Below are positions 1-64,000 of a stretch of DNA of 64,000 nt, piece by piece. Origin of the DNA: Paragordius varius (lineage: Eukaryota > Animalia > Nematomorpha); assembly GCA_964247055.1 (NCBI GenBank), contig OZ176055.1, forward strand, positions 2,914,001 to 2,978,000, in the 5' to 3' direction. A model generated the notes under the pieces. It did not search any database. It was not told where the DNA came from and saw nothing but the letters and a program-made list of their open reading frames with translations. Each line of letters starts with the position of its first letter. Position 1 is the first letter of the stretch. The position numbers and the translations under genes were made by a program.

Positions 1-544
1 TTTTTTAATTATAGGCAAAAATGCAACGCACTTACTTATGTGAGATATATCTGAATCAAATATGGACATTTTCTTGACAATAAATTTTAATTGAGTGTTA
101 AAATATCAGTGTAGCATAGATTTTTTTCAAAAATGAGAACAAGGATATGCAAATAAGGCAACATTTATAAATGACTTAATTGATAGGTAGTATCATATAT
201 AATTTTCCAGTATTTGAATACAATGGTTATAACTATATCGCAATTCTTATAAAAAAAGATTTTACTCTGGTTAGAGAAATCAATTTCATCAAAATTTATT
301 ATCTCGTTTAGTTATATACATGATAATAATGATATAAGAAAATAAAATCAAGTAATCATCAAATGTAAACATTTTATTGAAAATGCATGTTTTTGGTATT
401 ACAAATTTCACTAGTGCCAAATTTAACATATATTAAATAGTATTAATATCGTCGTGATTCTTGATTTGCTTTTGTGCAGATATATTTTTTTGGTAATATA
501 TATAAAAATAAGTTGGTAATTTTGAGTGCGACTGTTATTATATC

Positions 545-1954
545 TTATTTCCGGTATCCCAAACTTCCAGCAACATCGGCACTTTTAACGCTATCAAAAG
601 CTGCGTTTGTTCGAGAATAAATTTTGGGGTCATCTGGGTCAAGTTCTATGACTTTTTGCAATCCCTTTGACATTTGGTCGGAGAGAGCCTTGTTTTGAAG
701 GTGGGCCACCATTTTAGGTTGAAACTTTTGATCCTTAGATTTTTGCCAATCCAAGCCTCCAATTCCCCCAATACCGCCTAGCCCTCCAAGTCCTCCTATA
801 GCATTCCCAATCACATTGTCTCGGTTTGAGCAACAATCATCTTTTTTCTTGACAATCTTAATTATGTCTACACGGGCCCGGGTAGAATCTGTGGTGGAAC
901 TCCTAAAATTAAGAAATTTAACATTTAAAATATTTTATGTTATAACGTGCTGGTATAGTAAAATTACGGTTTATTTTAAATGATAATCTATTTTAATGGG
1001 AAATTATTATCACATATTTATATATATATATATATATAATTAGTATTTTTTAGTTATATAAGATATAAATAGATAGGATTATACTTCAAACTTAGGAGCT
1101 CACTAAAAAATAGTTAAAAATATAATAGTTTCTAAAAAAAATTTCAATATTTAAAAATATAAGAATTTGTAATAAAAATTCCAATTGCATATAAAAATTA
1201 AGCAACAAGACACTCACGTAGTGGTGGAAGACGTTGTATCCTTAATATATTTTCCAAATTTATAGCTTGGGATGACTTTGAAGGGGTTTTTCTTGCCTCC
1301 ACCGTAGCCTCCTCCACCAAAGCCACCAATTCCCCCGCCAATTCCACCTCCAAAACCGCCTCCATACCCTCCGCCAATCCCACCGCTAGGTTTTTTGGGA
1401 GGAGGGGGTGGCGGTTTCTTTTGTGGTTGTTGTTGATGACCGCCCCAATTTTGTTGTTGCCAATTGTTGGGTATGAGGTAGGGATTGACTGGGGTACAAC
1501 TTATTTCGATCAAAAAATGTGCAATCTATAATATATAATATATATATATATATATATACAAATGAATAATATGTATTGTATCGATAAATAGACAGTTTAG
1601 AGTCACTTTTATCCTTTTTCTATAAAGGGTTAGTACTTAAGTGGCACTAGGACTTGTAAAAGCTTTAACAATCGTCTGCCCAGGACTGACAGTTATAATG
1701 GAAAATTGCGTTAAACTCTGGTACACCGCACAGTGTAAGAGTTCGGCGCACTACCTACTCACCATTCATTAAATGAATTATGTAATATTTTTTGTTTATG
1801 ATACCACTAAAGGTATTTAGGATAAAAAATAAAGAATTTAAACAAATTAACCCCTAAAAATAAGAGATAAGCGGTTAATAAAAAAATCAAATTTTTGATA
1901 TTATTTTATTACCACGCATATAGAAGCGAATAGGATAAATCTTAATCGATCCAT
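545..1954 (-). CDS. Secreted Gly/Pro/Gln-rich protein A (~235 aa), 3 exons: 1954-1913, 1525-1218, 902-545
   Basis: Exon 1 MDRLRFILFASICV|gtaata joins in phase 0 to tag|IAHFLIEISCTP, forming a signal peptide. Exon 2 is Q/P/G-rich and ends AC|gtgagt (phase 2). Exon 3 starts tag|G and continues SSTTDSTRARVDIIKIVKKKDDCC...GYRK*. All phases match, and the structure mirrors gene B. Confidence 0.78.
1599..1768 (-). mobile_element. tRNA-derived SINE copy (intron 1 of gene A)
   Basis: Alignable by eye with copies at 10405-10571 and 45601-45781 (shared ggcttTAACA..GCCCAGG.CTGACAG and gagt.cggcgc.ctacctact blocks). Confidence 0.6.
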
Positions 1955-3611
1955 TGTTGATTTAATGTATTTGTTGGTGGATAAAACAAAATTAAATGGA
2001 GATTTATTTTAAAGTATTTTTTTCACAAGAGAAAATTTAAATTTAATGAGGAATGACTCTTGTGATTTGCTTTTATAGCAAGGAAAAAGTTGCAATTTAT
2101 TTGTTGCAATTATTTTTCTTAATTAACAATTTATAGTGTTGATTAAAATAATACACCTACAATTATACATTCTTAAGGAAAATGGTTACATTTTTGTAAT
2201 CATATCATATCGAAATATATAACTAGGTAAATGAATTAAGAAAAAATAGGGTTTATGGTACTTGTGTATGTACCCACTTGTAACACTCTCGCAAAAAAAG
2301 ACGCCGTACTCTCTATATATATATAAGGAAATTAATATATAATGGTAAACGGAAAAACATTACATATTTAATTAACGAAACCGGGAACTGACTGACTATA
2401 ATTTTTTTTCTCCTACGTTAAATGAAAAAAAAAACACAATCACAAGTAATATAATTTTTATTTTCACTTTTTTGCTGATTTGATCATGCAGGTACAAGAT
2501 GGTACATATATTGTTTTCAATACCGCCCCATAATTTAAACATATTATTTTCCTATATTGTTGATATCACATATATATAATGATAAAAGGAAAAACTTGAA
2601 TAAAATCTTCTTCCTGGTATGATAATTTAAAAAAAACTTAATATTTGTAAAATATATTATGAAATAATCAATTTCTTCTTTCCTTCCTTCCCTTTCCTAC
2701 CTACTTACACATAATGTTTGGGGGAATAAGGCAAAATGGTACATAATGGTACAACATAAATGTCGATTAATTAACAAACAACTAAACTCGATTTGCAATT
2801 GAGATGAGTGTTATATGGTACCATCTTACAGCCGCCCATTTTTTATCAATCAACGTTTCCATTACACCCTATACCCCATTTTAGGGTAATTAATATAGAG
2901 TGGGAAGATAGAGTTGTACCTGGCAGTTATACTAATGTCACCAGTTGACACGGACATAAAATTTAGTTAGGATTTGCTTACCCTACTCCTATGAAGAGTG
3001 CTAATTTGTACAATTTAAACAATCTTACAATGTCTCTCCCTTCATTCGTACCAGAGAGAGAAAAGTAGGGGTTAGGATTTAAGATTAAAGACGAGATGAC
3101 CCCCTAAACATATATATGTATATATCATAGATTCGTTTATATAATTAGTATACAAAAATGAACTTTTTCCTTTTCCAATTCTCAAATATGTTTGCATAAA
3201 TTAATTTTATTATATTTTACTTACCCATGCAGTAATGACAGAGTAAATGTTAATATAATAATTTTATTTTTAATTGATTAATTAATATTGTTCAATAATA
3301 AATGTGTGTATAAAACACAATTTACCTAAACTTAAATCGCATCGCATATATCACATATATATAGATAGAACTTTACCTTAAAATCAATATAACAGATATA
3401 GTATAATTAAATAAATTAAAAAATATTTATCAATAAAAAACGAACGGTATAAAAGTCTCATCAAACTTTTAATAATTTATTTATCAATAATTATTAATTC
3501 ACTTCTCACATTTTTTTAATTCCTAATCTTCTTAATTCTACCTTTTTAAAATTATCCTTTCCATTTGGTGTTCTTTGAGTTGTCTTAAATCTAAAAACAA
3601 TTACACTGAAA

Positions 3612-4805
3612 ATGAATAAATCTTTTGTTGGATTATTCCTCATAGTTATGGTATATTATTATGTAATAAAATAAAGCATCGTTTAATACTAAACAGGTTT
3701 AAAATCATTCATATATTTTGGGTTAAATTTTTCACGTCTCTCCCAAACAATTTATTAGTTTCCAAATTAATTTTTTATTTTTTTAGTTTAATTTTATTTT
3801 TAAAAATAATCGAAAAAAACCGATTAAAATATATTTGATAGATTGCGGTTTGTGCAGCTTGGCCCAAACAACCAATCATTTCTAAAAAGATTGCGGCCCC
3901 TAAATACAGGTTCAAACAGTACATATTGGTCCCTAGTACAACTTATTCATCAACCACCTCTTCAACTTACTCGTAAGTATCCTTTGTTTATTAATATTAT
4001 AAAACTCAAAAAATATTTTTTGTTATCTGAAATTCTATAACTAAAAGTGTAATAATCAGTATTAAGTAATCACGATTAAAGATTTATTGTTTGAAAAAGA
4101 TAAAAAATTATAACTGAGTACAAGTGCATTCGATAACTAGGTTAATCTATTACTAATTCATTCTTATAAATTCCATAGATAGTAAAAAATTCAAACAATA
4201 TTTAATTAATTTTCTCTGATATAAAAATTGCTAAATATTTTAAATGGATATATTTGGCGAACGAAAATTTGTGTATTAGATTAAATATAATTTGGCATTT
4301 TATTTTTAGAATAATTGAAATAATTAATTTATAAAAATAATGAAATTCGTTAAAATTTGATTATATTTCGCCTTCGTTCCTCAAGACGTTTTTAAATATT
4401 TTTATTTTGTTGACAAATTTATAATTTTATATCGCACTAAAGCGCGCATTAATTCCCTAAAAAATTATTATGGTTTTTTTCGAAGGCAAGGAAAATATTT
4501 GATTTAAATACCGTATAAAATAATTTTATAACATCTGTTTTTTAAAACATAGAACGAAAGCTCCTATCCTCCTAAACATTATCCGCAAAGTTGTTAAAGA
4601 TGATTGTTGCGATGGAAACGGCGGTCCCAAGAACGGAGCTAAAACAGGGGACGAGACCGTTGTTTTCTTACAACAAAGAGTGAAGGCTGAATCAGCCGTT
4701 GATAACGGAAGAATCCGAAAGAATATTATCTTGGTTGAAGGGGATAATGGGAATGGTCGAGGCAAAAGTAGTGACAACAAAGATAAACTTTGGGGCAAAA
4801 AATAG
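3612..4805 (+). CDS. Secreted protein B (~140 aa), paralog of A, 3 exons: 3612-3650, 3842-3972, 4553-4805
   Basis: MNKSFVGLFLIVM|IAVCAAWPKQ is a signal peptide split by a phase-0 intron. Exon 2 ends ...PKYRFKQYILVPSTTYSSTTSSTY TC|gtaagt (phase 2). Exon 3 reads A+TKAPILLNIIRKVVKDDCC...WGKK*. Not in the ORF track because it is spliced. Confidence 0.78.
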
Positions 4806-6467
4806 AGATTATAAATTACCGAAATCTTTCAAAAACACCATATACTAGACACACCTTACAATTATATGGATATAAATTACCGCTAAATGTTTCATTGAAT
4901 GCAATATTGGTCTTATATATATATTATGCAAAATCATCCTTATTTTATAATGAGATTAATTTTATTTCATATTTGATATGTTGTTTCCGAAAAGTGTTGC
5001 ACTCATCATAATTATTCTATTTCTATAGCTTCAACCAAAGGTTTTTTTAAACTAAATAAACTAATAGTTATTTCATTCCATTACAATATTTAATGCACAA
5101 TCAAATATTTTTAAATAATAATTATGAGATATATTTATGGTTTTGAATTTTTCTGTATATAATATTATTAATAAATCCAAAATATAATAAATTATATAAC
5201 ATTTATGCTATGTGACGAAACTGAAAGATTATTATAATTACAAAACCCTATATTTAGAATTATTTTTTCTATATCCTTAGGAGGATCGAGGTTGCAAAAT
5301 GCTCAATAAGTTTTTAAAAACATACATATTAACTTATTTTTTATAATTAAAACGTTTATATAAAAATAGTCCTGATTCAAAATGGTGGTTAAAAACCCAG
5401 ATGATTATATTTCGGTAAATGAAATATCATGATTCTCAATTTTGGGACTTATAAAATTTTTGTTGCTCCAAATCGAAATCGCAAATCTAGCGAATATTAT
5501 ATTAATTTTTTGGTAAAGTATAATCCAATTTAGACCTTTTTGCTTGTAGGTGGCTATAAAATAAACTTTGAAAAACGAACAATTTTAATAAAAGAAAACT
5601 ATTTTTTTTTAAAAAACATGTACTTTACTTTATTTTGCATTCTTCATATAATTTTTTCTCTCTCATGGTACGCTTGGTGCCAAATCAATTGAGTTTTTCT
5701 GAATCCAAGTATGTTTATGGAGTTGTACCCGTTTTTTCCAAAAATGGTAAAGTAACATTGTTTAAAATTATACTGAAGTCCCGTCGAATAATTCCTAATC
5801 TACCCAATTACATCTATAAAACAAGAGTCAGGATTAAGTAATTAAACCTTTTGAGGTTGTTTAAATAATTTTACTCAGAAGTATGCGTTCTGATTGTAAA
5901 AGTTTAGCGTTCGTGATAACAGAGCCCTTTCTGAAACATATTTATCACCGGTTGAGCCATGTAATACGATTGGGACATAGTTGCGAGTTTAATACATTTA
6001 TTCAAACTGTTATGAATGTTTTTTGGCAAAATTGTAGTTTTCAAACAAATATGCCATTGGTTGTTGTAAAATGGCAGCAGAGATTTCTTTATTCTGGGTG
6101 AACTAACTGCTTGGGAATTCCTTATTACACATCATAAAATATTATTCTATGTTTCAAAATTATTGGCCTATATAGGACAAAATTAGCCTTATCCTCCTTG
6201 TCTGTGTAGATATTGGACATGCTCGTTGCAACATTTATATATTATTGCTAATGTTTTCCGTGATCCGATAACACCCAACAGCTTATTATTTTCACCATAG
6301 TTAATAATATTATGGCTTCTGCACAATAAATAAAATTGGTGCGGCGATGATTTAATTGGATACAACGTCCGGGAAAGATGTTAAGCGCTTGAAAATAATC
6401 TGCCAAATCTGAGTTATTATATTACTAAATCATTTATTTTATCAGAAATGTTTTCCACCCATTAAAC

Positions 6468-7827
6468 CAGTGGTACTCACCAAAAAAATTTTACGGGCCA
6501 AATAAAATTTATTTTTATTCGCGGGCAATGGCAAATATTCCATAGTTATGTGACACATATACACATATTTTTATTCTAATTCAGCACAATGAATTTTTGC
6601 GGATCGCATGTAAATCCAGCTAATAACTCTTTTCGCACCATTTAGTTTAAGAAAATTAAAATATTTTGATAATAATATTTACTTTGATAACCAATAATTT
6701 ACGAATTTGGATTCGCCTGATGACAGGCCAAATACGTCGTCAATATGATCATCGGTTAAGCGATTTTGTATCTATTCTTGACATACTTCATTTATGAAGT
6801 ATGCCGCCTCACATTTATAAGTTGGGGAAAAAGTTAGGATGAATTGATCAAATTGGAATCATTTTTAAATTTACGAATTTTTCAATGATATGCTCCTGAT
6901 CAAAACCGAAATTCTCAAGTAGCTTAATAATGGATATATCCATAAGCCATAGATTTTAAACGAGTTTTAAGCAATTTTAATATTTTTTTATTCTTGAAAT
7001 CTGAATTTCACCTCATTAAATAAAAATGATAAATAATTGTCTATTATTAAATTAATCTCCGCAGTAAGTTCCATATTTTTTTAAATGTTGGAAATATCTA
7101 GGAGAAAGCTATGGACATAATAGATTTTTCTTTCTAGTATAATTCCTTATTTTTATATTTTTCGTTTCTCATGATTTTCTGGTGATGGATCGTAAAATGT
7201 CTTACAATATTGTATTTTTAATAAATATGTTGTCCTTACATATATAGCAGGTAACAACATTTTATTTTAAAACAACAAAGAATTTTTCTTCCATTCTTTT
7301 TTAAAGAAGGGATTTCATCGGATAATTTGTTAGCATTAGATGTCATCCTTTGAATTTATGTTTAAATATTATGTAAATTTAAAAAAAAAATAGGAATATA
7401 ATTTTAATTATGCTATAAAAAACAGGTCGAAATTCGATGATGTTCTTTTGAAAAGTATTTTATGGGAATGAGTTATAAAAAAATGATGCAAGATAGCAAT
7501 GAAATTATGTATATGCAATTTTGGGTGAAAGGCTTGCTTAAATAAAAAAAGGAATGCAATTTCAAAATAGAAAAGAAAATATAATACAGAAACAGAAACA
7601 ACGTGTGCCAAAATTTTGAAATCATTTTAATGAAGGGAAATTTTTCTACATTTAAATTGGGTAAAAAATAAAAATTACCAAAATTAAATCTAAAGAAATA
7701 AATTGATATTAAAATAAGCGAAAATTCGTTTAATTTTAAAATTCATCAATAAAAAAATAATTTAAGTATCAATATGGTCATAGGGCAATTTTAAAGCACT
7801 CTTAGGGCCGAGGTTTGAGTACCACTG
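6468..7827 (-). mobile_element. Internally deleted hAT (Buster/Charlie/SPIN-like) DNA transposon with decayed transposase C-terminus
   Basis: TIRs CAGTGGTACTCA / TGAGTACCACTG; 8-bp TSD cattaaac/cattcaac. Minus-strand remnants read FLLDISNI and LTFSPTYKCEAAY..MKYVKNRYK..LTDDHI (hAT dimerisation domain) with stops and frameshifts. Confidence 0.85.
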
Positions 7828-8559
7828 CATTCAACTATGGATATTATGTTTTAGTCTCCATTTTTTCCCCAGTTTCTTAGTTGAACCCTTAATTTGCTTT
7901 TCTTGACATTATTGTGTAGCTTTGTGTGCATTTTTATACTTCGAATTTATTTTTTTTATAAACCAGCCATCGGTATCGGCTTTGAAATCTTGTGAAAATC
8001 CCCATTTTTTATAATATTTTTTCACATCGCTCGACTAAGGTATTAAGCTTATGTAACTATTTTTGGAAAAAATTTGTATTTCATTGCAATAAATATTATA
8101 TTGATTAGGCTGAATTAGTAGGTTTTTATAATAACATCATCAAAATAATATACAAATCTATTAATAAATTGTTAACAAATCATTTAAGTTCATATTTCTT
8201 TTTGATTAATTTGAGGTTAGATTCAAACGAAAATATATTAATAAATAAATTTATTAATTTTGATGATGAATATTATATTGCCAAGAAATTTAGGATTTGT
8301 TTTTAAATCTTATATTGTGGATGCAAAATAAGGTCCCCTATCAGTTTCAAGATATTAGAAATATTATTATTTTTCAATATTGGATTTGTTTTTAGACCCA
8401 CTATCTTATGTTGCAAATAGAGGGCCGGTATTTAACGCTAGTAATTGAATGTGATCTTCTGTAGTCAGTATCATTGTGGCATTTGGATTATATGTAAAAT
8501 ATTGTCAGATTACTTATTTAAATATTTTTAAAATTATTAGGGTAAGCGAACCTTAATAA

Positions 8560-9050
8560 CCTTTCACCAGTAGAGGATTCATTCCAACTTCATAGCGTTG
8601 GTCAATAGCTTTACCGATATGACTGATTCAATCTCCAGGAAATTCCATTTCCAATGGATTGGGGCTAATTAATTGAATAAGATTTTTTTAGAGATCATAC
8701 ATATATCAACTTCAGCTACAACAATCCAAAATTACTTCATGATATATAAATTCATTGATTGGAAAAAAAAGTTATGATAGTATGGCGGTAAAAAATTCCA
8801 TTTTAGGAACTCATGATTAAAAAATGCATTATCCTGTGGATTCAAATAACAACGCATCAGGCGTTTTTTGCTTCTACAATTTTAGTTTATCCAAATAAGA
8901 AATTAATGTACAAATTTATAAAATCCCTTGTAATGTGGAAAGTAAAATCATGCACATATACTCCGTTTATGCGCTTCAACTAGGCAATAAGATTAAAAAA
9001 AATCATATTGGGATTATTTTCACCAATCAATTAGTCCCTTCCAATGAGAA
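8560..9050 (+). pseudogene. Possible decayed Penelope-like retroelement fragment (RT C-terminus and GIY-YIG start)
   Basis: Interrupted frames give EIPF, TYINFSYNNP and QIYKIPC, resembling the PLE motifs LPFLD, RYLNFxSxHP and VYKIPC. Heavily degraded. Confidence 0.3.
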
Positions 9051-9392
9051 CTTACTATATACAGTTAATATTATAAAAAGAGGGTCCTTTTAAATACACC
9101 CAGTAAATAGCTCAAAGGATAACTTTAAATTATGTAATATTCTATTCTAAACAAATTATGATTTACTTAAACGTGAGCCCTTGTTGATTAATCTGAAAAA
9201 AATTGTTAAATATGGTCCCTATTTATCGATATGGATACACATCCCGTATCAATCCAAAAAATGCGTGTGTTGACAAAACCAAATATGTTTTTTTCTTCAA
9301 TAACTAACGATAAAGATGAGATTTTAAAACTAAAAATAAAGTCGTTTCATTACTTAGCCTTTTCCATACGTAACGTATAATCATTTACTAAT

Positions 9393-9428
<36 letters not shown>

Positions 9429-9612
9429 GATGAACGGGCGTGGTTGCCAAGAGATTAGGGCGGATGATTTATGTTTTATGCATATGAGTTACGATTCTCG
9501 TAACTCTACGATTTAACATGCATGCCTGATCAGCAAGTCAAGAGTGAAAAACTAATTTAAGCCCTTAAGAAATAAATAAAAAAACTACAAAATATATATA
9601 TATTCCATTTAT

Positions 9613-12600
9613 TTATGTCGTAAAAAATTTATCAATCATTTCTAGCGTTTCGTGTGCATCTACCCGAACAGAAGAAATGGATGATTCAATGCTTAGGGGA
9701 GAATACATGGATGCCATATCCTTAGCACATCTCTCATTACGACCAAGTAAAGAGGTCAGTCTACCCAAAACTTGCGTCGCATATAATTGACAATCTATTT
9801 CATCGTTTTGACTTGCTTGTAAGTCATTTAGGAATGCAATGCGTTTATCTCGTGTGTTAGTGGATTCGTCCATATTAAATATTTGATTAATATTTTGAGG
9901 AGTGGGAATCATTTCTAGATCAATAGTGCCTAAATTTGGTTTATCCATTTGGAGATCGGATGCTAAACAATCAACAACCACATTGGCCACATCTATCAAT
10001 ATAGTAGCATAACGGGGATCATTGACAAATTTTAGGAGGAATGTTTGAAAGTTCTCCATTATACGCTGTCTCTCAGTTTTAAATGTGTTTTTACTCTCCT
10101 TCTTGGAATCATATATTTCTATTATAATGTTTAATTACCAAGAAAAAATATTTAAAATTAAATATATACAATTTATAGTTTCTTTTTTTTTAATTAAGAC
10201 AAGGGCTTAAATATCATAACATGTGAAAACTATAAAACTCGCCTGCTCAACAGTAATGATGGAGAGATTTAGTAATTTTGGGATTAGAACTCTAACCTTC
10301 AACACATATAGTGTGAGAGTCAGGCGCCCTACCTATTATACCCTCCCACCTACCAAAAAAGATAATATATATATAGAAAAATTAAAAAAAAAACATTCAT
10401 TTTAAAGTCTCTTTTTTCCTTTTTTATTAAAGGGTAATTAAATTGTATCCGGACTTGTGAAGGCTTTAACACTAGCCTGCCCAGGGCTGACAGTGATAAT
10501 GAAATGCGTAGTTCCGGGCTTCGACCTCAGAAACGCATGGGAGAGTCCGGCGCCTACCTACTATACCATCAAGCCTCTATATAAGAATAATTAAGCAGAA
10601 AATTTAAGTTTCAAAATCAAATTACCATTTTCATGTTCCATATAGTGATCATCCGCCATAGGATTTGATGTGTATAAATTGCACCATCGCCCAGTTAAAA
10701 CAGTTCGCAATTTATTGTGTCGTATAAGTTCACGGAAAAAACTTACCGTAATCTATGCACAAAGGCATACATGCAATATAAAATACATAAGGAAATCAAA
10801 AATTATATAACTAATGTGATAAAAATGTTTACTTGTGGATGCTTAATATTGCGTTCATATTTGCTAAATACTTTATCGAATGCTGCATTGAAATCATATT
10901 TCCGTAAAAATCGATCAAAATCTTCGACAGATGGTCCAGGTAGCCCCTTTTTTCGCTTTGGGTCCAAATTGATTGTCATATTATCCTAGAGGATTTGGTT
11001 ATTACATATACTTAAATAAATTTTTAAACAAACATTAAACATATATATTATGTGGCTTCTTACCTCAAGGAGAAAAACATTCGTTTCATCATTGACCTCG
11101 GCACCACTTATTAAACCAATTTCAAAATTGTTTCTGTCATTATTAAAACTGGGTTGAGTTTGCGACAACAAGGCATTATCTTTATCTATCAAAGTTGATG
11201 GCACATTGGAATCTTGATTTTCAAAATAACGTGTTAATCCCCCGTTAAATATGGGCGTTGGATTTGTGTTATGTAAGAGTTTTTGGGTCGATAACTCCAT
11301 TTTACGGCGTTTAGTTTGGGATGGTTCTTCGCTACGTTTTTGTGATATAGAGAGTAATCCTTCCGTCATTCCGACACAAATGTGCTCATCGTTTGGCTAA
11401 AAGTGTAATAAAATTTAAACTTAAACGCTACTTTTCTGAAATTATCACATTAAAAAATAATTGTCCTAACTATACTATTTATAGTTTCAATTCACCCTTG
11501 AACAATTCAAATTCACCCTAAAATAAATTATGTGTTTTTCAAGATTAAAAATTACCTATATTTTTTTATATTTTTAAAAAAATGTGATGTTTATTATTAA
11601 TATAATATTGAAAAAATAATAAACTATGCCATAAGAATATATTTATGATTAATGATGAATTACACTGGACAACAATTTTTTCTGCCACTCGAGTTTTTTA
11701 CATTTTTTGATATTTAGTATCATTCTAACAGTAAATCCGAAATAAAAATTATAACCCGATGGAAGAATTTTGTATAATTTTATTTTTTTGATTATGTTAT
11801 CAAAATTTTACTAAAAAATGTTTTTCTTTGAAAATATACAAGTAATGTCCATTTGTAATATATCATTCGAAAGAGTAATAAAAACTCTTTAAAATGCATA
11901 CTAAGTATTACATCGACAGTTAATATTGGACACAAAGAGCGACAAACGCGCGAAGCGAGAGCATTTTTTTTAATTATTATATTTTTAAAACTAATGGATG
12001 AAAATAGCTCAAACTTTGTTTAGATGGTGATGAATTTCCAAAAAAGATAATACAAGAAAGTTTTTATGATTAAAACATTTTTTTATTGCTTTTATGTTAC
12101 TCAAAACAGCCATTTTTAAGTTTTTTGTTTTTTAAAAATTACCATCTCATCAATATTTATTTATTTTCTTTACGAGGCTGATAATTTCGAAATTTTAAAG
12201 ATAAAAACAAAGTTTAAGGTATTTTTGATCTTTTATAGCCATTATGTAATAAATTTACAGTTATAACTATGCATTTTAGTATCTACTAGGTAAAATATTT
12301 ATGATGATAATAATTTTTATTAAAAAAATAACCAAAAGCTTTTTCAAACATTTTTTTTAAATTAAATACTAATATAACCCTAATAATTATATTAAAATAA
12401 TTTATATGATTTTCAAATTAGTTTGTCTGTAAAAATTTTTGACTTATTTAAGGATTGAAAATTTCGACCATTTAATTCCAAATAACTTTTACATCCGATT
12501 GATCTAAGTGACTTACTACCATTTAAAAGATGCAGTTTTTTGAGCTCTTTCGAATGATATAAAATACATGGCTTAATATTTAAAACTTTTTTTCTAAATT

Positions 12601-14745
12601 TCGAGTTTAATGTTAAATCGGGACCAAAAATTATCGATAAACTCTAATATAAAAAAATTCTTTCATGCTAGATCAATTTTCTTTTCAGATATACTAATTA
12701 TGTACTTTAATGAAATAAATTTTAAATTTACAAGAATGGCAGTTAAAAACAGTTAAAATTTGTTGTCTAGTGTTATGTTAGCCCGAAAACACAAAATTTA
12801 TTTTTAGGGTGAATTTGAATTGGGGCGTATTTGAATTATAAATGGTGTAAATTTTTATTTAGTTAATGAGGCTTGTGGCGACTATATAATTTACAATGAA
12901 AAACTAGTGCTATAAAACCCGAAAATAAGTATGTTAGCTATTTTTAGCGTAAAAAAACATGATGGAATAGGCGACGCATCATTTATACAATAAAGAAACA
13001 TCGGAAATATTTTATTAATGCAGTTTTTCAAAGAATGTACAATATTTCGCTTAACACTCAGCCATATATTACAATAATTGATTGCGAACGAAAATACAGG
13101 CATTACAATAAGGAACTGCCAAATTTGGTAAATTATATGCAAAGATTTTAAGCCAAAAAAATTATATAGAAATACATACTGAGATTGCCAACGAAAGAAT
13201 CGGTGATGGATATGATATGGTATGAACAGTTTCATAATTTGATAAATCATGTATGCGTAATTGCCTAATATTGAGAAGCAAATACGAATTGTATTTATAT
13301 AGAAAAAAAAACAAAGTAAAAGATTATTTAAATTTTTTAAAATTAATATTGTCAATCCTTATTTGACAACCCAATACGATAAGTTATATAAAAAAAAGTT
13401 ATAAAAAATATGGTTATCTATAAAAATATTTGTCTCTTAATATATTTTTTTTTGTAATTTACAGTATCAATATTTAGGAATTATTGAATTCCAAACCAAA
13501 ACCCGAAACCATTATTTATCCATTAAAAAACGCTTTTTAAGTTTTAAACTCAAACCGTTTTCTCAAATAAAACCTAAAAGTTTATATTTCAAGAGTCTAA
13601 TGTACCGCAAAAATTGAACCTGAATTACCCTTCAATATTACTCTTTTGAAATAAAAAGTCCAAAAAATTATCATATATACTTATCTAAACTTCCTGTGAT
13701 GAGTTTTGGAGATGATGTGGACATACCAGCCAAAGATAAGCAGGTTATAGTTTTAGCATGTAAGCCGGCAAAAGTATGTAAACATTTTGATGTGTGAGCC
13801 ATATCCCATACCTTTACACAATTCCCACCTTTGGCAAAAATAATCTTCATTAGTAAAAACTTAATAAATAAAGTATGGCGTATTTGTTCCGATTACCTGC
13901 TATATATATATATATATATGTGGCGTTTCTACCCTAAATGTAAATTTAATTAATTTGCTTAAAATGGTCTATGATTTTGGGTCAAAGTAATGAATGTAAC
14001 CTTATTATTATTGCATTTGGGAAAAAATGATTGAAAAAATAACAGTTTCAAACTTTTTGCGGAAAACTATTTAAATCACTAAAAAAACTGAAGAATTATA
14101 TTTAATAGTTTTAAGGGCAAACCTAATTCAATCAAAATTTCGGAGCAAATTTTAACCAATTTTTAATTTTAAGAATAAGATATATTTGTTTAAGAGAAAA
14201 GGATTTTCTAAAAGTCTCACAACACTGTTTATTATAAATTTCAGCAAAACTAACCTTTATTTCATATTTTTACCATTCAAAACCCCTGTAATAAATTGCT
14301 AAAATGTGTATTTGTACACTCATAAACTTTAATAACAACAAAGTAAATAAATATAGAAAATAAAATAAAATATGAAAAATAATTAAGACTTTCAACAAAT
14401 GCAATGTGTACATACATACCTGCCGTAAAAAATATTTTATCGTTGAGGAAAAGTAGAACATCTTCAATGGGTGCTCCGTGTTTTACTGATATCGAAGCCT
14501 TGTTATCTATATATAAAAAGGATTAATTAGTAGAAATACAATTATAAAACATAAACATCATCATTAAGCGATATTCCAAAATAATTTTCAAGATAGTATA
14601 GGAAAGCTCTATAATGAAAAAAAAACAATTTATATTTTTTTAATCACAAAATTTATGAAATTATCAATAGCATTTTGCATATTACATATTCGGCACTCAG
14701 AGTTTTAATAAAAATAGCCGAAAATTTTGAGATACATAAAAATTA

Positions 14746-14806
<61 letters not shown>

Positions 14807-15318
14807 TTGCTATACATCAAAAAAATTTTTCTCAATTTTTTTTTAAATTGTATTTATATAAAACTTGAAAGATGTATATTTAAACCTTGTGATCTAAAAT
14901 CTACAACTTGAGCCGTTTGATCATATGAACCGGACAGAAAAGCGTCAAATGTATTAAATGCTTGACCGCATCTTATGTAATCCTATTCGCAAAAATAAGT
15001 AGTTTATAGCTCGAAATGTGTTAAAAGTAGATTATTATATAAAAGTATTTTTTTTAACTTGAGTGCAAAAAAACAAAATAGATATTATAATGATATGTAT
15101 AGGATTTTCATGGTGTTTGAATTTTGATAAATATATATATATATATATATATATTCTAATTATTATTTGGGGCTTAACAATAACTATAAAAATATAGTTA
15201 AATAAAATATTTTATTTTTACTTTAATTTTAAGTAAAAAACGCGACCACTCAGTAGAAATTCGCACTATATAGATATTAAAAGGATTTTTATGGTGTTAA
15301 ATATTGATACAACTGACC

Positions 15319-15361
<43 letters not shown>

Positions 15362-17066
15362 TTTGGGACTTAATAATAACAAAAAAAATAGAATTTAATT
15401 AAATATTTGATTTGTGGTAAAAAACTTTTGTTAGATAAAGTTTTACTTTTAATTTAAGTAAAAAACGCGGCCATTTAGTGGATCACTATAAGAATATTAA
15501 ATATACAATATATTTTGATAAATTAAAATTTAAGAGTATTCATTCAAAGACTATAAACTCTTAGAAAATTTTGTTTTTTTGACCAAACCTTAAATTTTTT
15601 AAATTGGTCAAAAAGCAAGATACCAACTGAGATTCTTTACATAAATATTTATCTCTTCAAAGAAAATACTAAATTTGACATGGTGTTTTCAATTTTATCA
15701 AATAAAAATCAATAACAAGAATAATAAGATAATGTGATATAAACAATTAATAAATTTACATTAGAGCGCACTCATCAAAAAATAAATAAAAATTAATTAG
15801 TAATAACCGTGTGTTTATGATAACTCCCTAGAGTAGATCCGGTTGCAATATCCCAATATTTGATTGATTTATCATCCGATGCGGAAACAATCCGATATTT
15901 GTTGTGTGAAAATTTGGTTACATGTACTTCTCTACACAATTTATTAATGAATTTATAATTGAATTTTAGTTACATTTTCAAAAGTTAACGAATAAAAGGC
16001 ATAATAAGCTAATGCCGTCATAAAGAATTAAATATTTATTATTTATGAAATTTACAATATAATTAATATGTAGCATTAATAATATTTTAATCATATTGAT
16101 ACATAAGTAGAAATTTATATTAAAATAATAAAATAAAAAAGACTTTTTTAAAGTGCGGATCATATTTTTAAAAATTATATAAAGATGGTCAAATTTTGGC
16201 GTAAAACAAATCCCTTAATTACGATACAATGATAATCTATGTAAAATTTCGCGAGTTAAGGTAGTAGCACTAATGTTAATTTTATTTAACTAAGTGGCTG
16301 AAAAATACCCTAAAATTTATAATTTAAAAAGTCATCTTTATTATTTAAATAAAATTTTGTTCTGAGGTAATAGATATCGTTATCGGCATCCACCTATGCA
16401 AAAAAGTATTTTTTGGAGATATTATATACTATTCGAACTTAGTTTAATGTACCCCACTTATAGACAACATTTTGGTTGCTATTGGTACAATATGTGAATT
16501 TTATTACTTTAATAAAAAAACATATTTGCAAACACGATATAAAATATGCGAATAATAGGCATAATAGAACGCCTTCCGGTGGTAATTCTATTCGAAATTA
16601 TAAGATATTAGCTTAAAATATTTTAGCTAAATTAGAAATAATCACCCTACGTGACCAATAAATTCTCGCAGCTGCGATTTGGTGGTAAGAGAAAAGAGTT
16701 TTATCATATTTTCATCAGCGCCAGACACAAGTAATTCGCCATCTGATCTAAAAGAGCCACCAAAAGCTGCAGATTTAAAATTGCTAAATGTATTAAGTAA
16801 TTTATCGTGAGCTAGATCATAAAGTTGAATCTTAAATGTAAATCAAAGGAATAAACTTTTGTGGCATATGTGATAGCTAATTTAAGGTTTATTGCATTCA
16901 AATTCAAATATTGTATGTTGCTTGCTGATTGTTTAATAGTAATAGGAATCTAAAAATTATTTATACGACAAACTTTATAATTAGACCAATATAAGGATTC
17001 AGCAGTCAAAAACTTCTCGTTTCCTCGGATGTCCCTATAATCAGTGGGTTTGTAAGCATGCGACAT
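9613..17066 (-). CDS. UTP15: U3 snoRNA-associated protein 15 (WD40 plus UTP15 C-terminal domain), ~676 aa, 12 exons: 17066-16974, 16949-16857, 16830-16646, 15931-15808, 14982-14886, 14506-14420, 13828-13681, 13264-13180, 11396-11064, 10985-10833, 10752-10626, 10118-9613
   Basis: All junctions are GT-AG and in phase (2031 nt). Diagnostic stretches: MSHAYKP...ESLYWSNYK, FRSDGELLVSG, VSASDDKSIKYWD, SGSYDQT, HGAPIEDVLLF, GGNCVKVWD, HAKTITCL, LITGSLD, ICVGMTEGLLS, DFDRFLRKY, ITVSFFRELIRH..LTGR, FLLKFVNDPRY, EIDCQ. These are colinear with UTP15 as I recall it. Confidence 0.95.
10405..10571 (-). mobile_element. tRNA-derived SINE copy (UTP15 intron 11), with a second partial copy at ~10235-10345
   Basis: Similar to 45601-45781 over ~170 bp, including the tRNA-like head GGTAGG-CGCCGGACTC. 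Confidence 0.7.
11471..12849. mobile_element. MITE family X (palindromic, 18-bp subterminal repeats) interrupted by a nested TIR element
   Basis: Left arm has ttcaaattcaccct repeats; right arm has agggtgaatttgaa...aaatggt. Matches the uninterrupted copy at 17543-17844. Confidence 0.65.
11663..12772. mobile_element. 1.1-kb non-autonomous TIR DNA transposon nested in MITE X (UTP15 intron 8)
   Basis: TIRs CACTGGACAACAATTTTT / AAAATTTGTTGTCTAGTG, with further inverted matches inside (ctgcca/tggcag; atcattcgaaagag/ctctttcgaatgat). No coding capacity seen. Confidence 0.65.
14748..14800. repeat. (TA)n microsatellite, the longest of many in the window
   Basis: About 26 uninterrupted TA units. Similar tracts lie near 1020, 1540, 9400, 13905, 15135, 15325, 18030, 31630 and 40570. 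Confidence 0.95.
15079..15492 (+). repeat. Degenerate ~200-bp direct tandem duplication with an internal (TA)n in each unit (UTP15 intron 4)
   Basis: tagatatta..ggatttt.atggtgtt...(TA)n...ttatttggg.ctta...taagtaaaaaacgcg.cca.t.agt occurs twice in succession. Confidence 0.6.
16831..16856 (-). other. 26-nt GT-AG intron (UTP15 intron 2)
   Basis: GTTTATTCCTTTGATTTACATTTAAG. Retention causes a frameshift; removal joins LAITYATK|IQLYD with no gap against UTP15 as I recall it. Confidence 0.85.
16950..16973 (-). other. 24-nt GT-AG intron (UTP15 intron 1)
   Basis: GTTTGTCGTATAAATAATTTTTAG. Retention reads VCRINNF then an in-frame TAG stop. Confidence 0.85.
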
Positions 17067-17542
17067 GACCGAACAATAATATTCCTGATGAGTTAATATA
17101 AGTATTTCAGAGAGAGGACATTGCCTTAACACTTGAAGACAACACATTTATTACCGTACCTAAAAATTGGGCTCGTTAGACAAGCTTTTTAAAATTTAAT
17201 ATTTTAAAAAATATTGAATAAAATAAGAAAAGTTTGCACTTATAGAACATTAATCAACCGAAATATAATAAAAATTCATTCGAAAATACTTGATATTACT
17301 TATTAGGTAAAACACACAGCTAAAAATTTACCAATCAACGTGCATGAGCTAAATATAAAAATAATGCAAAATATACCACTTATTTTTATATCAATGTTAA
17401 ATGTGGTTTTAATAAAAAAGTAAACTTAATTTTAGACTCAGAATCAACTAAACACGATATTTTGCAAAAATGTTGTAAAATAGAAATGGCGTCCATATAG
17501 TTTACGGAACTTTTACTAAATTTAGTCAGATATATTTGCTTT

Positions 17543-17844
17543 TATACCATTTCCAATTCAAATTTTCCCTTAAACAATTCAAATTCATTCTCGAAAAATT
17601 CCTTGGGCAATGCAAATTCACCCTAAAATTATAATATGTTTTTTCGGGCTAACATAACTTATCATCAATATTAAATATATTTTTACATAATTTATTATTT
17701 TTCAGCCTTATATAATAAAACAGAATTTCATATTTTAAATATATTAAAAAATAAGGGTATAATCTTAAAAAACACTTAATTTATTTTAAGGTGAATTACT
17801 GTTCGAGGGTTTTGAAATGTTCGAGGGGAATTGTAAATGGTATA
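17543..17844. mobile_element. MITE family X, uninterrupted ~300-bp copy
   Basis: Termini tataccattt...aaatggtata; inverted arms of ttcaaattcacc-type repeats. Confidence 0.65.
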
Positions 17845-18023
17845 TAAGTAATTTTTATTACGATGAAGCACAAATTTAGTTAACCGTTTCTTTCAGTGAT
17901 TTATATGATTGTCTGGGGTATCCCTCCCCCTCATCTTTTTGAAAACCAACAAAACCATTTAGTTAATAAAATACAAACGTTGCAACCTCACCAAAGACAG
18001 CTCAGTCATAAAAATTTTAAATC

Positions 18024-18052
<29 letters not shown>

Positions 18053-18058
<6 letters not shown>

Positions 18059-19464
18059 ATTTACAGTTCAAACTCACCCTTAAATAATTCAAATTCACCC
18101 TTAAACAATTTCAATTCACCCTCGAACAATTCAAATTCACCCTAAAATAAATTATGTGTTTTTTAAGATTATGGGTGGGGTGATAAAAAAGTCGCACTTG
18201 ACTAGTAAGCCAAGCGTGGCAAGTTGAGCAAGTTTACTTAAGCCAGCAAGTGTACACTTGAAGATCGGTGATAAAAAAAACACTTAAGTCAAGTCTTTTG
18301 CTTATGAATGTAACAGTTTTTTGCCACATTCGAATTTTATGGAAAATTTTTTTATCATTTTCAGCTAAAATTTATATAATAAGGCACAAAAATATAAACA
18401 ATAAATACAATATGCATTTATTAGAGTTTTTCAAACTCACTGGCTCGATCTTATATAATATTATAAAGTTTTCTAAATTGTGAGCCTGGTAATAATTTTT
18501 AGATTGATGAAACCATTCGCTCTTAAAACACTTTCCATTATTTTACCACACTACTTATTTTGTTTGGAGTCCAGTTGCAAATATAATGGGAAGATGTTTA
18601 TACAATATAACATATTTATTTTTAATTGATTATAAACATTACATTCGAAATAAATTTATAATGAAATTAATTCTTTACATTGGATAAAAGTGAAGTTTTG
18701 CTTTTAATAAACGAAGATTTGAAATTTTACAAGATTAATATTTAATTATTAATTTTAAGAAATTTTCGAGAATCCATTTTTTTGCGGTAACGGAATTGAT
18801 ATATTTAGCATATTTTTATGTGCCATGTTATTTAATAATAGCAGAGTTTTTCTATATATTTATCCTCTTTTGTATCCACCCAATAAATAGATTAATTAGC
18901 CAAAATTTATCAAATTAACAATTTATAGCATTAATAAAGGTTTGAATTACATATAAAACCTAAATTTTGTATATAAATAGTTTCCAAAATAATTTTATCC
19001 ATATTTTTAAATCTGTCAAGTGTGCCATACACCACACTTGCAAAATCTTTAAGTTTTACTTGAACATATGATTTTTTATCACCTCCTTATCAAGTTTTCT
19101 TGCTTGACTTAAGTCGTGTAATGTTAAATTTTTTTATCACATGAAAGCAAGCCATGACTTGAAAAACTTGCAAGTCAAGTCAAAAAAATTTTTTATCACC
19201 CGACCCTATATATTAGCTATATTTTTTATATTTATAAAAAAAAAATTTGTATGTAATCAAAATAATACTGAAAAAATAATAAACTCTGCCATAAAAATAT
19301 ATTTAATTTTAATGATGAGTTATATTAGACCGAAGTTTCATAATTTATTTTTAGGGCGAATTTGAATTGTTCGAGGGTGAATTTGAATTGTTCAAGGGTG
19401 AATTTGAATTGTTCAAGGGTGAATTTGAATTGTTTAAGGGTTAATTTGAACTGTAAATGGTATA
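18053..19464. mobile_element. MITE family X copy interrupted by element Y1
   Basis: Left arm 18053-18172 has four 18-bp units. Right arm 19207-19464 has five units of gggtgaatttgaattgtt and ends gtaaatggtata. Confidence 0.7.
18173..19206 (+). mobile_element. Non-autonomous TIR element Y, copy 1 (1034 bp)
   Basis: TIRs GGGTGGGGTGATAAAAAA / TTTTTTATCACCCGACCC, flanked by TAT on both sides (possible 3-bp TSD). Homologous to Y2 in inverted orientation. Confidence 0.75.
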
Positions 19465-19987
19465 TAATATATATTATGAGACGGGTGATAAAAAAATTCG
19501 ACTTGACTTGCAAGTTTTTCAAGTCATGGCTTGCTTTCATGTACTAAAATAAATTTACATTACCGACTTATGTCAAGCAAGAAAACTTGATAAGGAGGTG
19601 GTAAAAAATCATATGATCAAGTAAAACTAAAGATTTTACAAGTGTGGTGCAGGGCATACTTGACAGATTTAAAAATATTAATATTATTTTAAAAACTATT
19701 TATGTATAAAATTTAGGTTTTATTTCCAATTCAAACCTTTGTCAATGCTATAAATTGTTAATTTGTAAATTTTGGCAAAATATTTTATTCATTGGGTGGA
19801 TACAAAAGAGGATAAATTTATAGAAAAACTCTGCTAATATTTAATAACATGGCGTATAAAAATATGCTAAAATCAATTCCGTGACCGCAAAAAAAATTGG
19901 ATTCCAAAAAATTTCTTAAAATTAATAATTAAATATTAATCTTGGATAATTTTAAATTCGTTTATTAAAAGCAAAAGGTTACCTCAC

Positions 19988-20300
19988 TGTTATGTATAAT
20001 AACTTAATTGTTTTTAACTTAACTCAATTAATCTTATTTTAGTTACCTTTGAAAATATAATTTGTGCATAATACACCTTTGTACTTGTTACGCTAAAAAT
20101 GTATATTATCTTGGTTGTGAATGCTTTTACCTAAATAATGTAATATTGAACCTTATGCAAATATATAACTTGTGAATGCTTTCATCTAAATATTGAAATA
20201 TTTAACCTTATGCAAAAATGCAACCTCGCTCTAAAACTATATATAATGGAACATTGTTTTTTATGATATAAAAATAAATTCCTTTTTTCCGCTTATTACA
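19988..20300 (+). repeat. 5' LTR (313 bp)
   Basis: Identical by eye to the 3' LTR except for 6 extra nt near its 5' end. Contains an internal ~45-bp direct repeat (tgtgaatgcttt...aaccttatgcaaa). Confidence 0.95.
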
Positions 20301-20344
20301 TTTGGCGCGGTCGATTTTTTTTGTATTACGTTGTATTCATTATT

Positions 20345-23131
20345 ATGGAAAAAATAAGTATTGAAAGTTATAAAATCAATAATAATTTTACGGAATATAT
20401 TAAATATTTACGAAGAAATTTAGTAATTAAAGGAATACAGGATAATAATGAAAATATTAAAGCCATCTTTCTTGCCCAATCCGGTATTGATAACATTTCT
20501 AAAATGGAAAAATTCTTTTACCCCGTTAATATTGAAAACATATCTTGGGAGGAGATTTATGAAGCTGGGGTGAAAATATTTCAGCCAACCAAAAATACTT
20601 TTTTATCCCGATTCGAATTTTTTAGAGCGGAACGATTAGCGGGTGAAGGATTCTTGGAATTTTTTATAAGACTCAAAAATATGGCCGCTGCATGTGAATT
20701 CAAAGGAAACGTTGACGAATTAATACGGGACGTGTTTATATGTGGGTTGAAGGAGAAAAAGCTAGAGACTGAACTGCTGAACAGGTACCCAAAGGCATTA
20801 GACAACGACATACCAGTGGGATTAAATAAGGTTCTAAATCTGGCATTAGCGTATGAAAATTCTCACCTGGAAGTGAACTCAGTGAGAGCAATATATAATA
20901 ATGAAAGTATTAATAATGGTAATAATAATGGTATTACTAATGGTAATAATAATGAAACTTTTAATGATGGTAGTATTAATAATAATGAAATATATCTGGT
21001 AAGACGCAAACCTGTCGTAAAATCGTGTTTTAAATGCGGTCGCGCCCACAAATACGGATGCTGCCCAGCGTTTGGGAAGGTATGTTTCAAATGTCAGGGT
21101 AGAAATCATTTCGGAAGCCAATGCCAAAACAAATATGCTGGCAATAACAGGTATGTGAATAATATCGTAAATAAACCTAAAATAAATGTAAAAATAAACT
21201 CAACCCACGTCGAAATGTTATTCGACACGGGGGCCGACATATCTTTAATAAATTTTAGCACGTGGGTTAAAATAGGAAAGCCTAAAATAAAACCCATTTA
21301 TTTTAACATAAACACTTATGATAATAATCCTTTACACATAATAGGAGAGACAACTGTAACTCTTGAATTAAATAAATTAAAAAAGATAACAAAATGCTTT
21401 ATTACGAAGAGACATCTTCCTCTAATATTTGGCATGGATTGGATCCAGCTATTCAATATCTCATTGCCTAACGAATTATATATTAATAAATTATATCACA
21501 CAAATGATATTTACAATAAATTTAAGTCTTTATTTGATAACAAATTGGGTTGTTGGAAAGGGGAACCCATAAAAATATTTTTAGAAAACAATAGTAGGGG
21601 ACGGGTATTTCCGGCTAGAAGGGTTCCCTTGGCCTTACAAGAGAAATTAAGTGAAGAGATCAAAAGGCTAGTATCCTTAAAAATTATTGAACCAGTAGAC
21701 CCCAAGCAATCTAAAATTTGTTGGTCCAGTCCTATAGTAAACGTATTAAAGTCAAATAATGAATTAAGAATATGCGCAGATTTTAAAGTGTCCATAAACA
21801 AATACATTAAAACACCTCAATATATAATACCCACATTTGATGATTTGATTTCCAAAATTTCACATGGTAAGACGTTTTCAACATTAGATTTAAAAGATGC
21901 TTATCTTCAGATTCCAGTGCATCCGGAATCTCAAAATCTTCTCACAATATCCACACCTCTTGGGTTTTTAAAATATACTAGGCTCCCTTTTGGTCTGTCG
22001 TGCGCACCTAGTTTTTTCCAACAAATCATGGATGAGCTATTAGGAGATTGTAAGGGAACAGCGGTCTATTTAGATGATGTAATTGTTACGGGGGAAACGG
22101 ATGAGGAGCATTATAGAAACCTAACACAAGTATTTGAAAGATTAGAACGAATGGGTCTTAAATTAAAAAAAGATAAAATAAAGCTTTTTCAACAGGAAGT
22201 AGAATATTTGGGGTTTACTATATCAGAAAAAAGTATAAAACCAGCGAGCAGTAAGATTAAAGCCATTCGCGAGTGTCCAGCCCCTAAAGATAAAACAAGT
22301 CTCCGTTCGTTTTTGGGCCTTTTAAACTTTCATTCACGATTTATACCTTCTCTAAATACAATTGTTAACGAACTCCATCAGCTAGCTGGTTCCAAAAAGA
22401 AATGGTGTTGGACCGAGGTACACCAAAATATTTTTGAAAGGGCGAAGCTATTAATAGGGAATAACAGCCGCCTCTTCCCTTTTAACCCCAGACTTCCCCT
22501 TATTCTAGAAACGGATGCATCTGGGGAGGGGTTTGGGGCCATTTTGTCGCACAGAACGTCGGAAGGTAAACGACCCATTGCATATTTTTCAAAAAAATGT
22601 TCCCCGGCAGAAAAAAATTATTCGGTTATAGAAAAAGAGGCAAAAGCCATTGTATTGGCCCTAGAGAAATTTAAAACATTTTTATATGGTAGAAAATTTG
22701 AGATTAGAACAGATCATAAACCTCTTATCAAATTATTCGGGCAGCAACGTGTATTAAGCGAGCTAAACAATAGTAAATTGCTTAGATGGATTTCAAAAAC
22801 ATCCATTTTCGACTTCAACATAATGTACTACCCAGGAACCGAAAATCTAGCAGATTCACTATCAAGACTACCAACTGAGATAACTGAAGAGTGTGACAAT
22901 GACGAGGATATAGTGCAGGAGGTCCGGTTGCTATGGTGTCAGGAGTTAAACTTAAACAAGGAGAGGGTGCTTAAGGAAACTATGAGCGATGAGACGTGTA
23001 AACAGATTAAAGCAGCACGAAAGACTAATGATTGGTCTCACCCGGGGGTGCAGTCCTATAAACCACTGAGGAATGATATCGAAGAATCATACGGCCTTCT
23101 ATATTTAGGTGACCGCCTTATTGTGCCTTAA
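20345..23131 (+). CDS. Gag-Pol polyprotein, first part (gag, two CCHC knuckles, protease, RT, RNase H), ended by a premature TAA
   Basis: CFKCGRAH...C and CFKCQGRNHFGSQC knuckles; LFDTGAD; YLDD; ETDASG; TDHKPL. Confidence 0.92.
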   Translation: MEKISIESYKINNNFTEYIKYLRRNLVIKGIQDNNENIKAIFLAQSGIDNISKMEKFFYPVNIENISWEEIYEAGVKIFQPTKNTFLSRFEFFRAERLAGEGFLEFFIRLKNMAAACEFKGNVDELIRDVFICGLKEKKLETELLNRYPKALDNDIPVGLNKVLNLALAYENSHLEVNSVRAIYNNESINNGNNNGITNGNNNETFNDGSINNNEIYLVRRKPVVKSCFKCGRAHKYGCCPAFGKVCFKCQGRNHFGSQCQNKYAGNNRYVNNIVNKPKINVKINSTHVEMLFDTGADISLINFSTWVKIGKPKIKPIYFNINTYDNNPLHIIGETTVTLELNKLKKITKCFITKRHLPLIFGMDWIQLFNISLPNELYINKLYHTNDIYNKFKSLFDNKLGCWKGEPIKIFLENNSRGRVFPARRVPLALQEKLSEEIKRLVSLKIIEPVDPKQSKICWSSPIVNVLKSNNELRICADFKVSINKYIKTPQYIIPTFDDLISKISHGKTFSTLDLKDAYLQIPVHPESQNLLTISTPLGFLKYTRLPFGLSCAPSFFQQIMDELLGDCKGTAVYLDDVIVTGETDEEHYRNLTQVFERLERMGLKLKKDKIKLFQQEVEYLGFTISEKSIKPASSKIKAIRECPAPKDKTSLRSFLGLLNFHSRFIPSLNTIVNELHQLAGSKKKWCWTEVHQNIFERAKLLIGNNSRLFPFNPRLPLILETDASGEGFGAILSHRTSEGKRPIAYFSKKCSPAEKNYSVIEKEAKAIVLALEKFKTFLYGRKFEIRTDHKPLIKLFGQQRVLSELNNSKLLRWISKTSIFDFNIMYYPGTENLADSLSRLPTEITEECDNDEDIVQEVRLLWCQELNLNKERVLKETMSDETCKQIKAARKTNDWSHPGVQSYKPLRNDIEESYGLLYLGDRLIVP

Positions 23132-23134
23132 AGC

Positions 23135-24289
23135 ATGAGGGTTGATGTTCTTAACTATCTTCATAAAGGTCACCCGGGTATACAGTCCATGAAAGCGTTA
23201 GGTAAGAGTGGTGTGTTTTGGCCGAAATTGAACCAGGATATCGAAAAATGGGTGCAAGGCTGCTTAAATTGTCAAAAGTCACGGTTCAACATTGCAGTAA
23301 GCCCGACGTATAAATGGAACCCGAACACCACCGTTTGGAAGCGATTGCATCTCGATATAGCGGGGCCCGTAGATAACCTTTACTGGGTCATACTTATAGA
23401 TCACTGCACCCGTTGGGTCGAAGTAGCACAGCTTAAAACAGTGAACTCGATCAGTATCTTGAAAGTTTTAGAAGGTTGGTTTGCACGATATGGCACCCCA
23501 GAGATGATCGTAACTGATAATGCGTCGTATTTTAAGTCCGGTGATTTTGAAAGAATATTAAGTTCCTCTAATATCAAGCATGTAACCTCTGCGCCATACC
23601 ACCCTCGGACAAATGGTTTAGTGGAAAGGGTCATTCAAACATTGAAATCGCACTATTATATGTGTTCTGAAGTAGCAGATCCAGAACGCCGGTTAAACCA
23701 GGTACTGTGGGCTTACAGATCAGCACATCACAATGGTATAAATGAGACACCTGCACGACTATTCCTAAAACGAAATATACCGACACCGTTGTCCTGGATG
23801 AAAGGCAAACCAAAGGATTATATCGATGGTACCTCAGATATTATACGTGAGTTCGTTCCAGGTGAGAAAGTGTTTATAAAAAATGAGTTGGAAGCTGGTT
23901 GGCGAGAGGGAAAAGTTGTAGAGCGGACTGGATTATTGTCCTACAATATCGAAGATAGAGGGAGTTTACGAAAGAATACGGATCAATTAAGAAGGCGAAA
24001 AGAAGGTCCCGATGAACTTAAGCTAGACGACCCGAAAGAATTGGAATCGGAACAACAGAATAATAATAATAATATCATAGCCACCCCATTGCATGGTCCT
24101 CCTATTGATGACAATATTAATAATGATGATACCAATCCTTCCCCGGATATTTGTCAAGATTTCCACAATAATCAGCAAAGTCCCAACGGCGATAAGATTG
24201 CAGAACCCCCAAGCTTTGAAGTACCAGTGGAGAGACGCTATCCTACCAGAAACCGAAAAGCCCCTGACAGATACACAAATCACTTTTAA
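23135..24289 (+). CDS. Integrase, in-frame continuation of Gag-Pol after the stop
   Basis: LHKGHPG...CLNC zinc finger; HLDIAGP, VTDNAS and NGLVER (DDE triad). Same frame as the upstream ORF (IVP*SMRVDVL). Confidence 0.92.
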   Translation: MRVDVLNYLHKGHPGIQSMKALGKSGVFWPKLNQDIEKWVQGCLNCQKSRFNIAVSPTYKWNPNTTVWKRLHLDIAGPVDNLYWVILIDHCTRWVEVAQLKTVNSISILKVLEGWFARYGTPEMIVTDNASYFKSGDFERILSSSNIKHVTSAPYHPRTNGLVERVIQTLKSHYYMCSEVADPERRLNQVLWAYRSAHHNGINETPARLFLKRNIPTPLSWMKGKPKDYIDGTSDIIREFVPGEKVFIKNELEAGWREGKVVERTGLLSYNIEDRGSLRKNTDQLRRRKEGPDELKLDDPKELESEQQNNNNNIIATPLHGPPIDDNINNDDTNPSPDICQDFHNNQQSPNGDKIAEPPSFEVPVERRYPTRNRKAPDRYTNHF

Positions 24290-24304
24290 ATTAGATAGGA
24301 GATA

Positions 24305-24611
24305 TGTTATGTATAATAACTTAATTGTTTTAACTCAATTAATCTTATTTTAGTTACCTTTGAAAATATAATTTGTGCATAATACACCTTTGTACTTGTT
24401 ACGCTAAAAATGTATATTATCTTGGTTGTGAATGCTTTTACCTAAATAATGTAATATTGAACCTTATGCAAATATATAACTTGTGAATGCTTTCATCTAA
24501 ATATTGAAATATTTAACCTTATGCAAAAATGCAACCTCGCTCTAAAACTATATATAATGGAACATTGTTTTTTATGATATAAAAATAAATTCCTTTTTTC
24601 CGCTTATTACA
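24305..24611 (+). repeat. 3' LTR (307 bp)
   Basis: TGTTATGTAT...TTATTACA, followed by the TSD ctcac. Confidence 0.95.
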
Positions 24612-25191
24612 CTCACTATTAACCAATGTAAAGATATATTATAAATTTTTTTCGAATGTAATTTTTATAATTAATTAAAAATAAATATGTATATACATCT
24701 TCCCATTATATTTGCAAATGGACTCCAAACAAAATGTAGCGTGATAAAGAAATGGAAAGTGTTTTAAGGGCGATTGGTTTCATCAATCTAAAAATTATTA
24801 CCAGGCTCAATATTTAGAAAACTCTATAATATTAAATAAGATACGTGCCAGTGAGTTTGAAAAAATTCAATGAATGCATATTGTATAATTGTTTATCTTT
24901 TTGTGCCTTATATCATAAATTTTGGCTAAAAATGATCAAAGTAATTTCTGTAAAATTCGAATTGGGTGGTAAAAAAATTTTACATTCATAAGCATAAGAC
25001 TTCACTTAAGTGTTTGTTTTATCACCGATCTTCAAGTGTACTGCTGGCTTAAGTAAACTTGCTCAACTTGCCACGCTTGGCTTACAAGTCAAGTGTGACT
25101 TTTTTTTCACCCCACCCTATATTTATGAAACTATATTTATTCATATTCAAACATACATGTAAGTATTCTAATAAATTCTATAATATGGAAA

Positions 25192-25784
25192 TCTATATAT
25201 TTATAAAATTCGAAAATGTTAGCTTTGTGATCTGTTTCCGGAAAACCGGTAGACCCATTCAAATTCAAACATCGAAAAAATATAATCATTAATGAATGCC
25301 CGACAATAGCTTCGCCCTTTTTTTGAAATAGGCCCCCAGTTCAGGCCCAACCTGTGTGAAAAACGGGTTTTTTTGAAAACACAAGTCCACAAAAATCCAA
25401 AAATCGAGTCTTTGAGACAATTTTTCCGGAGAACGTGTTGAACCATTCAATTTTCAAATATGATTTTTGTTTACCTATTTTTGATGGCGCCGAACATAGG
25501 CTCGCTTTTTTCATTTAGGCCCCTTTTTACCCGCTCTTCCCGTAAAATGCCTTTTTTTCAAAAAAAATAATTTTTTGATTCTATTTTTTGCAGGTAGGAG
25601 ACCGTAAAAATTCAATAAGGATTCCACGTATTCCCTGAAAGGCAAAAATTTTAGTCAAGCGTTTCTTTGATGATAGCTGCTAGGTAAGGGTATGTGGATC
25701 ATTTTATTGTTCCTATTTTCAAATAGCCCCCCAGAAGTCCGAAGGACCTCCTCTGGCTGCGCAGAAGCACGAGATTTACGCTAA
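25192..25784 (+). mobile_element. Non-autonomous Helitron H1 (short derivative)
   Basis: 5' A|TCTATATATTTATAAAA; 3' degenerate GC-rich hairpin then gagatttacgCTAA|T; homologous to H2 and H3. Confidence 0.75.
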
Positions 25785-26079
25785 TTATATATATATATAT
25801 ATATAGAAATAATACACATTGATTTTCGTTGTATATATTGAATTGATCTTATGATAATGGCGAACAATAATTTAAAAAAATAATTGTAAATCTAGGCTTT
25901 TACAATACAGATTTTAACGGAATTAAATTTTAATGCAATTCATTTAATCCGTAATAAGTATATAAATGAGATTTTACTACTAAAGGAAAGAGACAACTAA
26001 GAGAAATAATTTCTTAAAAAAATTTTCTGGCTTTTGATATTGCAAAATTATCAATATCATTAAAATCTATTATATTATC

Positions 26080-28320
26080 TTTCACACTCAACAATGTTAA
26101 GTCATTCAAATCTTGACCCATCGTCTTTCGCATATATGTTAAAATTAATTTTATTTTGCTGAATGATCTTTCACAACTATCGACAGACGTTAAAATAGTT
26201 AAAAGTATTTAAAATGCAACCCTTAAATTGAAAAACACATCTTCGCTGTATGAAATTATAAAGGTTAAGAGTTCTAACGGAGTTTTGGGTTCAACATCTT
26301 TTCGACTTAGGAGGAACATCTTGCAATCACAAATTTCTATAAAAAGATCTGTTTTATAATCTATATTGTAAAATTCGCCTATAGATTTACAATTATTTAT
26401 TAAATCATTATTGTTATTGTTATAACTTGTCAATAATTTTTTAATATCTAACAAAAATCCAAATCTAGAGAATCGCTTTTCCATTTCATTTGCAATTTAT
26501 GCAATAAGTGTTTCATAACCCGAAAAATTTCCCTCTCTGAATAAAAGAATCACCCCACCTAATTCCCCTGGGAGTTTTTTTGGCTTTCTAGCACGGGTTG
26601 ATATAGATATAGAAACATCCAGGTTTTCAGATACAATTTTAGCTTTTTTGTGGCTTCCTCGTAAAGTTGATTCTGAATATCTGCTGATTCAATAGTTAAG
26701 GATCAAGGTATTTAAATGCTTCATTAAACTTAATTTTAGGATCTTGCAATCTATGTTGCCTATCGATACTTCTAAATATTTTATGCCAGAAAAAAAATAA
26801 TGTGAAAAAATTGAAATTTAAAACATTCTGAAGTAAAACTGATGACTCACTTCTTGAAGTATATTTACTTAATTCTTCTAATCCCTCTATCAAATCATCT
26901 ATTCTTTCAACAATGGCATTAGCGTGAATTCTAGCACTTCATCGGGTTTCAGACTCATCCTTAACAGTTTATTTAGTTTATTAATAGGTCCCATCTAATA
27001 GTTGAACGTGAAAAAGATGATATTTCAATTATTCAGAAACAGGTCACAACAATAACATCTTGTTTTGCTACCGTGACTCCTACATTAAAGAAATGATTGT
27101 AACAGTTGACAAATATTGCTCTTTTTTTTAGTTCTTTGTTGAACGCCTGAAATGTGAACCGACACAGCTGCATTATCATATTGAGTACAATTTGATAACT
27201 GAATATTATCCATATTTTTTTAAATTACCTTTTCAAATGACATTGCATCTTTGTTGAATAACTGAAAACCCAAAAAGGATTCTTTTATGACAACTTTTTT
27301 TTCTCATAATCTATAAATACATACCTAACAACTTTAGAAATTTGTTCTCGGTGGGCTATATCTGGCTTTGAATCAAATATAAGTCTATAATCTTTACTTT
27401 TTTATTTAAACGATCAATTTAGCTTTTACTCTTGAAGCTAAAAGATGTATAAACACTTTTTGGATTTTGGGTGAAACATAGGATAAAGTGTTCGGAGATT
27501 CAATGTCATGTGTTCTCCGTTATTGGGTTAAACTGAGCTTTAAGTTTCAGTAAAATAATAGGTTTCCAGGCTTTGGTCTTTTATCTAGATACATATAACT
27601 TTCAACATTTTCTCGAAAAGGGATTTTGGGTGATTAGAACTTTTATGCATGATAAAATTCGATGTAAAATATTTCGCCATCGATTCCGATTGTATGTGAG
27701 CTTCTAGAGCAGAATCAATTCCTATTTTATTTATCAATATTCTTTCTGCCTCTTTTCAAGTAGTAAATGCTTTCCGATTACATGATGAATTAATTTATCT
27801 TTTTTCCTCCATTTATTATAACCATGCGTAGTTATAAAAGATGATGGTAAAGAATTAGATTCAAAAAGTAGGCAAAAACAATGCGCAGATCCGTTCTTTG
27901 GTTAATATAAAAGCCAAGACCTCTCAACTTCAAATCCTTCTTTTTTACCGACAGGTCAAAAAAGCCAAGATTGGGGCACTGAACAATGATTTTGTTCTAA
28001 ACAGAATGCAATTATTTTGAAATCCACGAATAATCATTTCTGTGCCAAGTTGATTAGATATTACGGAACATTATTATTAGTAAATAAAAAGGCGACATCA
28101 TTAAACACTGTGGGTATAGCGCTTGGAATTACTAATGGTCTATTTATAATTTTCTCATCTCTATCTATTGGATTAATAACTAGGATTTCAGGTGTATTTA
28201 CGTTATTATTATTATGGCGTACCGTTATGTATGTGCCGCATACACTTTTTTCAATGTTATGGTCAGATATTTTCGTTATATAAGATTTCAAACTCATTCC
28301 ATTTAATTTGTTTTATTCTC
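26080..28320 (-). pseudogene. Decayed hAT transposase (ZMYM1-like, TTF-type zinc finger)
   Basis: Minus-strand fragments read RSWLLY*PKNGSAHCF, MEKRF...FFNLRVA and SVDSCERSFSKIKLILTYMRKTMGQD (dimerisation domain), with many stops and frameshifts. A candidate terminus CAGTGGCGTACC lies on the minus strand at 29410. Confidence 0.8.
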
Positions 28321-28574
28321 TTTCTGGATTTTTCGTTTCCTATTTGCGTAACCGCTGAGTTTAGACATTGATAAATAATTATAAAAAATACAAGGCTATA
28401 TTAATAATTATTAATATACTTTTCTTGTGAGAGATGGAATATTGGGCATTTAAATAAATGAAATTGAGTTATGAAAAATATAAATTATAAAAATAAGAGA
28501 TAAGGTTTTGAACAGAGAGGAAGTTTAAAGGCATAAAAGAATTAAATATGTGCATGATAAAGACACGTTTTTAA

Positions 28575-29130
28575 CACTTCGATTCAAATTGGGGTATCTA
28601 AATACCCCAGACTAAATTTAAGTTAGAATTTTTAAAAAACTACTGAAGGAAACGGTCCCAATTTAAATTTATGCTTCTATCCTGATAAATATTATATAAA
28701 TATGCCAAAATATCTTGATAAAATTTTGTTTTGAAAAAAAATTTCCATCTCAAACTACTTCGACGCCATTTTTATTTTACAAAAATTTTGCAAAATATGG
28801 TCTTCATTTAATTTTAAGGGTAAAACTAAAGCTTATTTTTTATATAAATTACATCTAACATTGATAGAGATAGAAAAAGCGGTTTATTTTGTATTATTTT
28901 TTAATTTTACAATTTTACACATGTCACGTTGACTAAATTTTTACCTTTCAGTTTTAGCTCAAAATAAGTAATATCAAGTATTTTTGAATAAATTTTTTTA
29001 TATATTTCGGTTTATTAATGTTATATAAGTGCAAAATTTTGCCATGGTTTCGATTGCTTCCATACTTTTTAAAGTATTTGATTTTAAACAGGCCTGGGGT
29101 ATCCAACTACCCCAATTTGAATCGAAGGAC
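28575..29130. mobile_element. MITE family W with ~40-bp TIRs
   Basis: cacttcgattcaaattggggtatctaaataccccag vs ctggggtatccaactaccccaatttgaatcgaagg. Related copies at ~47510-48040, ~33230-33570 (partial) and ~17200-17500 (reverse, partial). Confidence 0.7.
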
Positions 29131-31625
29131 TAAAATGAATGTGTTGTATCCAAGTATTAAGCGAAAAAATAGTTTGCACATGTTGAAGGACCTACATGAA
29201 AGTTGTTAATCCATAATATTTGCTCTTAATCTCTTATATATGACTTTTATATTATTTTAGAGTTATTATAAATTCCAGAAAAATCTAACTTGAAAGTTGT
29301 TATCATTTATGCATTATTTAAATTTAATTTTAAAAATCATTTAGGCACGCTTAAATAACGGCGGGGCCATGATGCACACCCTTGACCCCCCTCCCCTCGG
29401 TACGCCACTGATATTAAAAAGTGTGGTTGTATTTAAAATAAATATTCTTTATATTTTTACTTTTTGTTCGTATAATTTCATTTTTTTGAGTTGTGTTATT
29501 TTTTTGTAAAGAAAATTGAAATAATAAATATTTTTCTCATGAGTATTTACCAAAAATAATTAAATATTGTTGTATCAACAGAAATAACCAGTGGTTTCTA
29601 ACATATTTTGTCTTTCCCTCACCGCGGATTAATCATTTGATATAAAACACATCTCATATATAAATTCAATATTTTATGTCGTTTTATTTAATCTTCCTTA
29701 CTACGGTGTAATTATGCAATTACATTGGTCCAAATATTTATTTCATTTTAAGCAATATAAAATGCTTATATCAGGTTAGAGATATGTGAACCAGCCATTT
29801 ATTTTTCGCCTGGTTTAAGTATCTCTTATTCCTCAGATAGGCAGGAGCTTTTCCCTTTTTTAGGCATTCGGGGCTATCTAACTTTGATAAAAATAATTTA
29901 TAAAAGGAAAAAAATTATATGTTTTTAAAATGAAATATGTTATTCACTCATATAAAGTAAAATAAAATTAAAAACATTTTGACGGCAATAGTCCTCGATC
30001 AAAACGTTTTCGTAGGATCCATAGCTATTAAGATCGGAAATCTATGAACCCTAATTGACTCTTAGAAGAAAAAATCTTATTCACGCAACATGAAACCTTT
30101 TATTACGATTAATGCTATTCAAAAAAAGAGCCTTATTTAGCCTACAGTTTTAATGTCGTCAAATATGTCCTGTATATTTAAGATGATCAAAGATTACCTT
30201 TAGGACTAGGTAATCGAATAGAACCCTCAAATTGGCACAAGCTCTGTGAGGTATATTAAGGTGCGTTTGGTTTTAGCCTGCCGCATTTCCCACATTCGGA
30301 GGGAAGTAAGAAGTACCTTTATGTAAAAAAAATTTATATTATGCATATGTATTAAAGCAATTATGACCGAAATTCTATACAGACTTTGGAATTAAAGTTT
30401 TTTTAAATTAATAAAAGCAACATATTTTTTGTTCAATTCGTCTTTCAAAAAGTTTCGAGGTAAAGTAAAATGTGTGAATTAAATTTTAAATAAATTTTAT
30501 ATTTAAAACCTCAAAAGGTAAGCTTCTTCATCCTTCGGATTTCATAGGCAGCTGGCGACAGCAAATACAATGAATTTTATCCAGGTATATCTAACATCAA
30601 TAATTATCGTATTTAATTTATAATAGAGCATATTTATAATTGAGATACCTAAGAAATTCCTTATTGTACTCATAATTCAGGATAGCTTAATTTCCTTGTT
30701 CACCCATCAAATATGGTCTATTGAGTTTTAGCTTGCTTATATTATTAATCTAAATATGGTTAATATAAATAGTTAAGACAATATAAAATAATTATAGAGG
30801 CAATCCAAATTTATAATATGTACCTAACTTTTTTCATATATAAAATGGATTATTTGTAAATATACCGTTAACCTCGAGGTAATATGTCTACTCCAGCATT
30901 ACCTAGCTGTCAGCCGTCCAAATTGGGATCCCAATTCTTAATTTTTTGGCATCTCTGAAAATCTATACGTGTAAATTCGTTAACTTAAAAAAACGATTGT
31001 TTTATTTACACCAATAAATTAAAAATTATTATTATCAAGTCAAGACAACTCAATTCTGTTATCATAAATTATTGCCTTGGTTTCCATGAGATAGTTTGTA
31101 ATGACCAATTGTTATAAGGGCACTAGGAATTAGGAATAATTATAGAAGGGGAAAATATTTGACGCAAAACCATAGATTATAAAGCATTTTTAATGTTCAT
31201 CATTATATATATGTAAAAAACAGCTCTGGTTGCGACAATATTATAAAGATGCATATGCCTGCTTTATTAAGTTATTTTACACGATCATAAAAAGAAATAA
31301 ATTACCATAGTAGATAATCTAGTAGAGCCATCAACAATAAGAATATCTGGTAGACTTGCATATTAACGATGCAAAGTGCCAAACTGTTTTTCCTAAGGCA
31401 TATCAATGCCCGTTTTGCCCGGGGCTGCGTTCCCCAATTCATTGGTAAATCAGGAGGATCCCTAACCTGTCATCTCAATTAGCCATTGAGACGCACTATT
31501 CCGGATAATACGTGGTTGACTCTGCTAAACTATTATTGGATTTATGTTAAATCATATATTCATTGGTTTACGGGGGTGTCCAAAACAAATGGCTGTGCGG
31601 GCCGCATTTACAAATTATATGAGCA

Positions 31626-31665
<40 letters not shown>

Positions 31666-31666
<1 letters not shown>

Positions 31667-32615
31667 TAGCGTAAATCTCGTGCTGCTACGCAGCCCGAAG
31701 AAGTCATTCGGACTGTGGGGGGGGGGGGGCATTTTTAATTTTATAAGCAATTTTGGTGTGCGGCACGAAGTTTTTAAATGATTCACATAGTGTCATATTC
31801 TGAAATTTGGCTCCAAAGACATGCTGTATGGATATAAATGCGCAGTTGTAGGCGGGTATCCCCTACCCAGAGGCAAACAATATAAATGTAGTTAGATAAA
31901 AAATTTGCCTTTATACCTGGAATAATCGTTCATTCCTAATAGTTTATGGAAGAATGGTTTCAAAATTAAATAATAGTTCAATGATAGCGCATTTTTAGGG
32001 AGTAAAGGGCCTGGTTAATTCAATAAATCCGCCGACTAAAATTTTTAACTTTTTACGGATAATACTTTAAGCAGCTATTGAACTCATATGGCCTGATAAG
32101 CTTTCTGAAATTAGCCTCAAAAGCACGCTATTTTGATATAACGGGTCAGTTTTCGTGGGTAGCTCCCTACTCAGCAACTATCATCAAAGAAACGCTTGAC
32201 TAATTTTTTGCCTTTTAACAGGGAATACGTGCAATCTTTATTGAATTTTTACGGTCTCATACCTTGGGCATTTAACACAATCAAAAAATTTTTTGAAAAA
32301 ATGGCATTTTACGGGGGTAGCGGGTAAAATGAGGGCCTAAATCAAAAAAATGTTCGGCAGGATCAAAAATAAGTAAACAAAAATCATATTTGAAACTGAA
32401 TGGTCCAACACGTTCTCCGGAAATTTGTCTCAAAGATACCCGTTTTTTATACGGGGTGGACCCAAACTGGGAGCCTACTTCAAATAAAGGGCGAAGCTAT
32501 TGTCGGGGGATTCATTAATGATTATATTTTTTCGAAGTTCGGATTTTAATGGGTCTACCTGTTTTCCAGTACCAGATCACAAAGCCAGCATTTTCCATTT
32601 TTATAAATATATAGA
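31666..32615 (-). mobile_element. Non-autonomous Helitron H2
   Basis: On the minus strand: A|TCTATATATTT start; 3' GCTGC-GTA-GCAGC hairpin 12 nt before CTAG|T. Confidence 0.8.
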
Positions 32616-33639
32616 TTAGATTATAAACATCACATTGTAAAAAAATTAGGAAACAATATAACTTCTATTTATTTGAACATTTATATTTCAAGAAACTGGC
32701 AGGCGGAAAAATTTTAGAGGGCCCCATGTGGAATCTAAAATAAATTTGTTTTGTGTAAATATAATAATACCTAGTGCAGAGCCATCTTAAGCCAGAATAG
32801 ATCAGGGTCCGTTAGGTTCTTCCGCCATACTTGACAGAATAATCTTTGTTGCTCCTTTGGAAAGTCCAATACCTCGATTATTTCTGCCAGGCATTTTGCC
32901 CCTAATATAAGATATTATTGAGAATAAATTTGTTATGAAGAAATATCATTTTAAAGAAATATATTTTATTTTATTGTATTAAGTAATAATTAATTTTAGT
33001 TTATGGTTACATATATTTTATTTCATTTGCAGACTGTATTTCAATTTAGCTTAATTTCGTGAAGTTATATTCTATTTATCAATGTCCTACCTAACGATAC
33101 CATATTTAGTTATCATAAAAAATTACCCTGACATTTGTGATTTATGTAAAATAACGATAAGTTAAAAGTGTGCTTAAATTATTTCTTATGGTGAACCGTG
33201 AGATTATGACTTAAATAAAATTTAGTTTTGAATAAAAAGTTCCATATCAAACTGCTTCGACGCCATTTATATTTTACAAAATTAAAGTTAATTTTTCAAT
33301 TAATCTAATCATGGTGTAAACAGAAAAAGTGGTTTATTTTGTATTATTTTTACTTTAAGCTAACGCGCGTCATGCCGGTAAAATTTTATCTTCGGAGTTA
33401 TCCATAAATTAAATAATATTAAGTTTTTTTAAACAAAACTTTTTTTTATATTTCAGTGCATTCATGTTATATATGTGCAAAATATAGTTACAATTCCCAA
33501 TTTTTGAAAATATTTATTTTTAAACAAGCCTGTGTCCCCAAATACTTCAATTAAATCGGAGAGGACTGAAATTAATGTGCGTATCCCGGTTTATGGAAAC
33601 ATATTTATAAAAATTAATAAAAATCCACCCTTCTTCAAA

Positions 33640-34950
33640 TATTTGACCAGTTTAGCAATATTATATAAATATTTAAATAACTACTTTTTGGACCCAAAAG
33701 ATATATTGCGTAAGTTGAGGCTTAGCCTGTAGTATCCTGATTCTCCCCTAAGGCCATTTAGATCTAGGTATATCAATGTGTTTTCGGGACTCGGCAGACA
33801 TACAATTTAAATAAAATGATTGTAATTATTGTGTCTGATTCCGAACCTATTCAGTGTAAATATCTTATACTATTTTTAACATAATAAAAAACTTTATAAT
33901 TCTTATGAGGACTAGTTTTAATAAAATTTGCATTTATGATTTTCGGAATATTAATTAATACATTGCAGATCTGCAAATATATTAATTTATAATATGTCGA
34001 ATGATATAAAAATGAACCGTCACAATTCCTCATCATCTATGGTTCAGGAAGAATATTCCACTCCAAAATTATCTTCCTGAATCCATATTGCCCAAAAGCA
34101 ATAATATCAGATTCTTTTAACCAGCAGGGATCCACTAATTTTTCAAGGTCCGCCTTTATAAATATCCATATATAAAATGAGATAGATAAAGTGTTAAAAT
34201 TATGTTAATAAAATATGAAACTATATTAATTACAATTCTTTGAAAGTGCATAAGCTAGAATTGTGGAAATAAATTTACCTATTAATCAGGATCTTAGCAT
34301 GTCCATGTTAACCTGTTAATCCAATAAATCAAGGATTCGTGCCCACCTAGATGGCGTCTTCCCGGAAATCGGAATCATTCATAAACCGGGTAAGACATAC
34401 CAAGGCGCTAATGAATCAAATTTTCATCATCACTCTAAAGGTATTTAAATTATTTTTATAGATAAATGTGTTTTTAATATTAAAAATGATATACACATAT
34501 ATGATTGTTGTATAAATGCTTAAAATATAATGAAGCAGTATTTAGTTATAAACTGTTGGAATTAAAAGTTTACGAATTTTGATAAAATTAGTGAAAATAT
34601 TTATAAATCTACCATGGAACCTCTAGGTTAACCTTTATCCCGATTCGACCGCAAGGTTTTATCCACTCTCTAACAGTTTTCTGAAATAATATTTATTCCA
34701 GAAAAACTGTTATTGTTCCAGTCATCATGCTAGGTTTCTTAATATTTATATATAAAATCAAATTAAATTTCATTCTCTGAGCTATATTGCATAAGTAAAT
34801 TCTATAACTTATACATAAAACCGGGTATATAGGACCTGATGAAATATATGATATATTCTGATAGGAAAATGTACCAGGATTATTATAGTGATTTTGGTCT
34901 TGGGTCTTACAAGTGATATAAAAAAAATATTTATTCTTTTGTTTGGTAAT
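33640..34950 (-). pseudogene. Heavily decayed LINE reverse transcriptase fragment
   Basis: Minus strand near 34060-34160 reads IKADLEKLVDPCWLKESDIIAFGQYGFRK (LEKL...QxGFR motif). The rest is barely alignable. Confidence 0.4.
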
Positions 34951-37900
34951 TGCGCCATATCTAAAAATTGCAAACACATTTTTTAAATAAACTTTTTTGG
35001 TGAAAGCTAACGGCTTTAATCCGTATCATTAATATATATATTGAATATGTTTATAAAGCAAAACATTATTTAATAAAATTTTCATTTTTAGATTCATGCT
35101 TAGTCTTAAATTTTTGGCTCCCTATAAAATGAACTCGTCTTTTTTAAATAAACGCAAAAACGATATTTTGACATAAGAATTTTATGGTAAGTTATGGCAC
35201 ATAAAATATTTTTAAATGCTTGCTTTTTAAAAAATTTAATATATATATATATATATAATTTTTTTTATAAAATCTGATGATGCCAAACATTTCTGTCACC
35301 TTATTTTAAAATATTTTCATCATATTTTTAAATATGTGTTTTTCACAAAAATATTTAATTAAATTTCAAGAATAAATTTTTTTAGCATCATTGATATACA
35401 CAAAAAGTGTTTTTTACCGTTTTCAATTTTTTAAAAAGTATGCATTTTTCACATTTCTTTGGATTGATCATATATTAAAATATTTTATCGCAAAATCTCG
35501 GTTTTTTCGCGTTTATATTAAAAAATTAGCCCACATAGGGGGCCGGAAATTTGAGGCTTCGGGAGCTCGCATTTAAAAATACATGTAGTATATTAGATAT
35601 AGTAATGATTCTTTTGGCTTACCAAATTTTTTTATGGCATAATGTGCGCAAATGCAATTTTTTTTTTATAATAATAAATATTCGGAGTTTGCAAGGCCAC
35701 AAAAAACACCATGAGAATCCTGATATTTCTCCTAAAAAACAAAAAATATTTATTTTAATTTTCACTTTAATTTATGTTGAATTTATCATTATTAACAGAG
35801 TTTTTAATTGTTTGGAAAAAATTGTCGATAACGTAAATTACAATATCAAAATCGGTTTAATTTATATATAATATATATTATATCAATTAATGAGTACTAG
35901 TTACGCATTTCATGGTCTAACGCTCCATCACTCCAACATTGCTTCTGTGTCCATATTGGACCGCGAAAACTATATAAAATTTCTTCAACCCCCTTAATAT
36001 CCAGGGTAGGAATGCTATAAATATTATATTTATTAATTTTTAATTATAATACAAAGTTGTTAAATAAATCAGATTAAAATTTACCAATCAATTTCTTCCC
36101 TAAACCTATACACGTGTTCCTCTAGCACAAAGATATTGGGTACATAGATCCGTGTGAATCTGATCAAATATTTAGGTGAGATAAACAGATCTACATGGAT
36201 TGTTGTATAAATATAAAAAATTATTTTTTTTTCAAAAACTTTTGCATAAATTTATAGTGTAATTTATATAAAAATAAAATTTTATATGCATAAGTGGTAA
36301 ACCATTTCATCACGTTCCTACTAACCTCAGCTAGAACCATATTTTGTTTCAAAACAATTGACAAGTTGCAATATCCAGGTTTAAGCATGCGGCTAAACCT
36401 ATATTAATTAATAAATATTATTAATATCACATTTTATTTTGAATAATATCTAATCCAGTTTTTGCCTATTAAATTTAAATAAGTGGTACAGTGTTATTGG
36501 TCAACCATACATTTACCAAACAGAAACATTGGAAAATTTGAAGTGAGCGTCAGATAAAAATACATTAAGAGCTTGGTCTCATTGAGATTCAAAACTGTAA
36601 TAGAAATAATAACATTATCAAATATAAAAAAAATAAATTATTTTTGGTTATTGAAAGAAATATATATAAGCAAATTTATTTAACATATGAAAATAGTTTT
36701 AACAAACCACAAAAACCTGGCTTAATGATTAAATTAAGGTGTAAATATTATTAAATACCTAGTTATATAAATGCTATCTATATATCAACCCCATACCTTT
36801 TAGTTCTTATAGAAGTAGTCTGATCCTTTGGCCTATGATTCCAAATAGCTGAAAGGACTAAGAGGTTGATTATTGCAGAAACCCAGAGCCCAATTTTTTT
36901 GTCACATGTCATCAAAGCTTTGTGGTTTTTCCACAAACATTTTGCCTGTTTTTTACATATTATAATAAAAATATGCAACTTGGATGAGGTTTGTACACCA
37001 TTGTAGCAATTAATTATGTGATTGTTAAAAATAAGATAACAAGTATTAATGTTGCTTATCAAATGATAAAAGCAAAAAATATTCACTTAAACTAATTATG
37101 AATTATAAAAATTTAAAAAATATGGCAACTACCTTGATTTCATTGGGTAAACTTGAGCCATAATCTCGGGCGCGTCCTGTAAGGTTTAAAATCATTCTGT
37201 TTGGTTGTTTATAAATCATAAATCGATAGTTTTCGCAGTTTACGCCATTGGTCCGACGGTCAAATATTTAATCTGATAATATTAAATACCATTGTAAATG
37301 TATTTAATTTTTAGGAAATATATAAATATCATATAATTTTTCGATTTTTAGCGTTTGAACATATGTTATTAATGCCTTGACGGATTGATAATGTTTTTGG
37401 ATAGCAATTATTAAATCCTTGAAAAAAAACGAAAATTGGAATCAACTGAAAATTTGATTTGTAAACTGAAAATATAAATCATATGTAAAACCCTTTGTCA
37501 ATAATAATCGCAGTCTTTTCGTGCTTGTTAGCAATCATCAGTACGACACAACTATTTGACTTGGGGTTTCACATATCATATTCGTATATATATACCAAAA
37601 CCGACTGCATTTATATCCAATTATTGGATATATATTCGAATTCGATATGTACCGATGAGTTTACGATTGATGAAGGGTTTACATATCATTATATTTTTGT
37701 TTATAAGTGTTATTATCAAATATTTTGCCTTTAATTCTATTTTAATTTCGTGTTAACAATTCTTAATACATGTTGTTTTATATGGTTGTTTACAACCTTG
37801 TAAGCTATTCCAATGATAATATGTATTTTGTGCCAAAACTATTTTATGTCTAGTATTTTGCATGTTTAAAAATAAATATATTGCAACGAAGAGTGCTGAT

Positions 37901-38189
37901 ATTCGAAACCTATTATATTTAAGTGCGTTAATCATCAAATATAATTCTGTTCGTTATTTGGAATCAAAATATATAATATAAAACGTACCTATAATTTTAT
38001 ATAAATTATTTTATCAAGATTAAAACTTTTAAAAGGCAAAATTTATAGTGTCAAATTTAGTATATATTTGTTTTGCAATAAGTGTGAATTTTATAATATC
38101 ATTTAAAAGTTTATACATTTTTTCAACCTTGCAAGATTTTTTCAAGCATGCGCAACTTTTTTTCATGCAAACGCAACATTTTAGTCTTT

Positions 38190-38380
38190 GTTTGAAAATG
38201 TTGCGTTTGCTTGAACAATGTTGCGATTGGTTGAAAAAATGTTATGTTTGGTGAACAAAATGTTGCGTTTGGCTGAAATAATGTTGTTTTTGGATGAAAA
38301 ATATTGCATTAAAATGAAAAAAAATTTCTTTGCTTGAAAAGGTGTTGCGTTTGGATGAAAAATGTTGCTTTTGACTGATA
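38190..38380 (+). repeat. Degenerate ~20-22-bp minisatellite (aaaatgttgcgtttggntg), about 9 units
   Basis: Repeated aatgttgcgttt(g/t)g units, with one inverted unit (caaacgcaacatttt) just upstream at ~38167. Confidence 0.7.
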
Positions 38381-39682
38381 AAGATTAACATTGGTCAATG
38401 TTATTTAGTCAAAAATCATAATGCCTTTCTGGTTGATTCTCCTTTATAAACTTCGGCCTTGTCCCCCCCCTGCCTGAAATAAATCTGATTAGATATATTA
38501 TTTAATAAATTAAATATTTTTATTTATTTTATATTATAAAATAGACTTATTTTACCATTTTAAGCAGTTAATGCATTAATCATTGAGATAACACATATTC
38601 AAAGGGTATATTTTAAAATGTTTTACGCAACATATTTTGGGTAGAAAATATCATTAAACAATTTTTATAGGTAGTCCCCGATAAGATTAAGATATACTGT
38701 CCTATTTAGGCATTTAAGTATAAAGGTATTAAAATTAAGTAATAGAAATTTTCATTTATGTTATTTTAATTTATGTTTCATAATTTTGACAGTCATAAAA
38801 ATTAACATAAAAATGTTTTCTCAAACTCTTAATTTTACAAGTATTATCAATATTTTTAAATTATTAACTAGGTAAGTGCCAGTACGCCTTGCAATAAAGT
38901 TTTTTATCAATACATTGAATTATATTTTTATATTTAATGTGTATACAAATATAAATAATTCTAGTCCCAAAACAGCTCATTTTAAATAAATGGCATTCAA
39001 TGACATAAACCAATAAATGAAAAATATCAGCAATAGTTCATAAATATCCATAATAAAGGTGATTACTAGTTATTAAAACATATGTTCCAGACAGTATCAA
39101 CTACCAATAAGAAAATTGATGTTTTTATCATTGTCGCTAACCAATCAAAACAATATTGGCTGATCAGTATCCAAATAAAAGCGGAAAAAAATAATTATTT
39201 TTTAAATTTAAAAATTTTAAATATTAATTCTATTGTTATATTAAATTATAGTTTAAACATATTGAGTATTGTACCACTCATTATATTTTATTATATATTG
39301 TAATTGCATGCTATGAAGAAACAATAGCATATGCTGACTGCTACAATAATTATTCTTTTAAACAACATTTTTCTACAAGCTATACATACAGTACCGTGTG
39401 GTAAAAAATAACAAATGATTAAAATTAAAGATTTGTTCCCCCCTATTATTTTACAGTAATTTAGCTTTTTTAATTTTAAACTAACTATTTTCTATACCAT
39501 ACGCTACTGTTTTTTAGCAATTGAAATAAACCAAATGCGGATTGTCCATTCTCTATCACAACATTTTATATTCTCATACATATATACAAATTTTCTCACA
39601 AAAAAAGATAATATTTTTATGGCTAACACTATCCATACAATCCTATATTGAGTTATGAGATAACAAACACCATTATATCACC

Positions 39683-42600
39683 ATGTGGGAAGAGACCGGT
39701 TCCATCATATACAATAATTTTATTCCAATTGTCTGCGTTATAATTAGCAGCGCAATTTTAATAAATTGTTGTCTTTTACACCATAATAATCACCATAATA
39801 ATATGAAAATTGATGTGAATTCTTTGTTTAATCGTATATATCAATTTATTTGGCACATGCCAACCCAATCCAAATCTTATATATTCAGGCTTGTTAAACT
39901 AAAAACGGACCCTCTTCCTGGCCCATATAATTTACCCTTTTTGGGGTATTTACCCTTCATAACGAAAAAACCTCACTTTCATTTCACGTTTAACATGGTG
40001 CCTAAATTTGGAAAAGTATTTTCATTTCGATTCGGTCATCGACAAGCTGTAGTGCTTAATGATTGGGAAAGCGTTAAAGAAGCATTCGTTTCCAAGGGAA
40101 CAACTTTTTCGGGACGGCCCGATTTATTTTTATTTCGTATGCTGAACAAAGGACATGGTAAGACAATTTACACTGAGTTTTATATGGCCTAAAGATAGAT
40201 TTTTTATGACTACACATAATTTTTTGTATAAATCTTATTTTTGATAAAGCTACGGCCATCAACCTCATGTCATTATCATAATATTATTGTGTAACACTAT
40301 ATTTTTACCTATTTTTACTCATACATTTATGAACTAGTCACATATCGTAAATACCCTCAAAAGATATAAAACTTTTTATATTAATTTTTTTGCCTAAAAG
40401 TAGATATATGTAAAGCGGCTATAAAAAACAATATAAGTTTTACGTATAGGTGTAAGAAGTATAAAACAATATTTGTGGATATCGTAAAATAACATAAAAA
40501 TAAAATATGATTTATTAATTCTCAAATTTTCGCCATGGCATCATCAGGAGATACAGTTAGGTAAATATATATATATATATATATATAAAACAATAAATTT
40601 TAAATTGAAAAATAAGTAAAATCATGATTGATACTACTTAAATAGGAAAAAATCGCAAAGAAACCGTTAATGGACAGAAGAAAGAAACAAACTTAAAACG
40701 AAACCGTTATGTTATCAAAAACGTGCATTTTAATTAAGTAAAAATTAAAATTGTACGGTTAAAACGTAAAAGTATAACGACAAATATTTTTATAATAAAA
40801 CCCTACTTTTAAACCCTAGTTTTTCCCATATAAATTATTCTATAAATAATAAAGTATAAAACTGTTTGTGTTTCCAATATAGATTTCTATTTTTAATTTG
40901 TAATATGTAACAATTATATATAATTCAAAAAAACTGATTTAAAAAATATGGTTGTGTATTTTAGAAAAATATTTGTCTTACGTTTTGCTGCGCCTTATTT
41001 TAAATTTTTGGTTCCAGACTCTAAAACACAGAGGCGAAGCTAGGGGGGAGGAAAGGGGGGCTGATGCACCAGGCGCCATAGTTGAAGAAGCGCAGGATTA
41101 GAAAATCTTTTGATTTTATTACAAAAATATATGTATTTTAAAGTTATTTAAAGAATACAAAAAAATCACCAATTTATGAATGGTCATATCCACGGTTTGA
41201 AATTGATTATTTTTTAATATGCAAGGGGTTGCATGGAGGGGGAGAGGGGTACCATTACGGATAGCTACGCCTCTGATCCAGATCATTTATATGGCGAAAA
41301 TTTGAGAATCAATATATATTGATTTTTACGTCATTTTACGACGATTTCCACATCGTTTTCATTACATACCCTCGTCTTTACCCACTCAATTTCTGTTTTT
41401 ATCATGTTACATTTTTTAATATCATATTAAACTCTAATTGTGGCCTAGGCAAAAAATATTTTTTGAATGTTTTTGTCAAAAAACGGTATAAATTTTAAGT
41501 AATTATCCTATACAAAACTTAAATTTTTTAATAACAATACAGTATAGCCAAAAAATGTTTGAATTTAGGGCTAATTAATAGTGAAGGTACCTACCGAAAA
41601 CATCAAAAGAAATTTATCATGAACGCGGTGAAAGAAGTTTTTGACGATCCCTCTTTCCATACCTTTTTATCTAATGAGGTATAAACTAATAATTTATTAA
41701 CATGCATTATGACTATCGTACATATATACACTGTGTCCAAAAAAATTTTAAAAGTATTTTTTTCATGAGATAGCTTATAACCAGCCTTTTCATTTGCCAT
41801 TAAAATCTTTATTTGTTTACGACCTAGTTTTAAAATTTTGTAAGAAAATCGAAATGGCGCAAAAAGTGAAAATTAAGGATAATTCAAAAAATAATGATAA
41901 ACTACATATTATCAATACAATATAGCCTAAAATCATATAGTTAGGGTGCAAAATCGCAGTTTAAAAGATGACGTTTTTATTTTAATACACTTAAAAGACA
42001 AAATTTTTATATGAAACTATATTAAAATATTTTTTTTAATTATTTACTAGCTAAACTCATATCTTAACATTCATATTTTACGCAGTAAAAAATTTTTAAT
42101 ATAAAATATTTTTTTTTCATGTTTTGTCATCTGGTTCATGAGTAAATAAAATATTCATACTGTTTTATTTTGCAATTTACAGAGGGGAAATTATAAAGTA
42201 TATAGAATTTAAAAGTAGCGGAATATCAACCAACGATCCTTGCAATTCCCTGTAACAAGTTCGTTTTTACACAAATTAATATTTTTACTGGGATATGTAT
42301 GGATTTTAGTTAATTTTCCAGTACTTGTAATTATTTTGTATTAATTTATACTTTTTAATTCCGGCTCATGTGAAATTGCAAAATAAAACAGTAAATTTTT
42401 TAAGGCTCTATAACTATACTATATTTATTCTTATTTTCATTCATAAAAATAATTTAGCCTATAATAAATTCGTATAGTTTCATACGTTTTATTGAACATA
42501 GTGTCACCGCCAATTTTACATTGACAAATCTAAAATTATTCCACCACTTTGTTAAAACTGTCTCCTCTTAGAGCTTGAAAATACTTAATTAATAACTTTT

Positions 42601-45600
42601 CATTGCTAATTTTTTATGGGAAATATTTAAATAGTAGCACCCTTAATATTTAGTTCATATTTAGGGGTCATTGTAAGGGGGGCATTGTTACAGTTATGTA
42701 TATGTAGAATTGACAAAAATTCGTTTTTAAATGATTATAATGTTTGATATGTCAACTTTCAACATGCGCATTTTTTAGCATTAAAATAGTAATAGCTTAT
42801 TTATTGTAAACAATTAAAAACAAAGTAAAATCAATTAAAAACGTATATCTGACAATTCTAAACATACATGACTGTAATTGCACTTGATTCTAAATACAGT
42901 AAAAATTTTAATTAGACGGAAAAAATGTAAAAAGGAATATTTTTTAAAAAAAGACAACTATACTTCCAAAACCTTAATGTTTCCAATATTTTAATTTGTA
43001 AAATATACGATTCATAAGGTCAGCCATATGCACCTCTAATTCATACTTTACAATTTTAACGATGATGTAGCAAAAAATCAATAATGAAAAAGTATGGTTG
43101 TCTTGGTTTATTATACGTTTTGTCCGTATAATTTCAATTTTTTACTGTATAGTTTTCCAAACTCATCCATTATTACATTTTTACAAAAAATCCGTTTAGC
43201 TTTTTTTATTATAATATTTCATGCTAGATGAAATATTTATGTGAAGCAATCGAAAAAGTACGTGATTCTGAAATTACTAAACAACAAAATCCAAACCCTA
43301 GTATAGACTTACATAAATTAATTCAATGTTGTTTTATTAACGTGGTTTGTGGAGTGGTGTTCGGATGTCGATACGAATACGATTCACCTGTCATCGAAAA
43401 ATTTATGAATGAAATTGACAAAAACTTTGAACTTGTTGGTAAAACTTTTTTGTTGCAAATTAAGCCATTCTATAATCCTTAAGTGTTATTTATTAAGTGT
43501 AAAAAATATTGGCAAAACGAGAAAATCAATATGTATAAAATGTACATATTTTGGGACAGAGTGTCATGTTATGCAAAATTTGGTAAAAGTTGTAAATGAA
43601 TATATAGCAGTCAAACAATGTGAAAAAAAATCTTTCTTGGTTGCCTATTCAATCATAAAATAGAAATGTTATCATTTTTCAACGTTGTTTCATAAATATT
43701 TATTTCGCATACATTTTTACATAGTATAGGTTATAAAGTAAGAAATAGAGTCTAAAACAGGGGTGTCCAACGGCAGCATTTTAAACCTTTAAAAACGGTA
43801 GGCCGCATATGAAATATATAAGTGGGCCTTCATATATAATTTATTAGATTTCAAATATAAGAATGTAATATGCAAACAATTCAAATAATTTTTTCTAGTT
43901 TTTGTCAATTGAACACATAAAATAAAAAAATTGTTTAAGAAATATTGATTGATTTTACTAAGATTTTATAAGTATATTTTTACAAATTATGTATTCAGAT
44001 TTTTCGCGGGTTACATGTTTTCCACCCCTGGTCTAAAAATTATCGTGGTTAAAATTTAATTAATTTATTTTTATCAAAGGTCAAAAAGGCGTTTTACTAA
44101 ATTTTTTCCCACCATTTATCCGTGATGCGCCGTGGGTGAGGGGACATTTCGCATACCAAGAAATATTTGATTCAATCGAATATCTATTGGCATTTACCGT
44201 TAGGCATATCAAAGATGTTTTGGATGATAGCAGCGTTGATACATCGAACAGACCAAAAAATTTGGTTCAAATCTATGCAAATTACATTAAAAAATATGAA
44301 AATGAGATGATTTTATTAGATCCAGAATTATCCGAAAAACATCCATTAAAATTTGATATGCCAAAACGACCTCTGAAAACTATAGAAACTTTGATCGGAG
44401 ATGGATATTTACAAGAGTTCACAACAGGAGAAGAGTTGTGCACAGATAAAAAAGCTGATGAAACCCCCTTCGAAGAAATATTACCTAAATTTCCAGGGCT
44501 AGAAGATAGCAGTTTTGCCAGCTTCCTTATGAGAGGAAACAAGAACAATGGTTTTACTGGTAAATGTTTAACACGTTTTTAATTTTGTTGTTAATCATAT
44601 TTAGGTTAATTAGGAAATTTAATGTTTTTAAATACTTTTTAAGACGTTTAAGGTGTATTTTGGTAAAAAATACCACAAGTTTATTTTTCCAAACAATTTG
44701 TCATTTTATCAATATGTCTTTGGGTTTTGTCAGAATTAGAACCTCGATATTCAGAAAAACTGTTTTATTAAAGAAATATCCAAGATCTATTTGTTATATT
44801 ACTATAATTTAATAAATATTTTGGTTATTATTACAATATCATTTAATCCATTTGGTAAAAAATTTCCTCTATAAATTTAAATGGTTTATGCACATTTATA
44901 TATTCAAACCATATTTTTGAATTTTTGCATCCTAAATTTTGGGCGATTATATGCGTGATTTGCATCGATTCTCCAATTATAAATACTAACATTAAACCAA
45001 GTCCTTCACTTTAATTCAAATAATTCTATAATCTAAGCTGCAAAATACCATAATATCATAAATTGGCATTAGGTTTAGATATGATTATCAGTCTTATGGA
45101 TATGTTTTTGGGGGGAACAGAAACAACACAAACCGCGTTCCGTTGGGGTTTATATTTTATGGCTAAGCACCCTTCTATTCAAGATTGTGTTTGGGCCGAA
45201 CTTGATAGCTATGCCAGAGAACAAAAGGACCCCAATGTTTTCAAAGAATTTACAATATCCTATGCCAATCGTAATGCCTTACCATACACGAATGCTACTA
45301 TAATGGAGATACAGAGGAGAGGTAATATAATTTTAGAGTTCTTAAACCCTAAAAATAATTTGGACAGCATTTTGATGATCAACATGTGTCTAGGGGTCTA
45401 TTCGATTTTAAAAAACCAATCACCGTACTTTAAAGGCACTTTTGATTTTATCCGTTTCATTTATTTGATTGAGATTAAACCCAAGGCTTAATTTATAAAG
45501 CAATGATTATATGTGTAAGCGTAAATGAAATATCTGGGGCATGATTAAATTTAAATGGTTACAATCCATTTTTATGAAAATTATATAAATACTACAGTTA

Positions 45601-46769
45601 AGAGTCTCTTTTTTCCTATTTTATTAAAGGGTAAGAACTTAAACTGTATCCGGACATATGAAGGCTTTTAACACTCGCCTGCCCAGGGCTGACAGTGATG
45701 ATAAAAAAAAATGAGTAGTTTCTGGGTTCGAACTCTGACACGCAGTGTAAGAGTCCGGCGCCCTACCTACTATTCCATCACACCTTCATTTTTATGAAAA
45801 TTATACATGACAAAAAAACATTAGTGTTTAAAACAATATTTTTCGGTATTTATTAACAATTGAACAAAAAGCCTCTTAATATTAAATCCAACGATTTTTT
45901 GTGTATATTTTACGAGAGTTTTTTTTAAATATATTTTTAATAGTTTTTTATATGAACTAGCCTCAATAGCCCCCATCGGTTTATTTCATGCAAATGTTAG
46001 CGAATGTCAAGATTTTACAAAACACAAATATCGAGTGCCGACCAGATCCTACATTATAGCAAATCATTATGCCATCCATCATGATCCAAAATATTGGCCC
46101 AATCCCTACGAATTTCAACCCAAACGATTTTTAAAACCCAAAAACTTTTTAATAGAAACCACAAAAGGCAAAGGATCTCTTAAATCTGAAGAATATAAAA
46201 ATAATATAAATAATGAAAAAGAAATAAATCCAATCAAGGTTAATCCAAATTTACCCGAAAAGAATAGCGAAAAATGGGATCTTATATCTGACAAACCCAG
46301 TTATATGCCCTTCTCTATTGGTATAAATGGATTTTATATATTAACTATCTCTGATTTTACATATTTTTAACGGACTCAGTTAAGTTTCTTTAAATATCAC
46401 TTAAAAAGAAAATATAACCTAACTGTTTCTTTTACTAAAAACCCCTATAAAAACTTTCGCGCTATCTACATAAATTCATAATTATATATATGTTATAAAG
46501 GCATAAAAATTTTCTTAGGTTCCAGAGCATGTTTGGGTATCAGCATTGCTAAAAGCGAAATATTTTATGCGTTTGTCCATCTGTTTTACCGTTATCGTTT
46601 AACATTTTCCGATGATTGTAAAGATACCTTGCCTATTTTTCAAACTACACCAAACATCAATGAAATATATGGGATTTCTACCGATAATAATCAAATTGAA
46701 GATGGGGATATGGCCATAACTTGGAATCCACCCCCTTTTAAATTATATCTTGCACCTAGAAAAATTTAA
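39683..46769 (+). CDS. Cytochrome P450, CYP2 clan, ~711 aa, 7 exons: 39683-40157, 41569-41678, 43228-43438, 44080-44559, 45073(or 45079)-45321, 45961-46320, 46519-46769
   Basis: PLPGPYNLPFLG proline cluster; FSGRP; I-helix DMFLGGTETT; K-helix EIQRR; QPKRF (PERF); heme motif PFSIG|SRACLG split by the last intron. All GT-AG junctions are in phase (2136 nt). Confidence 0.95.
41029..41275. mobile_element. hAT-type MITE (CAGAGGCG termini) in P450 intron 1
   Basis: TIRs CAGAGGCGAAGCTA / TAGCTACGCCTCTG; no clean TSD. A related end lies at ~47254. Confidence 0.6.
43758..44030 (+). mobile_element. Buster-type hAT MITE in P450 intron 3
   Basis: CAGGGGTG...CACCCCTG termini; perfect 8-bp TSD GTCTAAAA. 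Confidence 0.85.
45601..45781 (-). mobile_element. tRNA-Lys-derived SINE, best-preserved copy (P450 intron 5)
   Basis: Minus-strand head GGTAGGGCGCCGGACTCTTACAC resembles tRNA-Lys(CTT) GGTAGAGCATGAGACTCTTAATC. Intact B box GTTCGAACC, then a non-tRNA body and A-rich tail. Confidence 0.7.
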
Positions 46770-48448
46770 TTTTTTTATTGGTGTAAAAAATGTATATATA
46801 TGTCGATATTTGTACAAAGTTTTTAAATTGTAATAATATTTGTGCCGAATAAATAGAAATGTTTTGTAAAAAGTATTTTAAAATATCTTATTTTACATAA
46901 CCACATTTTAGCATTCTTCTATACGCAATTAATCTCTCAAATATAATTTTTGATACATTGTATATAAAATAAATAATTATACCATAAAGATAGATAAAAA
47001 ATGTTAAAAAATTATTTTATATCAGGACTTTGTACGAGCCCGAAAAAAGCCTTTTTTAAGTCGGAACCAAAAACGGCTTGCTATTTCATTCGGCCAAATT
47101 CTTAAATTTCGCCATTTTATGGTCAGTTAAGAGTATAGCTGTTGGTTTTTTGATGATAATTAAAAAAAAATAATTTAACTATTCAAATTTAGATAGTATT
47201 TTAAACAACGAATAATATTTTTATAATAATATGGAGGCTAAGCCACCTATTTTGCAGAGGCGTAGCTTGCATTTCTGGCGCCCGCTTTCCTCCCCTATTT
47301 AAAATAGAGCCAGTGCATTTTAACATTTTTAAACCGAAACCGCGCCTCTAACGATCATTAAGAGTTCATTAGATTCTATATCTATATCGTTATAGGACTA
47401 GCAATGATAAAATTTTTTATTTTTTTCTTACATTTTATGTTTCGAAAACCCTTTTAAAAAAAATTAAATGAATTTGATATAACTGAATATATATTTACAT
47501 TAATATTTTGCGAATTGGGGTATCTAGTGACCCCAGACTATATTTCGGTTGATATTTTTAAAAACTAATGAAAAAACGGTTATAATTAATGCTTCTATCC
47601 CATTAAAATTATAGAAATATGCTAAAATATTTAAATAAAATTTAGTTTTAAAAAAAGTTCCATATAAAACAACTTCAAAGTCATTTTTATTCTAATTATT
47701 TTTGCAAAATATTGTCTTTTGATTCGAACGCTAAAATCAAAGTTTTTTACTTAAATCATAAACATTGATATAAGAAGAAGTGATATATTTAACATTATTA
47801 TTATATTTAGCTAATAGAAACATGTGTTTTGACTAATTCTAATTTTTTACCTTAATGTTTATCTACAAAATAATAAATATAAAGTTTTTTCAACTGAACC
47901 TTTTTTTATATTTCGGTTCTATCAATGTTATATAAGTGCAAATTTTGTAATGATTTCAATGTGTTCCATATTTTTAGATATATTTTATATCAAACAGTCC
48001 TCGAATCACCCAAAACCCCAATTTGAAAAGGAGGACTCAAATGAGTCTGTTAAATGTTAAATATAGAATAAGGTTTGCAATATAACAGGAGGTCAAACGA
48101 GATATAAATAATAATTAAAAAATAATTTTTTTATTGGGAAAAATAAAGAAAGTGATATTAGGGTTATATGTTTTTTTTAAAAAGTTTGGCTTTGTCATGA
48201 TTGACAAAATTTATTATAGTAAACATGAAAAATAGGAATGTTCTAGCTAATAAATTGAAATTGCATATGTTATGGACGTCATTATTATAATAATTCGTTA
48301 AATGCTGCAGTCAATTTACTAGTTAAATAAATTTTTTGTAAAAACCATGTTTGGAAAAAATATATAGTAATATTAAATTATATCATTTCAAACTAAAGGC
48401 AAACGATCGTCAATAGTTATCGCAGAATAGTTTCGTGCATGTTAGCAC

Positions 48449-49121
48449 TAGGGTTGTGCTACCCCCTCAATTGACCGGGTCATGACCAGGTCAGTGACTA
48501 TTTATTTTTTGACCATGGTCATTTATAAAAACAGCTGTTTTTTGAAAAAATGCTAGTAATTTTTTTGGAAGAGAGATAAGATTTCATTGTTTTTTAAATA
48601 TTTTTTATTATAAATTAAATGTTTAAATATGCTTGTTTAACAATATAAAATTGTTAAACATGCATCCTTAAAACATTAGCATTAAAGCATATCCAGTTAT
48701 TTCAAAAAACAAAACAATCAAGCACAATGCAAAATATGCAATTATTCCATATATGTGAACCAATAAAATGCAAAACATTTTATAATTTTTATAAATGATG
48801 AAAGAAAGTGTAAAACAAGCCAGGTAAAATTTTGAAATATCCAGTAAAATCTATGTATTTTAAGATTCAGAAGGCCTTAAACATGTGACAAAATTTATTG
48901 AAAAAAAATGGATTAAATTTGATTGAAAATATTAAATAATAAATATCAATAAAATGTATAATACAAACTCTAAGAAAAATGATTAGTGAAACGCAAGTGC
49001 GCGAGAACATTATTTTCATCCAATATGCAGTGTTATTTATTTAATTAAAAAGTGGCCATCACCATGGTCTGACTGGGTCTGACCGGACATTTTTGAAAAA
49101 GCAGTCAAATGCACAACCCTA
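48449..49121. mobile_element. 673-bp TIR element (TAGGGTTGTGC termini) inserted in another repeat
   Basis: TAGGGTTGTGC / GCACAACCCTA termini; 7-bp direct repeat TTAGCAC on both sides. An empty-site homolog of the host repeat lies at ~37515-37570. Confidence 0.75.
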
Positions 49122-49484
49122 TTAGCACTTATCAGTACGACACAACAATTTGACTTGGGGTTTTCACTTGTCAATTTCTAAACATCCAACATTTCATTTT
49201 GGTATAAATGCAGTCGGTTATAATGATTAGTGCTAACAAGTACCAAACTAGTCTACCATTACTATTGACTAACGGTTTCATATATCATTTGGTGTTTGCA
49301 ATGTAAAATTGAATTAAATGAATTTTCAGTTTTCGTTTATATCAATATTTCACGGATCAACAACTGTTATTAAAAAACATTATCAATCCGTTTCCCTTAC
49401 AATATCAGTCTTATCTTTTGTTTTTTAACAAAATAGTGATGCTTAGTTATTAAAGTTGATTTCTAGGAAATTATTAAGTAGCTA

Positions 49485-52400
49485 ACTATTGATTTCACGC
49501 ATGTAAACACATGCTTTTAATCAATTGGGAAAGGTGCGGTAACCTACCCATATCTTATCGATCTTTTTTACCAAAAACATTGATTAAATACCTTCTCCAA
49601 ATATTAGTAGTTAGATTATATTCCTTACATATCCATAACATATTTCTCATCACATTCTCCCATTCTAAGCACATTCTGCTAATGTTGAAATCACGTAATC
49701 TCAGCATCCGCATCGCAACGTGGAACTTACGTGGAGCCTACAACAATCACAAACTAGATATAGCCGTTAACGAAATGACTAAGCATAAAATTGACATACT
49801 AGGAATTTCAGAATCACACATTCCCGCTACCGGAACTTTAGAATTTGACAATCATATTATGTATTACTCCGGCCACGACTCGTTAAAATACAACGGTGTA
49901 GGTATAATAATGAACAAAAAGCTAGCTAACTTATCGGACATTTTTAATCCAATCAATGAACGTATAATTGCATTCCGCATACAAACAACCCCTCAACCCA
50001 TTACTATCTCTCAAATTTACGCCCCTACCTCCTCTTACAGCGATGACGACTGTTAAAAATTTTACAGCGATCTCGACTTGGCGATTTCCCAAATCTCAAA
50101 AAATGATATCCTATTTATCTTAGGCGATTTCAATTCAATCATAGGAAGAAACAAAACACCTCCTATGACGGGCGGCATGGGCTTGGGCATAAAAAACGAG
50201 AGAGGAGACAGATTGATTGAATTGTTTCTTCGTCACAAACACCTTTTTTAAACAGCCCAAACGACGTCTATACACATGGCGTTCCCCGTAGATACCGTAA
50301 CCAAATTGACTTCATATTAGGTGTGGTAAAATATAAAAGTTCATTTCATAATGTCAAATGCCTACCAGGATCGGATTGCTACAGCGACCACAACCTATTG
50401 ATCGCCAAACTCTGCATTAAAATACAACTTCCCAAAATATGCAAACCCACCAGAACAAGATTAGATTATGATACAATCGACGACAAGTTTAGCACCGCTT
50501 TATCTAATCGTTTCGAATGTCTTGATCACAATTCCGAAAACTATCAGGATATAAACTCCTTTTGGAACGCTATACACACAATGTGCAGAGACACAGCCGA
50601 CGAATTTATACAGCCTCTCAAACGTACTAAACAAAAAATAAAATTGTCAACCAAAAGTCTCGAGATCGCAGAAAAACGTAGATAATCCAAAATCAAATGC
50701 AAATGGGATGAATACAAACAACTAAACAGTGAATTTCAGAAGAGTGCAAGAGAGGACAAAAATAAGTATTATGACCAACTATGTGAAAAATTAGAAACAG
50801 ACACCAAAAATAACCGAAACCTTTTTGCCCATGCAAACAATATTACTCCACACAAAAAAGTTTTTTACGGACCTATGAGAAACGACAACAACTCAATCGT
50901 CACTGAAAAAGACGAAATTCGCAAACTCTGGCATAAACACATAAGTAAACTATACAACGTAAATAACCTCCAGACTATTAACGAACTTACTCAACAAAAA
51001 GAACCACCTATTATGAAAGAAGAAGTGGAACTCACGATAAAACACTCTAGTACTGGCAAATCAGAGGGGCACAGAGACATCCCTACTGAAATAATAAAAT
51101 ATATCCCAATCGATATACTTACCAAATTATTTCAAACCATATTTGAGATGGAAAAAATTCCTGAGGATTGGTCCACATCCATTATATTTTAAAAAAGGGT
51201 AACCCAGAACTGTGCGACAACTATCGCACCATAGCGCTCAACCAGGTGTCCAAAGTTTTTTTAAAAATAATACAGTTTCGACTAAATACCATTCTTGACA
51301 CCGAGATATCCACGATTCAGGCTGGTTTTCGAAAAGGTAGAGGATGCCGTATTATATGTAATATGAGGTGTATATCGAGAAACACATCGAATTTAACAAA
51401 GAATTGCATATGTGCTTTGTCGATTTTTCCAAAGCATTTAATTACATCCAGTATAATAAATTACGAAATGTTCCAAAACAACTTGGAGTATTAACACATC
51501 TAATCAACGTCATATTCTCAATTTATTTAAATACACGGCTGTAATATCTACACCTCACGGTATAACTGACCCATGTAAGGTACAAGTCGGCCTACGCCAA
51601 GGATGCGTTTTATCCCCAATTCATTTTAACGCATACCTCGAATGCATAATAATAAACATCCCAGAAACTTATGGCATTAATGTAGGTGGAAACCTACTTA
51701 CATCCGTTCACTACGCGGATGATACAGTCTTATTCGCAGACAGTGTAGACACATTATCGCAAGCCTTGCATGTGTTTACAACTGAATGCAATAAATTTGG
51801 ATTAAATATCAATTTTAAAAAAACAAAAGTCATGCAAACCAACCCGGCTCAAACTAACCCAATAATCCTCAACGGCAACCAGATCGAAACAGTAAACAGT
51901 TACACGTACTAAGGTAGCATTTTAAACAGTGAGAACAACTCTACGCCAGAAATAAAGCGAAGAATTGCTATCGCTAAAGCAGTCACATTCAAATATAACA
52001 AGATTTGGATGTCGCATGACATTAAACTAAAGACCAAAATCAGATCAATCAATGCTACAGTTTTTCCCACATTCATGTATGGGGGGGGGGGGAAAGTTGG
52101 ACACTGAAAAAATATGACGAACGTCAAATAAATTCTTTCGAATTATGGGTTTGGAGGAAACTTCTCCAAATAAAATGGACAGACAAAATTTCAAACACCA
52201 CTATTTTAAATAAAATTAACCCAGAAATGTCACTTCTAGGCAGCTTAATACGGCAAAAACTCTCCATTTTCGGGCACATTATGAGAGCCAACTCACTTGA
52301 AAAATCACTGATGCTGGGAAAAGTGAGTGGTGCTCGAAAAAGAGGGAGAAGACGAATTCGTTAGATGGATAACATCCTCAAAGAAACCAACCAATCACTA

Positions 52401-52500
52401 CTCGAACTAAACACCAGATCCAGTAATCGCAGTGAATGGAGAAGTTATATTTTCAATGTTGCAGTTAGTCGGAATCGACCTTAGCAACAACAACAACAAC
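49485..52500 (+). mobile_element. Full-length but decayed RTE-clade LINE (APE endonuclease plus RT)
   Basis: 12-bp TSD ATTAAGTAGCTA (49473-49484 and 52501-52512); (CAA)n tail. Motifs RIATWNLRG, LGISE, QIYAPT, GDFN, SDH, YRTIAL, QAGFR, RQGCVLSP and YADD are spread over frameshifted ORFs. Confidence 0.92.
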
Positions 52501-52589
52501 ATTAAGTAGCTATACTCTAAAACTTGGGTTAATCCTAGTGTTAATTTTCATTAATGCTCCACATTTTTGTTTAATTAAATGAGAGGTAT

Positions 52590-52858
52590 CGATGGGCCGC
52601 AAAAAAATTGGAAATCCATAATTTGCATATGCTTACAAAATCTTAACAAAAAATATTTCTTAACCAATTTTTTTTAATTATACTCAAGAATTGGCAGGTA
52701 GTATAAAAAATTGCTATATTGTGTTTGTATTTTACAGTCTTATGTTTGAAATGTAATAAAATATTTATAAATGCTCATATATATATTCCGAATGGGATGG
52801 CCCAATTTTCAAAGTCTAAAATGCGGCCCACGAAGCCATTTGCGTTGCACATCCCTGA
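52590..52858 (-). mobile_element. Reverse, degraded copy of the Buster-type MITE family
   Basis: Ends atgcggcccacgaagccatttgcgttgcacatccctg, the reverse complement of the family's left end (CAGGG.TGT.CAA..CAAATGGCTTCG.GGG). Confidence 0.6.
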
Positions 52859-53549
52859 ATAAAACAAAAAATTTAGTGATAATAGCGTCTGATGAAAATT
52901 TTTCATAATGCAAAATCTTTCATATAGGAAACAATCCTTTGAAACACACTCATAAATTGTTATTTTAACCCTATTTTTAACTTTCTCAATAAATATTATC
53001 AATTAGTGCAGGGCTTCTTAAACTTTTGTAGTTCCCGACCCCATTTATGATTGCGAGTTTCTTAACGACCCCAACAAATATAAAAGAAAATAATAGTTTC
53101 TTCGAAATAGCACTTAGAAATTTTGATGATAATATTTATCAGGATTATTTCGGTATTAAGAGATTGACAAAAAAGTCTACTTTTTATAAATTTCTATAAC
53201 ATTTTCTGATCACGCTTCGGTGTGGCGTAGTCTAACCATAATTATTCGTATTAATTTGCAATAAATAGAGTTAATGGAGATAAAAAAGAATAAAAAAATT
53301 TAATAAAAAGAATGTCTTTAATTATTATTCTTTTACGGGTTTTTGCATAGGCTCAAATATTGTTAACCCGAATGTGATCCATTCCTTATTAAAGTTGATA
53401 TTCAACTATCATTGGAATTATTTTAAGATTTTCGTTTTACGAAATCATGGTTAAAAGTTCTATTTTGAAATTGGGTTCACACAGCTGATCAAGGGATATA
53501 AAAAGTAGTCTGCGGTCCCTTTTTAAAAGTAAGAATGATATTATACAAA

Positions 53550-54892
53550 TTCCCCAGTATTGTGTTTAACTGAACTCTTATGGCTTTTTAAGTTTTTTGA
53601 AAATTAGTTCCAAAACTACGCCTATTTTGTATGGCGTCTCAGTTTTAAACCGGTAGACCCCACCCATAGACCTATATGGAAAAAGCGCTGAGTTAAATTC
53701 TTTGCCTTTATAGGGCAAATATTTATAATCTTCTTTGATACATCCTCTCATGGGTTATTCAAAAAAAATATCTCAACACTAAATAATCGTTGTATGATGG
53801 CGTATTTTTAGGGCATAAAGGCCCCAAATATAACGGCTAATAAAAAAAGCTCGACCTTAATTTTTACCTAGTTACGGGTAATATTTCAAGCTTTTCAAAA
53901 CGGCCGCAAATAATTATAACAAAATGGGCATCCCATGATGTCACCTTAAAAACGAAAATTTGAATTAAAAATGCAATCGTTTTTCCAACTTTTCTCTACG
54001 GGTGTGAAGGTTGGACTTTAAAAAATCTGACACACGGATAATTAACTTCTTTAAAATGTGGATGTGGAGAAAACTTTTACAAATAAAATGGACGGATAAA
54101 ATTACTAACAATACAATTTTGAGTAAAATCAATCCCGACATATCATTGCTCGGAATGTCCATCCGCACCAAACAATCCTACTTTGGCCACATTATGAGAT
54201 CTAATTCACTGGAAAAGTCCTTGAGTTGGGTAAAGTTAGTGGTACACGTAAAAGGGGCCGAAGAAGGATAATGTGGATGGACAATATTCAACATGAAACC
54301 CACGCAACCTTGGCTAAACTAAACATTTAAACTAAAAACCGCAATTTATGGAGAAGTTTCATTTACAATATTGCAAAAAGTCGACCTCGACTGTAGCAAC
54401 ACACACGCACACACACACACACACAATGAGCTCATATGGCTTCATAAATTTTCTGTAAATCAACTCCAAAAAAACGCAATTATATAGTGGCGCAGTTATA
54501 GCGGCTATCTGTTTACCCAGCAGCCAAAATTAAAAACGCAAGTAAATTTTTGCCTTTTAACATGGAATATCTGGAATCCTCAGTGATTTTTAACGATCTC
54601 ATACCCTGGGCAAAAAATTATTTAATTTTTTGAAAAAAATGGCATTTTACCGGGGAACGGGTAAAAAGAGAGCTTAAATTAAAAAAGTAAGCCGACTGAC
54701 TATATTCGACGCAATTGAAAAAGCAATAAAATCATATTTGAAATCGAATGGTCCAACACTTTTTCCGGAAAATTGTCTCAAATACACGATTTTTGTGGAC
54801 TTATGATTATTTTTTGACATTTGGATTTCAATGGGTCTACCGGTTCGGAAACAGATAAAAAAACCAGCATTTCCCATTTTTATAAATATATA
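53550..54892 (-). mobile_element. Helitron H4 (3' end not found), interrupted by an RTE fragment; left boundary approximate
   Basis: Homologous to H3 internal units and to the 5' region (ccatttttataaatatata at ~54875-54892). Confidence 0.65.
53935..54425 (+). mobile_element. 5'-truncated RTE LINE fragment with (CA)n tail
   Basis: KMWMWRKLLQIKWTDKITN...YFGHIMR matches the 3' RT region of the element at 49485-52500. Confidence 0.8.
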
Positions 54893-55197
54893 ATTATAAT
54901 GATCGGAAAGATAGAAATTCTGGTATAAACAGTCTTTCCGAACCAGAAGATTTTATAATATATTTATCTACGATGATTGTTTTTTTTATAACAATAATTT
55001 TACAAGTTAAAAAAAATTTTTGTTAAATCGCAACCCATAGTTTAAGAAGCCCTGAATTAGTGTAACATAGATAGATATTTAAATAATTATGGTATTTTCC
55101 AAAATTTAACCGCTTTATATAAATATAATTTATGTGCCTGCAAACATTTTAATTATAGTATTATATATATATATCTTTTTATTAATTTATTTAATAA

Positions 55198-57289
55198 CTA
55201 GCGTAAATCTTGTGCTGCTACGCAGCCCGAGGAAGTCCTTCGGACTACTAGGGGGGAGGCTATTTGAATAAAGGGATCAATAAAATGATTTATATATGTG
55301 GACTATTTCAAAACATAATATAATAACTATGATCTCATAGGATTTTTAAAACGGTGCATTCATACTAATATATTGTTTACTGGTGTAAAGGCCCCAAATT
55401 GACGGCTAAGAAAAAACCGCTTTACTATAATTTTTACCTTTTTATGAGTAATATTTAAAGCCTTTATTGAACTCGTATGGCTTATTAAGTTTTTTGAAAA
55501 TTAGCTTCAAAGCCACGCCATTTTTGTATGGCGGTTCAGTTTTAAACCGGTAGAGCCCCCATAGGCCAATAAAGCGCTAAGTTAATTTTTTTGCCTTTAT
55601 AGAGAAAATATTTAGAATCATCTTTGAGACCATCGTCTCATGGGTTATTCGAAAAAATACCTCAACACTAAATAATCGTTATATGATGGCGTATTTTTAG
55701 GGAAAGGTCCCAAATTAACGGCTAATAAAAAAACGCCTGACCTTAATTTTTACCTAGCGGGTAATATTTCGAACTTTAAATGTGGCATAAGTTTTGTTGA
55801 TATTAGTTCCAAAACAACGCAATTTCTATATAGCGGCGCAGTTTTTGGCGGATAGCTTCTTACCCAGAGGTATAAAAAAGCGTCGGGAAAATTTTTTGTC
55901 TTATAGGGAATATTTGGAATTATAATACCATATGTTTCTATAAGTTCCTGGAAATATTGATTCAAATAAAAAATTATTCTATGGCGGCGAATTTTTCAGG
56001 GAGGTGACACATTTCTTGGCTCATTGAAATAACTCGCTATACTAAAATATTTGTTTTAAAGGGGTGATAAATATTTTAGGCCTTATTGAACTCACATAGT
56101 CTCATAGGTTTTCTGAATGTTGGCTCCAAAGGCATGCGTATCGATATAGTGACGCAGCTGTAGGCGGGTAGCCCCCTACCCAGAAGCGAATATAAAAAAG
56201 ACGTTGGATAATATTTTTTTCCATAGGGAATACCTGGTATCATCATTTTATTTCATATGTTCTTAATAGTTTATGGAAGAATGGCTTCATAACTAAATAA
56301 TAGTTCAATGATAGCGCATTTTTTAATGCGTAAAGGGCCTATTTGACCGCTATTTAAAAAAACCACTCGACTTAAGCCTTTTTACTGGTAATAATTCAGG
56401 CCCTTATAAAACTTGTATGGCCTGATAAGTTTTCTGAAAGTTAACTCCTAAACAACGCATTTTGATATGGTGGCGCAGTTTTAGGCGGGTAACTCTCTAC
56501 CCGGATACTGATACAAAAAAGCGCTTGATTAAAATTTTTGCCTATTTACGGAGAATACCTGGAATCATGATTGATACCATATGCTCTCATTAGTTTTTGG
56601 AAAAATTGCCTCAAAATAAAAAAATCATTCAATGGTTGCGTATTTTTCAGGGCGTGAAGGGCCTAATTAACGGCTAATTTTAAAAAGACGCACTATCAAA
56701 ATTTTTGCCTTGTTACGGGTAATATAAGCACGGATCGAACTTACATGACCTGATAGGTTTTCTAAAATTTAGCCCCAAAAGCACGCTATTTCGATATGAC
56801 GGATCAGTTTTTAGCGGGTATCTCTTTACCCAGCAGCCAATATAAAAAAACGCACGACTAAAATTTTAGCCTTAAAATTTACGGTCTCATACCTAAGGCG
56901 AAAAATAGATTCTAAAAATATTTTTGTGGACTTGAAAATGGCATTTTACGGGGGTAGCGGGGAAAAATAGGGCCTAAATTCAAAAAGCAAGCCGACTATA
57001 TTTGGCGCAATTGATGAAAATAAAAAAAATCATTTTTGAATTCGAATAGTCAAACACGATTCCGGAAAATTGTCTCAAAGACACGATTTTTTTGGAGTTC
57101 TGTTTTCAAAAAAATCCGTTTTTTACACGGTGTGGGCCCGAACTGGGGACCTAATTCAAAAAATGCGAAGCTATTGTCGGGGCATTCGTTAATGATTATA
57201 TTTTTTCGATATTTGGATTTGAATGGTTCTACCGGTTTTCCGGAAACAGATCACAAAGCCACCGCTTTCCATTTTTATAAATATATAGA
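55198..57289 (-). mobile_element. Non-autonomous Helitron H3 (2.1 kb) with an internal tandem array of ~300-330-bp units
   Basis: A|TC 5' end at 57289; GCTGCGTAGCAGC hairpin plus CTAG|T 3' end at 55198. The marker 'atgg/tag..gcgcagtttt.ggcgggta' recurs near 55525, 55825, 56140, 56460 and 56790. Confidence 0.82.
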
Positions 57290-57901
57290 TATCGGTATGA
57301 TTTGCGGTTTTTATGGGTGAAATTAAAGTTTATAAAAGTTTTCATATTTTATTTTGTAATATTTAAATAATTAAATTAAGTTTTACATTAAAATTAAATT
57401 TTATAAAACAAAGTTTACAAGCCAAAATTTACATGCATTTTAATGGTTGCTTATACCTATAGCATTGTTTATTAAATATTTTGTTGCTTTTTCCATACAC
57501 TACTGTGTTGGGAATTGCCCAACTATAGTGGAAAATAAGCAACCATTAAAATACTACTGTAAATTAAATTATTACCTATTTAAAACTATATTAAAAACAT
57601 TTACCACCATTTAAAAACAACTGTAAATGACAACCAAAGTACATAAATTACGACAATACAAAGCAACCAATAACAATGCTAAAGATTGCGTTACATTTAA
57701 ATACCAATTTTTCAATATACCTGAAAATTAATATAGCAATTATTCAAATTGTTGAAATGTCAATTTAAATAGCTTTTCAACTTAACTAATTTAATAAATA
57801 AACTCAATCAACATATCGCACATTACATTAATTACAATAATATTTCAGTTTCCATAAACACTATTTTCTCAAAAAATACTTGGCTTTGTTTCCATTTAGT
57901 A

Positions 57902-58173
57902 CAGGGCTGTCCAACACAAATGGCTTCGAGGGTAGCATTTTTACCTCAAAAATCCGACCAGCTGCTTTCGTAAAATATATGGGCATAAACAAATTTTTTT
58001 AGATTCAAAACACAAGACTATAAAAATATTTACCAACACAATAAAAGTTGCCACCAAAATTTATTTTAAATCTTAAAATAGCATTTTTTTAATTTAAAAT
58101 TATGTATTTTTACTTTTTTAAATTTCTCGCGGGTGCCAAACTATTTTTAAGGGATGCATGTTGAACATCCCTG
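57902..58173 (+). mobile_element. Buster-type hAT MITE
   Basis: TIRs CAGGGCTGTCCAAC / GTTGAACATCCCTG; perfect TSD ATTTAGTA. Confidence 0.88.
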
Positions 58174-58922
58174 ATTTAGTATAAATTTTTCATATACAAT
58201 AATCAAATAATTGCATGAGGAAAAAGGCAATCAATTATTTATTGCTTTTGGCTAACATTTTTCGGAATTTTCACAAATTTTTGTGGGACGTGTCTTACAG
58301 TATTGACATAAAAAGAGGCTCTATCCTCTTGCCGGATGACTGGCCTATGTTCCCATTGCCATCTAAATAAAAGAATATACACGAGGTTTGTAACCGGTCA
58401 AAAAGTTATAACGTATCTAACCGCTTATATATATGCAGTTAATTATGGTCAAATCGATGAAAAAAATGAAAAATGCTGTGATATTTTAACAATTACACAG
58501 TAATATGTTATTTTTTAAAAAACAAAACATTTATAAATTTTGATCATATGATTTGATTACAATATGTGTTATATACTATGTATTCTACATTTTTCAAATT
58601 TTTTTCGCCGATTATTTTGAAAGCAGTTATAGTAATGTAGGAATAAGCGTAATAAATTAAATTTAAAATTTTTATATTATACAATAATGATTTTATAAAA
58701 ACTATATATTAACTTATATTTCTATGAAGCTAATTTATAATCTATCCGTAATTAATTAATTATTAATAAATAAAGTTTCATACAAAAAACTACAGTAACT
58801 TTCTCAAATCTATCCGGAGGTATCTTATATACCCTATATTACAATCCAGTAAAAAATAATCATTACATGACTTAAAGACATACATAACGTTTGCTTATAA
58901 TAATTAGATATTTTTTCTTAAT

Positions 58923-61900
58923 TTACCTTAGCCTGTTAAACTTTAGCCGATTATCATACACACGATTGCCTTGATGTAATTCGATAGGATGTGGTTGATT
59001 TTTATAATTTTTATTGGAATTATTGGTTGACATATCCACATCTTTTTTAAGCGTTGTCTTTTCAGTTTTTACAGAATTCTTGTGTAATGTCTCATTAGTA
59101 TTTGATTCATTATCCGTATTTAAATGTAATTCTTTCCAAGTTTTATTGCTGGGTATAGGGCATTCAGGATCAGGCAAAGAATTATGAAATTTTTGTAAGT
59201 AAAAACTTTTTTCATTTGATGATTCATCAGCGTTTTCTTTCAGGTCTTGAGTTGAGTCATTGGTTAAGGTTATGGTACTTGGTAAATAATCGTAATTCTA
59301 ATAATGATAAGTTTGAAATTTAAATCGTAGATTATATGGGTTCTTTTAATGGCGCACAGATATAAATTAACAGAGTCTCTTTTGTCGCATTACACAACAT
59401 TATAAATGATTTAATGGGTTTTTAAATTTGATGATAGGAGAAAATAGGTATATAAACAAATATGAATTTTTGTTTTTTACTGCTTAAATTGGAAAAAAAC
59501 TTGCTCTATATATTTTTTGCCATAATCCAAAAGCCAATGTAACCAACAATACTAATGGTTAAACCAAGGGTGTCCAAGGCAAATGGCTTCGCGGGCCGCA
59601 TTTTTGGATGAAAAAATCTGGGGAGACGCATCCGCAAAATATGTGCACATTAACAAATATTTTATTAGATTTTAGACATAGGACTGTAAAAACTACTATT
59701 AATTTTGACATATTTTGCTAGTTTCATTGCCGAACTTCGGAAAAATTCAGTCAGAAATTGTGTTTAAGAAATCAATTTTGCTAAGATTTCTTAAAATTTT
59801 GTATTTAAAATATTTCTCGCAGGCTGCAGAAATATTTTGGAGAGCCGCGTATTGAACACCCCTGGCATAACAAAAAACACTTTTTGAAATCAAGGAACTT
59901 TTTGCGCAAAATTAAATTTTTCAATGTTAAAAATATGTTTATTTTTACTGTAAAAAATCGATTAGAAACCGTTTTAATACATTTTAGACATGTGGATACT
60001 TTAGATGAGAAATGCACTTAAAATCCTAATAAATTACCTTTTTTATTACAATGAATCAAAGTGTAAATTAATTAAACTAACCGGTTTAGAAGCTTTATGT
60101 TCTATCAAACTCCAGGTCCATCGATGAATCTAAAATTATTAAATAACAGTATGAATAAGTACATATATTTAATTCATATATTAAAATTAACAAAACAACA
60201 AAGCGAATATAGAACCCTGAAATTGTTTTGGCATACCAAATAGATAATAGAGATTTAAATTGATTGGTAACAGAATTGTAAAAAAATTTAGAGAAATGAT
60301 TTCCTTTATGTAAAAAATTATATTTGTCATATTTTTTAAATTTAATATTTTTTATGTAAAAAAAAGAAATAAGATAATATACTGATAATTGAGATGGGCA
60401 TGCAATAGCTTGAGCTCTGTAAACATTTGTTCCACAGCCTTTTTCCTTCAAAGAATGTATCTGCGCACAAATGTAAAAATGTTAATTGATTATAATTTCT
60501 AAAATATAAATTAATTATATTTGGTACTTATTAATAGCCTCTATTTTTTACCTGTAAAGTAGAATTGAGCCCGATAATTATAAAAAATTGATGACTTTTT
60601 TAACCATGTATTAATCACATAATTTGGCGTAAATATCACCATATATATCATATATCAAATTCATCCTTTAACAATTCAAATTGACCCTCGAACAATTTTA
60701 ATTCATCTTTAAACAATTCAATACCTGTGAACATTTCGAATTCACAAAATAAATTATATGTTATTGCATATTAAAAATAACATATATTTTTTGAGTTTGA
60801 TGTTGTGTGACGACCATAGTTTATTATATTTTATCATTTTTGATTTAGCGATTCCTATTCTTCTACTGATATCGGGGGTGCTGTTGTTGGTCGTATTTAT
60901 AAGACTGCCTAAATAAGTGTATTGGGAGACTACTTCGATTTTATGGTTGTCAAATGATAAATTGTTGTAATGATTCTGAGCGTTTATATTCATAATTTTA
61001 GTTTTTTTGCAGTTATCGTCAGACCAATTTTTTGACATTCAGTTAATGCTAAGAATTTTTTTAGGTTGTTTACTGAATTCAACAGCAAGAAGAAGAATAG
61101 GAATCGCTAAATCAAAAATGATAAAATATAATAAACTATGGTCGTCACACGACATCAAACTCAAAACAAAAATCCGATTAGTTAAATCCCTAGTATTCCC
61201 TAGTATGCTATACGCGTCAGAAAGTTGGACAATAAAAAAGGATGACGGAAGATACATCAACGCCTTCGAAATGTGGTGGTGGCGGAAGATAATACAAATC
61301 ACCTGGAAAGACAAAATAAAGAACACCGTAATCCTTGAAAAAATAAATCCCGAGATATACCTGATTGGCATGTGCCTCAAAATGAAATTATCATACTTTG
61401 GTCACTTTACCAGAGCTAATGACTTGGAATTCCAAATAATGACAGGCAAGGTCGAAGGATCCAAGAAACGTGGACGCTGCATGATGCGCTTGATCGAAAA
61501 CTTAACCAAAGAAATCAATCTTTCTTTACAACAGCTAACAGCACTCGCTTACATCAAATAAGCTGGAGAAAATATGCCTTCGAAAAAGCATTAAATCGAC
61601 AACCATCTTTGCTATAATAATAATATTTTTTTATATCTTTAAGAAATAAAATTTCATTAAAAATTAACATATTGAAAAAATAATAAACTGGGCTTCTTTA
61701 AAGAAAGAATACCTTTTACTGATGGGTTATTTAAGCCATAAAACACATAATTTTTTATTAAGGTGAATTAAAATTGTTCAAGAGTGAATTTGAGTAAATG
61801 GTTTATTACAAAAAAATAATTATTTTAATATAATGCATCTAACCAATAACTACAACATATTTTTTAAACTATATATTAATAGAGCTTCATTTATGTATTA

Positions 61901-64000
61901 ACCTTAAAATAACCGATAAATATAAACGAATGTTAACAAAGACAATGAATTAGACTAAAAATTTAAATTATACGGACAAAATGTAAAAATTAAAGACAAA
62001 TTTTTTTTCAAAAGCCGACCATATATAAACCTTTATTTATCCTATAAAAAACATTTAATAACAATCGTAAAATACTTAATTGATTGTGTTACTAATTTAC
62101 ATTTCTATAATGTACTTTGTAGTTAAAAACAATCAGTTATATTTCAAAAAATCAATATAAAAAAGTATGGTTGTCTTTTAAAAAAATAATAATTTATCGT
62201 TATATTTCACGTTTTGTCCGTATAATTTCAATTTTTGCATGAATACTCTATATAAATGTAAAATTTGTTTAAATAAACGTTTTACCAGTCACCTTAACTA
62301 AATATTAATAATATGGTATGTAATATAGATAGGTATAATAATAAATACTTGACAAATATTAAAACGCCCAAATAACCGTGTATTGGCAATCATAGGACTT
62401 CGACTTAAATCAATGTGATCTCCACACTTGTAGATTTTAACTGTAAACGGATTATTATTTTCCGATGACGCTTGCTCAGCCATTTGTTTGGCTTGTTCTT
62501 GCTTTATTCTAAAATAAAAAATTTTTATACAACTAATTGATGATTTATTTTAAATTTTGCAATTTACATATCAAAAATATAAGTAGTTTTACATTTTCAT
62601 TTAACAATTAAACTTTGCATTATTGAGTTTAAACTTACTTAGTATAAGGAAATTACAATTTGATAATATACTCAAACAAAATGGATTTTATCCTGAGGGT
62701 AGTGATAAAAGTTATTTAATTCAAAATATATCATTTGAAACTTACAAATAGTAAATATCAAATAAACCCCATTTTTGGTCAGAATTCCAGTTGATTAAAA
62801 ACTGATTTAGAAATCGAAACTACATTTTGACTCAAAATGGTAAACTATATTTATATGGGATAAAATATTAAAAATGAATTGACTTAAAATCTATAAAATA
62901 AAATCAAAACTTTTTCTAGATTCAAATTTGTAAAGCGAAATTCATACAATGAAAAACAAAAAATAAAAAAAACAGATTTTTTTTTACTTGGAATCCTGAA
63001 AGATTTCAAGGGCTTTATCTATACCAACCTTTAATGGAATAATGTCATGTTCTTGCCAGCAAAATACGTTAGCCTCTTTTTCTAAGATACGATATTCAGC
63101 TTTAGTAGATTCCCAAAGTCCATTATTCGTTGATGGGAGATGAAAATCATAGGAAAAATGGCATCGATTAACTAAATATAATGTTGAATAGGTTAAATTA
63201 GTTGAATTTAAATACATTGACAATTAATTACATACTTTGATTAACCCTAAAATATTTCTTTTATAAAAAATTTATAACATAATAATACTTTTTTTGAAAC
63301 AATATACTGCAAAACAATAAAAAATCATAAAGGGTGTAAAAATAATTAAACTCAATTTTTAGTTTAGACGACCAGTGACCCTCATACCGCGGCATTAAAA
63401 AATTTTTTTGGCACTAAAATATTTATACAAAAATTTAATTTATTGTGGGTCTAAATATCTGAAAATGTTTCAAACAGCTCCCCTGAGACGAGATAAAAAA
63501 ACTTTGCGGTTCTTTAAATTTTTTCTTGAGTATCATTGGTTTAGCAAAAATAAAAGGACTAAATTTGACATGTTCAGATAAGCTATAATGTTGAATAGGT
63601 ATTAATGCTCAAATCTATTTTAAAGTTCAAGAATCAATTTGAAGGCATGAATATATTAAAAGGTCAACGATATTTTCAAAAATGAATAATGCACAAATAC
63701 CGTCGATTGGAGCCCAAGAGTAAAGAGTTGGTATGTTGTTATCGTTAAAAGAAGTTTCAATCGTCCTTCCCAAAATGAATGCTCCAGTTCGCCAAAAACA
63801 TTTATTGAGATATCGTGGATCTTCGTTTTTAAAATGCAAAAAATGGATTTCACTATCGCCTTGAAGGGGTAAATGCATATCCCAAGGCACACCATTGACT
63901 AAGGCTAATGCAGCTCGTTTACTAACATACTCATGAATATCTAGAATAATAAAAAATTATACGTTTGGCACAATCAAATGGGGTTGAGATATGTTTGTTC
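58923..64000 (-). CDS. MRPL39: Mitochondrial ribosomal protein L39 (mL39), 5' end outside the window. Exons: >64000-63963, 63940-63701, 63171-62988, 62508-62349, 60460-60383, 60129-60082, then tentatively 59297-58923 (or spliced at 58926 to 58362-58299)
   Basis: NKHISTPFDCAK|HI..ALALVNGVPWDMHLPL...CFWRTGAFILG; ALEIFQDSK; VKIYKCGDHIDLSRSPMI; YRAQAIACPSQL; HRWTWSLI. Colinear with mL39 as I recall it; junctions in phase. The 3' extension is uncertain. Confidence 0.9.
59565..59864 (+). mobile_element. Buster-type hAT MITE (MRPL39 intron)
   Basis: CAAGGGTGTCCAA / TTGAACACCCCTG termini; body similar to 57902-58173; TSD decayed. Confidence 0.7.
60637..61805. mobile_element. MITE family X copy interrupted by a 5'-inverted RTE insertion
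   Basis: Left arm has caaattcatcc/ttgaccctcgaacaa repeats; right arm has aaggtgaattaaaattgttcaagagtgaatttg..aaatggt. Confidence 0.6.
60786..61623. mobile_element. RTE LINE insertion with an inverted 5' segment (minus 60786-~61080; plus ~61081-61623, (TAA)n tail)
   Basis: The minus part encodes KKTKIM...YTYLGS...RRIGIAKS; the plus part encodes RRIGIAKS...FEMWWWRK...YFGH. About 85 bp is shared between the two in opposite orientation. Both flanks read atattttt. Confidence 0.8.
63941..63962 (-). other. 22-nt GT-AG intron (MRPL39)
   Basis: GTATAATTTTTTATTATTCTAG. Removal gives AAA C|AT (CAK-H-I); retention causes a frameshift and stop. Confidence 0.82.

What the first reader, a model, noticed from the sequence alone, without database searches (positions are those of the whole stretch)
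16831..16973. Two ultra-short (24 and 26 nt) GT-AG introns in an intact UTP15 gene
Seen in the sequence: the first three UTP15 exons (93, 93 and 185 nt) are separated by only 24 nt (GTTTGTCGTATAAATAATTTTTAG, ending in an in-frame TAG) and 26 nt (GTTTATTCCTTTGATTTACATTTAAG, frameshifting). Excising both gives a protein that aligns without gaps to UTP15 as I recall it. The other nine introns are 78-1783 nt. Established: most animal spliceosomes need about 40-70 nt or more, and introns under 30 nt are known mainly from ciliates, nucleomorphs and dicyemids, where nearly all introns are tiny. From memory, human UTP15 has introns at these same codons and phases. Inference: ancestral introns have shrunk below the usual metazoan limit in a repeat-rich genome that still has kb-sized introns, implying a spliceosome handling both extremes. 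Gene finders with a minimum intron length would miss or truncate this gene.
Basis: partly seen in the sequence, partly recalled or inferred. Interest (0 to 1): 0.9.

Follow-up and report, generated by a model that had tools for sequence, protein, structure and literature searches.

The report
Two tiny introns in UTP15
The first three coding pieces of an ordinary ribosome-assembly gene (UTP15) in this AT-rich, repeat-rich animal genome are separated by what are very probably real introns of only 24 and 26 bases, a size published for just two other animal groups, but the cutting could not be shown because no RNA data cover the gene.

Summary
On the minus strand an intact 12-exon UTP15 gene (676 aa, one terminal stop) starts at 17066. 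Exons 1-3 (93, 93, 185 nt) are separated by GT-AG segments of 24 nt (16973-16950, ending in an in-frame TAG) and 26 nt (16856-16831, frameshifting). The other nine introns are 78-1783 nt.

The spliced N-terminus hits only human UTP15 among solved structures. The alignment runs ungapped across both junctions, at the same offset as exon 3 alone. Short-read contigs from two samples contain both segments without indels, so assembly collapse is excluded. Variants fall mostly on third codon positions of the model's frame.

Direct proof is missing. The four runs laid are DNA, and no RNA run holds the locus. Conservation of the intron positions in other species was not tested.

The best reading is two genuine ultra-short spliceosomal introns (confidence 0.85). 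This scan has already flagged the same class (20-33 nt, at gene 5' ends) in at least nine other stretches of this genome, which earlier notes attribute to a horsehair worm; I could not verify the taxon. Introns under 30 nt in animals are published only for myxobolid myxozoans and Dicyema. The 5'-clustered, bimodal layout resembles flatworm microintrons.

The parts
16974..17066 (-). UTP15 exon 1 (93 nt, 31 codons, ATG at 17066-17064)
   Evidence: It aligns to human UTP15 N-terminal residues within the spliced query.
16950..16973 (-). Ultra-short intron 1: 24 nt, GTTTGT...TTTTTAG, phase 0; its last three bases are an in-frame TAG
   Evidence: It is present without indel in short-read contigs of runs X1 and X2, and its first 19 nt in X3 and X4. 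The junction is ungapped against human UTP15.
16857..16949 (-). UTP15 exon 2 (93 nt, 31 codons)
   Evidence: It is homologous to human residues about 31-61. Three of five variants are synonymous third-position changes.
16831..16856 (-). Ultra-short intron 2: 26 nt, GTTTAT...ATTTAAG, phase 0; retaining it shifts the frame
   Evidence: It lies inside contigs of all four runs with no gap and no difference. The junction is ungapped against human UTP15.
16646..16830 (-). UTP15 exon 3 (185 nt)
   Evidence: It matches human UTP15 residues 64-121, E 1.7e-14, and gives WD40-type Pfam hits.
15932..16645 (-). Intron 3 (714 nt, GTGATT...TGTAG), the first ordinary intron
   Evidence: In sample S2 the sequence diverges within 3-17 nt of its acceptor (loose ends).
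15808..15931 (-). Exon 4 (124 nt)
   Evidence: WD40 hits.
14886..14982 (-). Exon 5 (97 nt)
14420..14506 (-). Exon 6 (87 nt)
13681..13828 (-). Exon 7 (148 nt)
   Evidence: WD40 hit.
13180..13264 (-). Exon 8 (85 nt)
11064..11396 (-). Exon 9 (333 nt)
10833..10985 (-). Exon 10 (153 nt), start of the UTP15_C domain
   Evidence: Pfam UTP15_C profile positions 18-43, E 0.0022.
10626..10752 (-). Exon 11 (127 nt)
   Evidence: Boundaries were chosen by frame and splice-site strength, so this is the least certain exon.
9613..10118 (-). Exon 12 (506 nt, ends with TAA at 9615-9613)
   Evidence: Pfam UTP15_C profile positions 71-112, E 2.1e-6.

Best explanation
The 24-nt and 26-nt segments are genuine U2-type GT-AG spliceosomal introns, the first two introns of a functional UTP15 gene. 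Each is probably recognised across the intron itself (intron definition). The 5' splice site is GTTT(G/A)T. The branch adenosine would lie only about 10-14 nt downstream of it. A short T-rich stretch and the AG (TTTTTAG, ATTTAAG) follow within about 12 nt. Removing both introns joins three phase-0 exon ends into one frame that encodes the first blade of the UTP15 WD40 propeller. They belong to a genome-wide class of 20-33-nt introns at the 5' ends of genes, which coexist with ordinary introns of up to several kb.

Shown here: the DNA anatomy, the intact gene, the homology across both junctions, and the reality of the DNA in two samples. Inferred: the splicing itself, the branch sites, and intron definition.
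For: 1. Both segments start with GT and end with AG. All 11 introns of the model are GT-AG, and the spliced CDS is one 676-aa frame.
2. Retention is incompatible with the protein. Intron 1 ends in an in-frame TAG and intron 2 shifts the frame.
3. The spliced N-terminus hits only human UTP15 in the PDB. Junction 1 aligns LYWSNYK|IPITIK to LYWNNYK-TPVQIK. Junction 2 aligns AITYATK|IQLYD to AVTASSR-IHIYG. There is no gap at either junction. The offset (-1) equals that of exon 3 alone.
4. The rest of the gene is intact and colinear. Exons 3, 4 and 7 give WD40 hits. UTP15_C profile positions 18-43 fall in exon 10 and 71-112 in exon 12.
5. Short-read contigs of X1 and X2 are colinear with the window through both segments. 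An independent, more diverged sample (X3, X4) carries intron 2 and the first 19 nt of intron 1 with no indel and no listed difference, while its intron 3 diverges a few bases from the acceptor.
6. Nine of 12 variants seen in exons 1-4 fall on third codon positions of the model's frame, and 8 are synonymous. By my own arithmetic the binomial P is about 0.004.
7. The layout matches the class that this scan noted in other windows of the genome. Those notes are leads, not independent proof.
Against: There is no RNA evidence. The four runs that hold the locus are DNA. The contigs run into intron 3, and loose ends at GATC sites suggest Hi-C libraries. The RNA runs under the same species label hold none of its words.

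The PDB E-values for the spliced N-terminus are modest (0.006-0.011), and HMMER places a compensating 2-residue gap pair in the poorly conserved middle of exon 2.

Intron 1 has no yUnAy-type branch motif.

Conservation of the intron positions in orthologues was not tested. The zero differences in the mini-introns between samples rest on only about 45 nt.
Confidence: 0.85

Rival explanations
1. There is a single 143-nt intron from 16973 to 16831, and 'exon 2' is skipped, or is only a minor cassette exon. Splicing would then be of ordinary size.
For: A 143-nt intron has the same GT and AG ends and also keeps the frame, because 24 + 93 + 26 = 143 nt would be removed between two phase-0 ends. No RNA data exclude it.
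Against: Exon 2 is open for exactly its 31 codons and is homologous to human UTP15 residues about 31-61 (IPITIK to TPVQIK; AITYATK to AVTASSR). Without it the protein would be 31 residues short before the position where exon 3 aligns (human residue 62), and would lack strands of the first WD40 blade. Three of the five variants in exon 2 are synonymous third-position changes.
Confidence: 0.06
2. The locus is a decaying or silent UTP15 copy. The two segments are small insertions that happen to look like introns, and a working copy lies elsewhere.
For: No expression could be shown for the 5' part. The C-terminal exon is so diverged that a search of 1.8 billion representative proteins found no relative.
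Against: The other ten exons form an uninterrupted frame with canonical splice sites. Variants are biased to synonymous sites, which points to purifying selection. Two independent insertions would each have to begin with GT, end with AG, and sit exactly where the alignment to human UTP15 has no gap. No other UTP15 has been noted in this genome by the scan, though that is weak evidence.
Confidence: 0.05
3. It is an assembly or sequencing artefact: the introns are really longer and were collapsed, or the segments are long-read indel errors.
For: None was found. X1 and X2 may be the same sample the assembly was built from (caveat printed).
Against: Short-read de Bruijn contigs from X1 (1162 nt, 15917-17078, 0 gaps) and X2 span both segments. 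A second sample (X3, X4) has contigs covering 16638-16968 with 0 gaps.
Confidence: 0.01
4. The segments are removed or bypassed by something other than the spliceosome, such as DNA-level excision in somatic cells (as for ciliate eliminated sequences) or translational bypass.
For: The size range of 20-30 nt overlaps that of short ciliate eliminated sequences. No RNA data are available.
Against: The ends are GT...AG rather than TA...TA. The segments are present in the DNA of all four runs. The other nine introns of the same gene are ordinary spliceosomal introns with similar splice-site motifs.
Confidence: 0.01

Closest known systems
Ultra-short introns of myxobolid myxozoans (Henneguya, Thelohanellus, Myxobolus) and of Dicyema japonicum (PMC13644364)
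   Same: They are animal GT-AG spliceosomal introns below 30 nt (medians 22-27 nt), lying between conserved exons and lacking a real polypyrimidine tract. That paper infers ordinary U2-dependent splicing.
   Different: In those lineages nearly all introns are tiny and the genomes are compact and TE-poor. Here only 2 of 11 introns are tiny (the gene's median is 416 nt, the maximum 1783 nt), and the surrounding DNA is repeat-rich (27% GC, retrotransposons in the window). The 5' site there is reduced to GTa; here both read GTTT. That paper's main text does not mention nematomorphs.
Flatworm microintrons (Opisthorchis felineus, Clonorchis, Schistosoma, Echinococcus, Macrostomum; PMC6530080)
   Same: There is a discrete short intron class beside a kb-sized class in large genomes. 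The microintrons lie next to one another and preferentially at the 5' end of genes. They are under-represented in annotations because of default minimum intron lengths. This is the same architecture as introns 1 and 2 here.
   Different: The flatworm short mode is about 37 nt (with a second at 90 nt), against 24 and 26 nt here. The lineage also differs if the earlier notes' hairworm assignment is right.
Tiny introns of ciliates (Paramecium about 25 nt, Stentor 15-16 nt) and nucleomorphs (titles and abstracts; cited in PMC13644364)
   Same: The size range is the same, and they show that a canonical spliceosome can remove introns of 15-30 nt.
   Different: They are unicellular lineages with uniformly tiny introns, not a mixture with kb-sized introns in an animal.
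Nematode short introns (C. elegans mode near 47 nt, 3' site UUUUCAG, no branch consensus) - from my own knowledge, not tested
   Same: They are AT-rich and have a T-run plus AG as the main 3' signal (intron 1 ends TTTTTAG). Nematodes are the sister phylum of hairworms.
   Different: Nematode introns are roughly twice as long. Introns under 30 nt are not a recognised class there.

Membership tests
U2-type GT-AG spliceosomal intron | GT at the 5' end and AG at the 3' end | tested here: met
   Intron 1 is GTTTGT...TTTTTAG and intron 2 is GTTTAT...ATTTAAG.
U2-type GT-AG spliceosomal intron | Removal restores one reading frame colinear with orthologues | tested here: met
   The spliced frame is 676 aa. 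The alignment to human UTP15 is ungapped across both junctions, at the same offset as exon 3.
U2-type GT-AG spliceosomal intron | Absent from mature mRNA | not testable with these tools
   No RNA run holds the locus. All four runs laid are DNA.
U2-type GT-AG spliceosomal intron | Branch-point adenosine and pyrimidine stretch upstream of the AG | tested here: inconclusive
   By eye, intron 2 has TTGAT (yUnAy) with its A 12 nt from the 3' end. Intron 1 has no such match but has a T5 run before the AG. Two introns are too few for a motif.
Genome-wide ultra-short intron regime (Myxobolidae, Dicyema) | Individual introns shorter than 30 nt between conserved exons | tested here: met
   They are 24 and 26 nt, and the flanking exons are homologous to human UTP15.
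Genome-wide ultra-short intron regime (Myxobolidae, Dicyema) | Most introns tiny (median below 30 nt) | tested here: not met
   In this gene 2 of 11 introns are tiny, and the median is 416 nt. The first coding exon of the P450 gene in the window spans p450 profile positions 2-82 without interruption.
Genome-wide ultra-short intron regime (Myxobolidae, Dicyema) | Compact, repeat-poor genome | tested here: not met
   GC is 23-36%. The window holds a Ty3/gypsy-type pol ORF and reverse-transcriptase-like ORFs, and earlier notes report Helitrons nearby.
Flatworm-type microintrons | Discrete short class coexisting with kb-sized introns | tested here: met
   The sizes are 24 and 26 nt against 78-1783 nt, with nothing in between, in this one gene.
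Flatworm-type microintrons | Adjacent to each other and at the 5' end of the gene | tested here: met
   They are introns 1 and 2 of 11. The feature is described in PMC6530080.
Flatworm-type microintrons | Short mode at about 33-37 nt | tested here: not met
   The sizes here are 24 and 26 nt, against a 37-nt peak in O. felineus.
UTP15 (U3 snoRNA-associated protein 15) | N-terminal WD40 propeller colinear with known UTP15 | tested here: met
   Exon 3 matches human UTP15 residues 64-121, E 1.7e-14. The N-terminus matches only UTP15.
UTP15 (U3 snoRNA-associated protein 15) | C-terminal UTP15_C domain (PF09384) | tested here: met
   Exon 10 covers profile positions 18-43 (18.1 bits) and exon 12 covers 71-112 (28 bits), and the two are colinear. 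Each piece alone is under the 33.1-bit whole-protein cut-off because the domain is split over three exons.

The most novel reading that the evidence does not exclude
This animal, a horsehair worm according to earlier notes of the scan, would be a third, independent metazoan lineage with spliceosomal introns under 30 nt. It would be the first in which they form a discrete 5'-end class inside a large, transposon-rich genome whose other introns reach kilobases. One spliceosome would then routinely handle 5' splice site to branch distances of about 10-14 nt as well as ordinary ones. A corollary follows: gene finders with minimum intron lengths of about 30-40 nt truncate many such genes. Part of the low universal-gene completeness reported for hairworm genomes (71.6% BUSCO in Gordionus montsenyensis) would then be an annotation artefact rather than gene loss.
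Probability: 0.55. Interest if true: 0.75.

Novelty: new variant of a known kind. Interest (0 to 1): 0.55.

Why it matters
Introns under 30 nt were long held to be absent from animals. A 2026 survey of 51 genomes found them only in myxobolid myxozoans and Dicyema, both with compact genomes in which almost every intron is tiny (PMC13644364). A gene that mixes 24- and 26-nt introns with a 1.8-kb one, in a repeat-rich genome, separates 'tiny introns' from 'genome compaction'. It asks how one spliceosome copes with both geometries.

There is also a practical side. Default minimum intron lengths in gene finders and aligners would break or truncate such genes at their 5' ends. That bears on completeness scores and on claims of gene loss in this phylum (my inference, not tested here).

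This particular locus adds one well-conserved housekeeping example and evidence from two DNA samples. It does not add the RNA proof that the class still needs.

Tried and rejected
1. RNA evidence. The one read-laying run used the four runs that hold the locus, and all proved to be DNA. X1 and X2 are colinear through the 714-nt intron, with loose ends at GATC sites. X3 and X4 run 8 nt into intron 3 and continue into AT-rich, intron-like sequence beside exon 4. The RNA-labelled runs X5-X9 hold none of the words of either half of the gene.

2. Orthologues, for intron positions and for the taxon.
- A search of 1.84 billion representative proteins with the last exon gave only one spurious hit.
- The search for homologous proteins with exon 3 found no candidate in its length range.
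- An exact look-up of the 148-aa terminal ORF found nothing on record.
- No single exon is long enough to bring full-length UTP15 within the 0.55-1.75 length filter.

3. Exons 1 and 2 alone against the PDB gave no hits. Only the joined N-terminus hits UTP15.

4. Taxon check with the Ty3/gypsy-type pol ORF gave only distant relatives of 24-39% identity, which is uninformative.

5. A pattern scan for further mini-introns in the window gave many candidates, almost all in low-complexity AT-rich frames. None besides the UTP15 pair has homology support. P450 5' candidates were examined and dropped because the frame breaks and because the P450 first exon is uninterrupted.

6. Rfam found no snRNA or any other RNA family in the window.

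7. Literature. No held paper mentions intron sizes in Nematomorpha. Neither the 2023 Current Biology paper on nematomorph genomes that I recalled nor the Schistosoma mansoni genome paper was found under the identifiers I tried from memory.
Full report
**What is there.** The minus strand between 17066 and 9613 carries a complete UTP15 gene. Reading the sequence, I laid out open frames and splice sites. This gave a 12-exon model with a 2031-nt CDS that encodes 676 aa and has a single terminal stop. Exons 1, 2 and 3 are 93, 93 and 185 nt long.
- Exons 1 and 2 are separated by 24 nt (16973-16950, GTTTGT...TTTTTAG). The last three bases of this segment are an in-frame TAG.
- Exons 2 and 3 are separated by 26 nt (16856-16831, GTTTAT...ATTTAAG), which shifts the frame.
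- The remaining nine introns are 714, 825, 379, 591, 416, 1783, 78, 80 and 507 nt.
- All eleven introns are GT-AG.

**Identity of the gene.** Several results point to UTP15.
- Exon 3 alone matches human UTP15 residues 64-121 (PDB 7mq8 chain LJ, E 1.7e-14). Generic WD40 proteins score higher only because their repeats add up.
- Exons 3, 4 and 7 give WD40-propeller Pfam hits.
- The UTP15-specific C-terminal domain PF09384 is found colinearly, with profile positions 18-43 in exon 10 and 71-112 in exon 12.

The protein is longer than the human one (676 aa against the 518-residue chain in 7mq8). The extra length lies in exons 9, 11 and 12. The C-terminal exon is so diverged that a scan of 1.84 billion representative proteins found no relative.

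**Is it more than chance?** The bare pattern is not unusual here. A script found well over a hundred GT..AG segments of 18-40 nt that join two open frames of at least 25 codons in this AT-rich window, mostly in low-complexity frames. Homology is what makes these two special. Exons 1 and 2 alone are too short to hit anything. I therefore searched the PDB with the first 76 residues of the spliced model.
- The only two hits at E <= 10 are human UTP15 (7ruo_A, E 0.0064; 7mq8_LJ, E 0.011).
- Junction 1 aligns LYWSNYK|IPITIK to LYWNNYK-TPVQIK without a gap.
- Junction 2 aligns AITYATK|IQLYD to AVTASSR-IHIYG without a gap.
- HMMER places a compensating 2-residue gap pair in the variable middle of exon 2, so the net offset is unchanged.
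- That offset (model residue n = human residue n-1) is the same as the one given independently by exon 3.

**Is the DNA real?** I laid the Logan contigs of the four runs that hold the locus on 15701-17200.
- X1 has a 1162-nt contig covering 15917-17078 with no gap.
- X2 has overlapping contigs through both segments.
- These are short-read assemblies, so a long-read indel error or a collapsed longer intron is excluded. They may, however, come from the same animal as the assembly.
- X3 and X4 are a second sample under the same species label and are 95-99% alike in the exons.
- Their contigs cover 16638-16968 and 15805-15934 without gaps.
- They contain all of intron 2 and the first 19 nt of intron 1, with no listed difference.
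- Beside exon 4 they run off into different AT-rich sequence, including an (AT)n tract, 3-17 nt from the acceptor of intron 3.

The long intron thus changes quickly between the samples, while the tiny ones do not. That fits tight constraint on the tiny introns, but it rests on only about 45 nt.

**Coding constraint.** Twelve single-base variants were seen in exons 1-4 across the runs. Nine fall on third codon positions of the model's frame, and eight are synonymous. By my own arithmetic the binomial P is about 0.004. Three of the five variants in exon 2 are synonymous. Exon 2 is therefore translated in the frame that requires both segments to be removed.

**What could not be shown.** All four runs laid are DNA, not RNA.
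- X1 and X2 are continuous through the 714-nt intron, and their loose ends at GATC sites suggest Hi-C libraries.
- X3 and X4 extend 8 nt into intron 3 and continue with intron-like, not exon-3, sequence beside exon 4.
- The RNA-labelled runs of the species hold none of the sampled words of either half of the gene.
- A run under another organism label (X10) holds 35% of the words of the 3' half but was not listed for the 5' part.

Splicing itself is therefore inferred. The same holds for the claim that human UTP15 has introns at these codons. No exon is long enough to bring full-length orthologues within the length filter of the protein search. Neither intron-position conservation nor the taxon was tested here.

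**Best explanation and rivals.** I read the two segments as genuine U2-type introns recognised by intron definition (confidence 0.85). The evidence is:
- the canonical ends;
- the impossibility of retention (a stop codon in one, a frameshift in the other);
- the ungapped homology across both junctions;
- the intact remainder of the gene;
- the synonymous-biased variation.

The rivals fare as follows.
- A single 143-nt intron that skips exon 2 keeps the frame, but it removes 31 residues that are homologous to human UTP15 and are needed for the first propeller blade (0.06).
- A silent pseudogene is hard to square with ten clean exons, purifying selection and two 'insertions' that both carry GT...AG at gapless positions (0.05).
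- An assembly artefact is excluded (0.01).
- Non-spliceosomal removal has nothing in its favour (0.01).

**Comparison with what is known.** A September 2026 paper states that introns under about 30 bp were considered absent from animals. It finds them, among 51 genomes, only in myxobolid myxozoans (medians 22-27 bp) and Dicyema japonicum (PMC13644364). Its main text does not mention nematomorphs or flatworms. Those lineages have compact genomes in which nearly all introns are tiny, and that is not the situation here.

The closest architectural match is the flatworm microintron class (PMC6530080). It has the following features:
- a discrete short mode at about 37 nt beside a mode at about 3 kb;
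- microintrons adjacent to each other and concentrated at the 5' end of genes;
- frequent omission from annotations because of default minimum intron lengths.

The UTP15 pair shows the same layout at about two-thirds of that length. I therefore rate it a new variant of a known kind.

**Context from the scan.** Earlier notes on other pieces of this same genome report the same class (20-33 nt, GT-AG, at gene 5' ends) in at least nine other stretches. They attribute the genome to a horsehair worm or a close relative. One note reports RNA support at another locus, and two report longer introns at the same codons in a related worm. I did not verify these. My only taxon-related checks were two.
- The window's 27% GC and its repeat load match the published Gordionus montsenyensis genome, which has 26.93% GC and 63.8% repeats.
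- A retrotransposon search was uninformative.

No held paper discusses intron sizes in Nematomorpha.

**Verdict.**
- This locus is a clean, conserved housekeeping example of a class the scan has already found repeatedly.
- The class is interesting. This instance adds confirmation from two DNA samples but not the missing RNA proof.

Noticed in passing
window 20267-24286 (+): There are two long open frames of 954 and 385 aa in a GC-richer stretch (36%). The first matches Ty3/gypsy-type pol proteins (reverse transcriptase, RNase H, integrase domains) at only 24-39% identity, with no close relative in the protein collection.
   Followed up: partly
window 39659-46766 (+): This is a cytochrome P450 gene spread over about 7 kb. 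Its first coding exon covers p450 profile positions 2-82 without interruption, so not every gene here starts with tiny introns. Candidate 27- and 34-nt GT..AG segments near 43140-43230 do not give a consistent frame.
   Followed up: partly
window 62301-63956 (-): Open frames with a weak TGS-domain hit (E 0.005) look like an MRPL39-type gene that runs off the window end.
   Followed up: no
window 49493-52361 (+) and 54008-54268 (+), 60757-61558: There is a series of open frames with reverse-transcriptase-like sequence. They are probably non-LTR retrotransposon copies and include repeated fragments.
   Followed up: no
window 15932-15950 (acceptor end of UTP15 intron 3), runs X3/X4: The second sample carries different sequence here. 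One contig diverges 3 nt upstream of the acceptor into a stretch containing TACTAAT. Another diverges 17 nt upstream into an (AT)n tract. This contrasts with the unchanged mini-introns.
   Followed up: partly
window 9613-11396, run X10 (organism B): A 2024 run filed under another organism label holds 35% of the sampled words of the 3' half of UTP15 but was not listed for the 5' part. It could be 3'-biased RNA of the same animal or DNA of a relative. I could not lay it.
   Followed up: no
window 14748-14801, 15322-15357, 9396-9426: Perfect (AT)n microsatellites of 15-27 units lie inside UTP15 intron 4 and just downstream of the gene.
   Followed up: no
window 10626-10752 and 9613-10118 (exons 11-12): Compared with the Pfam UTP15_C profile and my recollection of the human protein, this UTP15 carries about 30 extra residues at the exon 11/12 boundary and a long, diverged C-terminal tail. 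The exon 11 donor was chosen on frame and site strength only.
   Followed up: partly
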